Shown: piece after piece, positions 1 through 46,981 of the stretch
Numbering within the stretch: the first letter of the stretch is position 1
How the letters are laid out: the number at the start of each line of letters is the position of its first letter
From: an uncultured Bacteroidota bacterium
GTDB lineage: Bacteria > Bacteroidota > Bacteroidia > UKL13-3
Reading direction: 5' to 3'
Length of the DNA: 46,981 nucleotides
NCBI GenBank assembly: GCA_903898215.1
Contig: CAIUEQ010000143.1
Location: 1-46,981 of the forward strand
Made by a program: the position numbers and the translations under genes
The notes under the pieces: generated by a model
The model's database searches: none
What the model saw: the letters and a program-made list of their open reading frames with translations, nothing else
What the model was told of the DNA's origin: nothing

Positions 1-823
1 ATTGAAAATAAATAAACTGTTTTGAATAGCCAAGATTTTGAGCTGTTGACCAAACTTTTTCTAAATATGGTTTGGCATATTCTTCCGAATTTGCTTCCCA
101 AGCGAAGGTTGCATTCACTCCACCAACCATATCCAATAGCACACCAAATTCTGCGGTATATCCAGGGTGGTGCAAGTTTGTGCTCCAATATTGTGAACCC
201 AAACAATAGGAATGTCTGTATTCATTTTTTCCTAAATCCTCTGCATCAAAAAGTATAAGGTCGATTCCAATATCAACAGGATTTGATTTTAAAATTCTTG
301 CAATTTCCATCAAAACACCTACACCACTTGCTCCATCATTAGCTCCCAAAATTGGCTGGGTTGGGTTAACATTATCTTTGTCGGCATAAGGGCGAGAATC
401 CCAGTGAGAGCATAGCATGATGCGTTTTTTTGCTTTCGGATTTATCTCGGCAATAATATTTCGGATATTTAATTTTCTATCGTCAAAATTTGTAATGGTG
501 GTTTTTTGTTCGATTACATTATCGGTATATTTTTTCAACTCACCAACAATCCAATCACCACATTTTTTTGCTTCATCAGAGTTGGTCACACGTGGTCCGA
601 AATCACATTGCTTTTGCACAAAATAATAGGCAGAATCAGCATTAAAATTTGGAGAAATTTGTTTGTTGGCTGCAGGCTGTTGGCTGATTGTTTCGGGCTG
701 CTTGTCAACTTTTTTTGGTTGATTATTACATGAAGTGAAAATCAATGCAATAAATAAAAATGTAACCGCAAAGAGCGCAAAGTTTTTTCGCAAAGAGCAC
801 AAAGTTTTTTTATAGTTTTTCAT
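1..823 (-). CDS. M28-family glutaminyl-peptide cyclotransferase (glutaminyl cyclase) lipoprotein; 3' end cut by window edge
   Basis: Absent from the ORF track because no stop lies inside the window. My translation of the minus strand from ATG 823-821 gives MKNYKKTLCSLRKNFALFAVTFLFIALIFTSCNNQPKK...RIMLCSHWDSRPYADKD...ILGANDGASGVGVLMEIARIL...IDLILFDAEDLG...GSQYWS, open to nt 1. It has a signal peptide plus lipobox Cys and M28/QC-type metal-ligand blocks. An in-frame TTG 12 codons downstream would give a shorter MRKNFALF... signal. Confidence 0.8.
   Translation of the reverse strand, partial: MKNYKKTLCSLRKNFALFAVTFLFIALIFTSCNNQPKKVDKQPETISQQPAANKQISPNFNADSAYYFVQKQCDFGPRVTNSDEAKKCGDWIVGELKKYTDNVIEQKTTITNFDDRKLNIRNIIAEINPKAKKRIMLCSHWDSRPYADKDNVNPTQPILGANDGASGVGVLMEIARILKSNPVDIGIDLILFDAEDLGKNEYRHSYCLGSQYWSTNLHHPGYTAEFGVLLDMVGGVNATFAWEANSEEYAKPYLEKVWSTAQNLGYSKQFIYFQ
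767..810. repeat. 22-bp tandem direct repeat x2 (cgcaaagagcRcaaagtttttt), 'CGCAAAG' dyad family
   Basis: Copies at 767-788 and 789-810 differ at one base. The repeat overlaps the first ~15 codons of the glutaminyl cyclase ORF. Confidence 0.85.
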
Positions 824-838
824 GATGATTAATAAATC

Positions 839-2308
839 TCAATTCGTGATTGTGTAAGACGTTCCTTCTTTTCCATCTTTAATTTCAAAACCCAAACGTT
901 TTAATTCATCACGAATCTCATCACTGGTTTTAAAATCTTTATTTGTTTTTGCATTGTTACGAATGTGAAATATCATTTGCATCAAACCATCAATTTTATC
1001 AGTGTTCACAGCATTTTCTTCTTTCAATCCCAAAATATCAAAAACAAAATCATTCATCAATTTTGATAATGAATTTTTATCTTCAATTGAAATTTTTTCG
1101 GTGCCAATATGAACAGCATTGATCATGCGAACTCCTTCAAATAAATGCGCCAATACAATCGGTGAGTTGAAATCGGAATTCATTGCATCATAAATGTTTG
1201 ACGTTAACAGTTTGACGTTTGATGTTGTTTGTTCACTGGTTTTTAAACCATCAATCAATTTCATGGTATTCATCAATCGTACAAAACCTTTTTCGGCTGC
1301 TTGTAATGCTTCGTTGCTAAAATCAAGCGTGCTTCGATAATGCGCCTGTAGCATAAAAAAACGAACTGTCATCGGGCTATAACCTTTATCAAGAAGTTTG
1401 TGATTCCCTGAAAATAATTCTAACGGTAAAAAAGAGTTGCCAAGCGACTTACTCATTTTTTGTCCGTTTACAGTTAACATATTGGTATGTATCCAAAACC
1501 TTGCAGGTGATTTTTGGTGACAAGCAATATTTTGAGCAACTTCATTTGTGTGATGGGTTGGGATAAGATCCATTCCACCACCATGAATATCAAATTCGTT
1601 TCCTAAATATTTTGAACTCATTGCCGAGCATTCGATATGCCATCCCGGGAAACCATCTCCCCATGGACTTTGCCAACGCATAATCGATTCGGGTTTTGCT
1701 TTTATCCAAAGCGCAAAATCTAGTCTTCCATTTTTGTCTTCCTGTCCGCCAAGTTCGCGAGTATTATTTAATAACTCATCTAAATTTCTTCCTGATAAAA
1801 TGGTGTAATTATTTTGCTTAGAGAATTTTTCTACATCAAAATAAATCGTTCCGTTTTTTTCATAAGCAAAACCATTCTCGAGAATAGTTTTGGTCATTTC
1901 AATTTGTTCGATGATATGACCAGTTGCAGTTGGTTCAATGCTTGGCGGGATAGTATTAAACAATTCGAGCACATGATGAAAATCCAACGTATATCGTTGT
2001 ACAATTTCCATTGGTTCTAATTGTTCGAGCTTAGCTTTTTTGCCAATTTTATCTTCCCCTTCATCCGCATCATTTTCTAAATGTCCGGCATCAGTGATGT
2101 TTCGCACATAGCGAACTTTATAACCGCAATGCAATAGATACCGATAAATTACATCGAAAGAAATATAGGTACGGCAATTACCAAGATGCGCATTATTGTA
2201 AACGGTTGGGCCACAAACATACATTCCTACATGACCTTCATGTATAGGTTCAAACTTTTCAAGTTCGCGAGAAAGAGTATTATAAATTTTTAGATCCTGT
2301 TTCTGCAT
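839..2308 (-). CDS. cysS: cysteine--tRNA ligase
   Basis: 489-aa ORF with a class-I HIGH-type motif (NNAHLGNCRTY) and KMSKS (QKMSKSLGN). Length and overall sequence are typical of CysRS. Confidence 0.95.
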   Translation of the reverse strand: MQKQDLKIYNTLSRELEKFEPIHEGHVGMYVCGPTVYNNAHLGNCRTYISFDVIYRYLLHCGYKVRYVRNITDAGHLENDADEGEDKIGKKAKLEQLEPMEIVQRYTLDFHHVLELFNTIPPSIEPTATGHIIEQIEMTKTILENGFAYEKNGTIYFDVEKFSKQNNYTILSGRNLDELLNNTRELGGQEDKNGRLDFALWIKAKPESIMRWQSPWGDGFPGWHIECSAMSSKYLGNEFDIHGGGMDLIPTHHTNEVAQNIACHQKSPARFWIHTNMLTVNGQKMSKSLGNSFLPLELFSGNHKLLDKGYSPMTVRFFMLQAHYRSTLDFSNEALQAAEKGFVRLMNTMKLIDGLKTSEQTTSNVKLLTSNIYDAMNSDFNSPIVLAHLFEGVRMINAVHIGTEKISIEDKNSLSKLMNDFVFDILGLKEENAVNTDKIDGLMQMIFHIRNNAKTNKDFKTSDEIRDELKRLGFEIKDGKEGTSYTITN

Positions 2309-2313
2309 GATCG

Positions 2314-2682
2314 TTAAAACGGTAGATCATCCGAAGGACTGTCTACAGTTGTTCCGGGATCTTGATCAGGATAAAAAGTATCTTGTGGTGCAGATGAACC
2401 TTGTTGCCCGTCTCCTTCAATTTTCCATGCACGAACATCAGTGAACCAGCGACCTTGCCATTCGCGCGATTCAAGATTTAATGATGCTTTGATTTGATCG
2501 CCTGCTTTAAACTTTTTAAGTTCAGCAACTTTATCACCCATCGTGCTTATCATTACTTTTTTAGGGAATTTATCAAATGTTTCAATAACAAATTCTTGTT
2601 TTGTCCAAGCGTTTCCTGTTTTGCTTGTTCCGCTTGTTTCATCCATTATTTGGATAATTTTTCCTGTGATTTCGAGAGCCAT
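2314..2682 (-). CDS. DUF3127-family small protein with SSB-like acidic C-terminal tip
   Basis: 122-aa ORF ending 5 nt upstream of cysS. The core (ITGKIIQI..SGTSKTGNAW.KQEFVIET...ESREWQGRWFTDVRAWKIE) matches my memory of DUF3127. The tail is Gly/Pro/Gln-rich and ends in DDLPF. Confidence 0.8.
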   Translation of the reverse strand: MALEITGKIIQIMDETSGTSKTGNAWTKQEFVIETFDKFPKKVMISTMGDKVAELKKFKAGDQIKASLNLESREWQGRWFTDVRAWKIEGDGQQGSSAPQDTFYPDQDPGTTVDSPSDDLPF

Positions 2683-2820
2683 TTTATTTTTGATTTATCG
2701 TTTGTAAAATTAGAAATTTTGAGCACAAATTTATCTATGCGAAAATATTAGAAATTATCGTGAATTAAATTGATGTGTAAAAATTTATATTAGTTCAAAA
2801 ATTTTATTTGTGAAGACTCT

Positions 2821-2863
2821 ATTTCTAAAGATCTGACGCGTAATGCGTCAGACCTTTAGAAAT
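2821..2863 (-). terminator. long hairpin overlapping the stop codon of the 2856..4289 gene
   Basis: atttctaaag-a-tctgacgc-gtaat-gcgtcaga-c-ctttagaaat forms 10 + 8 bp of perfect pairing with one a/c mismatch. There is no clear T-run after it on the minus strand. Confidence 0.45.
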
Positions 2864-4289
2864 ATAATTTACAAACGAAGATAGCTGTGATCACACAAAC
2901 CAGATCAACAAGCAGCATCACTCCTAAAGCATAGCGTGAATCTTTGATGTTTACCGAACCAAAGTATAGTGCAACTACATAAAAGGTGGTTTCGGCAGCA
3001 CCCTGAAATAAACATGAGAGCTGACCGGTTAAACTATCGGCACCATAAGTTTTCATCGCATCAAGCATAAAACCACGTGATCCTCCGGCACTAAAAGGAC
3101 GCATGATTGCAACGGGAATAGCATTAATCACTTGCGGATCAACTTTAAAAATATTTAGTGTTGAGGTAATGCCATTCATAATAATATTCATCAATCCTGA
3201 ATTACGGAAAACACTTAAAGCAACCAACATCGCAACCATATATGGCAATACTCTTACACCGGTTGTAAAACCATCTTTGGCACCATGTATAAATGAATCG
3301 AAAATATTTGTTTGATTAAGAGTGAAGAATTTTTCGTTTAGAATGCTATACGCAACGATGAGTAAAATGATGAATAATAATGCCCCATTACTAAGGTTTC
3401 CGGTGAAGTGAAATTTTTCAATTCCATCTAACTTACTGATATAAAATAATAGTAAACCAATAATTGCACTGATGATTGTTACCACTCCAAGTACAACAAA
3501 ATTTATTAGATTAATCCTTTGTTTGATACTCACAAAAATTAAAGCAGCCAATGTTCCAACAAACGAAGTGATGATACACGGCAACATAATATCGGCAGGA
3601 TTATTTGCATGCTGTGCTGCACGATAGCCAATAATGGAAGTTGGAATTAAAGTTAAACCGGCAGCATGCAAACATAAAAACATGATCTGACTATTTGATG
3701 CTCGGTCTTTTGTTAAATTAACTTCCTGCATACTTTCCATTGCCTTTAATCCAAATGGTGTTGCTGCATTATCTAACCCCAAAAAATTGGCTGCAAAATT
3801 CATTGTCATAAACCCATATGCTGCATGATCTTTTGGTAACTCAGGAAAAATTTTGACAAAAAATGGGGCTAAAATTTTCGCTAATTTACTTATGGCATTC
3901 GAGTCATTTAATAAATTCAGTAAGCCGCAAAAAAAAGTGAGATATCCAATTAAAGGAAGCCAAATATCAGTAATCGTATTTTTGCATGTAGGAAAAATTC
4001 CATCTGCCTGTTGCTTCCCAACACACAATTGAACAACCCCATTTTCCAAATTTAGATAGGATGTATCTCCTTGCTGAAAAGGCAAAGTCCCGTTAGCCTG
4101 AATTTTTGAAAACAATACTGAATCTTTTTGCTGGAGTTGTTTTGTTGGGAGTTCTGCAATTACAAGTGCATCATTTTGTTTTCCGTTTACAACACTACTC
4201 AAAGTATACTGCCGTCCGGTTGACAGCATGATAAATAAATAGATTACACTAAGTACAATGATAAACGACCAAAATCTGCTTAATGCCAT
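2856..4289 (-). CDS. nucleoside-recognition (Gate) domain membrane protein, fused SpmA/SpmB type
   Basis: 477-aa polytopic hydrophobic ORF. Its two-half architecture and motifs (FAANFLGLDNAATPFGLKAME; MRPFSAGGSRG) are typical of fused SpmA/SpmB-like proteins in Bacteroidota. Confidence 0.75.
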   Translation of the reverse strand: MALSRFWSFIIVLSVIYLFIMLSTGRQYTLSSVVNGKQNDALVIAELPTKQLQQKDSVLFSKIQANGTLPFQQGDTSYLNLENGVVQLCVGKQQADGIFPTCKNTITDIWLPLIGYLTFFCGLLNLLNDSNAISKLAKILAPFFVKIFPELPKDHAAYGFMTMNFAANFLGLDNAATPFGLKAMESMQEVNLTKDRASNSQIMFLCLHAAGLTLIPTSIIGYRAAQHANNPADIMLPCIITSFVGTLAALIFVSIKQRINLINFVVLGVVTIISAIIGLLLFYISKLDGIEKFHFTGNLSNGALLFIILLIVAYSILNEKFFTLNQTNIFDSFIHGAKDGFTTGVRVLPYMVAMLVALSVFRNSGLMNIIMNGITSTLNIFKVDPQVINAIPVAIMRPFSAGGSRGFMLDAMKTYGADSLTGQLSCLFQGAAETTFYVVALYFGSVNIKDSRYALGVMLLVDLVCVITAIFVCKLYF

Positions 4290-4380
4290 GAGAAATAATT
4301 ACGAATCAATTTTAATTCTTTTTAAAGAAACCGTAAAATAGAAGTTGTGTGCAGTTGTGGATATGTGCTGCAATTAAATA

Positions 4381-4411
4381 AAAAAGCCTTCGGGTTACCG
4401 AAGGCTTTTTT
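4381..4411 (-). terminator. rho-independent terminator (bidirectional-looking) after the giant gene
   Basis: aaaaa-gccttcgg-gtta-ccgaaggc-tttttt is an 8-bp GC-rich stem flanked by A- and T-runs, 20 nt downstream of the stop at 4431. Confidence 0.8.
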
Positions 4412-4430
4412 ATTTTAAAACATTATCTCC

Positions 4431-7400
4431 TTAATTTCTGATAAGGGTAACCGTTCCGTGAACAGATGTTTCATTAGCTTGAGCTCTCAACTTATAAGTG
4501 AAAATATAGAAGTAGGTTCCGTCTGCACAATCTGCCCCAGTATTATTATCTTTTCCATTCCACATATTTGTTTTGTCTGTACTGGTAAACACCTTAGTTC
4601 CCCAACGGTTATAAACCATCAGATCATATTTAAGTTCACCTTCAACATCTATTTTGAAGAAATCATTTTGTCCATTATCATCCGGTGTAAATACGTTAGG
4701 AATTACAACTTTGGTGATGTAAACATTATTAACCATTACACAGGTTGTGTCATTACAAAATTCAGGATCATTTGGAATATTTGTGAATGCCACCAAACAA
4801 ACTTTGAAGCTTCCGGTATCATCACCCAAATTGTATTCGAAATTAATATTCGGAATAGTGTATGACTTCGTACCATCAGCATCAGGTCTAAGCGTAATAC
4901 CATCTTTTTGATAAACTAACCAATGGTAATAATCTGCAGCCTGTGAGATGTTAGTGAATTTGTACAATGGGAAATTAGTAGTATCAAAAGGAACTTGAAT
5001 GATAGCCTTTGGTTTCATTGCACGAATGGTAATTGTATCTAGCATTCTACACTGCGCTGCTTTTGGAACAGATGACTGATAATTGATCGGGAACAATATA
5101 AATTTATATAGAGCCACCGAATCAAATTTCTGATTCTTCAAGGCCATATTACCAAAAACACTATCCTGTCTGATAAATGTTAATGGAGTATCTGCATACC
5201 TACGTTCAAATCTATATGCCGAGTAATTAAGCGAATCGGATAGATTTCGTACATCAAACAATTGACCCACACAAACAGTATCCTTATCAGCTTTAATTTT
5301 AGCATAATATGGTTGTTTAACATAAATATTAATTGAATCGTCTGGTATTTTTACTTCCGGACAAGCAACCTGGTTTAGAGGCAAAGCATCACGACCAACA
5401 GCATAAATTTTAAATACTCCTGTATCAGTATATACATGCCAAACGGTATCACGTCTTCCTGTTACAGGCGACATTCCACCATCTCCCCAATAGAAGAATG
5501 TTGAAAGGGTTGGCGTATCAGAAGGATTTCTCATATCAAATGAATCGGCCATATTCAGGATTCCAACTCTGAAAGGTTTACAACCAATGGTATCGGTGAA
5601 AATCTTGAATGCTGGACGAGGTCCTTGAACAGTGATTGATTTAGTTACTGTATCCGCACAACCTTGTTCTGTAAGAATTGCCAATTTTACTTTAAAAATT
5701 CCGTTTTTATTAAAGAACCAAATAGGATTTGGAATAACAGAATTAGGCGTAAGGGTATCCTGACCTTGTAATCCATTTGGATATTTATATCTGATAGTAA
5801 ACCACCATTTACGAGAAACCTCATGGTCAAAAGTATTAGTATCGTTTGCACCTGTGATTACAAAAGATGAATCCATGAATGAAGCTGTATCCTTACAACC
5901 AATAATATCGCTTGTAGTAAAGATTTTAGCAACCGGTTTCATTACTTCAACAAATGACACACAAGTATCAAAATGACCAATACTATCACGACTAATCATT
6001 GACACTTTAAACCTTCCGTAATTTAAAAATTGGTGAGTAGGTTTTGTACTTGAAATGATTGGCGTTCCATCTCCAAAATTCCAATACACGCGATGTGTGT
6101 AGAATGGAAACGAAGTGTATTGGTTGTTACTGATAAACACCCACTGAAATCCATTCCAATAAAACATTCCAACTTTTTTGTATGCACCTTTTCCATTATT
6201 ATAAATAAGTGTGCGACCAATAGTTGGAATTGGAACTCTTGAAAGATCAGTTATTGAATTAAGGGTATCATAATTTGGAGAATTCAACGGAGTGAAAGTG
6301 ATTATTGGTGTGAAGCACGGATACCATCCACCATAAGTTCCCCACGTATACAAACCAGGGTCACCGAGTGGACCTGTTACCGGACAGAATATTACCATTC
6401 CAGGATAAAGTAATTCGTATGCCGAATCAGATGTGCTGGCAGGAATTAATACTTTTACATTTCCTCCTCTAAGCACTCTATCCCAATGGCCTGTACGTTT
6501 TAAATTAGGATTTACACCAGGTAAGTAGGTGAGATTATCATCATAATTTGTCCATTTTCCAGGGAAGTATCTGAAATCTATTTGACTATTTGAATAGATA
6601 GTGTTTGAGTTAACGAGCGTATCAGTTGGATTTATTGAATCTCTTGCCCAGAAATTAATAGTATCAAACTGATAAGTATCCCATGGGTAACCAGCATTTG
6701 GCTCAAGTACTCCATAGTTAAATCCATGGTATCCGTCAGGACGACTTGTACCCCAAATTGGAATAGCTGTCATGGTAATAAAATTATCGAATCTCCAATA
6801 TCTAAGCGAGTCAATAAAGTGAGCAGGTTCGTTTTTACAGAAAACGGTATCTTCAACCCAATCTCCTCCATAAATATGTAGAGTATCAATAATACCAACT
6901 GTAAAATATTGACCAACGTTGTATTGGCAGTTTTGAGAGTTGGTCATAAAATGATCTATGGTTGTAATTGCATTTTCAGGTAAGCCTGCTTTCAAAGCAA
7001 TTTCCCAACTTGTTTTATGATAAACATGCCATATTGGAAGATACATCATTGCGGTATCAATGGTAATATATTGAGTAAACCTCATGGTATCTCTCATTGG
7101 TAAGAACAGAGTATCCATGTAATTGGTATATCCATATTTTGACCAAAGTGGATCGGCATGATTAGGGTTTGGACATTTACTTCTCAAGACAAGGGTGTCA
7201 GGAGCAGCTGTTGAAATATAATTGAAGAATCGGTGATAATTTACCGGCAATTTAGTGGTATCCTGAGCTCTGATCCGAATTGTATCAGGGTATAAACCTG
7301 CCCACGAATCGTGATTTGGTTCGGTACACTTATTCCGCAACATCAATATATCAGGAGCAATAAATCCTATTGAATCCCAGAATCGTTTGTAAAATCTTAT

Positions 7401-10400
7401 AGGATATTTAAATTGTCTTGTGCCATAAACTCCACAAGGCCAAACAGTAGAATCTATTATTACCGGATTACCTGATGATAAATCAAAATTATATTGAACA
7501 CGTCTTACTCCATGAGTATAATAACCATCGGTAGTATCTATTGGACTAAAATAGAATGAATCGGCTGTAACGGTTTGATCGTTCCAAACCCATACATTGC
7601 TTTTAACACTATCTTGAATACTATCTGCATAAATCACCCAAATTGTATCTTCACGCTCTCTTAGGTATGAAGCAGGATACACCCCATTTATTCCTGAAGG
7701 AAGTATTTCGATTGGTGATTTTATAAATGCTGCATTGAGTTCTTTTATTCGCCAGAAGTTATGATACCAAACTGTATCTGAAATACAACGCGACCAGTTT
7801 GGATCGATATATTCTAAAGTATATAAAGTATCCGGGAAATATGCAATAGAATCATAAGTACGTCTTAAAGGAACACGGTTAATAATTGCATTAAAGGCAT
7901 ACGTATGTGGCAAACTATCATCAACCCATCCGGCAGGAATTGGCACAAGTGGTGGTGTAGTTTTGTTTGCAATCTGGTCTATTAATAAGAAATTCTTATA
8001 GGTCCATGGGTTTCCTAGTCCGGCAGGATCTGCAGGATTCCAGCTATAAATTTTACCAGCTGAATCTCTTAAAGGACCGCCACTATTTGTTTGATTTAGT
8101 AAATAATTTGATTTCCAAACCTTAATTGTACTATCCTTTAAACCGTTTCCGATAAATACTCCAATGGTTACATATCCTAATAAACTATCAGCAGCAGGAG
8201 GTGTACCCGCATTTGCTCCCATATGGTATTGTAAAATCGAACCGCTGGCACCTGTCCATGGACTTGGTGGCAATGGATTCCAATTCATTCCAGTGTAAAA
8301 AGTATTTCTAGTCAAGAAACCAGGAGTAGTATTTGCACCTGGTCCTGGTGCTAACGCTGTTCCATAAGTACCAACTCCCCATGATGTAAATCCATCCAGA
8401 TAGCAAGGTGTATAATCCATCCTATCGGCAAGTGAATCAATATCGATCCATATAGATGTTCTACTTCCACATTCGAGTTTAAATCCTGGATATGGTTGTT
8501 TTTTATCATCAAATCTTAAGGCAGGATATCCTTGTGTACCTTGACCATTTAAACCAGGGCACTCTTTAGGTTGTTTACCCATACCTCTTGCATCAGGTTT
8601 TCCTAAAGCAAGAATAACGGTTGATTGCATTGTACAATCCCATGCATCAAGTGTATCTCCATCATTAAAATAACTTGGGTTGCGGTTTGAAGCCGTACGG
8701 CTTTCATTGTTTAAACTATCGGTTAATAATAGAGTTACTGTAATACATTTTTGAATGACCCTTCTAAACATATACTCGAAGAAATCCTGATTACTTCCCG
8801 GTAACTTAGTAGTACCCGGTGGTAGAACTATTGATTTTCCGGCAGTATAAGTTAATGGAGGGAAGTGGACAGCCGTATCAATACTGATACCGCTAAACAA
8901 AGTATAATTACCAAGTGCCATTTGGAATGGATCAGGAATTTGAGTAGCCCCGGGGGTTATTCCATTTGGTGCATTACCCGGTAACAAATCTCTTGGAAGC
9001 TGATTTGCTCTAGGTAAAGATTGATTGAGTGTATCGATACGAGGCCATTTTACCCATTTACCAGGTAGTGTGTCTCTTTCAATATATTTTTTCTGACAAT
9101 TAGAAGCAGGGGTATTTGAATAATAAAAATGCTGTTTACCTAAATGATTCCTATTGATGTATGAACCATAAGTTCCTGCTATACTCTGATATGATCCTAA
9201 TGCAATAAGATTTGCAATAGTAGCACTATCAGTAAAAGTAAAATAGTTACAGACATAAGTAGTGTCTACATAATGTGTAACAAATGAAGAGTCTTGCCTT
9301 TTCGACCAATTTCCAGATAGTATGTCTAGGTAAATTGGTTTACCCCACCAAGTGGTATCCCAGTCTTTTACAGCATAAGGTGATGTACCGTTAGTTCCTG
9401 GGGAACCATTTTTTGTCCAGAAATTCCCAGGAAGTGCCGAATTCCAAGGCATAAAATCATGTCCGTATCGGTACCAAAGGTATACGGTATCCCAGTTTGG
9501 ATAAACATGTCGAGGTAAAGTATCGTGTGAGTAATTACAATTTCTTCTTCCCTGATAGGTAACACCATTGCTGATAAAGAAATGATCACTATGCATAAAT
9601 TGTTGTACCGCATCACTCCACATACGTGTGGTATCATACATCACCAACAAAGTATCATGAAAACTCAAATAATCATTGGTATTTGAAATTGGTTTGTAAT
9701 ATGCAAACGAATCAATTTTTACTACTGGAGGCCAGCTGTACATACCCGCATGCGGAAAATGAGGAAGACTGAATGAAGTACATTGTGGAGCATAAACATC
9801 TCCAAAATCCCAACGTCTCCAAACATTTCTAGATTTATAGTTTACAGATGTATTTACAAAATCAACAGTATCGTTTGGTCCGCATTGTTGCTTTTGAGAT
9901 GTTTTAATCAGAATCTGAGCTGGTGGGTTTTCAATTCGAGCAAATGGTCCTAAAACTCTTACACCATAATTATAGCTTCGAGCAAATTTATACCAAAAAG
10001 TACTTAATGCTTTTCCAGTAGGATCAACAATCGTATTGTAATAGTATGGCTTAGTATGTAGTCCCAAAATATTCAAGCAAGAATCTGCCTGCACATCTTT
10101 TAATCCTGTAGGAAATGAAAGTGGAACTATTGAATCTCTAATTGTTTGAAAGGTTTTAGCTATTGGAGGTGGTATAAAGAAATTTGTAAGAACCGCATTG
10201 GTGAGCGTTCGTGGTGCAAATCCCCAATATTGATAAACCGGAACAGAGTCGGGTCTAATTATTGGATATGGTGAATATGGTGATGTGAAATTAAGCGTAT
10301 CGAAATAGTATGCTGTGTCTCCAATGTATTTGTTTTTAAATACCATTTTGTATTTAGCAAAATTGGAAACATGTCCAACATATCTCATTTGTACACTATC

Positions 10401-11948
10401 AATAGCATTAATAACCATAGCCTGTCCGTCAAATGCCGGATCTCTAGGTAATAATGCCGGACCAACCGCCACTTTATTTGTGTATCTAACAATTTGTCTT
10501 ATTGGTAATGTACTTGTTACCTTAGTAGGGTCTAACAAATCTCTTTGGCTATCGTAAGTAGTGTCAATGAATCTGTGATAAGGGCCAACCACTTTTGCAG
10601 AGTAATAAAAAAATGTTGTATCAGGATGACACTGAACTGTGAACGATGGAAAGAAGGAACCCATTGCTGAATATGCATGACATGGCTGCCACGACATACT
10701 ATCAAAGTTTCTATTGGTAGGGTCGGCCGGGTCTCCAAAATCCCATATAAATCCTTGCCCCATGCCTCCGGGTTGTACACCCAAAATTTCAGTCTGTTTA
10801 TAACAAATTGATCCGCTGTTTCCACTTCCCACACAAACCGAATCGGCTAAAATTGTTCCATTTGGCGAGGAGGTAGTTGAAGTTACATCGAATTTAAAAT
10901 TAATGTTCGCAGGAATTGGTTTTCCTCCTGAGTTTGATGGTGTTTTTCTTAAACTATCTGTACAACCCCAAACATTTGTAATTGACAATTTTGGTTTAAA
11001 AATACCTCCTTCACAATAACAGTGGGTAATCGTATCAAAATGTGCAGAGTCAAATTTTCCAACTGCAGTATCACATTTCGTCATTAAAAAAGGACGCTGT
11101 CCTGTATAGGTATTTGAATCCGGTTCCCACCAATTATCACATAATTGTTTATCACCAAAATCCCACTGATAATGGTTTACTTTATCAATTGCTAGTGGAC
11201 TTAAGTTTTTAAATCGGTAACAAGTTTGAAAACAATATCCGCTAGTTTGTATCCATGAAAAATTAGGCGTTGCACTATTTACAACAACAACTCCAAGTGA
11301 ATCGTGACCGCTAGGATTCACTTTCACTGACTTACAACCGTGATCATCAGTGACTGTTAAACTCGGGAAAAATTGGTTCACAAATCCATATGAATGGCAA
11401 ACGATAGGACTACAATCATTTTTAGAATCTCCATCTCCAAAAAGCCAAAAACATGATGCTAATTTATTGCTAGGTGATAAAGGATTTTGAATAGAACTAT
11501 TTACAAAACAAAACTGATTTCCATTAAAACACTGTGTATCTAAAGAATTTGAAGTAAGTGAAAAATTTGCTATTGGAAGTTGGTAAACTGTATAACTTAT
11601 TGTACCTGCTGAATAGTGGGTGCTATCTGTAGCAACGGCTTCACCTGAAGCGTTATATACTCCCGGAGGAATTCCAAGAAATGGATATTGTTGAGGTATG
11701 CCTGATGATGGAGTATGGTTTCCTATAAATTTTCCATAAGGAAGCTGAACCGCATCTGCCCAAAACTTAAAGTATGCCAGTGTCTTTCCGGTTGGAAGAA
11801 TGGATGTGTTAATGATAAGCGTTACCTGATCACCATCACAAATAGCTGTAGGCGGATATACCGGATACACATCAATATTTTGTGAAAACAACTTTGGTGT
11901 GCTTAATACCAATAACATCAAAATGAACAAGGTGTACAGCTTTTTCAT
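4431..11948 (-). CDS. giant secreted protein (2505 aa) with PKD-like segments and a T9SS type-B (gliding-motility C-terminal, CHU_C) sorting domain
   Basis: Start trimmed to ATG 11948 (MKKLYTLFILMLLVLSTPKLFS|QN signal peptide); the track ORF runs 28 codons further upstream. Scattered W.FGD(G) PKD-type signatures are present. The C-terminus (nt ~4434-4718), VVIPNVFTPDDNGQNDFF...YDLMVYNRWGTKVF...MWNGKDN.TGADCADGTYFY...HGTVTLIRN, is the TIGR04131/PF13585 pattern. Confidence 0.9.
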   Translation of the reverse strand: MKKLYTLFILMLLVLSTPKLFSQNIDVYPVYPPTAICDGDQVTLIINTSILPTGKTLAYFKFWADAVQLPYGKFIGNHTPSSGIPQQYPFLGIPPGVYNASGEAVATDSTHYSAGTISYTVYQLPIANFSLTSNSLDTQCFNGNQFCFVNSSIQNPLSPSNKLASCFWLFGDGDSKNDCSPIVCHSYGFVNQFFPSLTVTDDHGCKSVKVNPSGHDSLGVVVVNSATPNFSWIQTSGYCFQTCYRFKNLSPLAIDKVNHYQWDFGDKQLCDNWWEPDSNTYTGQRPFLMTKCDTAVGKFDSAHFDTITHCYCEGGIFKPKLSITNVWGCTDSLRKTPSNSGGKPIPANINFKFDVTSTTSSPNGTILADSVCVGSGNSGSICYKQTEILGVQPGGMGQGFIWDFGDPADPTNRNFDSMSWQPCHAYSAMGSFFPSFTVQCHPDTTFFYYSAKVVGPYHRFIDTTYDSQRDLLDPTKVTSTLPIRQIVRYTNKVAVGPALLPRDPAFDGQAMVINAIDSVQMRYVGHVSNFAKYKMVFKNKYIGDTAYYFDTLNFTSPYSPYPIIRPDSVPVYQYWGFAPRTLTNAVLTNFFIPPPIAKTFQTIRDSIVPLSFPTGLKDVQADSCLNILGLHTKPYYYNTIVDPTGKALSTFWYKFARSYNYGVRVLGPFARIENPPAQILIKTSQKQQCGPNDTVDFVNTSVNYKSRNVWRRWDFGDVYAPQCTSFSLPHFPHAGMYSWPPVVKIDSFAYYKPISNTNDYLSFHDTLLVMYDTTRMWSDAVQQFMHSDHFFISNGVTYQGRRNCNYSHDTLPRHVYPNWDTVYLWYRYGHDFMPWNSALPGNFWTKNGSPGTNGTSPYAVKDWDTTWWGKPIYLDILSGNWSKRQDSSFVTHYVDTTYVCNYFTFTDSATIANLIALGSYQSIAGTYGSYINRNHLGKQHFYYSNTPASNCQKKYIERDTLPGKWVKWPRIDTLNQSLPRANQLPRDLLPGNAPNGITPGATQIPDPFQMALGNYTLFSGISIDTAVHFPPLTYTAGKSIVLPPGTTKLPGSNQDFFEYMFRRVIQKCITVTLLLTDSLNNESRTASNRNPSYFNDGDTLDAWDCTMQSTVILALGKPDARGMGKQPKECPGLNGQGTQGYPALRFDDKKQPYPGFKLECGSRTSIWIDIDSLADRMDYTPCYLDGFTSWGVGTYGTALAPGPGANTTPGFLTRNTFYTGMNWNPLPPSPWTGASGSILQYHMGANAGTPPAADSLLGYVTIGVFIGNGLKDSTIKVWKSNYLLNQTNSGGPLRDSAGKIYSWNPADPAGLGNPWTYKNFLLIDQIANKTTPPLVPIPAGWVDDSLPHTYAFNAIINRVPLRRTYDSIAYFPDTLYTLEYIDPNWSRCISDTVWYHNFWRIKELNAAFIKSPIEILPSGINGVYPASYLREREDTIWVIYADSIQDSVKSNVWVWNDQTVTADSFYFSPIDTTDGYYTHGVRRVQYNFDLSSGNPVIIDSTVWPCGVYGTRQFKYPIRFYKRFWDSIGFIAPDILMLRNKCTEPNHDSWAGLYPDTIRIRAQDTTKLPVNYHRFFNYISTAAPDTLVLRSKCPNPNHADPLWSKYGYTNYMDTLFLPMRDTMRFTQYITIDTAMMYLPIWHVYHKTSWEIALKAGLPENAITTIDHFMTNSQNCQYNVGQYFTVGIIDTLHIYGGDWVEDTVFCKNEPAHFIDSLRYWRFDNFITMTAIPIWGTSRPDGYHGFNYGVLEPNAGYPWDTYQFDTINFWARDSINPTDTLVNSNTIYSNSQIDFRYFPGKWTNYDDNLTYLPGVNPNLKRTGHWDRVLRGGNVKVLIPASTSDSAYELLYPGMVIFCPVTGPLGDPGLYTWGTYGGWYPCFTPIITFTPLNSPNYDTLNSITDLSRVPIPTIGRTLIYNNGKGAYKKVGMFYWNGFQWVFISNNQYTSFPFYTHRVYWNFGDGTPIISSTKPTHQFLNYGRFKVSMISRDSIGHFDTCVSFVEVMKPVAKIFTTSDIIGCKDTASFMDSSFVITGANDTNTFDHEVSRKWWFTIRYKYPNGLQGQDTLTPNSVIPNPIWFFNKNGIFKVKLAILTEQGCADTVTKSITVQGPRPAFKIFTDTIGCKPFRVGILNMADSFDMRNPSDTPTLSTFFYWGDGGMSPVTGRRDTVWHVYTDTGVFKIYAVGRDALPLNQVACPEVKIPDDSINIYVKQPYYAKIKADKDTVCVGQLFDVRNLSDSLNYSAYRFERRYADTPLTFIRQDSVFGNMALKNQKFDSVALYKFILFPINYQSSVPKAAQCRMLDTITIRAMKPKAIIQVPFDTTNFPLYKFTNISQAADYYHWLVYQKDGITLRPDADGTKSYTIPNINFEYNLGDDTGSFKVCLVAFTNIPNDPEFCNDTTCVMVNNVYITKVVIPNVFTPDDNGQNDFFKIDVEGELKYDLMVYNRWGTKVFTSTDKTNMWNGKDNNTGADCADGTYFYIFTYKLRAQANETSVHGTVTLIRN

Positions 11949-11985
11949 ATAATTAAGTTTTGATTTGTTTTTTAAATATAAAAAT

Positions 11986-12000
11986 CCCTGTTCGTCAGGG
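11986..12000 (-). terminator. weak hairpin between the anti-sigma-like gene and the giant gene
   Basis: The stem is ccctg-ttcgt-caggg. On the minus strand it is followed by atttttatattt. The stem is only 5 bp. Confidence 0.3.
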
Positions 12001-12060
12001 GTGTTTATTTGAAATAATGAATTTGCTAACATAAATTTAATATTTAATATTTTCTACTTT

Positions 12061-12978
12061 TTAACGAATTATTTTAACAACTCCTCTTTTTGTGTTCACC
12101 TTTTCGGTGTTTTTATATTGATAATTAAAGAGGTAAGTATAATCACCTTCTTCACATAGTTCTCCTAAATTCATCTTCGTTCCATCCCAAATTTTATCTT
12201 TACTATCGCTTTCAAAAACCAAGTGATTTTTACTGTCATAAATTTTTAAATCGTAGAAACTTTCGTTTTCAATTATTATTAAAAGTTTGTCATTAATCCC
12301 GTCTCCGTCAGGTGTAAATGAATTTCCAATTTTAGGTTTCACAAAACTGCTTTCATCATTGATAATAGCAGGAGAAGAAATATTGTTTTCCGGAGGAGAA
12401 ATTTTATGATTTGGCTTTGGAAGAACCTGTTTTTGCTCAGGCTTTAGAGTTTGTACAATAACCGGTTTCGTCTCAGTAATTTTGGCAATTGGTGAATTAA
12501 TTGATATAGATTTATTTTCATTTGCTTCAACAATCGGTTTCGAATTCTCAACAGAAACTGAACTATTTTTTGAATTCTGTTTAGGATGAATTATTGAAGG
12601 TGTTTGTGATTTTTCTTCTATAATATTTTGGTTTTGATCCGGCAAATTTTCAATAGGTTTTTGTTCAATATTTTGAGGCGCTTGAATTTGAGGAACAGAA
12701 ACTGTTGTTTGAGTATTTGTGGCTTTATTGAAATAATTAAATGCTAAATATCCTCCTCCTAAAATAATTCCTGAAGTTATTGCTGTGATGGTGATTTTAG
12801 AAATAATACTTGCAGATTTGAAAACCTTTGCTGTTTGTGAAATGGTATTTTGTGAATTGATATTGGGGGTTTTTGATATTCCTTGTTGAATATCAGCCCA
12901 TGAATTGGAAGGAGGAGTAGCTTCAAATCCATCAAAGCTGTTCCTTAATAATTCATCAATATTATTTATATTTTTCAT
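12061..12978 (-). CDS. single-pass membrane protein: anti-sigma-like N-terminus, low-complexity linker, diverged T9SS type-B (CHU_C-like) C-terminal domain
   Basis: 305 aa, and the start overlaps the sigma stop as ATGA (12975-12978). The N-terminus (IDELLRNSFDGFEATPPSNSWADIQ) is a type often found downstream of Bacteroidota ECF sigma genes. A hydrophobic span covers aa ~56-82. The C-terminus is FTPDGDGINDKL...YDLKIYD...VFESDSKDKIWDGTK..LGELCEEGDYTY...RGVVKIIR. Confidence 0.85.
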   Translation of the reverse strand: MKNINNIDELLRNSFDGFEATPPSNSWADIQQGISKTPNINSQNTISQTAKVFKSASIISKITITAITSGIILGGGYLAFNYFNKATNTQTTVSVPQIQAPQNIEQKPIENLPDQNQNIIEEKSQTPSIIHPKQNSKNSSVSVENSKPIVEANENKSISINSPIAKITETKPVIVQTLKPEQKQVLPKPNHKISPPENNISSPAIINDESSFVKPKIGNSFTPDGDGINDKLLIIIENESFYDLKIYDSKNHLVFESDSKDKIWDGTKMNLGELCEEGDYTYLFNYQYKNTEKVNTKRGVVKIIR

Positions 12979-13631
12979 CTGATAATTTTTTGCACTTTTA
13001 ACAATTCATTTTGCAAAACAACTCTGGCTCTAGATAATTGAGACTTTGAAGTCCCTTCACTTATCCCCAGCATTTCTGCAATCTCAGCATGTGAATAGCC
13101 TTCAATAATAAAAAGGTTTAACACATTTCTATAACCAGCCGACATCTTATTAAGTACAACCAAAATTTCTTTTTGAGATATTTTCTCTAAAGTAAAATCG
13201 TGGTGTACATTGTTATAAGCTAATTCAACATCTTCCTGATTCTGATGATTTTTATTTGCCCGATAATGCTCTAATGCAGTGTTTATAAAAATTCGCTTCA
13301 TCCAACCTTCAAATGAACCCGTAGAATTGAACTGACCCATTTTTGTAAAAATTTTTATAAACCCATCTTGCAAAATATCTTTTGCATCATCATAACAATT
13401 GCTGTATCGTAAACAAATACCAAACATGCTTTTAGAATATTGGTCATATAAACGTTTTTGCGCTTTCCCGTCTCCACCGATACAATCCTTTATTAAATTC
13501 AGCTCAAGTTGTTTATCCACTTTTATTGTACCAATTATATGTTCAGATGTAAATAGAGGTGCTTTGGTTGCAATGGTATAAAAAATTCTTAAAAGTTTCT
13601 TAATCCTTGTAATCAAATACAGATTTAGCAT
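12975..13631 (-). CDS. ECF-type RNA polymerase sigma-70 family factor
   Basis: Region 2 (DAKDILQDGFIKIF...WMKRIFINTALEHYR) and the region 4 HTH (YRNVLNLFIIEGYSHAEIAEMLGISEGTSKSQLSRAR) are present. The annotated ATG lies only 22 nt from the divergent gene start. An in-frame GTG at 13520 would give a more typical 181-aa protein. Confidence 0.9.
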   Translation of the reverse strand: MLNLYLITRIKKLLRIFYTIATKAPLFTSEHIIGTIKVDKQLELNLIKDCIGGDGKAQKRLYDQYSKSMFGICLRYSNCYDDAKDILQDGFIKIFTKMGQFNSTGSFEGWMKRIFINTALEHYRANKNHQNQEDVELAYNNVHHDFTLEKISQKEILVVLNKMSAGYRNVLNLFIIEGYSHAEIAEMLGISEGTSKSQLSRARVVLQNELLKVQKIIR

Positions 13632-13653
13632 ATTTTAGTAGAATATTTTACGC

Positions 13654-16600
13654 TTGAAAAAGAAAGATTTCATAAAACTACTTTTCACTCTTTACTTTTT
13701 GTGGTTTTCCCACGATAAAATCATTGCGCAAAATCCTGAAAAAATTTCTTCAGAAAATAATTTTGAATTTGTTGAAAACATAGGTCAATGGGATAATCCA
13801 TCGTTATACTCGGTTCAAATGAATGGTGCTGAATTATTTATTGAAAAAAATGCATTACAATATTTTTTTTACGATCAGGGCGACATTGCAAAACTTGTAA
13901 AACATCCACGTGCTGTTAAAGAAGATTTTAAAAGTTACACAGTAAAAGGACATGCACTTAGAATTAACTTTTTAAGCTGCAATGAAAATACGAAGGCAAT
14001 CGGTTCGCAACCTTTTAAACATTATTACAATTATTTTAGGGGCAACAACAGCATGCGATGGAAATCATTTGTAAAACCTTTTGCAGAAGTTTCTCTTCAA
14101 AAAATTTATCCTGGAATTGACATTAAATTATACACCGAATCGCGCACACATTCTTTAAAATATGATTTGATTTTACAACCGGGTGCCGATCCTGAAAATA
14201 TAAAAATGAATTATGAAGGAGCTGAAAATTTAAAAATTAAAAGTGGCGCACTTTACGCTCAAACAAGCGTTCGAACATATATTGAATTAAAACCTTTCGC
14301 TTATCAAATCGTTGATGGGCAAACGAAAAAAATTAAATGCGATTTTATTCTCACCAACAATACATTAAGTTTTAAACTCGGTTCATACGATCATTCCATT
14401 CCGCTTGTGATCGACCCGGTTGTGATTTTTTCAACTTATTCCGGTTCAACTGCCGATAACTTTGGACATACTGCAACCTATGATCATGATGGTAATTTTT
14501 ATGCTGCCGGAATAGTTACCGGACCATTTGCATCTTTTAATCCAAACGGCCGTTACCCTGCAACAGTTGGTGCTTTCATGCAAACTTATAATGGAGGAAC
14601 CACTCAATGGCCTGAGTCTTCATTTCCTTGTGATATCTCAATCAGCAAATACAATAATGATGGTTCAGCTTTGATGTACGCAACTTATTTGGGAGGAAAC
14701 CGAAACGATTATCCGCATAGTTTGGTGGTTGATAAAGATAACAGACTGATTGTTTATGGAAGCACCTGTTCCAACAATTTTCCGGTTACTTATGGTGCAT
14801 ATGATACTACTTTTAACAGCACCACAAACGAATCTGATATCATCGTTACAAAATTTAATACTACAGGTTCTGCATTGATTGGTTCAACTTATCTTGGAGG
14901 CTCATCTTGGGATGGGATCATGTGGTCGGATCCTTCGAGTGTGATTGATACGTTAAGTGTAAACTATGCTGATGAATTTAGAGGTGAAGTACAGGTAAAT
15001 AATGCAAATGAAATTGTGATAGCTACAACTACTTTTTCATCAAATTTTCCGACAACATCAGGTGCATTTCAAACTGTAAATAAAGGATTGCAAGAAGCTT
15101 GCATTTTTAAATTTGACAGCACACTAAAAAAATTAATTTGGTCATCTTATTTAGGAGAGTCGAATAATGATGCAGCCTATTCGTTAGACATTGATACCAT
15201 AGGAAATATTTATGTGGCAGGTGGAACTCAAAGTAAAAGTTTTCCAATAACATCAGGTGTTTACCAATCAAGTTTTGCCGGTGGTCCTGTAGATGGTTTT
15301 ATTACAAAAATAAGTTCAAATGGAAGCGCCATCATGCGATCGATGTATTGGGGTGGGGCAAAATATGATCAAACTTATTTTGTAAAACTCGATACAAAAG
15401 GAAAAGTAAATGTATTCGGACAAACATTTGATTCGATGCCGGTTACTTCAAATGTTTATAGTTCAGCAAAAGGCAGTTTATATATTTCCCGATTCTCAAA
15501 TAATTTAGATTCGTTAGAATTTTCTACGGTTATTGGAAATGGAGTTCAAAACAATGCGCTATCACCGAGTGCATTTATTGTTGATGCTTGTGGAAATATT
15601 TATGCTTCGTGCTGGGGAGGAGAAACAAATTTATATGGTAACGGTTATACCAACTTTCATTATGCTCATAACACCGCACTTTTGCCAATTACAAGTGATG
15701 CTTTACAAAGTTCAACAGACAATAGCGACTTCTATTTATTTGTTTTAAAAAAAGATGCCAAGACTTTATTTTACGGAAGTTATCTGGGAGGAAATCAATC
15801 GGGCGATCATGTTGATGGAGGCACAAGCCGATTTGATAAACGAGGAATAATTTATCAATCGATATGTTCGAGCTGTCATAATAGTTATTATACTTTAAGT
15901 GATTTTCCTACAACTCCAGGCTCGTACTCGCCATTAAATAAAAGTCCGAGATGCAGCAACGCAGCTTACAAACTTGATTTTAGATTAAGCGATTTGGTGA
16001 TTGCTGATTTTTTAATTTATCCCAGAAACAGTTGCTCCGACACTGTGCTCACTTTTACAAACAAAAGTTATAACGGCAAACAATTTTATTGGTATATTGA
16101 TAATGTTCTTAAAGATACTGCACGCAATTACAAATATTCTTTTCCGAAAAAAGGGAACCACCAAATTAAACTTGTTGCCGTTGATTCATCCCGATGTATC
16201 ATTGTTGACAGTATCGCAAAAACCGTAAATATTGCTGCATCAAGCAATAGCGATTTTACTTTTATTCGTGACTCCTGCTCGTTTAAAGTATCGTTTACAA
16301 ACAACACTTTTGTAGCAAACGGAGATTCTGTTCCATACTTTTGGAAGTTTGGTGATGGCGATACTTCCACACAAAAAAATCCGATACATACTTTTTTCCA
16401 GGGAGGAAATTATTTTGTTTCCCTCATCAGTAATCCGGGAACATTATGTGCCGATACCACACAAAAAACTTTTTATCTCGACACCACAAAATATCAACTT
16501 GAACCTCGAATAAAAATTATTCCCTTGCAATCTTGCCTGCCTTCTTCTGTAAGTTTTTTTAATCGGTCAATAAACGGGAAAAAGATTTTTTGGTATTACG

Positions 16601-18285
16601 ATAACATCTTAAAAGATTCTGTCAATCAATTTTCAGATTCATTTTTTCTTGAAAAAACTATCGTAGTAAAACTCGTGGTGATGGATTCGGTGACTTGCAA
16701 AAAAATTGATTCCACAAATCAAACCATTAGCACAGTTGCATCGAGTAATGCATCTTTTGTAACCGTTCCGGATACCTGTGGCAAAAAATATTCTTTCACA
16801 AATACTTCCACATCGTATAAAAATATTCCAGTAAAATATTTATGGGATTTTGGTGATGGCGATACCTCCACACAAAAAAATCCTACACATAAATATTTGG
16901 ATAACGGAGTATATATTATCAAGTTGGTTTGTAATTCAGGAACCGCATGTGCCGATAGTTTTTACGATTATGTTGTATATGACAGTGCCTATTATTTTGT
17001 GGTTCCTAAATTTGACCCATTGCCATGGTATGGTTGCTCTCCACAATTTTTAACCTGTGCTAATTTAACTCAAAATAACCGACACAAATTTTATTGGTAC
17101 ACCAACGGTGTTTTGCGTGATTCCAATTTTAATTTTCAAGACAGCCTTATTCTTCCAAATTTATATCGGATAAAATTAATTGTGGTTGATAGTAATACCT
17201 GCAATATTGCCGACTCGATTACTCAAAATGTTTTTGTCGATGTGTCGAGCAAAAGTGCTTTTACATTATTCAGAGACACTTGTTCTCCACTCGTATTTTT
17301 TACAAACAAAAGCACCACCTTTCAAAATAATGTAGTCAATTATTATTGGACTTTTGGAGATGGAACTTCTTCCTATAGCAAGGATCCAATTTCGCATGCT
17401 TACCCAAGCAGTGGAAATTATACCGTAACGTTATACAGTGGTTCGGGACCTTGCACCGACACTTCTTTTATTACTTTTAATTATGATATTTCAGGACATA
17501 TTTTAAAAGCAGGATTTCAGGTTTCAGATACTTTTTTGTGCATCCCTCAGATCTTGCAAATATCAAATACCAGCAGTGGTGGGAAATATTTTTATTGGTA
17601 TGTGAATGATGTGTTTGTGAGTTCTTCAAAAAACTATTCCATAAATATTTCTTCAACCGGAATTACAAAAATCAAACTTGTCGTTATTGATTCTTCGAGA
17701 TGTAATTTTATTGATTCGTTTGAAACAAGTGTAAATGCTATTCAAAAATCGACTGCCGATTTTGGCATCTCTGCAGATGTTTGTTCGCGTGAATTATTTT
17801 TTAAAAACAAAACCGGTATGCCGGGAATTCCCTACAAATGGAATTTTGGTGATGGAGATTCTTCGTTTAACGCAAATCCTTCGCACAGTTATTCAAAGCC
17901 TGGAACCTATATTATAAAACTTATTAGTAATGCAGGAACTAAATGTGCCGACACCACATTCAAACAATATAATTTTAATGGAGATACCATTGATGAATTA
18001 ATTATCCCAAATGCCTTTTCTCCAAATGGTGATGGCATCAATGATTTTTTTGAAATTCGTGGCGTTTCATGGGAATGCGATACGTTTCATATTTTTATTT
18101 TTAACAGATGGGAAAATCCATTTTTTGAATCGAGCGACCCGAGAATAATGTGGAATGGAAAAAATGAAAGAGGTGTAGAAGCTTCAGATGATGTGTATTT
18201 TTATTTGCTATACATTAAAAAACACAGTGGAAAAGAAATGAATATTCATGGAACAATCACGCTAGTTACAGGTGTAAAAAACTAA
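13654..18285 (+). CDS. 1543-aa secreted protein: SBBP beta-propeller repeats, four tandem double-PKD modules, T9SS type-B sorting domain
   Basis: TTG start with signal peptide MKKKDFIKLLFTLYFLWFSHDKIIA|QN. It has SBBP-type repeats (YATYLGGNRNDYPHSLVVDKDN.LIVYGSTCSNNFPVT) and PKD signatures (W.FGDGDTSTQKNP). The C-terminus (nt ~17992-18282) reads IIPNAFSPNGDGINDFFEI...IFNRWENPFFES...MWNGKNERG...DDVYFY...HGTITLV. Confidence 0.9.
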   Translation: MKKKDFIKLLFTLYFLWFSHDKIIAQNPEKISSENNFEFVENIGQWDNPSLYSVQMNGAELFIEKNALQYFFYDQGDIAKLVKHPRAVKEDFKSYTVKGHALRINFLSCNENTKAIGSQPFKHYYNYFRGNNSMRWKSFVKPFAEVSLQKIYPGIDIKLYTESRTHSLKYDLILQPGADPENIKMNYEGAENLKIKSGALYAQTSVRTYIELKPFAYQIVDGQTKKIKCDFILTNNTLSFKLGSYDHSIPLVIDPVVIFSTYSGSTADNFGHTATYDHDGNFYAAGIVTGPFASFNPNGRYPATVGAFMQTYNGGTTQWPESSFPCDISISKYNNDGSALMYATYLGGNRNDYPHSLVVDKDNRLIVYGSTCSNNFPVTYGAYDTTFNSTTNESDIIVTKFNTTGSALIGSTYLGGSSWDGIMWSDPSSVIDTLSVNYADEFRGEVQVNNANEIVIATTTFSSNFPTTSGAFQTVNKGLQEACIFKFDSTLKKLIWSSYLGESNNDAAYSLDIDTIGNIYVAGGTQSKSFPITSGVYQSSFAGGPVDGFITKISSNGSAIMRSMYWGGAKYDQTYFVKLDTKGKVNVFGQTFDSMPVTSNVYSSAKGSLYISRFSNNLDSLEFSTVIGNGVQNNALSPSAFIVDACGNIYASCWGGETNLYGNGYTNFHYAHNTALLPITSDALQSSTDNSDFYLFVLKKDAKTLFYGSYLGGNQSGDHVDGGTSRFDKRGIIYQSICSSCHNSYYTLSDFPTTPGSYSPLNKSPRCSNAAYKLDFRLSDLVIADFLIYPRNSCSDTVLTFTNKSYNGKQFYWYIDNVLKDTARNYKYSFPKKGNHQIKLVAVDSSRCIIVDSIAKTVNIAASSNSDFTFIRDSCSFKVSFTNNTFVANGDSVPYFWKFGDGDTSTQKNPIHTFFQGGNYFVSLISNPGTLCADTTQKTFYLDTTKYQLEPRIKIIPLQSCLPSSVSFFNRSINGKKIFWYYDNILKDSVNQFSDSFFLEKTIVVKLVVMDSVTCKKIDSTNQTISTVASSNASFVTVPDTCGKKYSFTNTSTSYKNIPVKYLWDFGDGDTSTQKNPTHKYLDNGVYIIKLVCNSGTACADSFYDYVVYDSAYYFVVPKFDPLPWYGCSPQFLTCANLTQNNRHKFYWYTNGVLRDSNFNFQDSLILPNLYRIKLIVVDSNTCNIADSITQNVFVDVSSKSAFTLFRDTCSPLVFFTNKSTTFQNNVVNYYWTFGDGTSSYSKDPISHAYPSSGNYTVTLYSGSGPCTDTSFITFNYDISGHILKAGFQVSDTFLCIPQILQISNTSSGGKYFYWYVNDVFVSSSKNYSINISSTGITKIKLVVIDSSRCNFIDSFETSVNAIQKSTADFGISADVCSRELFFKNKTGMPGIPYKWNFGDGDSSFNANPSHSYSKPGTYIIKLISNAGTKCADTTFKQYNFNGDTIDELIIPNAFSPNGDGINDFFEIRGVSWECDTFHIFIFNRWENPFFESSDPRIMWNGKNERGVEASDDVYFYLLYIKKHSGKEMNIHGTITLVTGVKN
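16010..17990 (+). repeat. four tandem ~500-bp (about 167-aa) intragenic modules
   Basis: FYWY anchors lie near 16084, 16587, 17090 and 17591. FGDG anchors lie near 16348, 16849, 17350 and 17843. Copies 1 and 2 share a near-identical 33-mer (tttggtgatggcgataYYtccacacaaaaaaat). Confidence 0.8.
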
Positions 18286-18714
18286 TCAGTTTTTTCTAAT
18301 TACATCCCAACTGTGATCGCCCAATAATTTTACCGAAGCAACAAATTTTCTTGTGTTTTTTGATTGTCCCCATTCATCAGGACCAATAAGTGACAATGTA
18401 AAATGATCATCTTTTTCATACAGATGATAAACTTGACCGATAACAGGTACAAAACGAATATCCGATTGATAAATTTTTTCTGAAACTTTTAAGCGGTTTT
18501 CAATTTCTCTTACTTGCTGAACAATTAAATCTGCCTGCTTTTTTAGCAACGAAATTTCCTGATTCGCATAATGATTCATTGCCTCTACAGCATTTGCTTT
18601 TATCTGGTTCTTATCTTCAGGACGGATTATTGGAGAGCCAATACTAAGTGGAATAGGCGACAGCGATGCTTCACCTTCATAACTTTCAAATTCTTCGTTT
18701 GATTTCATCATCAT
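18286..18714 (-). CDS. conserved hypothetical protein (resembles DUF2452)
   Basis: Start trimmed to the ATG run MMMKSNEEF; the track start is a TTG. The C-terminal half (FVPVIGQVYHLYEKDDHFTLSLIGPDEW) resembles my memory of DUF2452. Its stop abuts the stop of the convergent 1543-aa gene with no spacer. Confidence 0.6.
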   Translation of the reverse strand: MMMKSNEEFESYEGEASLSPIPLSIGSPIIRPEDKNQIKANAVEAMNHYANQEISLLKKQADLIVQQVREIENRLKVSEKIYQSDIRFVPVIGQVYHLYEKDDHFTLSLIGPDEWGQSKNTRKFVASVKLLGDHSWDVIRKN

Positions 18715-18796
18715 TAATAAAACAAAAATAAGTGGAATTGTTTTTAGAAGTATGAACAAAACTTTATGTGCATTAAATGGTTATTTTTGAAACGTT

Positions 18797-19639
18797 ATGA
18801 ACCTAAAAGTTGAAATAGACGAAAATTCCGGTTTTTGTTTCGGTGTTGTATATGCAATTGAAATGGCCGAAAACATTTTGGATGAATGTGGCAAATTGTA
18901 TTGCCTTGGTGATATTGTGCATAATGACGAAGAAGTTGCGCGACTCACAGCAAAAGGATTGAAAATAATTAATCATGAAGATTATAAAAATCTTAGAAAT
19001 GAACGTGTATTAATTCGTGCTCATGGTGAGCCTCCTGAAACTTATCGGCTCGCATTGGAAAATGATCTTGAACTTGTTGATGCAAGTTGCCCTGTTGTTT
19101 TAAAATTACAAAACCGCATTCGTGAAGCAAATAATGACGAAGAAAAAATTCTGATTTACGGAAAACACGGACATGCAGAAGTGATAGGTTTAGAAGGACA
19201 AACAAATGGTGATGCCATTGTGATTGAAAAATTTGAAGAGCTTGATAATATTGAATTACCTAAAAAAATTCAGCTTTACAGCCAAACAACAAAAAGCGCA
19301 AAAAACTTATATGCACTTCGTGACCTGTTGGTGAGCAAAGGTGTAGAAGTAGATTTTAACGATACCCTTTGCCGACAAGTTTCAAATCGCGATATTCATT
19401 TAAAGAATTTCTCCCTTCAATTTGATAAAATTGTTTTTGTTTCAGGAAAAAAATCATCGAATGGAAAAGTGCTTTTTGATGCGTGCAAAGAAGTAAATCC
19501 AAATGCATATTTTGTGAGCTCGAAAAATGAAATTCAAAAAGAGTGGTTCAACGAAAATGATTCGGTAGGAATTTGCGGAGCCACATCCACACCGCAATGG
19601 CAAATGGATGAAGTAAAAGAAGCGATATTAACTTTATAA
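18797..19639 (+). CDS. ispH: 4-hydroxy-3-methylbut-2-enyl diphosphate reductase
   Basis: 280 aa, with N-terminus SGFCFGVVYAIE, HGHAEVIGL, and the three-Cys pattern of IspH/LytB. Confidence 0.9.
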   Translation: MNLKVEIDENSGFCFGVVYAIEMAENILDECGKLYCLGDIVHNDEEVARLTAKGLKIINHEDYKNLRNERVLIRAHGEPPETYRLALENDLELVDASCPVVLKLQNRIREANNDEEKILIYGKHGHAEVIGLEGQTNGDAIVIEKFEELDNIELPKKIQLYSQTTKSAKNLYALRDLLVSKGVEVDFNDTLCRQVSNRDIHLKNFSLQFDKIVFVSGKKSSNGKVLFDACKEVNPNAYFVSSKNEIQKEWFNENDSVGICGATSTPQWQMDEVKEAILTL

Positions 19640-19648
19640 AAATTAACT

Positions 19649-20224
19649 ATGAAAAAAATACTTTTATCAGCAATACTATTTACAACAATTGCATTGGTTA
19701 TTTATAGTTTCACTAACCGTAAAGAAAAAAAAAGTAATCCTCCAAAAATTTCGTTCTATGATTTTAGTATCAAATCTCTTGACGGAAAATCAACAATTAA
19801 CTTCAGCAGTTTTAAAGGTAAAAAAGTACTGTGTGTAAACACCGCTTCTATGTGTGGGTTTACTCGTCAGTATGATGGTTTAGAAAAGTTGTATGAAAAA
19901 TATAAAAACAAACTTGTTATCATCGGATTTCCATGTAATCAATTTGGTGAACAAGAGCCTTGGGATGCCAAACAAATTGGTGAATTTTGCAAAGGCCGTT
20001 ACAATGTATCATTTCCTTTAACCGAAAAAATTATTGTAAAAGGAGATAGTGCTCATGCAATTTATAAATGGCTTACACAAAAAGAAATGAACGGTGTGAA
20101 AGATGTGAAAATCCGTTGGAATTTTGGAAAATTTTTGATTGATGAAAAAGGGAAATTCGTTGAATATTTTCCTTCGGATACCGAACCTGAAGATCCAAAA
20201 TTGAGTTCATTGATTGAGAAATAA
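19649..20224 (+). CDS. glutathione peroxidase family protein with an N-terminal membrane or signal segment
   Basis: Motifs VNTASMCGFT, GFPCNQFGEQEP and WNFGKFLI are present. It is the Cys type, with no in-frame TGA. Confidence 0.9.
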   Translation: MKKILLSAILFTTIALVIYSFTNRKEKKSNPPKISFYDFSIKSLDGKSTINFSSFKGKKVLCVNTASMCGFTRQYDGLEKLYEKYKNKLVIIGFPCNQFGEQEPWDAKQIGEFCKGRYNVSFPLTEKIIVKGDSAHAIYKWLTQKEMNGVKDVKIRWNFGKFLIDEKGKFVEYFPSDTEPEDPKLSSLIEK

Positions 20225-20246
20225 TAGTTAGTAAAAAATTATCACC

Positions 20247-20276
20247 AAGGCTGCAAAACTTTGGCAGCCTTTTTTA
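20247..20276 (+). terminator. rho-independent terminator after the peroxidase gene
   Basis: aaggctgc-aaaactttg-gcagcctt is followed by tttttattttt. Confidence 0.75.
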
Positions 20277-20305
20277 TTTTTGCCCAAATAATAAAACCAT
20301 AAAAA

Positions 20306-21298
20306 ATGAAAGTAGCAGTTGTTGGAGCCACAGGACTAGTAGGAACAATGATGTTAAAAGTTTTAGCAGAGAGAAATTTTCCGCTTACAGAACTTATTCC
20401 TGTTGCATCAGAAAAATCTGTTGGCAAAAAAATCATCTTTAAAGGAAAAGAATATTCTGTTTTCAGCATGCAACAAGCCATTGATGCAAAACCTGATATC
20501 GCGTTGTTTTCGGCAGGTGGAAATACTTCATTGGAATGGGCACCAAAATTTGCTGAAGTTGGAACTTATGTTATTGATAATTCGTCAGCATGGAGAATGC
20601 ATCCTGATAAAAAATTAGTGGTTCCCGAAGTGAATGCAAACGTGATTACAAAAAACGATCACATCATTGCAAATCCAAATTGTTCCACCATTCAAATGGT
20701 GATTGTGTTAAACCCTTTGCATAAAAAATACAAGATAAAACGTGTGGTGGTTTCTACTTACCAATCTGTTACCGGCACAGGTGTTAAAGCCGTTCAGCAA
20801 TTAGAAAACGAACGCAAAAATATCGTTGGCGAGATGGCTTATAAATATCCAATTGATAAAAATTGCATTCCTCAAATTGACGTGTTTTTAGAAAACGGTT
20901 ATACCAAAGAAGAAATGAAAATGGTGGATGAAACTAAAAAAATTATGCAGGATAATGGTATTCAACTTACTTCAACTTGTGTGCGTATTCCTGTAATGGG
21001 CGGACATAGTGAAAGTATCAATATTGAATTTGCAAATGATTTCGATTTGAATGAAGTGCGAACTATTTTATCACAAACAGCAGGGGTAATTTTGAAAGAT
21101 GATATTGCCAATTTTATTTATCCGATGCCACTGGATGCTGATGGAAAAGACGAAGTTTTTGTTGGAAGAATAAGAAGAGACGAATCGCAAGCAAACACTT
21201 TAAATTTATGGATAGTTGCCGATAATTTACGCAAAGGTGCTGCAACAAATGCTGTTCAAATTGCGGAGTATTTAATTAAAGAAAAGATAGTGGCCTGA
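20306..21298 (+). CDS. asd: aspartate-semialdehyde dehydrogenase
   Basis: 330 aa, with an N-terminal Rossmann fold (KVAVVGATGLVG) and active-site IANPNCSTIQ. Confidence 0.93.
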   Translation: MKVAVVGATGLVGTMMLKVLAERNFPLTELIPVASEKSVGKKIIFKGKEYSVFSMQQAIDAKPDIALFSAGGNTSLEWAPKFAEVGTYVIDNSSAWRMHPDKKLVVPEVNANVITKNDHIIANPNCSTIQMVIVLNPLHKKYKIKRVVVSTYQSVTGTGVKAVQQLENERKNIVGEMAYKYPIDKNCIPQIDVFLENGYTKEEMKMVDETKKIMQDNGIQLTSTCVRIPVMGGHSESINIEFANDFDLNEVRTILSQTAGVILKDDIANFIYPMPLDADGKDEVFVGRIRRDESQANTLNLWIVADNLRKGAATNAVQIAEYLIKEKIVA

Positions 21299-21310
21299 AG
21301 TTTTTAACTG

Positions 21311-21434
21311 CAGTCAGTTCGAGTAGCTGCAAAGATATGGCGAAAGTGCGTATCGAGAACAGTTTGTAATACTAACCCCTTCTCGATACAAACACTAACA
21401 CAAAACCTGCCCAATATTTTACTCGAAGTGACTG
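21311..21434. repeat. nested imperfect inverted repeat filling the convergent asd/scoB spacer
   Basis: Outer arms are cagtcagttcgagta (21311-21325) and tactcgaagtgactg (21420-21434), 14/15 complementary. Inner arms are gtatcgagaa (21350-21359) and ttctcgatac (21380-21389), a perfect match. Confidence 0.75.
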
Positions 21435-21439
21435 TCATT

Positions 21440-22093
21440 TCAAACAACCATTTCAGGAATTTCACCAACAACCAATAAATGTCCTTCTGTTTTTTCGCGG
21501 ATATATTCTACCGTTATTCCCGGTGCACGTTCTAATAATTGAAAACCTTCAGGAACAATATCAAATACCCCTAATTCGGTAACAACTTTTTTTACGCATC
21601 CTAATCCTGTAATTGGAAGTGAACATCTTTTCAGGAGTTTTGAATTTCCTTTTTTATCGACATGCTGCATGGCAACAATAATATTTTTTGCAGCAGCAAC
21701 TAAGTCCATCGCACCACCCATTCCCTTTACCATCTTACCCGGAATTTTCCAATTGGCGATGTCGCCATTTTCGGCAACTTCCATTGCACCTAAAACTGTG
21801 AGATCAACTCTTCCACTTCTGATCATTCCGAAGCTTAAAGCAGAGTCAAAAAAACTTGAACCAATTGTTGTAGTTACTGTTTGTTTTCCTGCGTTTATTA
21901 AATCAGCATCTACTTCATCAGCAAAAGGAAACGGACCGATTCCAAGCAATCCATTTTCACTTTGTAAAACCACTTCAATTCCTTCGGGAACATAATTGGC
22001 AACCAACGTAGGAATACCGATTCCAAGGTTTACATAATATCCGTCTTTTAATTCTTTCGCGATGCGTTTTGCAATTCCAAATTTGTCTAACAT
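21440..22093 (-). CDS. scoB: 3-oxoacid CoA-transferase subunit B
   Basis: 217 aa with the catalytic Glu motif LQSENGLLG. Confidence 0.9.
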   Translation of the reverse strand: MLDKFGIAKRIAKELKDGYYVNLGIGIPTLVANYVPEGIEVVLQSENGLLGIGPFPFADEVDADLINAGKQTVTTTIGSSFFDSALSFGMIRSGRVDLTVLGAMEVAENGDIANWKIPGKMVKGMGGAMDLVAAAKNIIVAMQHVDKKGNSKLLKRCSLPITGLGCVKKVVTELGVFDIVPEGFQLLERAPGITVEYIREKTEGHLLVVGEIPEMVV

Positions 22094-22170
22094 AATTTTG
22101 CTTTTAGCTATTAGCCGCTGGCTTCTAGCAATTACTTTTTTTATTTTTAACTATTCAACTAATAAACCTA

Positions 22171-22872
22171 TCAACTTTTCAACCGAGTTGTAACTTGTTC
22201 AATTCTTTTTTCATAATCAACTCCTTGGAAAATTCTGTTTACGAAAATTCCGGGTGTGTGAATTTGATCCGGATCAAGCTCTCCGGCAGGCACTAATTCT
22301 TCCACTTCGGCAATGGTAATTTTTCCTGCCATCGCCATCATCGGATTAAAATTACGGGCAGTTTCTCTAAAAATTAAGTTGCCATGCGTATCACCTTTCC
22401 ATGCTTTTACAATTGCATAATCGGAATCAAATGCATATTCCAATAAATATTGTTTGCCGTTAAATTCTCTGATCTCTTTTCCATCGGCAACTTCAGTTCC
22501 AACACCTGCAGGTGTGAATATTGCAGGCATTCCATAACCTGAAGCCAAACATCTTGTAGCTAAAGTTCCTTGAGGAATAAGTTCCACTTCCAATTCGCCA
22601 CTTAATAACTGACGCTCGAATTCTGCATTTTCGCCAACATAACTTGACACCATTTTTTTAACCTGACGGGTATTTAATAACAAGCCAATTCCAAAATCAT
22701 CCACACCAGCATTATTTGAAATGCATGTTAAATTTTTTACTCCTGTTTTCACCAATGCATTGATACAATTTTCCGGAATCCCGCATAGTCCGAAACCACC
22801 TAGCATGATCGTAGCTCCATCCTGAATATCTTTTACCGCTTCTTCGGCATTTGCCACTAATTTATTTAACAT
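22171..22872 (-). CDS. scoA: 3-oxoacid CoA-transferase subunit A
   Basis: 233 aa with [10 protein letters not shown], located immediately upstream of subunit B. Confidence 0.9.
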
Positions 22873-22877
22873 ATTTA

Positions 22878-22913
22878 GTTATTTGTTATTGAGTTATTTG
22901 TTATTGAGTTATT
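22878..22913. repeat. 15-bp tandem repeat gttatttgttattga x2.4
   Basis: Copies at 22878-22892 and 22893-22907, plus a partial copy at 22908-22913. It lies just upstream of the scoA ATG in a GTTATT-rich spacer. Confidence 0.85.
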
Positions 22914-23000
22914 AAAAAAGTTATTGGTTGTTGGTTATTAGTTTTAGTTAAATTAGTTATGGTTGATTTGTTATTTAGATTTATATATTCTTCTTCATCT

Positions 23001-23032
23001 GCACATCATCAAATTTGCACATCATCAAATTT
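23001..23032. repeat. perfect 16-bp tandem direct repeat gcacatcatcaaattt x2
   Basis: Copies at 23001-23016 and 23017-23032. The repeat ends 1 nt from the clpS stop and lies in the scoA upstream region. Confidence 0.9.
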
Positions 23033-23033
23033 G

Positions 23034-23315
23034 TTATTCACCTATCACAGCGCTCAATCCTTCATCACATAACGCCTGACACATTGCAGCTAATTCGTCA
23101 TGAGTTCCTGATTTTACCACTGATTTTCCTTTATAATGAATGATTGTTGCTGATTGTTCTGCCTGAATAGCATCGTGATTACAAATTCTTACCAAGCATT
23201 CAATCACATGATCGAACGTATTCACATCATCATTAAAAATAATGAGATTTAAGCCAGAAGTTGTTTCATCAAGAGTAACAACTTCTTCCTCAACTTTTCT
23301 AATTTCTTTTGACAT
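23034..23315 (-). CDS. clpS: ATP-dependent Clp protease adaptor ClpS
   Basis: 93 aa, with LIIFNDDVNTFDHVIECLVRIC...AEQSATIIHYKGKSVV typical of ClpS. Confidence 0.9.
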   Translation of the reverse strand: MSKEIRKVEEEVVTLDETTSGLNLIIFNDDVNTFDHVIECLVRICNHDAIQAEQSATIIHYKGKSVVKSGTHDELAAMCQALCDEGLSAVIGE

Positions 23316-23343
23316 ATGTATCTTTTTTTAATTTGAAGATTAC

Positions 23344-23976
23344 CTATTTTGTTTTCGATTTAAAACTAAATCTGTTTTCATTTCCTGCCAATAAACGTTT
23401 GATATTTGGACGGTGTAAATATACTACTGCAATTGCTATTACACTACAAAACGCAAGAAAACCAAATTGATCCAACCCATAAAAATATCCAACAGCAATT
23501 GGGCTGGTTAAAGCTCCGGCCATACTTCCAACAGAAATATATCTAGTTATCCAAACCAACAAAATAAAAACTGCCAAACAGATTAATGCCACCCTAATAT
23601 CCATAGCAAATAATACAGCAAATAATACCGCAACACCTTTTCCTCCTTTGAAGCCTGCAAACACCGGAAATACGTGCCCAACAACTGCAAGCACACCAAA
23701 TAATATCTGATAATTAAAAAGTTCGCTTACATCATTGGTGTCTTTTAAAAAAGTTAGAGCCGGAAGTTTTGTTGCAATAAATCCTTTTAAAAAATCAAGA
23801 AAGAAAACAATAAATCCCGCTTTATTTCCAAGAGTCCTTAATGTGTTTGTTGCACCTGCATTTCCGCTTCCATGTTGGCGTACATCAATTTTATGAAAAA
23901 TTTTTCCATACCAAACTGCCGAAGGAATCGAACCTAAAAGATATGCTAAAACACTCGTTAAAATAATTATTATCAT
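23344..23976 (-). CDS. plsY: glycerol-3-phosphate acyltransferase PlsY
   Basis: 210-aa polytopic protein with SGNAGATN and GGKGVA motifs. Confidence 0.92.
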   Translation of the reverse strand: MIIIILTSVLAYLLGSIPSAVWYGKIFHKIDVRQHGSGNAGATNTLRTLGNKAGFIVFFLDFLKGFIATKLPALTFLKDTNDVSELFNYQILFGVLAVVGHVFPVFAGFKGGKGVAVLFAVLFAMDIRVALICLAVFILLVWITRYISVGSMAGALTSPIAVGYFYGLDQFGFLAFCSVIAIAVVYLHRPNIKRLLAGNENRFSFKSKTK

Positions 23977-23983
23977 CTGTGGT

Positions 23984-26900
23984 TTATTTATTTTTCATGG
24001 CTTTTACAAACTGATTTCGTGCTGAAATATTTGCTAATCGAAGTTTGTATTCATCCTTTGAAACTTTGTCAATTTGATCTTTTAAAATTTTATTAAATGC
24101 CAAATCGGAGCCTATCACATACATGATTCCTTTTTGATATTTAAAGAAATACCAGCTGCCTTGTGGCGATTGCAAGTATAAAGTAAAATCATCCCCACTC
24201 CTTCGTTTTACAAGCTCCATTTTTCCTCTGATCTTACGTTCAAATTTATATTTATCAAACGAGTTTATACCGATATCACCAACAGATACCAATGATCTTG
24301 TTGGCTGATTCCATTTCACATTCATATCTGAAATAAAGATCGTTTTCTCCAAATCATTTATTAACCTGATGGAATTATTATCTTCAATTTCTTCTTTTAT
24401 TTTTTTGATATTTCTTTCTTCCACCACTTCCGATAATGCTTTTGTTAAAAACACCGGATCGAACTCAGGTTGGTTTGCTGTAAGTGATTGATCGGTGAGC
24501 GAATCATACATTGCACGAATAGCGTTTTGTGGGAAAGGAAAATTAAGCAACATCACAAGCTTCATATTAAATGAAGTATCGAGATAACTGTAACTTGCAT
24601 TACCGGCTGCTGATATCTCAAACTTGCTGCCTTCAAATCCAATTTTATAGCGACCTTCGGTATAGAAATTTTTCTTAGCTTCATTAAACTCCATTAAATT
24701 TCCTTTTGGTGCTTGTTTAAAAATCTTACTGTATGAGCCCATTTTAAAGACGTTAGTTTTTTCGTCATAAAATAATGTTCCCTGTACTTTTATCAACTCA
24801 TGATCGGAGGCACTTCGCTTACGAGAAAAGAAACTCGGATAAGCATGCGTTGAATCAAGAGAAATATTCATTCCAACAGAAAGTGTTTGTCGGTTTTGAT
24901 TCACTAGCGATTCCTGCACATTGATATAAACCGAATCGGGATTTACAACAGCTGAGTTTCTGAACCAATCTGTTTTCGGCATTGGCAATTTATTTTCAGC
25001 TAGGAAATATCCGTCATACTCGAGGTTTTTAACAATACTTTTCAGCAATGCATTTCCTTTAAAGAAAATATGCGGACCAACATAAAAATGAATAGAATCA
25101 GGAATAATTGATTTAGCAACAAGTTGATGAGCCGTATTGATATTTATTTCGCTCAAGAAAAATTTCTGTTTGTTTTTCTTTCTGTCGACATACTCGTAAT
25201 CTCCTTTTCCATCCAAATTAAATCTTCCTAATATTTTCACTGAAGCGTTTTCAATATTGTGATATTTAGTGATGGTATCGGCAGTAATATTTGCGCGATA
25301 TAAAATTTGCATATCAGCATCTTGTTTAATGGTAACTTGCTGACTGTCGGCAAAAACTTTTGCATCACCCACACGTATAAAAGGAACCTTTTTTGAATAG
25401 AGTGTAAAGTCGTGTAAATCGAGTGTAGAAATTCCTGTTGTAAATTTCAGCGAATCTTGTCCTGAACGTGTAGATACCAGATAAGATGCAGCTTCGCTGT
25501 TAATCATATAACTTCTGAAATCCACTTTTTTATGATCCATATACCAAATAAATTGTTCGAACGAACCTGCGTATTGATTAAAGGTAAAGTTAGAATTTAG
25601 GCCTCCAGAATTGAATACAAAATTGCCGATCCTATCCTGCAAATTCACGTTAGCTTTTACAGAAGCTGAGTTGAAAGAAAATCTTGAAGAATCTTGAAGA
25701 GAGCGAATTCTGAATGTACAATTTTCGGATAAAATATTATCTGGTTGAAGCCAAAAATCTTCGGATAGCAATTGCGATTCTTCCACATTTGTAATCCCAC
25801 GAGCACGCAAATCGGTTGGCGTTAAAATAAGCGTACCATCCAGCGTTGAACGATTGTCAGAAAATGAAATGTATTCCTGTGTTCTTGAAACAAACATCGT
25901 ATCGGCATAAGGAAGCCAATGTTCGTATACATTTACACCTTTAACAGTTGGATAAATAGACGTGCGTAAATTGTCGAATGTATTACACTGCGCATTCATC
26001 GAATCGAGCAAAAATATAAATTGATTGGAAACAGAAGTTGAGGAAATATATTTTAGATTTCCGTTGCCAAAAAAACCTTCATCACTTAATGAAAGATCAA
26101 CAAATCCTCTTCCTTTTCCTCCATACATTGGGTAACCGGGTTCAGGAGATGCAAGTTTAAATCCTAAAGATTTATCAGATTGGAGCGAAATAAAATGTTT
26201 GAGATCAGGAATAATTCCACCTGAAATAAGTGTTCCGCTTAATGCCATGTGTTCCAAATCCAAATCATTCAAACTATCCATGGTAAAAGGATCTACGTCA
26301 AAATAAAATCTGTCGTGCTGATAGGTTCCGAGTTGTGTTGATGGTTTATCATAAAAAACTTTTGATCCCACATCGGATTTAAATACCGGATAACCGGGAA
26401 AATGTTTTCGTCCGCTTTTATTAAAAGCATGATCGATTGCGAGGGTTCCATAAATATTATTCAAAGCACTTTTTACAGGAAGATTATTTCCTGTTTTTTC
26501 ATCTTTGTAAAGAAATTTCATGGAGTCAACGTTATTCAAACGCACTTCAAATTTTACGTAATCAAATGAAAATCCATTGCCATAAAAATCTACTTTTCCT
26601 GCCCTTAGTTTTCCTGAAAAATCCATGGTGCGATTTTTCTTGAGTGTAACAACTTGTTCTTTGGGAATGATATAAACATTTTGCGAATCGCTAAAATAAA
26701 ACTTCGGAACTCCTTGTATCTGTAAGTCGTTATTAATTAAACTAATTGTTGCATTAGCATATCTTTTTATGATTGATTCAAAAGTAATAGCGTCATAATC
26801 TGTTCTGCCATAATGCGCGTTCACATAATCTTTCAACTTTGATTTAAGGGTTACATATTCTCTTTTCGAATCGTAGTTAATAAAACCACGAGAATGCAAA

Positions 26901-28342
26901 TCGATCATTTGAATTTTTATATCGCTTTTATTGCTTTTAAAATTTGCAGCATAGTGCTCGATATAAAATCCGTTTATCTTATTTCTCTCGCAATATAATT
27001 TGATGCGTTGCAAAGGATTATAATCCAACATAAATCCCAATTGCTCAAATCGGTAATCTCTGAAATGATTAATAGATTCAAACCTCGCGGGTGCATTATC
27101 GTTAATCATATCAATATCAATTTTAGGATTATTCAGATCCCATTTTACTTCATCACAATAAAATTCAACATTGTGATAAGTATCTAAAAAAGGAGCCAAA
27201 CTGATTCCTTCTTCATTTCGGTATAGAATGATATTATGATCATTTAAACGATAAGTAAATTCAAGTTGTGGATGAAAAATCGAATCTTTATCGAGGTATA
27301 AAGTTGCCGATGCTTTTTGAGTGCTTACTTTATTTGCACGCACAACAAGTTCTTGAGATGCAATTTTTAATGCCGGCTTTTCCTTAAAATAAAACACCAA
27401 TTGTGCGGGCACCGAATCGGTTCCCTTACAAATAATTGTTGCCCCTTTCATTCCAAAACCACCGGTATATTTTCCTCTTCCAAAATTTAATCCACTATAA
27501 TTTTTCTTGTACGATTCAAATTGCGGATAGGGAGATTTCTCGCCCATCGATTGCCCCATTGGCTTATCAGTGAGCTTTCCGATTAGAGGTTGTGAAAATA
27601 AAGTAGGGTTATAAAAAAGGGCTGTATCGGCAATAACCATCCCCGATTGAAAATCAATTTTATAAGATTTAAGGATGGCATAAATATGAGCACTATCAAT
27701 TCCAACACGCGTCCAATCGCTTTTACCGCCTTTCCCAATCCAGATATTTGTTGCAGGAAAATATTTTCCTGAAGTATTATAAATTTCGAGTGTATCGCCA
27801 GGGGTATAACAAAACAGATCAAGATTTTTAAAAATAAAAGCCGGATCACCTTTTGTTTGCAGATCAACATCAGTACTATTGCTCACCCACTTCATGCTTC
27901 CAACATTTGCCACAACCTGATCGCCATAAATATTTCTGGAAACAATCAAAAATTTTGTGAAAGCATCCTTCGAAATATTCAACGCATTAAAAAGTGCTTT
28001 ATGCCAATTATCAAATTTGCTCACCTGATTGCTGGCAACAATTCCGTTCATTGCTTTCAGATAATTTTCGAAATCAGGGGAGATCAAAAAATTTCTGCTG
28101 AGCATTTCGTTGCTCATTTTTATGATATAAATTTTTTGGGTATTGCTAAACCTTCCGGCATTATAATATCCTTCAAATTCCGACATCGCGTCTTTTGCTT
28201 CGCTTTTCCCGCTCTTATCTATATAATCACCAAAGTCGTTAATAAACTGTGCCACATCAAACGAAAAGCTATTTGGGTTTTGGGCAAAAGTTTTTGATGA
28301 AGATAAAATTACAACAAATAAGACGAACAGGATTTTCTTCAT
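23984..28342 (-). CDS. large (1452 aa) secreted hypothetical protein, no domain recognised
   Basis: Start trimmed to ATG 28342 (MKKILFVLFVVILSSSKTFA|QN); the track start is a TTG 27 codons upstream. It is one long uninterrupted ORF ending 7 nt before plsY. It has no T9SS CTD, and I recognise no family. Confidence 0.75.
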   Translation of the reverse strand: MKKILFVLFVVILSSSKTFAQNPNSFSFDVAQFINDFGDYIDKSGKSEAKDAMSEFEGYYNAGRFSNTQKIYIIKMSNEMLSRNFLISPDFENYLKAMNGIVASNQVSKFDNWHKALFNALNISKDAFTKFLIVSRNIYGDQVVANVGSMKWVSNSTDVDLQTKGDPAFIFKNLDLFCYTPGDTLEIYNTSGKYFPATNIWIGKGGKSDWTRVGIDSAHIYAILKSYKIDFQSGMVIADTALFYNPTLFSQPLIGKLTDKPMGQSMGEKSPYPQFESYKKNYSGLNFGRGKYTGGFGMKGATIICKGTDSVPAQLVFYFKEKPALKIASQELVVRANKVSTQKASATLYLDKDSIFHPQLEFTYRLNDHNIILYRNEEGISLAPFLDTYHNVEFYCDEVKWDLNNPKIDIDMINDNAPARFESINHFRDYRFEQLGFMLDYNPLQRIKLYCERNKINGFYIEHYAANFKSNKSDIKIQMIDLHSRGFINYDSKREYVTLKSKLKDYVNAHYGRTDYDAITFESIIKRYANATISLINNDLQIQGVPKFYFSDSQNVYIIPKEQVVTLKKNRTMDFSGKLRAGKVDFYGNGFSFDYVKFEVRLNNVDSMKFLYKDEKTGNNLPVKSALNNIYGTLAIDHAFNKSGRKHFPGYPVFKSDVGSKVFYDKPSTQLGTYQHDRFYFDVDPFTMDSLNDLDLEHMALSGTLISGGIIPDLKHFISLQSDKSLGFKLASPEPGYPMYGGKGRGFVDLSLSDEGFFGNGNLKYISSTSVSNQFIFLLDSMNAQCNTFDNLRTSIYPTVKGVNVYEHWLPYADTMFVSRTQEYISFSDNRSTLDGTLILTPTDLRARGITNVEESQLLSEDFWLQPDNILSENCTFRIRSLQDSSRFSFNSASVKANVNLQDRIGNFVFNSGGLNSNFTFNQYAGSFEQFIWYMDHKKVDFRSYMINSEAASYLVSTRSGQDSLKFTTGISTLDLHDFTLYSKKVPFIRVGDAKVFADSQQVTIKQDADMQILYRANITADTITKYHNIENASVKILGRFNLDGKGDYEYVDRKKNKQKFFLSEININTAHQLVAKSIIPDSIHFYVGPHIFFKGNALLKSIVKNLEYDGYFLAENKLPMPKTDWFRNSAVVNPDSVYINVQESLVNQNRQTLSVGMNISLDSTHAYPSFFSRKRSASDHELIKVQGTLFYDEKTNVFKMGSYSKIFKQAPKGNLMEFNEAKKNFYTEGRYKIGFEGSKFEISAAGNASYSYLDTSFNMKLVMLLNFPFPQNAIRAMYDSLTDQSLTANQPEFDPVFLTKALSEVVEERNIKKIKEEIEDNNSIRLINDLEKTIFISDMNVKWNQPTRSLVSVGDIGINSFDKYKFERKIRGKMELVKRRSGDDFTLYLQSPQGSWYFFKYQKGIMYVIGSDLAFNKILKDQIDKVSKDEYKLRLANISARNQFVKAMKNK

Positions 28343-28654
28343 TTGGCGCAAGATAAAAAATAATTTCGTCTTTGGTAAATGTGCTTTGCTCGCTTTTGAG
28401 AATGAGTAATTGGCAACAAGCAAAAGGCAATAAGCAATTGTCTTTTAACTATTGATTTTGTTTAGTATAATTTTGACTTATTTAAAGGGCTTATCGATTT
28501 CAAATCAACAATGTAGATTTAAAAAAAAGTTAGATGCGTTTAATTTTTATCGTTTAACAAACGGCATTGAATACATATATTTTTTAATATTAGATGAGTG
28601 TTTTTATGCAAGAGGAACTTTAACATTTACAAAGCATATTCTATACACCAAAAA

Positions 28655-29380
28655 TTAGACACATTCATCAGACCACTTGATTTTGTAGGGGGGGGGGTAA
28701 TTATTTAAATTGTACAAATGATACATTGAGCAAAAACATTTTAACTCATCAATACTGTTTAAAGCAAGTTTTTTTAAAACTCTTTCGCGGTACGAATTTA
28801 CCGTAGTAGCTTCAATATGCATTGCTGCGGCAATTTCATGTTGCGATTTATGGTTTGCAAAATGCAATAAATATTCACGTTCGCGCTCAGCTAAAATCAG
28901 CAATTTGTTTTCAAAAAAACCATTATCTTTAAATGCTTTATTATACGATTGCAGTATAGCAGAACTAATAAAAATTTTATTATTTTCAATTGAATTAAAT
29001 AAGTGATTAAGCGTTTCCTCATCTAACTCTTCTTTACTTGAAATAAAGTTTATCCCTGCCTCTTTTAAATGCCAAAGCACCATGTTTGCATACCGAGAGT
29101 ATGTGTTTTCAATCCAATGTATTTCGCTTACAAAAACAAATGTATGATGTTTTGTGCCTCTATGCAAAACTGTTCTAAAAAGCTCAACGCCATCCATTTT
29201 TTCTAAATCAATATTTGCTATAACAATAGTTGGGGGTGCGGCAATCAAATTATTTAATGCTTCTTTACCAGAGCTTGTTTGAATAACACAAGCATTAAAT
29301 TGGTATTGTTTAATAAAATCAATAAATCCTTTGCGGTAAAAATGGCAACGGTCGGCAACCAACCAGTTATTTATTTTCAT
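28655..29380 (-). CDS. LuxR/GerE-type HTH regulator with a receiver-like N-terminal domain
   Basis: The C-terminal HTH is EREREYLLHFANHKSQHEIAAAMHIEATTVNSYRERVLKKL. The N-terminus is CheY-like, but by-eye alignment (IVIANIDLEKMDG vs VVLMDLRMPGMDG) puts Asn at the phospho-acceptor position. Confidence 0.8.
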   Translation of the reverse strand: MKINNWLVADRCHFYRKGFIDFIKQYQFNACVIQTSSGKEALNNLIAAPPTIVIANIDLEKMDGVELFRTVLHRGTKHHTFVFVSEIHWIENTYSRYANMVLWHLKEAGINFISSKEELDEETLNHLFNSIENNKIFISSAILQSYNKAFKDNGFFENKLLILAEREREYLLHFANHKSQHEIAAAMHIEATTVNSYRERVLKKLALNSIDELKCFCSMYHLYNLNNYPPPYKIKWSDECV

Positions 29381-29430
29381 AGTTTATATTATTTCATTCG
29401 GTTAAAGTAAGTACATAACTTCAATTTAGC

Positions 29431-29496
29431 ATGTGGTTTATTTAACCACATTAAAATACTCAAATAAACCACAACAAAATACTTAAATAAACCACA
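29431..29496. promoter_or_regulatory. candidate operator: three copies of AAATAAACCACA (one inverted, two direct) in a divergent promoter region
   Basis: Palindrome atgtggtt-tattt-aaccacat lies at 29431-29451. The 19-bp direct repeats aatactYaaataaaccaca lie at 29455-29473 and 29478-29496. Confidence 0.5.
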
Positions 29497-29551
29497 GCGC
29501 AAATTAATCTGTTTGCTAACCTTTGGCACTCACAAATTATTTTTAAAAATT

Positions 29552-31543
29552 ATGAAAACAAAAATGTTTACTTTAGCTGTTGCATTATTACCACTCTTTG
29601 GATTTGCACAATGGATACCAGGCGGTACGGGATATTGGACTGCTTGGCCAATAGGTATAAAAACAGTTCCAACAGGAACTTATTTTTTAGAATCTTTAGG
29701 AGATATAAGATTTTGGAATGGACCAGGTGATTACATAGAAGCTGCAAGACCAAATGCAGAAAATGGATTTAGTTTAATTCAAGGTACTGGTCAAAGAGCT
29801 GACTTACGTTTTGATGGAAATACTTTAAAATTGGTTACTAACACAGGTGGTACAGTACCAATACCAGAAAATGGAATTACAATAAATACAAATGGTTTTG
29901 TTGGAATGGGAAATGCAAATGCACCATATCGATTAACAATCAATGACAAATCAAACAATGATTTTGGTGCATGGATATGTAGCAAATCAACTGGTCCTTC
30001 TTTATTTGTAAGAAAGGATGATTATGGTACTGCTACAAATAGCTACACAGCATTGCCTAATTTTGCATTCCAAGCCGAAAATTATGTAACAAGCGCAACT
30101 GCTCCTTTTAATGGAGGGGCATTAATTACCGGATTTGATTGGGGTACTCAAACATACGCTAAGGGACAAAGTACTAGTGCACAGCCAAAGGCACTAGTAG
30201 CAATTGCAGAGTCGGATCCTGCAAATCATTATATTATGGATATTTCAACTGGTATTATTGCACAAGGTTTGGATGCTCATTGGGCATATGGTATAACAAG
30301 TATTGGGGTTGCAACTAATGAGGATGGGAAAAGTATATTTGGTACAGGAATACAATCTACAGGGCAAGTTAAAAATGGCGAAAGTAATTTTTGGGCTATT
30401 TCTACAGGAGTTGACGCTAGAGCTCTTGGTGGGAATGAAGCAATTGGTGTATCTGGCTTGGCTGATTGGATAATTCCTAGTAATAAATTACATACTGCTT
30501 ATGGAGTAAAAGGGGTTGCCCAAGATGCTAGTTATCTTGCATATGGAGTATTTGGTTTTGGTACAGCGGATCAATCTTCTTATGGTGTATTTGGCAGAGG
30601 ATTAGGTACTTCAAGTGAAACAGGAACTCAGTCATATGGTTTATATGGAATTGGAACTGTTGCAGATAAAGCGTATGGTGCGTATGCCTATGGATCTGAA
30701 ACGACAATATCGTATGGTGTCTGGGGTGAAGCTGAGGCTACTTCAGGAACCACATATGGACTATATGGATGGGGACATGGTGGCTCTACAAATTGGTCAG
30801 GTTACTTTAATGGTGCTGCATTCTGCTCGTCAGGTTATTGGACACCTTCAGACCAGCAGTTTAAAGAAAATATTACTCCATTAAATAATTCTTTAGATAT
30901 TATTAATAATTTAAATCCTAAAAAATATACTTTTAAACAAAGCGATGAATTTCTTGGTATGACTTTCCCAACCGGAGATTCATATGGACTTATTGCCCAA
31001 GAGTTAGAATTAGTTTTACCAACATTGGTAAAACAATCTTTAAATCCTGAAATAAAAGACACAACCGGAAAATTGATTTCTAAAAAATTTGAATTTAAAG
31101 CAGTTGAATATGTTTCACTCATTCCAATATTAGTAGGTGGTATTAAAGAGCAACAAATACAAATTAATGCAAAAGATTCGTTGATAAATATTCTTGCATC
31201 TCAAATAAAAAACATACATGACGTGTTAACTAAAAACGGATTGAATGTAAATTTAAATAACAGTTCGTATTACAATATTGTTCTTTATCAAAATAATCCT
31301 AATCCATTTAAAGATAATGCGTCCATAAATTATACTATACCTGTTGATGCCGGAATATCTTCATCCACTCTTTACATTTATGACCTATCAGGTAAACAAA
31401 TTAAAAAGTATGAGATACAACCTAATAGTGGAAATGGTTCGGTGCAAATACAATCGGGAGAATTACAACCCGGGATTTATATATATTCTTTAATATGTGA
31501 TAACAAAATTATCGATACTAAAAAAATGATTATTAAAGATTAA
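29552..31543 (+). CDS. tail-fibre-like secreted protein: Gly/Tyr-rich repeats, S74 intramolecular chaperone domain, T9SS type-A sorting domain
   Basis: Start trimmed to ATG 29552 (MKTKMFTLAVALLPLFGFA|QW). It has about nine YG(V/L/A)(Y/F/W)G repeats. The endosialidase-chaperone pattern (PF13884) is SDQQFKENITPL...LNPKKYTFK...YGLIAQELELVLPTLV. The C-terminus is YQNNPNPF...LYIYDLSGKQI...LQPGIYIYSL (TIGR04183 type). Confidence 0.85.
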   Translation: MKTKMFTLAVALLPLFGFAQWIPGGTGYWTAWPIGIKTVPTGTYFLESLGDIRFWNGPGDYIEAARPNAENGFSLIQGTGQRADLRFDGNTLKLVTNTGGTVPIPENGITINTNGFVGMGNANAPYRLTINDKSNNDFGAWICSKSTGPSLFVRKDDYGTATNSYTALPNFAFQAENYVTSATAPFNGGALITGFDWGTQTYAKGQSTSAQPKALVAIAESDPANHYIMDISTGIIAQGLDAHWAYGITSIGVATNEDGKSIFGTGIQSTGQVKNGESNFWAISTGVDARALGGNEAIGVSGLADWIIPSNKLHTAYGVKGVAQDASYLAYGVFGFGTADQSSYGVFGRGLGTSSETGTQSYGLYGIGTVADKAYGAYAYGSETTISYGVWGEAEATSGTTYGLYGWGHGGSTNWSGYFNGAAFCSSGYWTPSDQQFKENITPLNNSLDIINNLNPKKYTFKQSDEFLGMTFPTGDSYGLIAQELELVLPTLVKQSLNPEIKDTTGKLISKKFEFKAVEYVSLIPILVGGIKEQQIQINAKDSLINILASQIKNIHDVLTKNGLNVNLNNSSYYNIVLYQNNPNPFKDNASINYTIPVDAGISSSTLYIYDLSGKQIKKYEIQPNSGNGSVQIQSGELQPGIYIYSLICDNKIIDTKKMIIKD

Positions 31544-31557
31544 TATCTGAATGTTTC

Positions 31558-31598
31558 TTAAAAGCTATTTCAAAACAACTTTTTGAAATAGCTTTTAA
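31558..31598 (+). terminator. strong hairpin terminator after the tail-fibre-like gene
   Basis: ttaaaagctatttcaaaa-caact-ttttgaaatagcttttaa is a perfect 18-bp stem. Confidence 0.7.
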
Positions 31599-31612
31599 CC
31601 TAAAAAAAATTA

Positions 31613-31620
31613 TAACTTTG
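31613..31620 (+). promoter_or_regulatory. possible Bacteroidota -7 promoter element (TAnnTTTG)
   Basis: TAACTTTG lies 18 nt upstream of ATG 31638. The nearest upstream TTTG is poorly spaced for a -33 element. Confidence 0.3.
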
Positions 31621-31637
31621 AATATATATTAATTGTC

Positions 31638-33521
31638 ATGAAAATAATAATAAAGCTTTTTCTCACATTTTTTATGTTAACAGCATTTAACAGTTTTGTA
31701 AAAGCACAAACTTGGGTTGCATTATCCTCACCTACCACACAAAGTTTACTCTCTGTTTTTTTTCTGAATAAAGACACTGGATTTGTTGGTGGGGGAAGTT
31801 CAACATCAGGTTTGTTATATAAAACAACAGATGGTGGAAACTCATGGAATTCAATTACTGTACCTACAACATATTTAATTAATAAAATTTGCTTTTTAAC
31901 AAAAGATTCGGGGTATTTCTTCACTGGCAATACTCAACTATATAAAACAACAAATGGTGGAAACAGTTGGACATATATCAGAAATCTCGGAAGTTATGGA
32001 ACAAGCAACTTGAGTAATTCAGGTCTGATATATTTTCAAAACAGTTCTATAGGCTTTATAAGAGGAACAAATTATATATGGCGAACTCTTAATGGAGGTG
32101 CAAGTTGGGATAGTACCAATATTGCACCAACCGGTAGTGCTTTATTCAATTGGTATGAAATAAACTTTATCTCACCCACAATTGGTTATACTTCAAACAT
32201 GACAGGCAGTATTTGGAAAACAACAAACCAAGGTGCTTCCTGGTCATTGAATTCAACACTTGCTTCATATCCAAACCAGTTACTTGATTTCACGTTCTTT
32301 AATTCCAATTTAGGAATTGCTTTTAATAATTTTAGTAACCTATTAAAAACAAATAATGGTGGTACTTCTTGGTCATCTATTGGGACTTCTATTTCTTCCT
32401 CATCACATTCAAAGATTTCTTTTACCTCTAATAATAGATTATTTATGTTTTCATCTTCTGGTATTTACACAAGTAATGATACTGGAAATACCTGGTCGCA
32501 AATGACCATATCACCCTACACATCAAATTTATATGATTGGTTTATGATAAATGACTCAGTTGGATATGCTGTGGGTAGTGGTACAGGTTTAATTTATAAA
32601 ACATTCCCCGGTGCAGTTGCAGCACCAACAACAGCCGCTTCAACTTTTTTTATAGGTGGTGTTACTAATACTTCAATGGTTTTAAATTGGACAAACGGAA
32701 ATGGTTCATCAAGAATTGTTGTTGCATGTGCAGGAAGTAATACTTTAATTGCCCCTTCTTATGGTGTATCTTATTCAGCGGGTTCATTTGGTTCAGGCAG
32801 TCAAATGGGAACAGGGAATTATGTGGTATATAATGGAACTGGGAACTCTTGTACAGTTAGTGGCTTAAGTTTAAACACAGCATATTATTACAGGGTTTAT
32901 GAATACAATGGAATAGGAACCAACTCAAATTATTTAACAAGCACGTTTGCAACCAATGGTGCGATGACGTTACCGGTTAAACTAATTTCATTTAATGCAA
33001 CAGTTAAAAATGATGTAGTGAATTTAAATTGGCAAACAGCAAGCGAGTTAAATAATGATTATTTTGAAATAGAAAGGTCAATAGATAATAGACAATGGAC
33101 AAAAGTTGGGAAAGTTAAAGGAAATGGAACAACGAATGTTGTGAGTAACTACCAATTCACAGACTTAATCAACCCATCAACAAATCAACCTATCAACATT
33201 TATTATCGACTAAAACAAGTTGACTTTGATGGTAAAAGTACATTAAGTGAAGAGAGAGTTGTAAACTTTAAACAAACAAATACTTATTGGAATATTTATC
33301 CAAATCCTGCAACTAACGAATTACATATTGAAACATTAGGAAATGAAAAGTTTGGTGTTCAATTGTTTGATGTTACAGGAAAAAAGGTAATGGAAAATGT
33401 TTTGATTATTAATAACACAAACATTAATACTTCATCACTTTATGAAGGAATGTATTTTGTAAGAATAATAAATGCTGATGGTGTAGTTTTAAAAATGCAA
33501 AAAATTACTGTGGTAAGATAG
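31638..33521 (+). CDS. BNR/Asp-box beta-propeller protein with FN3-like region and T9SS type-A sorting domain
   Basis: Signal peptide ...FNSFVKA|QT. Six Asp-box repeats are present (TTDGGNSW, TTNGGNSW, LNGGASW, TTNQGASW, TNNGGTSW, SNDTGNTW). The C-terminus is IYPNPATNELHIE...LYEGMYFVRI. Confidence 0.88.
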   Translation: MKIIIKLFLTFFMLTAFNSFVKAQTWVALSSPTTQSLLSVFFLNKDTGFVGGGSSTSGLLYKTTDGGNSWNSITVPTTYLINKICFLTKDSGYFFTGNTQLYKTTNGGNSWTYIRNLGSYGTSNLSNSGLIYFQNSSIGFIRGTNYIWRTLNGGASWDSTNIAPTGSALFNWYEINFISPTIGYTSNMTGSIWKTTNQGASWSLNSTLASYPNQLLDFTFFNSNLGIAFNNFSNLLKTNNGGTSWSSIGTSISSSSHSKISFTSNNRLFMFSSSGIYTSNDTGNTWSQMTISPYTSNLYDWFMINDSVGYAVGSGTGLIYKTFPGAVAAPTTAASTFFIGGVTNTSMVLNWTNGNGSSRIVVACAGSNTLIAPSYGVSYSAGSFGSGSQMGTGNYVVYNGTGNSCTVSGLSLNTAYYYRVYEYNGIGTNSNYLTSTFATNGAMTLPVKLISFNATVKNDVVNLNWQTASELNNDYFEIERSIDNRQWTKVGKVKGNGTTNVVSNYQFTDLINPSTNQPINIYYRLKQVDFDGKSTLSEERVVNFKQTNTYWNIYPNPATNELHIETLGNEKFGVQLFDVTGKKVMENVLIINNTNINTSSLYEGMYFVRIINADGVVLKMQKITVVR

Positions 33522-33615
33522 TGCGTGGTTGTTAAAGCCTGAAGTTGGTTTTCGTGTTAGTTAACAAATGATATGTTTACACAAGTGTCCTTAAAATCTT
33601 AGCTTCACTTAAGAT

Positions 33616-33918
33616 ATGCAAAGCATCATTGAAAATAATATAGATAAAATAAAAGCATTATTTACTCTATATAATGTTAAGTCGTTGTTTGCTTTTGGTT
33701 CGGTGTGCACAGATAAATTTAACGACCAAAGTGATATTGATTTATTGATTGCTTTTAACTCCATGGACTATGGAGATTATACCGATTCATACTTTATCCT
33801 TGCAGATAAATTTGAAGAACTATTTAAACGTCCCGTTGATTTGATCACAGACAAATCGTTATCTAACCCATATTTCATGGCTTCATTAAACAGAACAAAA
33901 AATTTGATTTATGAATAG
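33616..33918 (+). CDS. MNT-type nucleotidyltransferase domain protein (antitoxin-like), solitary
   Basis: 100 aa with FAFGSVCTDKFNDQSDIDLLIAF (the GS...DxD polymerase-beta-type NTase motif). Confidence 0.8.
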   Translation: MQSIIENNIDKIKALFTLYNVKSLFAFGSVCTDKFNDQSDIDLLIAFNSMDYGDYTDSYFILADKFEELFKRPVDLITDKSLSNPYFMASLNRTKNLIYE

Positions 33919-33956
33919 CGCTCGAAACTGACAAAACTAGGAATTATGAAAGAGGA

Positions 33957-34139
33957 TTAATGTGGTGCAGCTTCAAATCCTTCGGCACCAGGCAGTAAGT
34001 CAACCAGTTTCTGAGGATTGTGAATTAAAATCGGAATATGCTGAGGGCAGATCCAAAATTGTGTGTCTTTATAATCAAATGATGTTAATGGTATTTCGTG
34101 ATGCGATTTATTGCATACAATACATTCTTTTTCTTTCAT
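33957..34139 (-). CDS. small Cys/His-rich hypothetical protein (possible zinc ribbon)
   Basis: 60 aa with CxxC (CIVC) plus C..H (ICPQH). Coding status rests only on ORF length and the absence of a competing frame. Confidence 0.45.
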   Translation of the reverse strand: MKEKECIVCNKSHHEIPLTSFDYKDTQFWICPQHIPILIHNPQKLVDLLPGAEGFEAAPH

Positions 34140-34160
34140 GTTTTTTATTTATCAATTAGC

Positions 34161-34215
34161 CACAGATTACACAGATTTTCTATAAAAATTATTTTTATAA
34201 TCTGTGTAATCTGTG
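34161..34215. repeat. 55-bp near-perfect palindrome ('CTGTGTAATCTGTG' family), likely tpiA terminator
   Basis: Arms cacagattacacagatt (34161-34177) and aatctgtgtaatctgtg (34199-34215) are a perfect 17-bp match. The inner pair tataaaaat/atttttata also matches. The palindrome lies 10 nt downstream of the tpiA stop. Confidence 0.85.
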
Positions 34216-34224
34216 ACAATATTT

Positions 34225-34983
34225 TTATTTCATTGCTTTAACAATATCTACGAAACTGCGCGATTGTAAAGCCGCTCCACCAACCAATGCTCCATCAATA
34301 TCCGGTGCCGAAAATAATTCAACAGCATTATCTGCTTTCACACTTCCGCCATATTGGATGGTAACATTATCAGAAACCGCTGCACCAAATTTTTCTTTCA
34401 ATAAATTTCTGATAAAGGCATGCACTTCCTGAGCTTGTGCAGTACTTGCTGTTTTCCCTGTTCCGATTGCCCAAACCGGTTCGTAAGCAACAACAACATG
34501 TTGCATTTGCTCATTTGTTAAATGAAACAACCCTTCGCTTATTTGTGATTTTAACACTTCAAAATGTTTGTTTACTTCACGCTCTTCCAAAGTTTCGCCA
34601 CAGCAATAAATAGCTGTTAAATTATTTGCCAAAACTGAGTCAACTTTTTTTGCAAGCAAAGCGTTTGTTTCACCAAAATATTGTCTGCGTTCACTATGTC
34701 CGATAATTACATATTCGGCACCACAACTTTTAATCATTGCTGCCGAAATCTCACCTGTAAAGGCTCCGCTAACTTCCTGATGACAATTTTGTGCTCCGCT
34801 AAATACATTTCCTTTAACCATTCGGCTAACAGAATTTACATATAATGATGGTGGAATAAGAACAGTTAATGCACTGCCTTTATATTCGTCATTAATCATG
34901 TTTACTACTTCCGATGTTAGCGCCATTGCATCATCAAAAGATTTGTTCATTTTCCAGTTTCCGGCAATTATTTTTTTTCTCAT
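34225..34983 (-). CDS. tpiA: triose-phosphate isomerase
   Basis: 252 aa with motifs IIGHSERR and AYEPVWAIGTG. Confidence 0.95.
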   Translation of the reverse strand: MRKKIIAGNWKMNKSFDDAMALTSEVVNMINDEYKGSALTVLIPPSLYVNSVSRMVKGNVFSGAQNCHQEVSGAFTGEISAAMIKSCGAEYVIIGHSERRQYFGETNALLAKKVDSVLANNLTAIYCCGETLEEREVNKHFEVLKSQISEGLFHLTNEQMQHVVVAYEPVWAIGTGKTASTAQAQEVHAFIRNLLKEKFGAAVSDNVTIQYGGSVKADNAVELFSAPDIDGALVGGAALQSRSFVDIVKAMK

Positions 34984-34987
34984 AACT

Positions 34988-35512
34988 TTATTTTATAAAT
35001 CCAATTGGTTCTCTCTTTTTAATAATAGGTTCCAATAATTCTTTAATTATTGAATAAATATTCTCAATGTCATTCTTGTCTTGTAATTGCAAAGATTCCA
35101 TTTTTTCAACTTTCAGCAACAATTCTTTATAGCCTGAAATCATCTGACGCATTTTAACGAAAATTCGCATAATTCCAATATTCACTTCAACTGCTCTTTT
35201 ACTTCTCAGAACACTCGAAAGCATTGCCACTCCCTGCTCAGTGAAAGCATAAGGTAAATATTTTGAATGTTGTCCTTTGCTTTTTTTCTCTAAGGTCACA
35301 ATTTGTGACCTTAGAGATTTCAATTCTTCCACAGTTAATTCAAACATAAAATCTTCAGGAAATCTATCACTATTTCGATTAACTGCTTGTTTCAAGACTT
35401 TATTTTCTATGTTATATAATTCGGCAAGATCTCTATCGAGCAATACTTTTTGTCCGCGAATCAAAAAAATTTTGTTAAAAATTCTTTCGTCAATTATTTG
35501 AGTTTGTTTCAT
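34988..35512 (-). CDS. ORF6N (KilA-N-related) domain DNA-binding protein
   Basis: IRGQKVLLDRDLAELYNIENKVLKQAVNRNSDRFPEDFMFELT...YAFTEQGVAMLSSVL matches the ORF6N pattern (PF10543). Confidence 0.8.
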   Translation of the reverse strand: MKQTQIIDERIFNKIFLIRGQKVLLDRDLAELYNIENKVLKQAVNRNSDRFPEDFMFELTVEELKSLRSQIVTLEKKSKGQHSKYLPYAFTEQGVAMLSSVLRSKRAVEVNIGIMRIFVKMRQMISGYKELLLKVEKMESLQLQDKNDIENIYSIIKELLEPIIKKREPIGFIK

Positions 35513-35543
35513 AGCTATTTATTGTATTTATCTTTCGATAATC

Positions 35544-36737
35544 TTATTTCTCCCAGAATCGATATTTCTGCGATTGATTAAAAACTTCTGTTAAAATCTC
35601 TTTATCGATTTCGGTAAATTCAATGTTTCTGCGTGAGCACATGGCTTCAGCCGTTTTAAAAAATTTGTTCAATGTAAAAGTATCAAAACCTTGTGCGCCT
35701 CCCCATGCAAATGATGGAATGAAATTACGGGGAAATCCTGAACCGAAAATATTTGCTCCAACACCAACAACAGTTCCTGTATTGAACATGGTATTGATCC
35801 CACATTTAGCATGATCTGCCATCATTAAGCCACAAAAAGTTAGGCCTGTTTTTTCAAATCGTTCGGTTTTATAACTCCACAATTTTACTTCATCATACGT
35901 GTTTTTTAGGTTTGAGTTATTTGTATCAGCGCCAATATTACACCACTCACCAATTACTGCATTTCCTAAAAATCCATCATGCCCTTTATTTGAGTATGCA
36001 AAAAACACGGCATTGTTCACTTCTCCGCCAACCTTGCAATGCGGACCAACAGTAGTAGGTCCGTAAATCTTTGCATCCATTTTTAAACCTGCATGTTCGC
36101 CTAACGAGAAAGGGCCACGAATCTTACAGCCTTCCATCACCTCAGCATCTTTGCCAATATAAATTGAACCTGTTGATGCGTTTAATATAGAAAATTCAAC
36201 TTTTGCTCCTTCTTCAATAAATATTCTTTCAGGATTTAATACTTGATTGGTTGTAGAAATTGTTTGTGAAAATCGACCGGCAGTTATTAATGCAAAATCA
36301 TTTTCAATTGCTTGTCCGTTCTTCGAAAAAATATCAAATGGAAAAGTAATCTTCAAAATATTTTCAGAAGTTGTTTCCACTTTTTCTCCTGAAAAATTTT
36401 GTTCTAAAAATTGTTCCAAATCATTTTCACCAATTCTTGCTGCAATCATCACATCGCCTTTCACCAAAGCTTGTCCGGGTGCTAATTTATTTATTTCATC
36501 AACAATTATTTCATCAGGACAAACAGTTCCGTTGATGAGTATATTTTCAGGTGAAACAATTAATGGATATTTTTTCTGGAGATATGATTCAGTATGAAAA
36601 GATGGTTTGGCATTTAAATATTTCTCCCATTTTTCGGATATGGTTAATATCCCGATTCTGATCTCGGATGATGGCCTTGTAAAAGTAAAAGGCAACAGAT
36701 TAATTCGGTCGGCACTGTCGAAAAAAATGTAATTCAT
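35544..36737 (-). CDS. GlmU-family putative sugar nucleotidyltransferase/acyltransferase (left-handed beta-helix)
   Basis: Start trimmed to ATG 36737. The N-terminus (LLPFTFTRPSSEIRIGILTISEKWEKYL) and the C-terminal hexapeptide repeats match the alternative bacterial GlmU-like family common in Bacteroidota. Confidence 0.75.
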   Translation of the reverse strand: MNYIFFDSADRINLLPFTFTRPSSEIRIGILTISEKWEKYLNAKPSFHTESYLQKKYPLIVSPENILINGTVCPDEIIVDEINKLAPGQALVKGDVMIAARIGENDLEQFLEQNFSGEKVETTSENILKITFPFDIFSKNGQAIENDFALITAGRFSQTISTTNQVLNPERIFIEEGAKVEFSILNASTGSIYIGKDAEVMEGCKIRGPFSLGEHAGLKMDAKIYGPTTVGPHCKVGGEVNNAVFFAYSNKGHDGFLGNAVIGEWCNIGADTNNSNLKNTYDEVKLWSYKTERFEKTGLTFCGLMMADHAKCGINTMFNTGTVVGVGANIFGSGFPRNFIPSFAWGGAQGFDTFTLNKFFKTAEAMCSRRNIEFTEIDKEILTEVFNQSQKYRFWEK

Positions 36738-36755
36738 AACCAATATAAAAAAATA

Positions 36756-36777
36756 AAGCTCTCAAAATTGAGAGCTT
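36756..36777 (-). terminator. rho-independent terminator after the L31 gene
   Basis: aagctctc-aaaatt-gagagctt is followed on the minus strand by a T-rich run (ttatttttttata). Confidence 0.7.
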
Positions 36778-36799
36778 CATAAATACGGTACAATAATAA

Positions 36800-37051
36800 T
36801 TATTTTTTGCTTGCGTATCTCTTTTTAAATTTATCGATTCTTCCGGCAGTGTCAATAAACATATTCTGACCGGTAAAGAAAGGATGAGACTTATTGGAGA
36901 TCTCAAGTTTGTATAATGGATATTCGTTTCCATCTTCCCACTTTACAGTTTCTTTGGTTTCAACTGCTGAACGTGTGATGAATGAATATTCGTTCGACAT
37001 ATCTTTAAATACAACTAATCTATAGTTTTTAGGGTGGATGTTCTCTTTCAT
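36800..37051 (-). CDS. rpmE2: 50S ribosomal protein L31, type B (no zinc-binding Cys motif)
   Basis: 83 aa with [10 protein letters not shown]...HPFFTGQ...[13 protein letters not shown] and no cysteines. Confidence 0.92.
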
Positions 37052-37218
37052 GTTAATTTTAAATTGGAGGGCAAAAGTAAGGATTTTTAATATATATGCA
37101 AATCATTCGAAAAAAATTCTGAATCAGCCTTTTATCAAAGTATTTATTATGTTTTGTAAATCCCCGTCAAAAATAATAATTTGCCGATGATTACATCATT
37201 CACTATTCCTCAAAAATA

Positions 37219-37725
37219 ATGGCTGTTCAAAAAACTCAGATCTTAAACGATACACAGGTTAAACAAATCTTAAAACGGATTGCCTATCAGGTTTACGAAA
37301 ACAATTTTAATGAGAAGGAACTTATCATAGGTGGAATTGACGGCAACGGATTTTTGGTAGCTCAAATGCTTCACGAACAGTTAAGCGCTATCAGCAAGCT
37401 TAAACTATCACTCATAAAAATCAGTTTGAATAAAAAAGAACCTTCAGAAAAAAATTTGATTCTTAGCGATGAAAAATTAATTCTTAAAGATAAAAATATT
37501 TTATTGGTAGATGATGTGTTGAATACCGGACGAACAATGATTTATGCATTACTTCCCTTTATCAAAGCACATTCGAAAAAGATTCATACCATGGTTTTGG
37601 TAGATAGAGACCATAAAAGTTTTCCGGTAAATGCCGATTTTATAGGCACTTCACTTTCCACCACTTTACAAGAACATGTAACTGTTACAATCGAAAAGAA
37701 AAAAGTGAACGTATATCTTTCTTAG
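37219..37725 (+). CDS. PyrR-family phosphoribosyltransferase
   Basis: It has the PRPP loop LLVDDVLNTGRT and VLVDRDHKSFPVNADFIG, as in PyrR/UPRTase proteins. Confidence 0.75.
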   Translation: MAVQKTQILNDTQVKQILKRIAYQVYENNFNEKELIIGGIDGNGFLVAQMLHEQLSAISKLKLSLIKISLNKKEPSEKNLILSDEKLILKDKNILLVDDVLNTGRTMIYALLPFIKAHSKKIHTMVLVDRDHKSFPVNADFIGTSLSTTLQEHVTVTIEKKKVNVYLS

Positions 37726-37764
37726 ATAGAGTTATACAAACAAAAGCATTTCTAGTACTTCCTG

Positions 37765-37939
37765 GTATTTCACCCCTAATGGGGTTTCTACATAATTGCT
37801 TGTTTATTTGCTACCAATATTTCGTCCCTACGGGACTATTTTCAGAGTAAAATTATAACAATTTAGCTCCTTTAGGAGCGATATATTGGTAAAAAAATGT
37901 GAACGAATAACAGAAAAGTTCCGTAGGAACGAAATCATT
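37765..37939. repeat. cluster of four short hairpin units ('ATTTCG-stem-loop-stem' family), two forward and two reverse
   Basis: Units: ggtatttcacccctaatggggt (stem 37772-37785); ctaccaatatttcgtccctacgggac (37811-37836); agctcctttaggagcgatatattggta (37865-37891, reverse); gttccgtaggaacgaaatcatt (37918-37939, reverse). Confidence 0.75.
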
Positions 37940-37991
37940 ATTCTAAGTTATCTAAACTTTCACAATTCAATTTTCGAAAATTCAATACCAA

Positions 37992-39239
37992 TTAAACTTT
38001 TTCGAGAGCTTGTGTTAAATCCCAAATAATATCTTCTGCATTTTCTAAACCAACAGATAGTCGAATTAACTTTTCGCTAATCGACATTTCCTTTTTATGT
38101 TCATCACTCACACCTGCATGAGTCATGGTTGCAGGATGTTCGGCTAACGATTCTGTACTTCCCAAACTTACAGCAAGTTTGATTAGTTTTAATTCATTTA
38201 ATAAACGAAAAGCTTCTTTCTCACCACCTTTAACATCAAACGAAATCATTGCACCTGCTGATGAATATTGCTTTTTATAAATTTCATATTCGTGAGTTCC
38301 TTCTTTAATGGCTCCGAGGTAATAAATTTTTTCAACCTTTGGATGTGACACTAAAAACTCGGCAACTTTTTTTGCATTTCGTGCTTGTTCTTCCATACGG
38401 ATTTTCAATGTCTCTAAACTACGCATCATCAACCAGCTTGTCCACGGTCCGGCCATGCAACCAAGTTGTGAACGCAATGATCGAACACGGGCAATCAAGG
38501 CTTTATTTCCCAAACATGCACCGGCAATCAAATCACTATGTCCGCCAATATATTTTGTTGCAGAGTATAATGAAAAATCAGCGCCATGTTTTAAAGGATG
38601 TTGCCATAGTGGCCCCATGTAAGTATTATCGCAAGCCAAATAAACCTGTTTTTCTTTTGTGCTAAAATGATCTGCAATTTCCTTGCACATCGAAATATCA
38701 ATTAAGGTATTGGTAGGATTTGAAGGTGTTTCAATAAACATCAATGATAATTTATCGGCATAACCACTTTTATTGATGATATCGATAATTTGTTCTTTGG
38801 TATGGGAAGGTTTAAACTCAACGGTATGCACCCCAATTTTTTGAATATAACTGTCGATGAAATGTTCGGTTCCACCATAAAGCGGAATGCTGTATGCAAA
38901 TAAATCTCCGGGTTTTAAGAACTCTAAAAGTACAGTTGTAATTGCAGCCATCCCACTTTCAAAAACTGCAGCATCCTCGGCACCATCCCAAAGTGTTAAA
39001 CGACTTTCCAAAATTTCAAGATTAGGATTATTCATCCTACTATAAATTAATCCTAAACTTTCGCCTTCGTGTTTTTTGCGTTTACCATTTTGAATTTCGA
39101 AAAATGCTTTGCCTTCTTCGGCATTTTTAAAAACAAAAGTGGAGGTTTGAAATATTGGTGATTTGATGGCTCCTTCTGATAATTCAGGCTTGTAGCCGTG
39201 AGACATCATTAAACTTTCGGGATGTATATGTTCTTTCAT
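37992..39239 (-). CDS. Cys/Met-metabolism PLP-dependent enzyme (methionine gamma-lyase / cystathionine lyase-synthase family)
   Basis: 415 aa with the PLP-lysine motif YSATKYIGGHSD. I cannot assign the exact activity from sequence alone. Confidence 0.85.
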   Translation of the reverse strand: MKEHIHPESLMMSHGYKPELSEGAIKSPIFQTSTFVFKNAEEGKAFFEIQNGKRKKHEGESLGLIYSRMNNPNLEILESRLTLWDGAEDAAVFESGMAAITTVLLEFLKPGDLFAYSIPLYGGTEHFIDSYIQKIGVHTVEFKPSHTKEQIIDIINKSGYADKLSLMFIETPSNPTNTLIDISMCKEIADHFSTKEKQVYLACDNTYMGPLWQHPLKHGADFSLYSATKYIGGHSDLIAGACLGNKALIARVRSLRSQLGCMAGPWTSWLMMRSLETLKIRMEEQARNAKKVAEFLVSHPKVEKIYYLGAIKEGTHEYEIYKKQYSSAGAMISFDVKGGEKEAFRLLNELKLIKLAVSLGSTESLAEHPATMTHAGVSDEHKKEMSISEKLIRLSVGLENAEDIIWDLTQALEKV

Positions 39240-39316
39240 TATTCGTGAAATTGAACTGCAATATTAGAACAAAATCAAATGGAGAGAAGTCGTTATTAGA
39301 TGATATTCATCAGTTA

Positions 39317-40111
39317 TCACGACTTGAATTTTTCGTTCACCACTTTAAAAAATGGTTGAAATAAATTTGTTGATGAGGCAATAATTTCTTTGCCAAAAAC
39401 ATAATCGTCATTGCCCGAAAAATCAGAAATTTTCCCTCCGGCTTGTTGAACGATGAAAGCTCCGCCAGCAACATCCCAAGCATGTAAACCATATTCAAAA
39501 AAACCGTCAAAACGCCCACAAGCCACGTATGCCAAGTCGACAGCAGCACTTCCCAATCTGCGCATTCCTTGAGTCTCTTTCATAAATACCCGCAAGGTTT
39601 CTAAATATTTTTGCATGATATCGAAATCGTAATATGGAAATCCTGTAGCTAATAATGATTTTGAAAGTTCGGCATTTTGCTTCACACAAATTTCTTTTCC
39701 GTTTAAAAAAGCTTTGCTGTTTTCCCATGCATAAAATAATTCATCTCTGTTTATTTCATACACGATTCCCATCACAGGTTTATTGTTTTTTATCAACCCC
39801 ACACTGATGCTGTAAACAGGAATTTGATGCACAAAATTTGTAGTCCCATCTAGCGGATCGATTACCCACATCAATTCTTTTTCTTCGCTGGCAATGGTGT
39901 CTTCTTCGGTGATGAATCCTGCATCCGGAAATATTTTTTTTAACCCTTCCACCAACTTTTTTTCAGCAGTTTTATCTACATAAGATACCAGTTGATTGAA
40001 ACTTTTTTCTTCAACAACATCGCGGTTAAAAGTTTTTGCTTCAGTTGAAATAAATGCGCCAACATTTTTTACAAGCTCACAAACTTCTTTGCAAATTTTT
40101 TCTGAATTCAT
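39317..40111 (-). CDS. inositol monophosphatase family protein (SuhB-like)
   Basis: Motifs WVIDPLDGTTNFVH and HAWDVAGG are present. Confidence 0.9.
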   Translation of the reverse strand: MNSEKICKEVCELVKNVGAFISTEAKTFNRDVVEEKSFNQLVSYVDKTAEKKLVEGLKKIFPDAGFITEEDTIASEEKELMWVIDPLDGTTNFVHQIPVYSISVGLIKNNKPVMGIVYEINRDELFYAWENSKAFLNGKEICVKQNAELSKSLLATGFPYYDFDIMQKYLETLRVFMKETQGMRRLGSAAVDLAYVACGRFDGFFEYGLHAWDVAGGAFIVQQAGGKISDFSGNDDYVFGKEIIASSTNLFQPFFKVVNEKFKS

Positions 40112-40149
40112 ATTTTAAAATATAATATATAATTGATTGAGACATTTTT

Positions 40150-40380
40150 TATTTCACCCTTTCAGGGTTTCGTTGATTTGTGTTTATGGATTCTATAATT
40201 ATGTCACTCTTTCAGAGTTTTCTGATTATGTTTAATAACACACCTCTCTATTTATGAATTTTGCTGGCGTTCATTTATTGTTTCTATAGTTTTCCATTCT
40301 TCATATCAATCCTGAAGGGATGAAATGATTTTAATATACCTGATCCATTTTAATTAAATCCTGAAGGGATGACATAATAA
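40150..40380. repeat. second cluster of four hairpin units of the same family, two forward and two reverse
   Basis: Units: atttcaccctttcagggtttcg (stem 40156-40168); atgtcactctttcagagttttc (stem 40206-40218); aatcctgaagggatgaaatgatt (40308-40330, reverse); aatcctgaagggatgacataat (40357-40378, reverse). Confidence 0.75.
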
Positions 40381-40382
40381 AT

Positions 40383-41444
40383 TTATTCGTCTTCTTTACT
40401 GATTACATTTTTATGGTAACCTCTCCATTTTTCAATCACTGCTTGCATATCACTCGGCAAATCAGTTTCAAAAAACACCTCTTTTTTGGTTGTTGGATGA
40501 ATGAAGCCAATTGATCGTGCGTGTAATGCTTGTCGCTGACAAAGGTCGAAGCAATTATCGATAAACTGTTTATATTTAGTGAACGTTGTTCCTTTCACAA
40601 TTCTATCTCCACCATAAGTATCATCAGCAAAAAGTGGATGACCAATATCTTTCATATGCACCCGAATTTGGTGTGTGCGACCAGTTTCCAAACGACATTC
40701 TATCAATGTTACATAATGCAAACGCTCTAAAACTTTATAATGTGTAACGCTCCATTTTCCTTTATCGATCTCATCATCTTTATACATTTTAAAAACTCTT
40801 CGATCATAATTACTGCGGCCAATATAACCATCAACAGTTCCTTCATCTTCATCAAAATCGCCCCAGGCAAGTGCGATATACTGACGCTTGATGCTGTGAT
40901 CAAAAAATTGTTTTGCTAAAAATGTCATGGCAAATTCATTCTTTGCTACCACTAAAAGTCCTGAAGTATTTTTATCGATTCGATGCACTAAACCCGGACG
41001 AATATTGTTTTCCTGAGCAAATGCTAAATCTTTAAAATGATAGGCAAGCGCGTTCACTAAAGTTCCGGTAACATTGTTATAACCGGGATGAACAACCATT
41101 CCGGCAACTTTATTTACAATCAATATATCATCATCTTCGTAAACAATATTGAGCGGAATATTTTCGGGAGCAATGGTGGTATCCTTAGGTGGATCAGGGA
41201 AAACCACCGAAATGATATCATCGGGTTTTATTTTATAGCTAGCCTTGGTTGGCTTCTCATTCACTAAAACACTTTCGGCATCAATGGCATTTTGAATTTT
41301 ACTTCGCGATGCATTTTGAATGCTGTTGGCTAAATATTTATCAATGCGAATGGGTTTTGTTCCGGCTGAAACTTCAAAACGGAAATGTTCAAACAGCTCT
41401 TGTTCTTCTTGTGATTCAGTATCTTCTAATTCTTCTTCGATCAT
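40383..41444 (-). CDS. rluD: RluA-family 23S rRNA pseudouridine synthase (RluD-like) with an S4 domain
   Basis: It has the catalytic motif HRIDKNTSGLLVVAK and an N-terminal S4-like segment (IRIDKYLANSIQNASRSKIQNAI). Confidence 0.88.
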   Translation of the reverse strand: MIEEELEDTESQEEQELFEHFRFEVSAGTKPIRIDKYLANSIQNASRSKIQNAIDAESVLVNEKPTKASYKIKPDDIISVVFPDPPKDTTIAPENIPLNIVYEDDDILIVNKVAGMVVHPGYNNVTGTLVNALAYHFKDLAFAQENNIRPGLVHRIDKNTSGLLVVAKNEFAMTFLAKQFFDHSIKRQYIALAWGDFDEDEGTVDGYIGRSNYDRRVFKMYKDDEIDKGKWSVTHYKVLERLHYVTLIECRLETGRTHQIRVHMKDIGHPLFADDTYGGDRIVKGTTFTKYKQFIDNCFDLCQRQALHARSIGFIHPTTKKEVFFETDLPSDMQAVIEKWRGYHKNVISKEDE

Positions 41445-41451
41445 TTTTTTG

Positions 41452-41566
41452 TTTTAACGCAGAGGCGCAAAGAACGCAAAGTTTTTTTATTGTTTGAACT
41501 TTTAAGTTGCGGGTTTGTTTTAAACGCAGAGGCGCAAAGAACGCAAAGAGTTTTTATTGTTTGAAG
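41452..41566. repeat. ~45-bp direct repeat x2 (period 67 bp) of the 'CGCAAAG' dyad family
   Basis: The 26-mer aacgcagaggcgcaaagaacgcaaag is identical at 41456-41481 and 41523-41548. Each copy is followed by tttttattgtttgaa. Confidence 0.9.
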
Positions 41567-41600
41567 TTTGATGTTTGCTGTCACATCAATTGACAACTTT

Positions 41601-41732
41601 TTTCTCGCGGAGTTGCGCTGATTATTTTTCTCGCAGATAACGCGGATTTTCGCAGAGTTTATCTGTGTATTCTATGTGACTATGTGTTAATTTTTTAAAG
41701 AGTTTTTCTGTCCAAATCTGTGTAATCTGTGG
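41601..41732. repeat. string of degenerate dyad repeats (ctcgcgg/ttgcgc, cgcagataacgcggattttcgcagag, ctgtgtattctatgtgactatgtg, atctgtgtaatctgtgg)
   Basis: I read these directly. The 17-mer aatctgtgtaatctgtg at 41715-41731 is identical to the right arm of the 34161-34215 palindrome. Confidence 0.75.
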
Positions 41733-41745
41733 CAACTTTTTTTAA

Positions 41746-42504
41746 TTATGAATTATTAATTCCCAATTCATAAAGCACCGGTTTGCTCGGGCTGGCATCA
41801 CTTTCTATTGAAGCAATTTGAATATTGAGTAAGTATATTCCGTCATTAATTTTATCGTCCACAAAGATCATCTCTGTTATTGTTGCATCCATTCGTGGTT
41901 GTGCGGGATAATTCCAAAATGCATGATGTGCGGCAAGTTCACCACCATCTTCTTCGGCATCAACCGATGGAAGGTCTATCAATAAATGTTTGATATTTTT
42001 TTCTCTCAACCAATTACATAATTCTGCTTCAAGAAACGTTGGAGTATTCCCGGAATATTTTTTGGTGAGTTTATCATCTCCATTCGGAAGTGTGCGAATA
42101 ACTATCGCTCCGATAGCTATCGGAGCATCAGATTCATTTAGTAATTTTTGAACTGCTTTTTTTGTGATGATATTATTTTCGGCTTCAACAGTAATAAGTT
42201 GTGCGATTGAAAAAAAAGTTGTCAGCGTTTGGTTGATGGTGATTTTTTCTTTAGAAATATGTCCCACACATTCGGTATGTGTTCCGTTTCCATGAGGATT
42301 GATAAAAAGGTTTTCGCAATTCACACTACCTCCTTTTGCAACACTTAAAACAATATCTCCAAATTTAAAGGGCTCGATTAATGGTTGTTGAATACCAAAA
42401 GCATTTGGATTATTTTCTCCCGAACGTAAAGGAATAGAAATATCAATGGGTTTATTCAGATCAACTGAAAAGTTTTTTTTATTCCACTCAATATTTATCA
42501 GCAT
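41746..42504 (-). CDS. cyclase-family protein (kynurenine formamidase-like fold)
   Basis: 252 aa with NPHGNGTHTECVGH, resembling the HxGTHxDxPxH cyclase-family motif. Assigned from memory of the family. Confidence 0.65.
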   Translation of the reverse strand: MLINIEWNKKNFSVDLNKPIDISIPLRSGENNPNAFGIQQPLIEPFKFGDIVLSVAKGGSVNCENLFINPHGNGTHTECVGHISKEKITINQTLTTFFSIAQLITVEAENNIITKKAVQKLLNESDAPIAIGAIVIRTLPNGDDKLTKKYSGNTPTFLEAELCNWLREKNIKHLLIDLPSVDAEEDGGELAAHHAFWNYPAQPRMDATITEMIFVDDKINDGIYLLNIQIASIESDASPSKPVLYELGINNS

Positions 42505-42531
42505 GTTTCGTTTTGATTAATGTTACCTTTT

Positions 42532-42656
42532 TTAACACGGAGGCACAAAGTAATTTATATTTTTTAAGACGCGAAGAAAAATTTAGTGCCTTAACATTAT
42601 TCTTTCTCTTTTGTGACTTTGTGTTAAAATAATAGTTGCGGAATTTTAACACAAAG
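42532..42656. repeat. three 'TTAACACAAAG'-type units; the last two form an 11-bp inverted repeat
   Basis: ttaacacggaggcacaaag at 42532-42550. ctttgtgttaa at 42617-42627 pairs perfectly with ttaacacaaag at 42646-42656. Confidence 0.8.
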
Positions 42657-42674
42657 AAATTTATATTTGGCTAA

Positions 42675-43826
42675 ATGATTTTATACACTCAAAAATTATT
42701 ATGGAAACGCATGTTGCTTATCATAGCAGTAAGCATTGGGCTTTTTTCTTTATGGTACACCAATAAACTCGTGCAAAAACTTGCGCATGAAGAGGAAAAG
42801 AAAGTTTTGCTTTGGGCAAATGCAACAAAAGCTTTGCTGAAATCGGAAGGTGATTTTAATTTTTTGTTGGACATTATAAAAGATAACGAAACCATTCCAA
42901 CAATTTTAGTTGATGATAAAGGGAAATATATTTCGAGCAGGAATTTAGATTCTGTTAAGTCGAACGATGAAAAATATATTGCCGAACAATTACAAATTAT
43001 GATGGCACAACACGAGCCTATTAAAATTTTGTATGACGAAAAAAATCAACATTATAATTATTTGTATTACAAAAATTCTATCATCCTCACACAACTAAAA
43101 CGTTATCCGTATTACCAACTTAGCATCATTGCCATTTTTATTTTGATCTCGTATTTTGCATTTAGTGCCTCACGAAAAGCCGAGCAAAATCAAGTATGGG
43201 TGGGCATGAGTAAAGAAACCGCTCATCAACTTGGCACTCCAATTTCGTCATTAAATGCCTGGATAAATTTGATACGTGAAACAGAAAAAATTGACCAAGA
43301 AGAATTGTTGGTTGAACTTGAAAATGATGTTAAACGATTGGAGCGTATCACAGAAAGATTTTCGAAAATTGGCTCCGCTCCCGATCTGAAATCAGAAAAT
43401 GTTGGAGAAGTTTTAAGCAACTCTATTGCCTATTTAAAACCTCGCGTTTCCGAAAAAGTTATCCTTGAATTGATCAATGAAGATCCTGAAACTACTGCAC
43501 TGATGAATATTCCTTTGTTTGAATGGGTGATAGAAAATTTATGCAAAAATGCCATTGATGCGATGACGGGTGAAGGAAAAATTACCATGAATATTATTAG
43601 TGAAGCCGAGAAAGTAACCATCGATATTAGCGATACAGGCAAAGGTATGTCGCCATCAAAATTCAAAACAGTTTTTAAACCGGGTTTCACTACTAAAAAA
43701 CGTGGTTGGGGTTTAGGTCTTTCTCTAGCAAAACGAATCATTGAAGAATACCATAACGGGAAAATTTTTGTAAAAGAATCCACTCCCGATAAAGGAACAA
43801 CATTTAGAATTGTGTTAAATGCCTAA
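42675..43826 (+). CDS. membrane sensor histidine kinase (orphan)
   Basis: Two hydrophobic spans. H-box is AHQLGTPISSL; N/G boxes are ENLCKNAIDAM, DTGKGM and GWGLGLSLAKRI. Confidence 0.9.
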   Translation: MILYTQKLLWKRMLLIIAVSIGLFSLWYTNKLVQKLAHEEEKKVLLWANATKALLKSEGDFNFLLDIIKDNETIPTILVDDKGKYISSRNLDSVKSNDEKYIAEQLQIMMAQHEPIKILYDEKNQHYNYLYYKNSIILTQLKRYPYYQLSIIAIFILISYFAFSASRKAEQNQVWVGMSKETAHQLGTPISSLNAWINLIRETEKIDQEELLVELENDVKRLERITERFSKIGSAPDLKSENVGEVLSNSIAYLKPRVSEKVILELINEDPETTALMNIPLFEWVIENLCKNAIDAMTGEGKITMNIISEAEKVTIDISDTGKGMSPSKFKTVFKPGFTTKKRGWGLGLSLAKRIIEEYHNGKIFVKESTPDKGTTFRIVLNA

Positions 43827-43887
43827 AGTCTTTATTAGGAATATATCGTAGAAAATAAAATGCCACTAAGATTCAAAGACTTTAAGA

Positions 43888-43935
43888 AACACAAAGATAT
43901 CCTTTGTGATGCTTTGTGTTTTAGTGACTTTGTGG
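43888..43935. repeat. CACAAAG/CTTTGTG dyad cluster with a hairpin between convergent genes
   Basis: cacaaag-atatc-ctttgtg lies at 43890-43908. Further ctttgtg copies lie at 43912-43918 and 43929-43935. Confidence 0.8.
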
Positions 43936-43955
43936 CCTCCCAAAAATGGTCTCAC

Positions 43956-46847
43956 TTATTTCAACAAAACTTTTCGTACTTCAATAATTTGTTTTGATTC
44001 ATCTTCTATTCGTAAAAAATAAATTCCAGGTGAAAGTGTAGTTGCTTTTACTTCAATTGAATTTTTCCCTGCTTGTAATTGATAAAAATTACTCCATACT
44101 TTTTCGCCCATTAAATTTATAAGTGTGAATGTGATGTTTGAATTTTGTTCAACATCATTTTCAATTATAAAACTTCCATCGCTTGGGTTTGGATAAATTG
44201 ATGTAGGTTGTTGAAGCGAATTTATGTTTACTGAAACTGTTTTTGAATACTCCAACTTTCCATCAAAATCTACTTGTTTTAAACGATAATATATGGTTGA
44301 CTGTTCACGGTTCACGGATGACAGACTGTGATCTGTGAACTGATAACTGCTTATACTATTTGTTGTTCCGTTTCCGTTAACCTTTCCAATTGATTGCCAT
44401 TCAAAATTATTTTCCGATCGCTCTACTTCAAAATAATTATTGTTTATTTCTGATGATGTAATCCAGTTTAATTGTACGCTGTTTTTTGATATAACTTTTG
44501 CTTCAAATTCAGTAATTATTATCGGTAATGGATTTACACTTGAGTCGGCTCCTATTCCAAAATCTCCTCCGATGGAAGTGATGCTTGTTCTTGATACAAC
44601 GGGTATTGATGTTGTGCCTGTTGGTGTTACTGCCGAACCTGTTAACGCCCATGATGATGATGAACTACTTCTACGCAATAATCGCAATCCTGTTACACTG
44701 CTGATGCCATAAAACCCTGTGCCTGTAACTGTGGTGGTATATGTTCCTCCACTTATTCCGCTTGATGGGGTAATTGTCCAATAACCATTTGGACCTGCTT
44801 TATTTACACTTACAATTGGTGAAATTGAAAAATCTGTTAACGCTGGATTTAATCCCGAACTGCCTGGATTTGTTGGTGTAAATATGGCTGTTAAAATTCC
44901 TCCGCTTGATGGTGATGAAGTATATTCAATTTGTATAGGACGATAAATTGATGATGCACCAATTGGAAATAATCCTGTGCTTCCGCTGTTTGTTGATGCT
45001 GAAAACCATCGTGATAAATTTCCGGTTATAATTCCTGAACCATAAGTAATCGAGCCTGTTTGCGTTGCGCTTGTTCCAATGGTAAGTGTGTTAGTTCCAC
45101 AATTTATATTGGCAAGAATTGCAAGAGTTCCTTTAATTGTTGTATTGGATACAAGTGATTTTGTTGCTCCCGAAACAACTAAATTATAAAATGTTGCAGG
45201 AAGAATATTTTGTGTGCCACTTGCTGTGTACTGAACCGTTGAACCGTTTTCAAATCCCGGTTTATTTGTGATCAATGTACCAAGAACTGTGTATGTAACA
45301 TTATTTCTTACATAAATACTATCAGCTCCAAATGCTAATCCTGATGGGATTGAAGTGTTTAGTGTATTTGTTCCATCTCCAAAAACAACTGCTGTATTTG
45401 TTCCTGTGATATACCAATTATTGCTGATGGTTGGAGATGAATTATTGACAACATTGTAAATCGTATTATTGGCTCCAAAACTTGTTGGGGAAGTTCCTGT
45501 GCCATTTGTATTCGGCCCCCAAGTTGACAATGAATCTAAAGAACCTGTTGATTTTGAATAATAATTATTTGAATATGGAGAATATAATTGTAAAATTTCT
45601 GCTTGTGATAGATCTCTGTTATAAACTCTAATCTCATCAATTCTTCCTTTATAATAATCATTTACGCCTGATGTAGTATACCCAATTACCAAGTCGTTGG
45701 TACTATAACCGATGCTGCCTGTAAATGAAATTGTTGTATCCAAAACACCATTGACATATAATTTTGCTTGTGTGCTATCATAAGTTGCTGACAGAAATAT
45801 CCACCCTGCATTATAAGGTGTTGAAGTATGTGCCTTTGCTGTTTTCTGACTACCTGTAGTTCCGTTTGACAAATCAAACTCCCATTTATCATTGTTATAA
45901 GTTGATAAAGCATAAGAATTATAAGGGTCGGTACCTGGTGAGTATCTTTTTGTAAGCACTGTTGCCCATCCTGCTGATGATTTTGCATCAGGTTGTATCC
46001 ACGCTGCAAGTGTAAGTTTATATTGAGGTTGAATAGAAGCTGATGCACTCACTGTAATTTTATTACTAGTACCATCAAAATAATATGCTGTATTAGATAT
46101 TCCATTTCTGCCGGTTGTGAGTGTCGCACCATATACTGTTCCATGATTTCCAAAACCACTACTGTCGCCAGCATTTCCATTAAATGGATAATAAGCAACT
46201 AGTCCGTTCGAAGCTGTAGAATATACAATAACTAACCTCGGCCACTTGGTGCTGTCTGAATTATCGCTCGATGATAAAACCATACTTCGGTAGGTTGACT
46301 CGGTGATCAATTTCATCATAAAACCATAACTTGTTGAAGGATTATTTATCATATCAATAACAAGATTTCTCACATCGATGCTTGGATAATTTTGTGTGGT
46401 TGATGTGCTTTGCGCAAGCGTATCTTGATTAACTGTAGTGGTGGTTGGTTGATTGTTCCAGGTAACACCACTTTCAGTCCAGGTTGAAGTAATTCTTTGC
46501 AACAAACATGCATTCGCTCCACTGTTTAATTGAGTTACCGAAGACGCAGTATTGCAATACAATGATAAGGTTGCACTTGTTATTATTGCATTTGATGGAA
46601 TAGATGAAAGATCAAATTTTAACAAACCTCTTGCTATAGTTATGCCTCCACTTGTCCATGCCCATGCTGCTAAGTCCGGTGTTGTTCCGTAATTAGTTGT
46701 TGCACTCGAATTATCAATTAACGCATCAATTCCATTTGTTGCATTTGGGTGTAAATTAAGTGTAACCTGAGCTATCATATTGTTCGCAAAAAATGTTGCC
46801 AGCAACATAAAAATATAGCGTATCATTCTTTTCATTTTCATCATCAT
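43956..46847 (-). CDS. secreted DNRLRE-like / LamG (concanavalin-A-like lectin) protein with T9SS type-A sorting domain
   Basis: Start trimmed to the first ATG (MMMKMKRMIRYIFMLLATFFANNMIA|QV); the track start is a TTG. N-terminus is ...NYGTTPDLAAWAWTS...ARGLLKFDLSSIPSNAIITSATLSLY. The LamG block is YYPFNGNAGDSSGFGNHG...IDEIRVYNRDLSQAEI. C-terminus is IYPNPSDGSF...LSPGIYFLRI. Confidence 0.88.
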   Translation of the reverse strand: MMMKMKRMIRYIFMLLATFFANNMIAQVTLNLHPNATNGIDALIDNSSATTNYGTTPDLAAWAWTSGGITIARGLLKFDLSSIPSNAIITSATLSLYCNTASSVTQLNSGANACLLQRITSTWTESGVTWNNQPTTTTVNQDTLAQSTSTTQNYPSIDVRNLVIDMINNPSTSYGFMMKLITESTYRSMVLSSSDNSDSTKWPRLVIVYSTASNGLVAYYPFNGNAGDSSGFGNHGTVYGATLTTGRNGISNTAYYFDGTSNKITVSASASIQPQYKLTLAAWIQPDAKSSAGWATVLTKRYSPGTDPYNSYALSTYNNDKWEFDLSNGTTGSQKTAKAHTSTPYNAGWIFLSATYDSTQAKLYVNGVLDTTISFTGSIGYSTNDLVIGYTTSGVNDYYKGRIDEIRVYNRDLSQAEILQLYSPYSNNYYSKSTGSLDSLSTWGPNTNGTGTSPTSFGANNTIYNVVNNSSPTISNNWYITGTNTAVVFGDGTNTLNTSIPSGLAFGADSIYVRNNVTYTVLGTLITNKPGFENGSTVQYTASGTQNILPATFYNLVVSGATKSLVSNTTIKGTLAILANINCGTNTLTIGTSATQTGSITYGSGIITGNLSRWFSASTNSGSTGLFPIGASSIYRPIQIEYTSSPSSGGILTAIFTPTNPGSSGLNPALTDFSISPIVSVNKAGPNGYWTITPSSGISGGTYTTTVTGTGFYGISSVTGLRLLRRSSSSSSWALTGSAVTPTGTTSIPVVSRTSITSIGGDFGIGADSSVNPLPIIITEFEAKVISKNSVQLNWITSSEINNNYFEVERSENNFEWQSIGKVNGNGTTNSISSYQFTDHSLSSVNREQSTIYYRLKQVDFDGKLEYSKTVSVNINSLQQPTSIYPNPSDGSFIIENDVEQNSNITFTLINLMGEKVWSNFYQLQAGKNSIEVKATTLSPGIYFLRIEDESKQIIEVRKVLLK

Positions 46848-46905
46848 TTGTCCAAACAAAGATGTCTTTTTTTCAGCAAATAAAAATGAGTTGTTTCAGC
46901 AAACA

Positions 46906-46937
46906 AAAATCCCCCGCCTTTTCAGATGAGGGATTTT
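46906..46937. terminator. hairpin aaaatccc-(16 nt)-gggatttt upstream of the LamG gene
   Basis: The stem is 8 bp. It could terminate a minus-strand gene lying beyond the window end, but its owner is unknown. Confidence 0.3.
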
Positions 46938-46981
46938 ATATATATAAAATAAATTTCCTCCCTCTCCCGATAGCTATCGGG

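Follow-up and report, generated by a model that had tools for sequence, protein, structure and literature searches.

A sigma-linked membrane protein with a type-B secretion domain as a candidate Dma-like anti-sigma factor in Bacteroidota

The window, a stretch of 46,981 nucleotides from an uncultured Bacteroidota bacterium, encodes an ECF sigma factor and, directly 3' of it, a single-pass membrane protein of 305 amino acids whose C-terminal part is a variant of the type-B sorting domain (CHU_C) of T9SS cargo proteins. We regard it as an evenly balanced proposition that this protein is a Dma-like anti-sigma factor, in which a tethered, probably non-exportable type-B signal couples the release of the sigma factor to type-B secretion. 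The evidence is consistent with a tethered signal that acts as a reporter of the type-B machinery or as a competitor for it, and the cell may tune its production of giant cargo proteins to its export capacity. To our knowledge, little is known about the regulation of T9SS cargo in Bacteroidota beyond PorXY-SigP in one species, and we know of no regulation of the type-B branch, which serves gliding adhesins among other giant surface proteins. An anti-sigma factor with the pathway's own sorting signal built in would link export capacity to cargo synthesis directly and in a genetically simple manner.

The sigma gene and its promoter

The sigma gene and the gene that follows it are located on the reverse strand, with the promoter of the sigma gene in between the sigma gene and a divergently oriented giant gene:

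12061..12978 (-), gene for the 305-aa anti-sigma-like single-pass membrane protein; its start overlaps the sigma stop (ATGA)
12975..13520 (-), ECF sigma factor gene, 181 aa from the GTG at 13520; the longest ORF reaches 13631
13543..13573 (-), ECF-type promoter of sigma, with the -35 box TTGCAACC at 13573-13566, a 16-nt spacer and the -10 box CATCTGA at 13549-13543
13586..13603 (-), direct repeat TTAAGAA-ACTT-TTAAGAA, just 5' of the -35 box

The first-pass annotation had placed the two ORFs at 12061..12978 and 12975..13631 and had noted that the sigma stop and the next start overlap as ATGA; both statements agreed with the sequence, in which the genes share 4 nucleotides (12975-12978). The sigma protein contained the Sigma70_r2 and r4_2 domains (Pfam) and matched TIGR02937 with 94 bits, while the best specific NCBIfam models scored under their own cutoffs. 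With sigma-2 and sigma-4 regions only, an AAC-type -35 box and a CGT-type -10 box, the gene had the features of an ECF (group 4) sigma factor. The hallmark of ECF promoters is a CGT box at -10 (PMC9723704). The most likely start is the GTG at 13520, as in all of the orthologues, which are 178 to 189 amino acids long. This start was preferred because the conserved promoter falls within the longer ORF.

The promoter was of the family form TTGCAACC-N16/17-C(G/A)TCT(G/A)A, which was found 5' of the sigma gene in at least 8 loci, and variants of the form GCAACT-N15/16-CGTCA/CATCT preceded the sigma gene in 3 others (L092, L093, L014). A scan of 1.43 Mb on both strands with the strict pattern GCAAC[CT]-N14-19-[CAT][GA]TCT[GA]A yielded only 14 matches in total, with 1 match per locus, always just 5' of the sigma gene, in the window and in L001, L002, L087, L088, L089, L084, and L082. 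The TTAAGAA direct repeat was retained in the window, L087, L001/L089, and L088, and was present as a single copy in L002; it is a candidate UP-like element or regulator site. A search of the window against Rfam gave no match.

Protein architecture and sigma linkage

The 305-aa protein could be divided into the following parts, all of which are encoded on the reverse strand:

12880..12978 (-), N-terminal block, aa 1-33 (NNIDELLRNSFDGFEATPPSNSWADIQQG), cytoplasmic, the presumed sigma-binding segment
12730..12819 (-), juxtamembrane KSASIISK and transmembrane (TM) span, aa 54-83, Gly/Ser/Thr-rich
12343..12729 (-), periplasmic low-complexity linker, aa 84-212, as judged by composition, pLDDT and low identity
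12406-12438 (-), semi-conserved EQKQVLPKPNH box inside the linker, aa 181-191
12064..12342 (-), variant of the type-B T9SS C-terminal domain (CTD; CHU_C), aa 213-305, as judged by Pfam, TIGR04131 and AlphaFold
12226..12234 (-), S249-K250-N251, at the position of the cargo R-W-G, within the turn of the hairpin that strands 239-247 and 253-257 form

A four-part build had been proposed in the first-pass annotation, and it was recovered here as a conserved N-terminal block, one TM span, a disordered linker of about 130 amino acids and a C-terminal CHU_C/type-B domain. Conservation peaked in the N-terminal block, with a mean pairwise identity of 73%, as compared to 54% for the CTD and 26% for the linker. 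There was no Cys and no His in aa 1-55, and the HxxxCxxC motif was missing from this segment. The AlphaFold model of the full-length protein was confident for the CTD only, and the N-terminus was poorly modelled.

A single hydrophobic peak was observed at aa 56-83 (Kyte-Doolittle 1.6), as predicted earlier, and K54, S55, and K61 were invariant among the homologues. The location of the C-terminus on the outside, also part of the earlier claim, agreed with the positive-inside rule, which placed the N-terminus in the cytoplasm: among 141 family members, the mean number of K+R was 2.2 in the N-side flank of the span and 0.9 in the C-side flank, and the charge bias was N-in/C-out in 103 members and the opposite in 13. 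The span was also considered as a signal peptide with a long N-region. This was rejected: no AXA-type signal-peptidase site was seen on reading the sequence after the span, and the segment that precedes the span is the most conserved part. A cleavable Sec signal peptide of the type found in type-B cargo was thus missing, the span beginning near aa 56, beyond a polar segment that is conserved. The linker was of low complexity, as had been proposed, and 70% of the residues at aa 84-212 were P/Q/N/S/T/K/E, while aromatic residues were absent, as were Gly, Cys, and Arg. Its pLDDT values in the AlphaFold model were 30 to 40, and Q182 and P189 were nearly invariant.

We identified 11 full-length homologues of the 305-aa protein, with identities down to 28% to 32%, and the same build was found in at least 130 related protein clusters, some of which had an inserted PKD domain. 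In an exhaustive search with the N-terminus, 22 of the 30 matches ended in CHU_C, and a profile search with the full-length protein added 110 PKD+CHU_C members, among which the N-terminal motif was present in 108 and the TM span at the expected place in 98. A profile of the N-terminal 90 amino acids recovered two fragments only in a word-indexed protein search, and a scan of species-representative genomes with a narrow N-terminal pattern identified one further full-length relative (L002). All family members seen came from metagenome-assembled genomes.

Linkage of the homologues to sigma genes was found without exception: at each of the 15 independent loci examined, the gene was located directly 3' of an ECF sigma gene, with start and stop codons that usually overlapped and otherwise abutted. 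Two observations would suit a small T9SS-related protein, either accessory or cargo, whose signal anchor stays uncleaved, the sigma factor being controlled otherwise. No zf-HC2, RskA, RseA_N, FecR, or related anti-sigma model matched at E <= 1 (Pfam, NCBIfam), and the members are named "gliding motility-associated C-terminal domain-containing" or "PKD domain-containing" in the databases. We consider such a role very improbable, given the sigma linkage at all 15 loci, the conservation of the N-terminal block above all other parts, its presence also in sigma-linked beta-barrel proteins of the Dma architecture, and the conserved cytoplasmic segment of 55 residues before the anchor, which would serve no purpose in an ordinary cargo protein. 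Under the current annotation, over a hundred probable regulators are hidden among cargo proteins.

The closest precedents are the Dma dual-membrane anti-sigma factors, which consist of an N-terminus, a TM helix, a disordered linker and a beta-barrel end (PMC10927553). The 40 residues at the N-terminus of Dma1 suffice for binding of its sigma factor, and Dma fragments indicate cleavage within the linker (PMC10927553). By the published architecture, the genes are restricted to Bacteroidota and likewise come straight after an ECF sigma gene, of the ECF21 group, with which they are co-transcribed. They encode a short cytoplasmic N-terminus and one TM helix, from which an extended disordered linker leads through the periplasm to a C-terminal module associated with the outer membrane; a single TM helix and a long disordered periplasmic region were also present in the 305-aa protein. 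Furthermore, the exhaustive N-terminal search identified the same motif in sigma-linked proteins whose C-terminal part is an outer membrane beta-barrel (OMP_b-brl/OMP_b-brl_2). From synteny and from this homology to Dma-type proteins, we infer that aa 1-33 bind the sigma factor.

The Dma proteins end in an 8-stranded barrel, whereas the window protein and its relatives end in a soluble type-B sorting domain, sometimes located after a PKD domain. No match to the OMP_b-brl_2 barrel was obtained in the 305-aa protein, the C-terminus of which is CHU_C, and the protein was therefore classified as a relative with the same plan and not as a member of Dma. With a soluble domain in the place of the barrel, contact with the outer membrane must run through another protein. 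The first-pass annotation knew of no characterised anti-sigma factor built in this way. This stands for the CHU_C end, as we found no description in the searchable literature of an anti-sigma factor with a type-B CHU_C end, but it misses the precedents of Dma (PMC10927553) and PorA (PMC12152298). The Dma plan, only recently described, would here be extended to a second kind of outer-envelope module, which suggests that Bacteroidota hold a modular family of trans-periplasmic sensors.

The C-terminal domain and the loss of Arg-Trp

The identification of the C-terminal domain, which had been made by eye, was checked against domain models. The segment at aa 217-301 matched PF13585 with 50.5 bits (gathering cutoff 27), and the isolated C-terminus scored 55 bits on Pfam CHU_C. 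The match to TIGR04131 was borderline at an NCBI cutoff of 35, since the whole protein scored 33.3 bits and the segment aa 213-305, taken alone, 36.4 bits. The alignment by eye with the two giant proteins held, with 37% identity to the CTD of the downstream giant and 26% to that of the divergent giant; the former was the cargo CTD nearest to the anti-sigma CTD (37% to 39% identity). A recent copy of the CTD of a neighbouring cargo gene was also considered and was rejected, as the CTDs clustered by orthology across loci. In the AlphaFold model, the CTD was a confident beta-sandwich (pLDDT 77 to 87), and a fold search of the PDB with the model returned only generic Ig-like/CBM-like sandwiches, all with E > 1e-3. 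It was noted that the CTD region of PorZ came third in this search, which is not decisive.

The domain, a CHU_C by Pfam and borderline by TIGR04131, shares its C-terminal position and its sequence blocks with ordinary type-B cargo, which is exported by T9SS with a cognate PorP/SprF-like shuttle (the pairs SprB-SprF and PG1035-PorP; PMC9143113, PMC12618676). All columns conserved in cargo were retained save the R and W of RWG; four conserved blocks were kept, and the RW of the YNRWG block was missing. Besides RW, about twenty signature positions, among them those of PNxFTPNGDGxND, WDG, GxYxY, and the terminal G..L.R, occurred at cargo-like frequencies across sequences that were only 20% to 30% identical. 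Trp was present at the RWG position in 77 of 92 cargo CTDs (84%) and in 0 of 143 sigma-linked copies (33 sigma-linked CTDs and 110 further family members), a difference with a Fisher p of 3e-47 for sequences that are not phylogenetically independent. Of two cargo positions previously reported as changed, the change of NRWG was thus systematic across the family, whereas the change of IPN to IGN was not, since some orthologues keep IPN. The window protein also differs from ordinary type-B cargo in that a signal anchor follows a cytoplasmic segment of 55 amino acids in the place of a cleavable signal peptide, and in that the passenger consists of the disordered linker only.

Secretion of an SprB-CTD fusion needs each of the five conserved type-B motifs A-E (PMC12618676). 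The domain could equally have lost all interaction with T9SS along with RW, and the CHU_C fold might then have been re-purposed as a generic periplasmic ligand-binding domain, for which the signal could be, for example, a polysaccharide, a peptide or the passenger domains of the cargo. The uniform lack of RW, when every conserved type-B motif tested is required for secretion, fits such an Ig-like sensor, as do the PKD domains in some members, which are typical binding modules, the generic folds returned by the PDB search, and two loci in which no cargo gene is adjacent. However, the retention of about twenty cargo-signature positions is hard to explain unless the partners of cargo CTDs are still contacted, and linkage in operons with type-B cargo has recurred in two subfamilies. 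We therefore consider a re-purposed sensor unlikely.

For the domain as a retained secretion signal, the pattern points to RWG as a residue pair required for finishing export and not for recognition. Its loss bears on how type-B CTDs are recognised, and since it is selective in an otherwise intact domain, it allows the two functions to be separated experimentally.

Giant cargo neighbours and a possible coupling to secretion

The module is flanked by genes for two giant type-B cargo proteins:

4431..11948 (-), downstream giant, 2505 aa from the signal-peptide Met, with PKD and CHU_C (Pfam)
11949..12060 (-), junction to the downstream giant, with the AAAATATTAAATATTAA box, TATGTTAGCAAA, and a short hairpin and T-run at 12000-11986
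13654..18285 (+), divergent giant, 1543 aa, with DUF7948, SBBP, four PKD domains and CHU_C (Pfam)

The position of the downstream giant was conserved in L001, L002, L087, and the P0005 contig, and the divergent giant was a conserved partner in these and in L088 and L089. The junction was conserved in the window, L001, L087, L088, and L089, with weak covariation support for the terminator-like hairpin that separates the giant from the anti-sigma gene. Type-B cargo genes adjoined the module in most of the 15 loci, and were located directly 3' of it in the clade of the window and, independently, in the PKD subfamily (L014, L039, and L094, the last of which contained three cargo genes). The sigma/CHU_C pair in L082 and L093 had no adjacent type-B cargo, and the regulon is therefore not always next door.

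The downstream giant is probably co-transcribed with the sigma gene and the anti-sigma-like gene. A search of the window revealed no ECF-type promoter and no TAnnTTTG housekeeping box before either giant, and no ECF-type motif on the strand of the divergent giant. With no ECF promoter at the giants and a terminator-like hairpin in between, it is thus from operon geometry only that we infer control of the giants by the ECF sigma factor.

In the mechanism that we propose, the first 35 to 40 residues or so would retain the sigma factor at the cytoplasmic face of the inner membrane, which would be spanned by the Gly/Ser-rich helix, and a disordered tether of about 130 residues would cross the periplasm, bearing the type-B CTD. 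The sigma factor would transcribe its own operon from the TTGCAACC-N16-CATCTGA promoter, and the operon would most likely read on into the gene for the 2505-aa cargo protein. The tethered domain would be recognised by the type-B branch of T9SS, that is, by the translocon and/or a PorP/SprF-like shuttle, and would be unable to finish export because it is anchored and lacks RW. This engagement would make the tether accessible to proteases, and a subsequent intramembrane cleavage would free the sigma factor. Free CTDs of periplasmic cargo would vie for the same machinery, so that newly made anti-sigma factor is spared, and synthesis of the giant adhesins would thus be kept in step with export capacity. 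We put forward conditionally the binding of sigma, the recognition by T9SS and the release by proteolysis, and also the direction in which the system would respond. More specifically, the RW-less domain may be a decoy substrate, which the PMF-driven T9SS seizes but cannot release, with the pull on the tether leading to cleavage and to the release of sigma; we hold this version only tentatively. If true, it would be an FlgM-like secretion checkpoint as well as a load-sensing homeostat for giant type-B adhesins. It would then also be the first membrane-anchored anti-sigma factor to incorporate a secretion signal, and the type-B branch of T9SS would gain its first dedicated regulator.

The logic of the proposed model, in which gene expression waits for a working exporter, is that of FlgM and sigma-28, where the anti-sigma factor bears the export signal of the machine whose late substrates are controlled by the sigma factor. 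However, FlgM is soluble and is fully exported by the flagellar type III apparatus, whereas the window protein is membrane-anchored, one cargo motif is missing from its signal, and sigma would have to be released by proteolysis. The general plan is also shared with anti-sigma factors of the FecR type, which are single-pass proteins with a periplasmic end that contacts an outer membrane component, and which release sigma by regulated proteolysis. Their partner is a TonB-dependent transducer, as opposed to the secretion machinery in the proposed model, and the window protein has no match to FecR or to another known anti-sigma domain.

In Porphyromonas gingivalis, the T9SS CTD of PorA signals via PorY/PorX to SigP (PMC7712824, PMC12152298), and it still does so when tethered to the inner membrane (PMC12152298). 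Here too, a T9SS CTD would be the periplasmic regulatory signal, with an ECF sigma factor at the end of the pathway. PorA itself is a type-A cargo protein that is genuinely secreted and acts through a two-component sensor kinase, whereas the CTD in the window is of type B and a covalent part of the presumed anti-sigma factor, with no two-component system.

The CTD could instead be permanently docked on a PorP/SprF-like barrel, so that the protein spans the periplasm as Dma does and reports on outer membrane damage, contact with a surface or motion of the gliding track, and not on secretion load; sigma would be freed when the bridge is broken or pulled. We judge such an envelope-bridging sensor to be fairly unlikely. 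Known complexes between type-B CTDs and shuttles arise after translocation, at the cell surface, which the tethered domain may not reach. There was no PorP/SprF gene in the window, nor near most of the other module loci, and a bridge leaves the frequent presence of cargo genes with the same type of CTD in the operon unexplained. On the other hand, the plan of N-terminal motif, TM span and disordered linker is common to the beta-barrel-ended relatives and Dma1, type-B CTDs stay attached to PorP-like proteins on the surface (PMC9143113), and a disulfide joins SprF to the moving GldK track (PMC12635249). Moreover, two PorP_SprF genes and a gene for a GldK/J-like FGE-sulfatase lipoprotein adjoined the module in L002 and L084, a further likeness to ordinary type-B cargo.

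The sigma-linked membrane protein and its relatives

The ECF sigma gene is followed on the minus strand by an open reading frame for a 305-amino acid protein, with giant type-B cargo genes on both sides:

4431..11948, minus strand, downstream giant protein
12061..12978, minus strand, 305-aa protein, with an ATG that overlaps the stop codon of the upstream sigma ORF as ATGA
13654..18285, plus strand, divergent giant protein

The overlap agrees with the first-pass annotation, and all of the parts that it assigned to the protein were recovered: an N-terminal block, one membrane span, a low-complexity linker and a CHU_C end. The sigma protein contained the Sigma70_r2 and r4_2 domains and scored 94 bits against TIGR02937. 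A single hydrophobic span was located at aa 56-83 of the 305-aa protein, followed by a linker of 129 aa, rich in P, Q, N, S, K, E and I and devoid of aromatic residues, which was predicted to be disordered (pLDDT 30-40), and by a confidently modelled β-sandwich in the final ~65 residues (pLDDT 77-87). The suggested profile check of the C-terminus gave 50.5 bits for CHU_C at aa 217-301 (cutoff 27) and borderline scores for TIGR04131 (cutoff 35), where the full-length protein reached 33.3 bits and the domain alone 36.4. CHU_C was also found at the C-terminal ends of the two giants on either side, of 2505 and 1543 aa, in line with the sorting domains ascribed to them. Within the otherwise variable linker, a semi-conserved EQKQ(V/A)LPKP(N/K)H box at aa 181-191 (window 12406-12438, minus strand), ~25 residues ahead of the C-terminal domain (CTD) and with Q182 and P189 almost invariant, may mark a site of cleavage or docking.

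A full-length search with the 305-aa protein identified 11 homologues of 294-311 aa, with identities down to 32%. The mean pairwise identity among them was highest in the N-terminal block (73%, aa 1-33), followed by the CTD (54%) and the linker (26%). A full-length profile matched 358 clusters at E <= 1e-5, lower-ranked uninspected matches included, and the best 120 of these consisted of the window clade and 110 proteins with PKD and CHU_C, 360-460 aa long and encoded in metagenome-assembled genomes of Flavobacteriales. The conserved N-terminal motif (N-motif) was present in 108 of the 110, and a transmembrane span at the expected place in 98. When 1.84 billion representatives were searched exhaustively with aa 1-85 (phmmer), only 30 matches emerged, 22 of which ended in CHU_C (preceded by PKD in 3) and 8 in an outer-membrane β-barrel, often preceded by 3-5 tandem N-motif copies. 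Such tandem copies (F..FE..P....W..I; 3-5 before the span) were seen in the barrel-ended relatives P0020 (locus L086, 6001-7980), P0023, P0024 and P0030, and are odd for a segment that putatively binds sigma one to one. All family members seen come from uncultured genomes, and the analysis was wholly computational.

Gene neighbourhoods were compared across 15 loci, all independent of one another (the window, L001, L002, the P0005 contig, L082, L084, L087, L088, L089, L090, L092, L093, L014, L039 and L094). An ECF sigma gene was located immediately upstream of the CHU_C membrane protein in all 15, in most cases with the sigma stop codon overlapping the next start, and the β-barrel-ended relative examined, L086, was likewise sigma-linked. 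Public databases label the family either "PKD domain-containing" or "gliding motility-associated C-terminal domain-containing", and in no case anti-sigma; an accessory protein with no regulatory role is nevertheless hardly credible, given the 15/15 linkage and the conservation of the cytoplasmic block.

In 141 family members, Lys and Arg together averaged 2.2 in the 15 residues before the span versus 0.9 in the 15 after it, and were enriched on the N-terminal side in 103 members and depleted in 13. This bias favours an orientation with the N-terminus in the cytoplasm and the C-terminus in the periplasm, consistent with the extracytoplasmic sorting domain proposed earlier. No signal-peptidase site was found after the hydrophobic span.

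The closest architectural precedent is provided by the dual-membrane anti-sigma factors (Dma). Dma1 needs no more than its 40 N-terminal residues for binding to Das1, an ECF21 sigma factor; its linker undergoes cleavage, and its C-terminal barrel is located in the outer membrane (PMC10927553). The 305-aa protein similarly runs from a short conserved cytoplasmic segment through a transmembrane helix and a long disordered linker to an outer-envelope module, but it lacks the barrel that defines Dma and is therefore a relative rather than a member of that family. A common origin is likely, since the N-motif is shared with barrel-ended, sigma-linked proteins. Full-text literature searches that paired anti-sigma factors with CHU_C, with SprB, with type B or with the T9SS sorting domain returned no description of this build, and CHU_C is not mentioned in the main text of the ECF reclassification paper. 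The first-pass statement that no anti-sigma factor of this build has been characterised stands for the CHU_C end, but it overlooked the Dma and PorA precedents.

Sorting domain and proposed mechanism

An alignment was built from 92 cargo CTDs of the loci analysed and 33 sigma-linked CTDs, the latter non-redundant. The sigma-linked CTDs have kept the cargo-conserved columns N219, F221, T222, P223, D226, G227, N229, D230, I246, F255, W264, D265, G266, G272, G278, Y280, Y282, G299, L/I303 and R305, and have lost only two, the Arg (83/92 cargo CTDs) and Trp of the RWG motif. The Trp was present in 77 of the 92 cargo CTDs but in 0/33 sigma-linked CTDs and 0/110 additional members of the family, a difference with Fisher p = 3e-47 for sequences that share ancestry and so are not independent. 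The position is occupied by S249-K250-N251, a hairpin turn between strands 239-247 and 253-257 in the AlphaFold model. Of the two changes noted previously, that at NRWG is systematic across the family, whereas IGN for IPN is not, IPN being kept in some orthologues. At the sequence level, the sigma-linked CTD is a cargo signal minus one motif. Five conserved type-B motifs are each required for secretion of SprB-CTD fusions (Paillat et al.; PMC12618676), and from sequence order RWG would fall within or abut the second. The CTDs clustered by orthology rather than by locus, the anti-sigma CTD being somewhat closer to that of the downstream giant (37-39% identity) than to others (22-33%).

That the protein is a Dma-like anti-sigma factor with a periplasmic variant of the type-B CTD is well favoured, while its coupling to the T9SS is an evenly balanced proposition; sigma binding, T9SS recognition and proteolysis are all inferred. 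In the PorA-PorY-SigP system, the closest precedent for a T9SS CTD as a periplasmic signal, the CTD is functional even when tethered to the inner membrane (PMC12152298). In the mechanism considered most likely, the N-terminal block would tether sigma to the membrane, and the type-B branch of the T9SS would recognise the anchored, RW-less domain, which could not be exported. Engagement would lead to cleavage of the linker and then of the Gly/Ser-rich transmembrane helix, and the freed sigma would transcribe its own operon, giant cargo included, with free cargo CTDs competing for the same machinery as feedback. The opposite direction, in which docking protects the anti-sigma factor and cargo displaces it, would be equally compatible with the sequence data. 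FlgM offers a precedent for the logic of an export-coupled anti-sigma factor.

That the domain is an Ig-like sensor put to a new use, without any remaining contact to the T9SS, is rather improbable with about twenty CTD positions conserved as in cargo. A protein that permanently bridges the envelope by docking onto a PorP/SprF-like barrel, and so senses the gliding track, contact with surfaces or the outer membrane, seems unlikely; SprB-SprF and PG1035-PorP are precedents for such partners of type-B CTDs (PMC9143113), and no PorP/SprF gene was found within the window.

Cargo genes and regulatory DNA

Four genes stay together as a module in the window clade: those for a divergent giant with DUF7948, PKD and CHU_C, for sigma, for the CHU_C membrane protein and for a CHU_C giant of 2000-2700 aa. 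The genes that flank this module vary from locus to locus. The divergent giant (window 13654-18285, plus strand) and its orthologues always begin with DUF7948, followed by SBBP β-propeller repeats. The PKD subfamily independently shows the order sigma, CHU_C membrane protein and 1-3 CHU_C cargo genes (L014, L039, L094), and the pair of sigma and CHU_C membrane protein occurs without adjacent cargo at L082 and L093. Just upstream of the module in L002 (2364-5999) and L084 (64-3382) are two tandem PorP_SprF genes and a 482-aa FGE-sulfatase lipoprotein (GldK/GldJ-like). This set, confined to one sub-clade, is possibly a dedicated shuttle-and-track set for the giants of the module.

Eight loci each contain a single copy of the motif TTGCAACC-N16/17-C(G/A)TCT(G/A)A, a short distance upstream of sigma, and three others, PKD subfamily included, have close variants of it; a CGT-type -10 element is diagnostic for ECF promoters (PMC9723704). 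Because the motif falls inside the longest sigma ORF, which reaches 13631 as in the first-pass annotation, the start is most likely GTG 13520, which yields a protein of 181 aa that matches the length of the orthologues. A direct repeat, TTAAGAA-ACTT-TTAAGAA (window 13586-13603, minus strand), lies directly upstream of the sigma -35 box, in the 133-bp divergent intergenic region, is kept in five orthologous loci, and may act as an UP-like element or as a site for a regulator. Neither a second copy of the ECF-type motif nor a TAnnTTTG box was found ahead of either giant. A TA(A/T)TTTAGT box, which departs at a single base from the -7 consensus of Bacteroidota (TAnnTTTG), is conserved upstream of the divergent giant on its strand, which suggests a housekeeping-type rather than an ECF promoter.

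The downstream giant begins 20-137 nt after the anti-sigma-like gene and is probably co-transcribed with the sigma operon. The junction, from the anti-sigma stop codon to the signal-peptide Met of the giant, carries the sequence TATGTTAGCAAA and was delimited in five loci:

Window 11949-12060, minus strand
L001 10937-11050
L087 6043-6150
L088 5478-5590
L089 4645-4757

It contains a conserved A/T box, AAAATATTAAATATTAA, with two AATATTA repeats, then TATGTTAGC(A/G)AA, and then a weakly supported short hairpin and T-run. The stem sequence varies between loci. The AAAATATTAAATATTAA box includes an ATG in the reading frame of the giant, from which 27-40 codons can be read without a stop in five loci (MLANS...); in L002 the ATG is replaced by AGG. 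The junction had no Rfam match, and could encode a long signal-peptide N-region or a leader peptide over an attenuator, or be a DNA or RNA site.

Other features of the window

Since both type-A and type-B cargo are encoded in the window, the organism has a T9SS. Further features were as follows:

23984-28423, minus strand, ORF of 1479 aa for which Pfam gave no match at E <= 1e-4
28655-29380, minus strand, LuxR-type response regulator, divergent from two type-A T9SS cargo genes (region 28655-33521)
29513-31543, opposite to the regulator, type-A cargo with Peptidase_S74 and Por_Secre_tail
31638-33521, opposite to the regulator, type-A cargo with BNR/YCF48-like repeats and Por_Secre_tail
33616-33918, plus strand, small nucleotidyltransferase (Polbeta/NTP_transf_2)
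34988-35512, minus strand, ORF6N-domain protein
43956-46859, further type-A cargo with CBM96 and Laminin_G_3

The ORF6N protein and the nucleotidyltransferase, both located amid housekeeping genes, may be toxin-antitoxin or mobile-element remnants.
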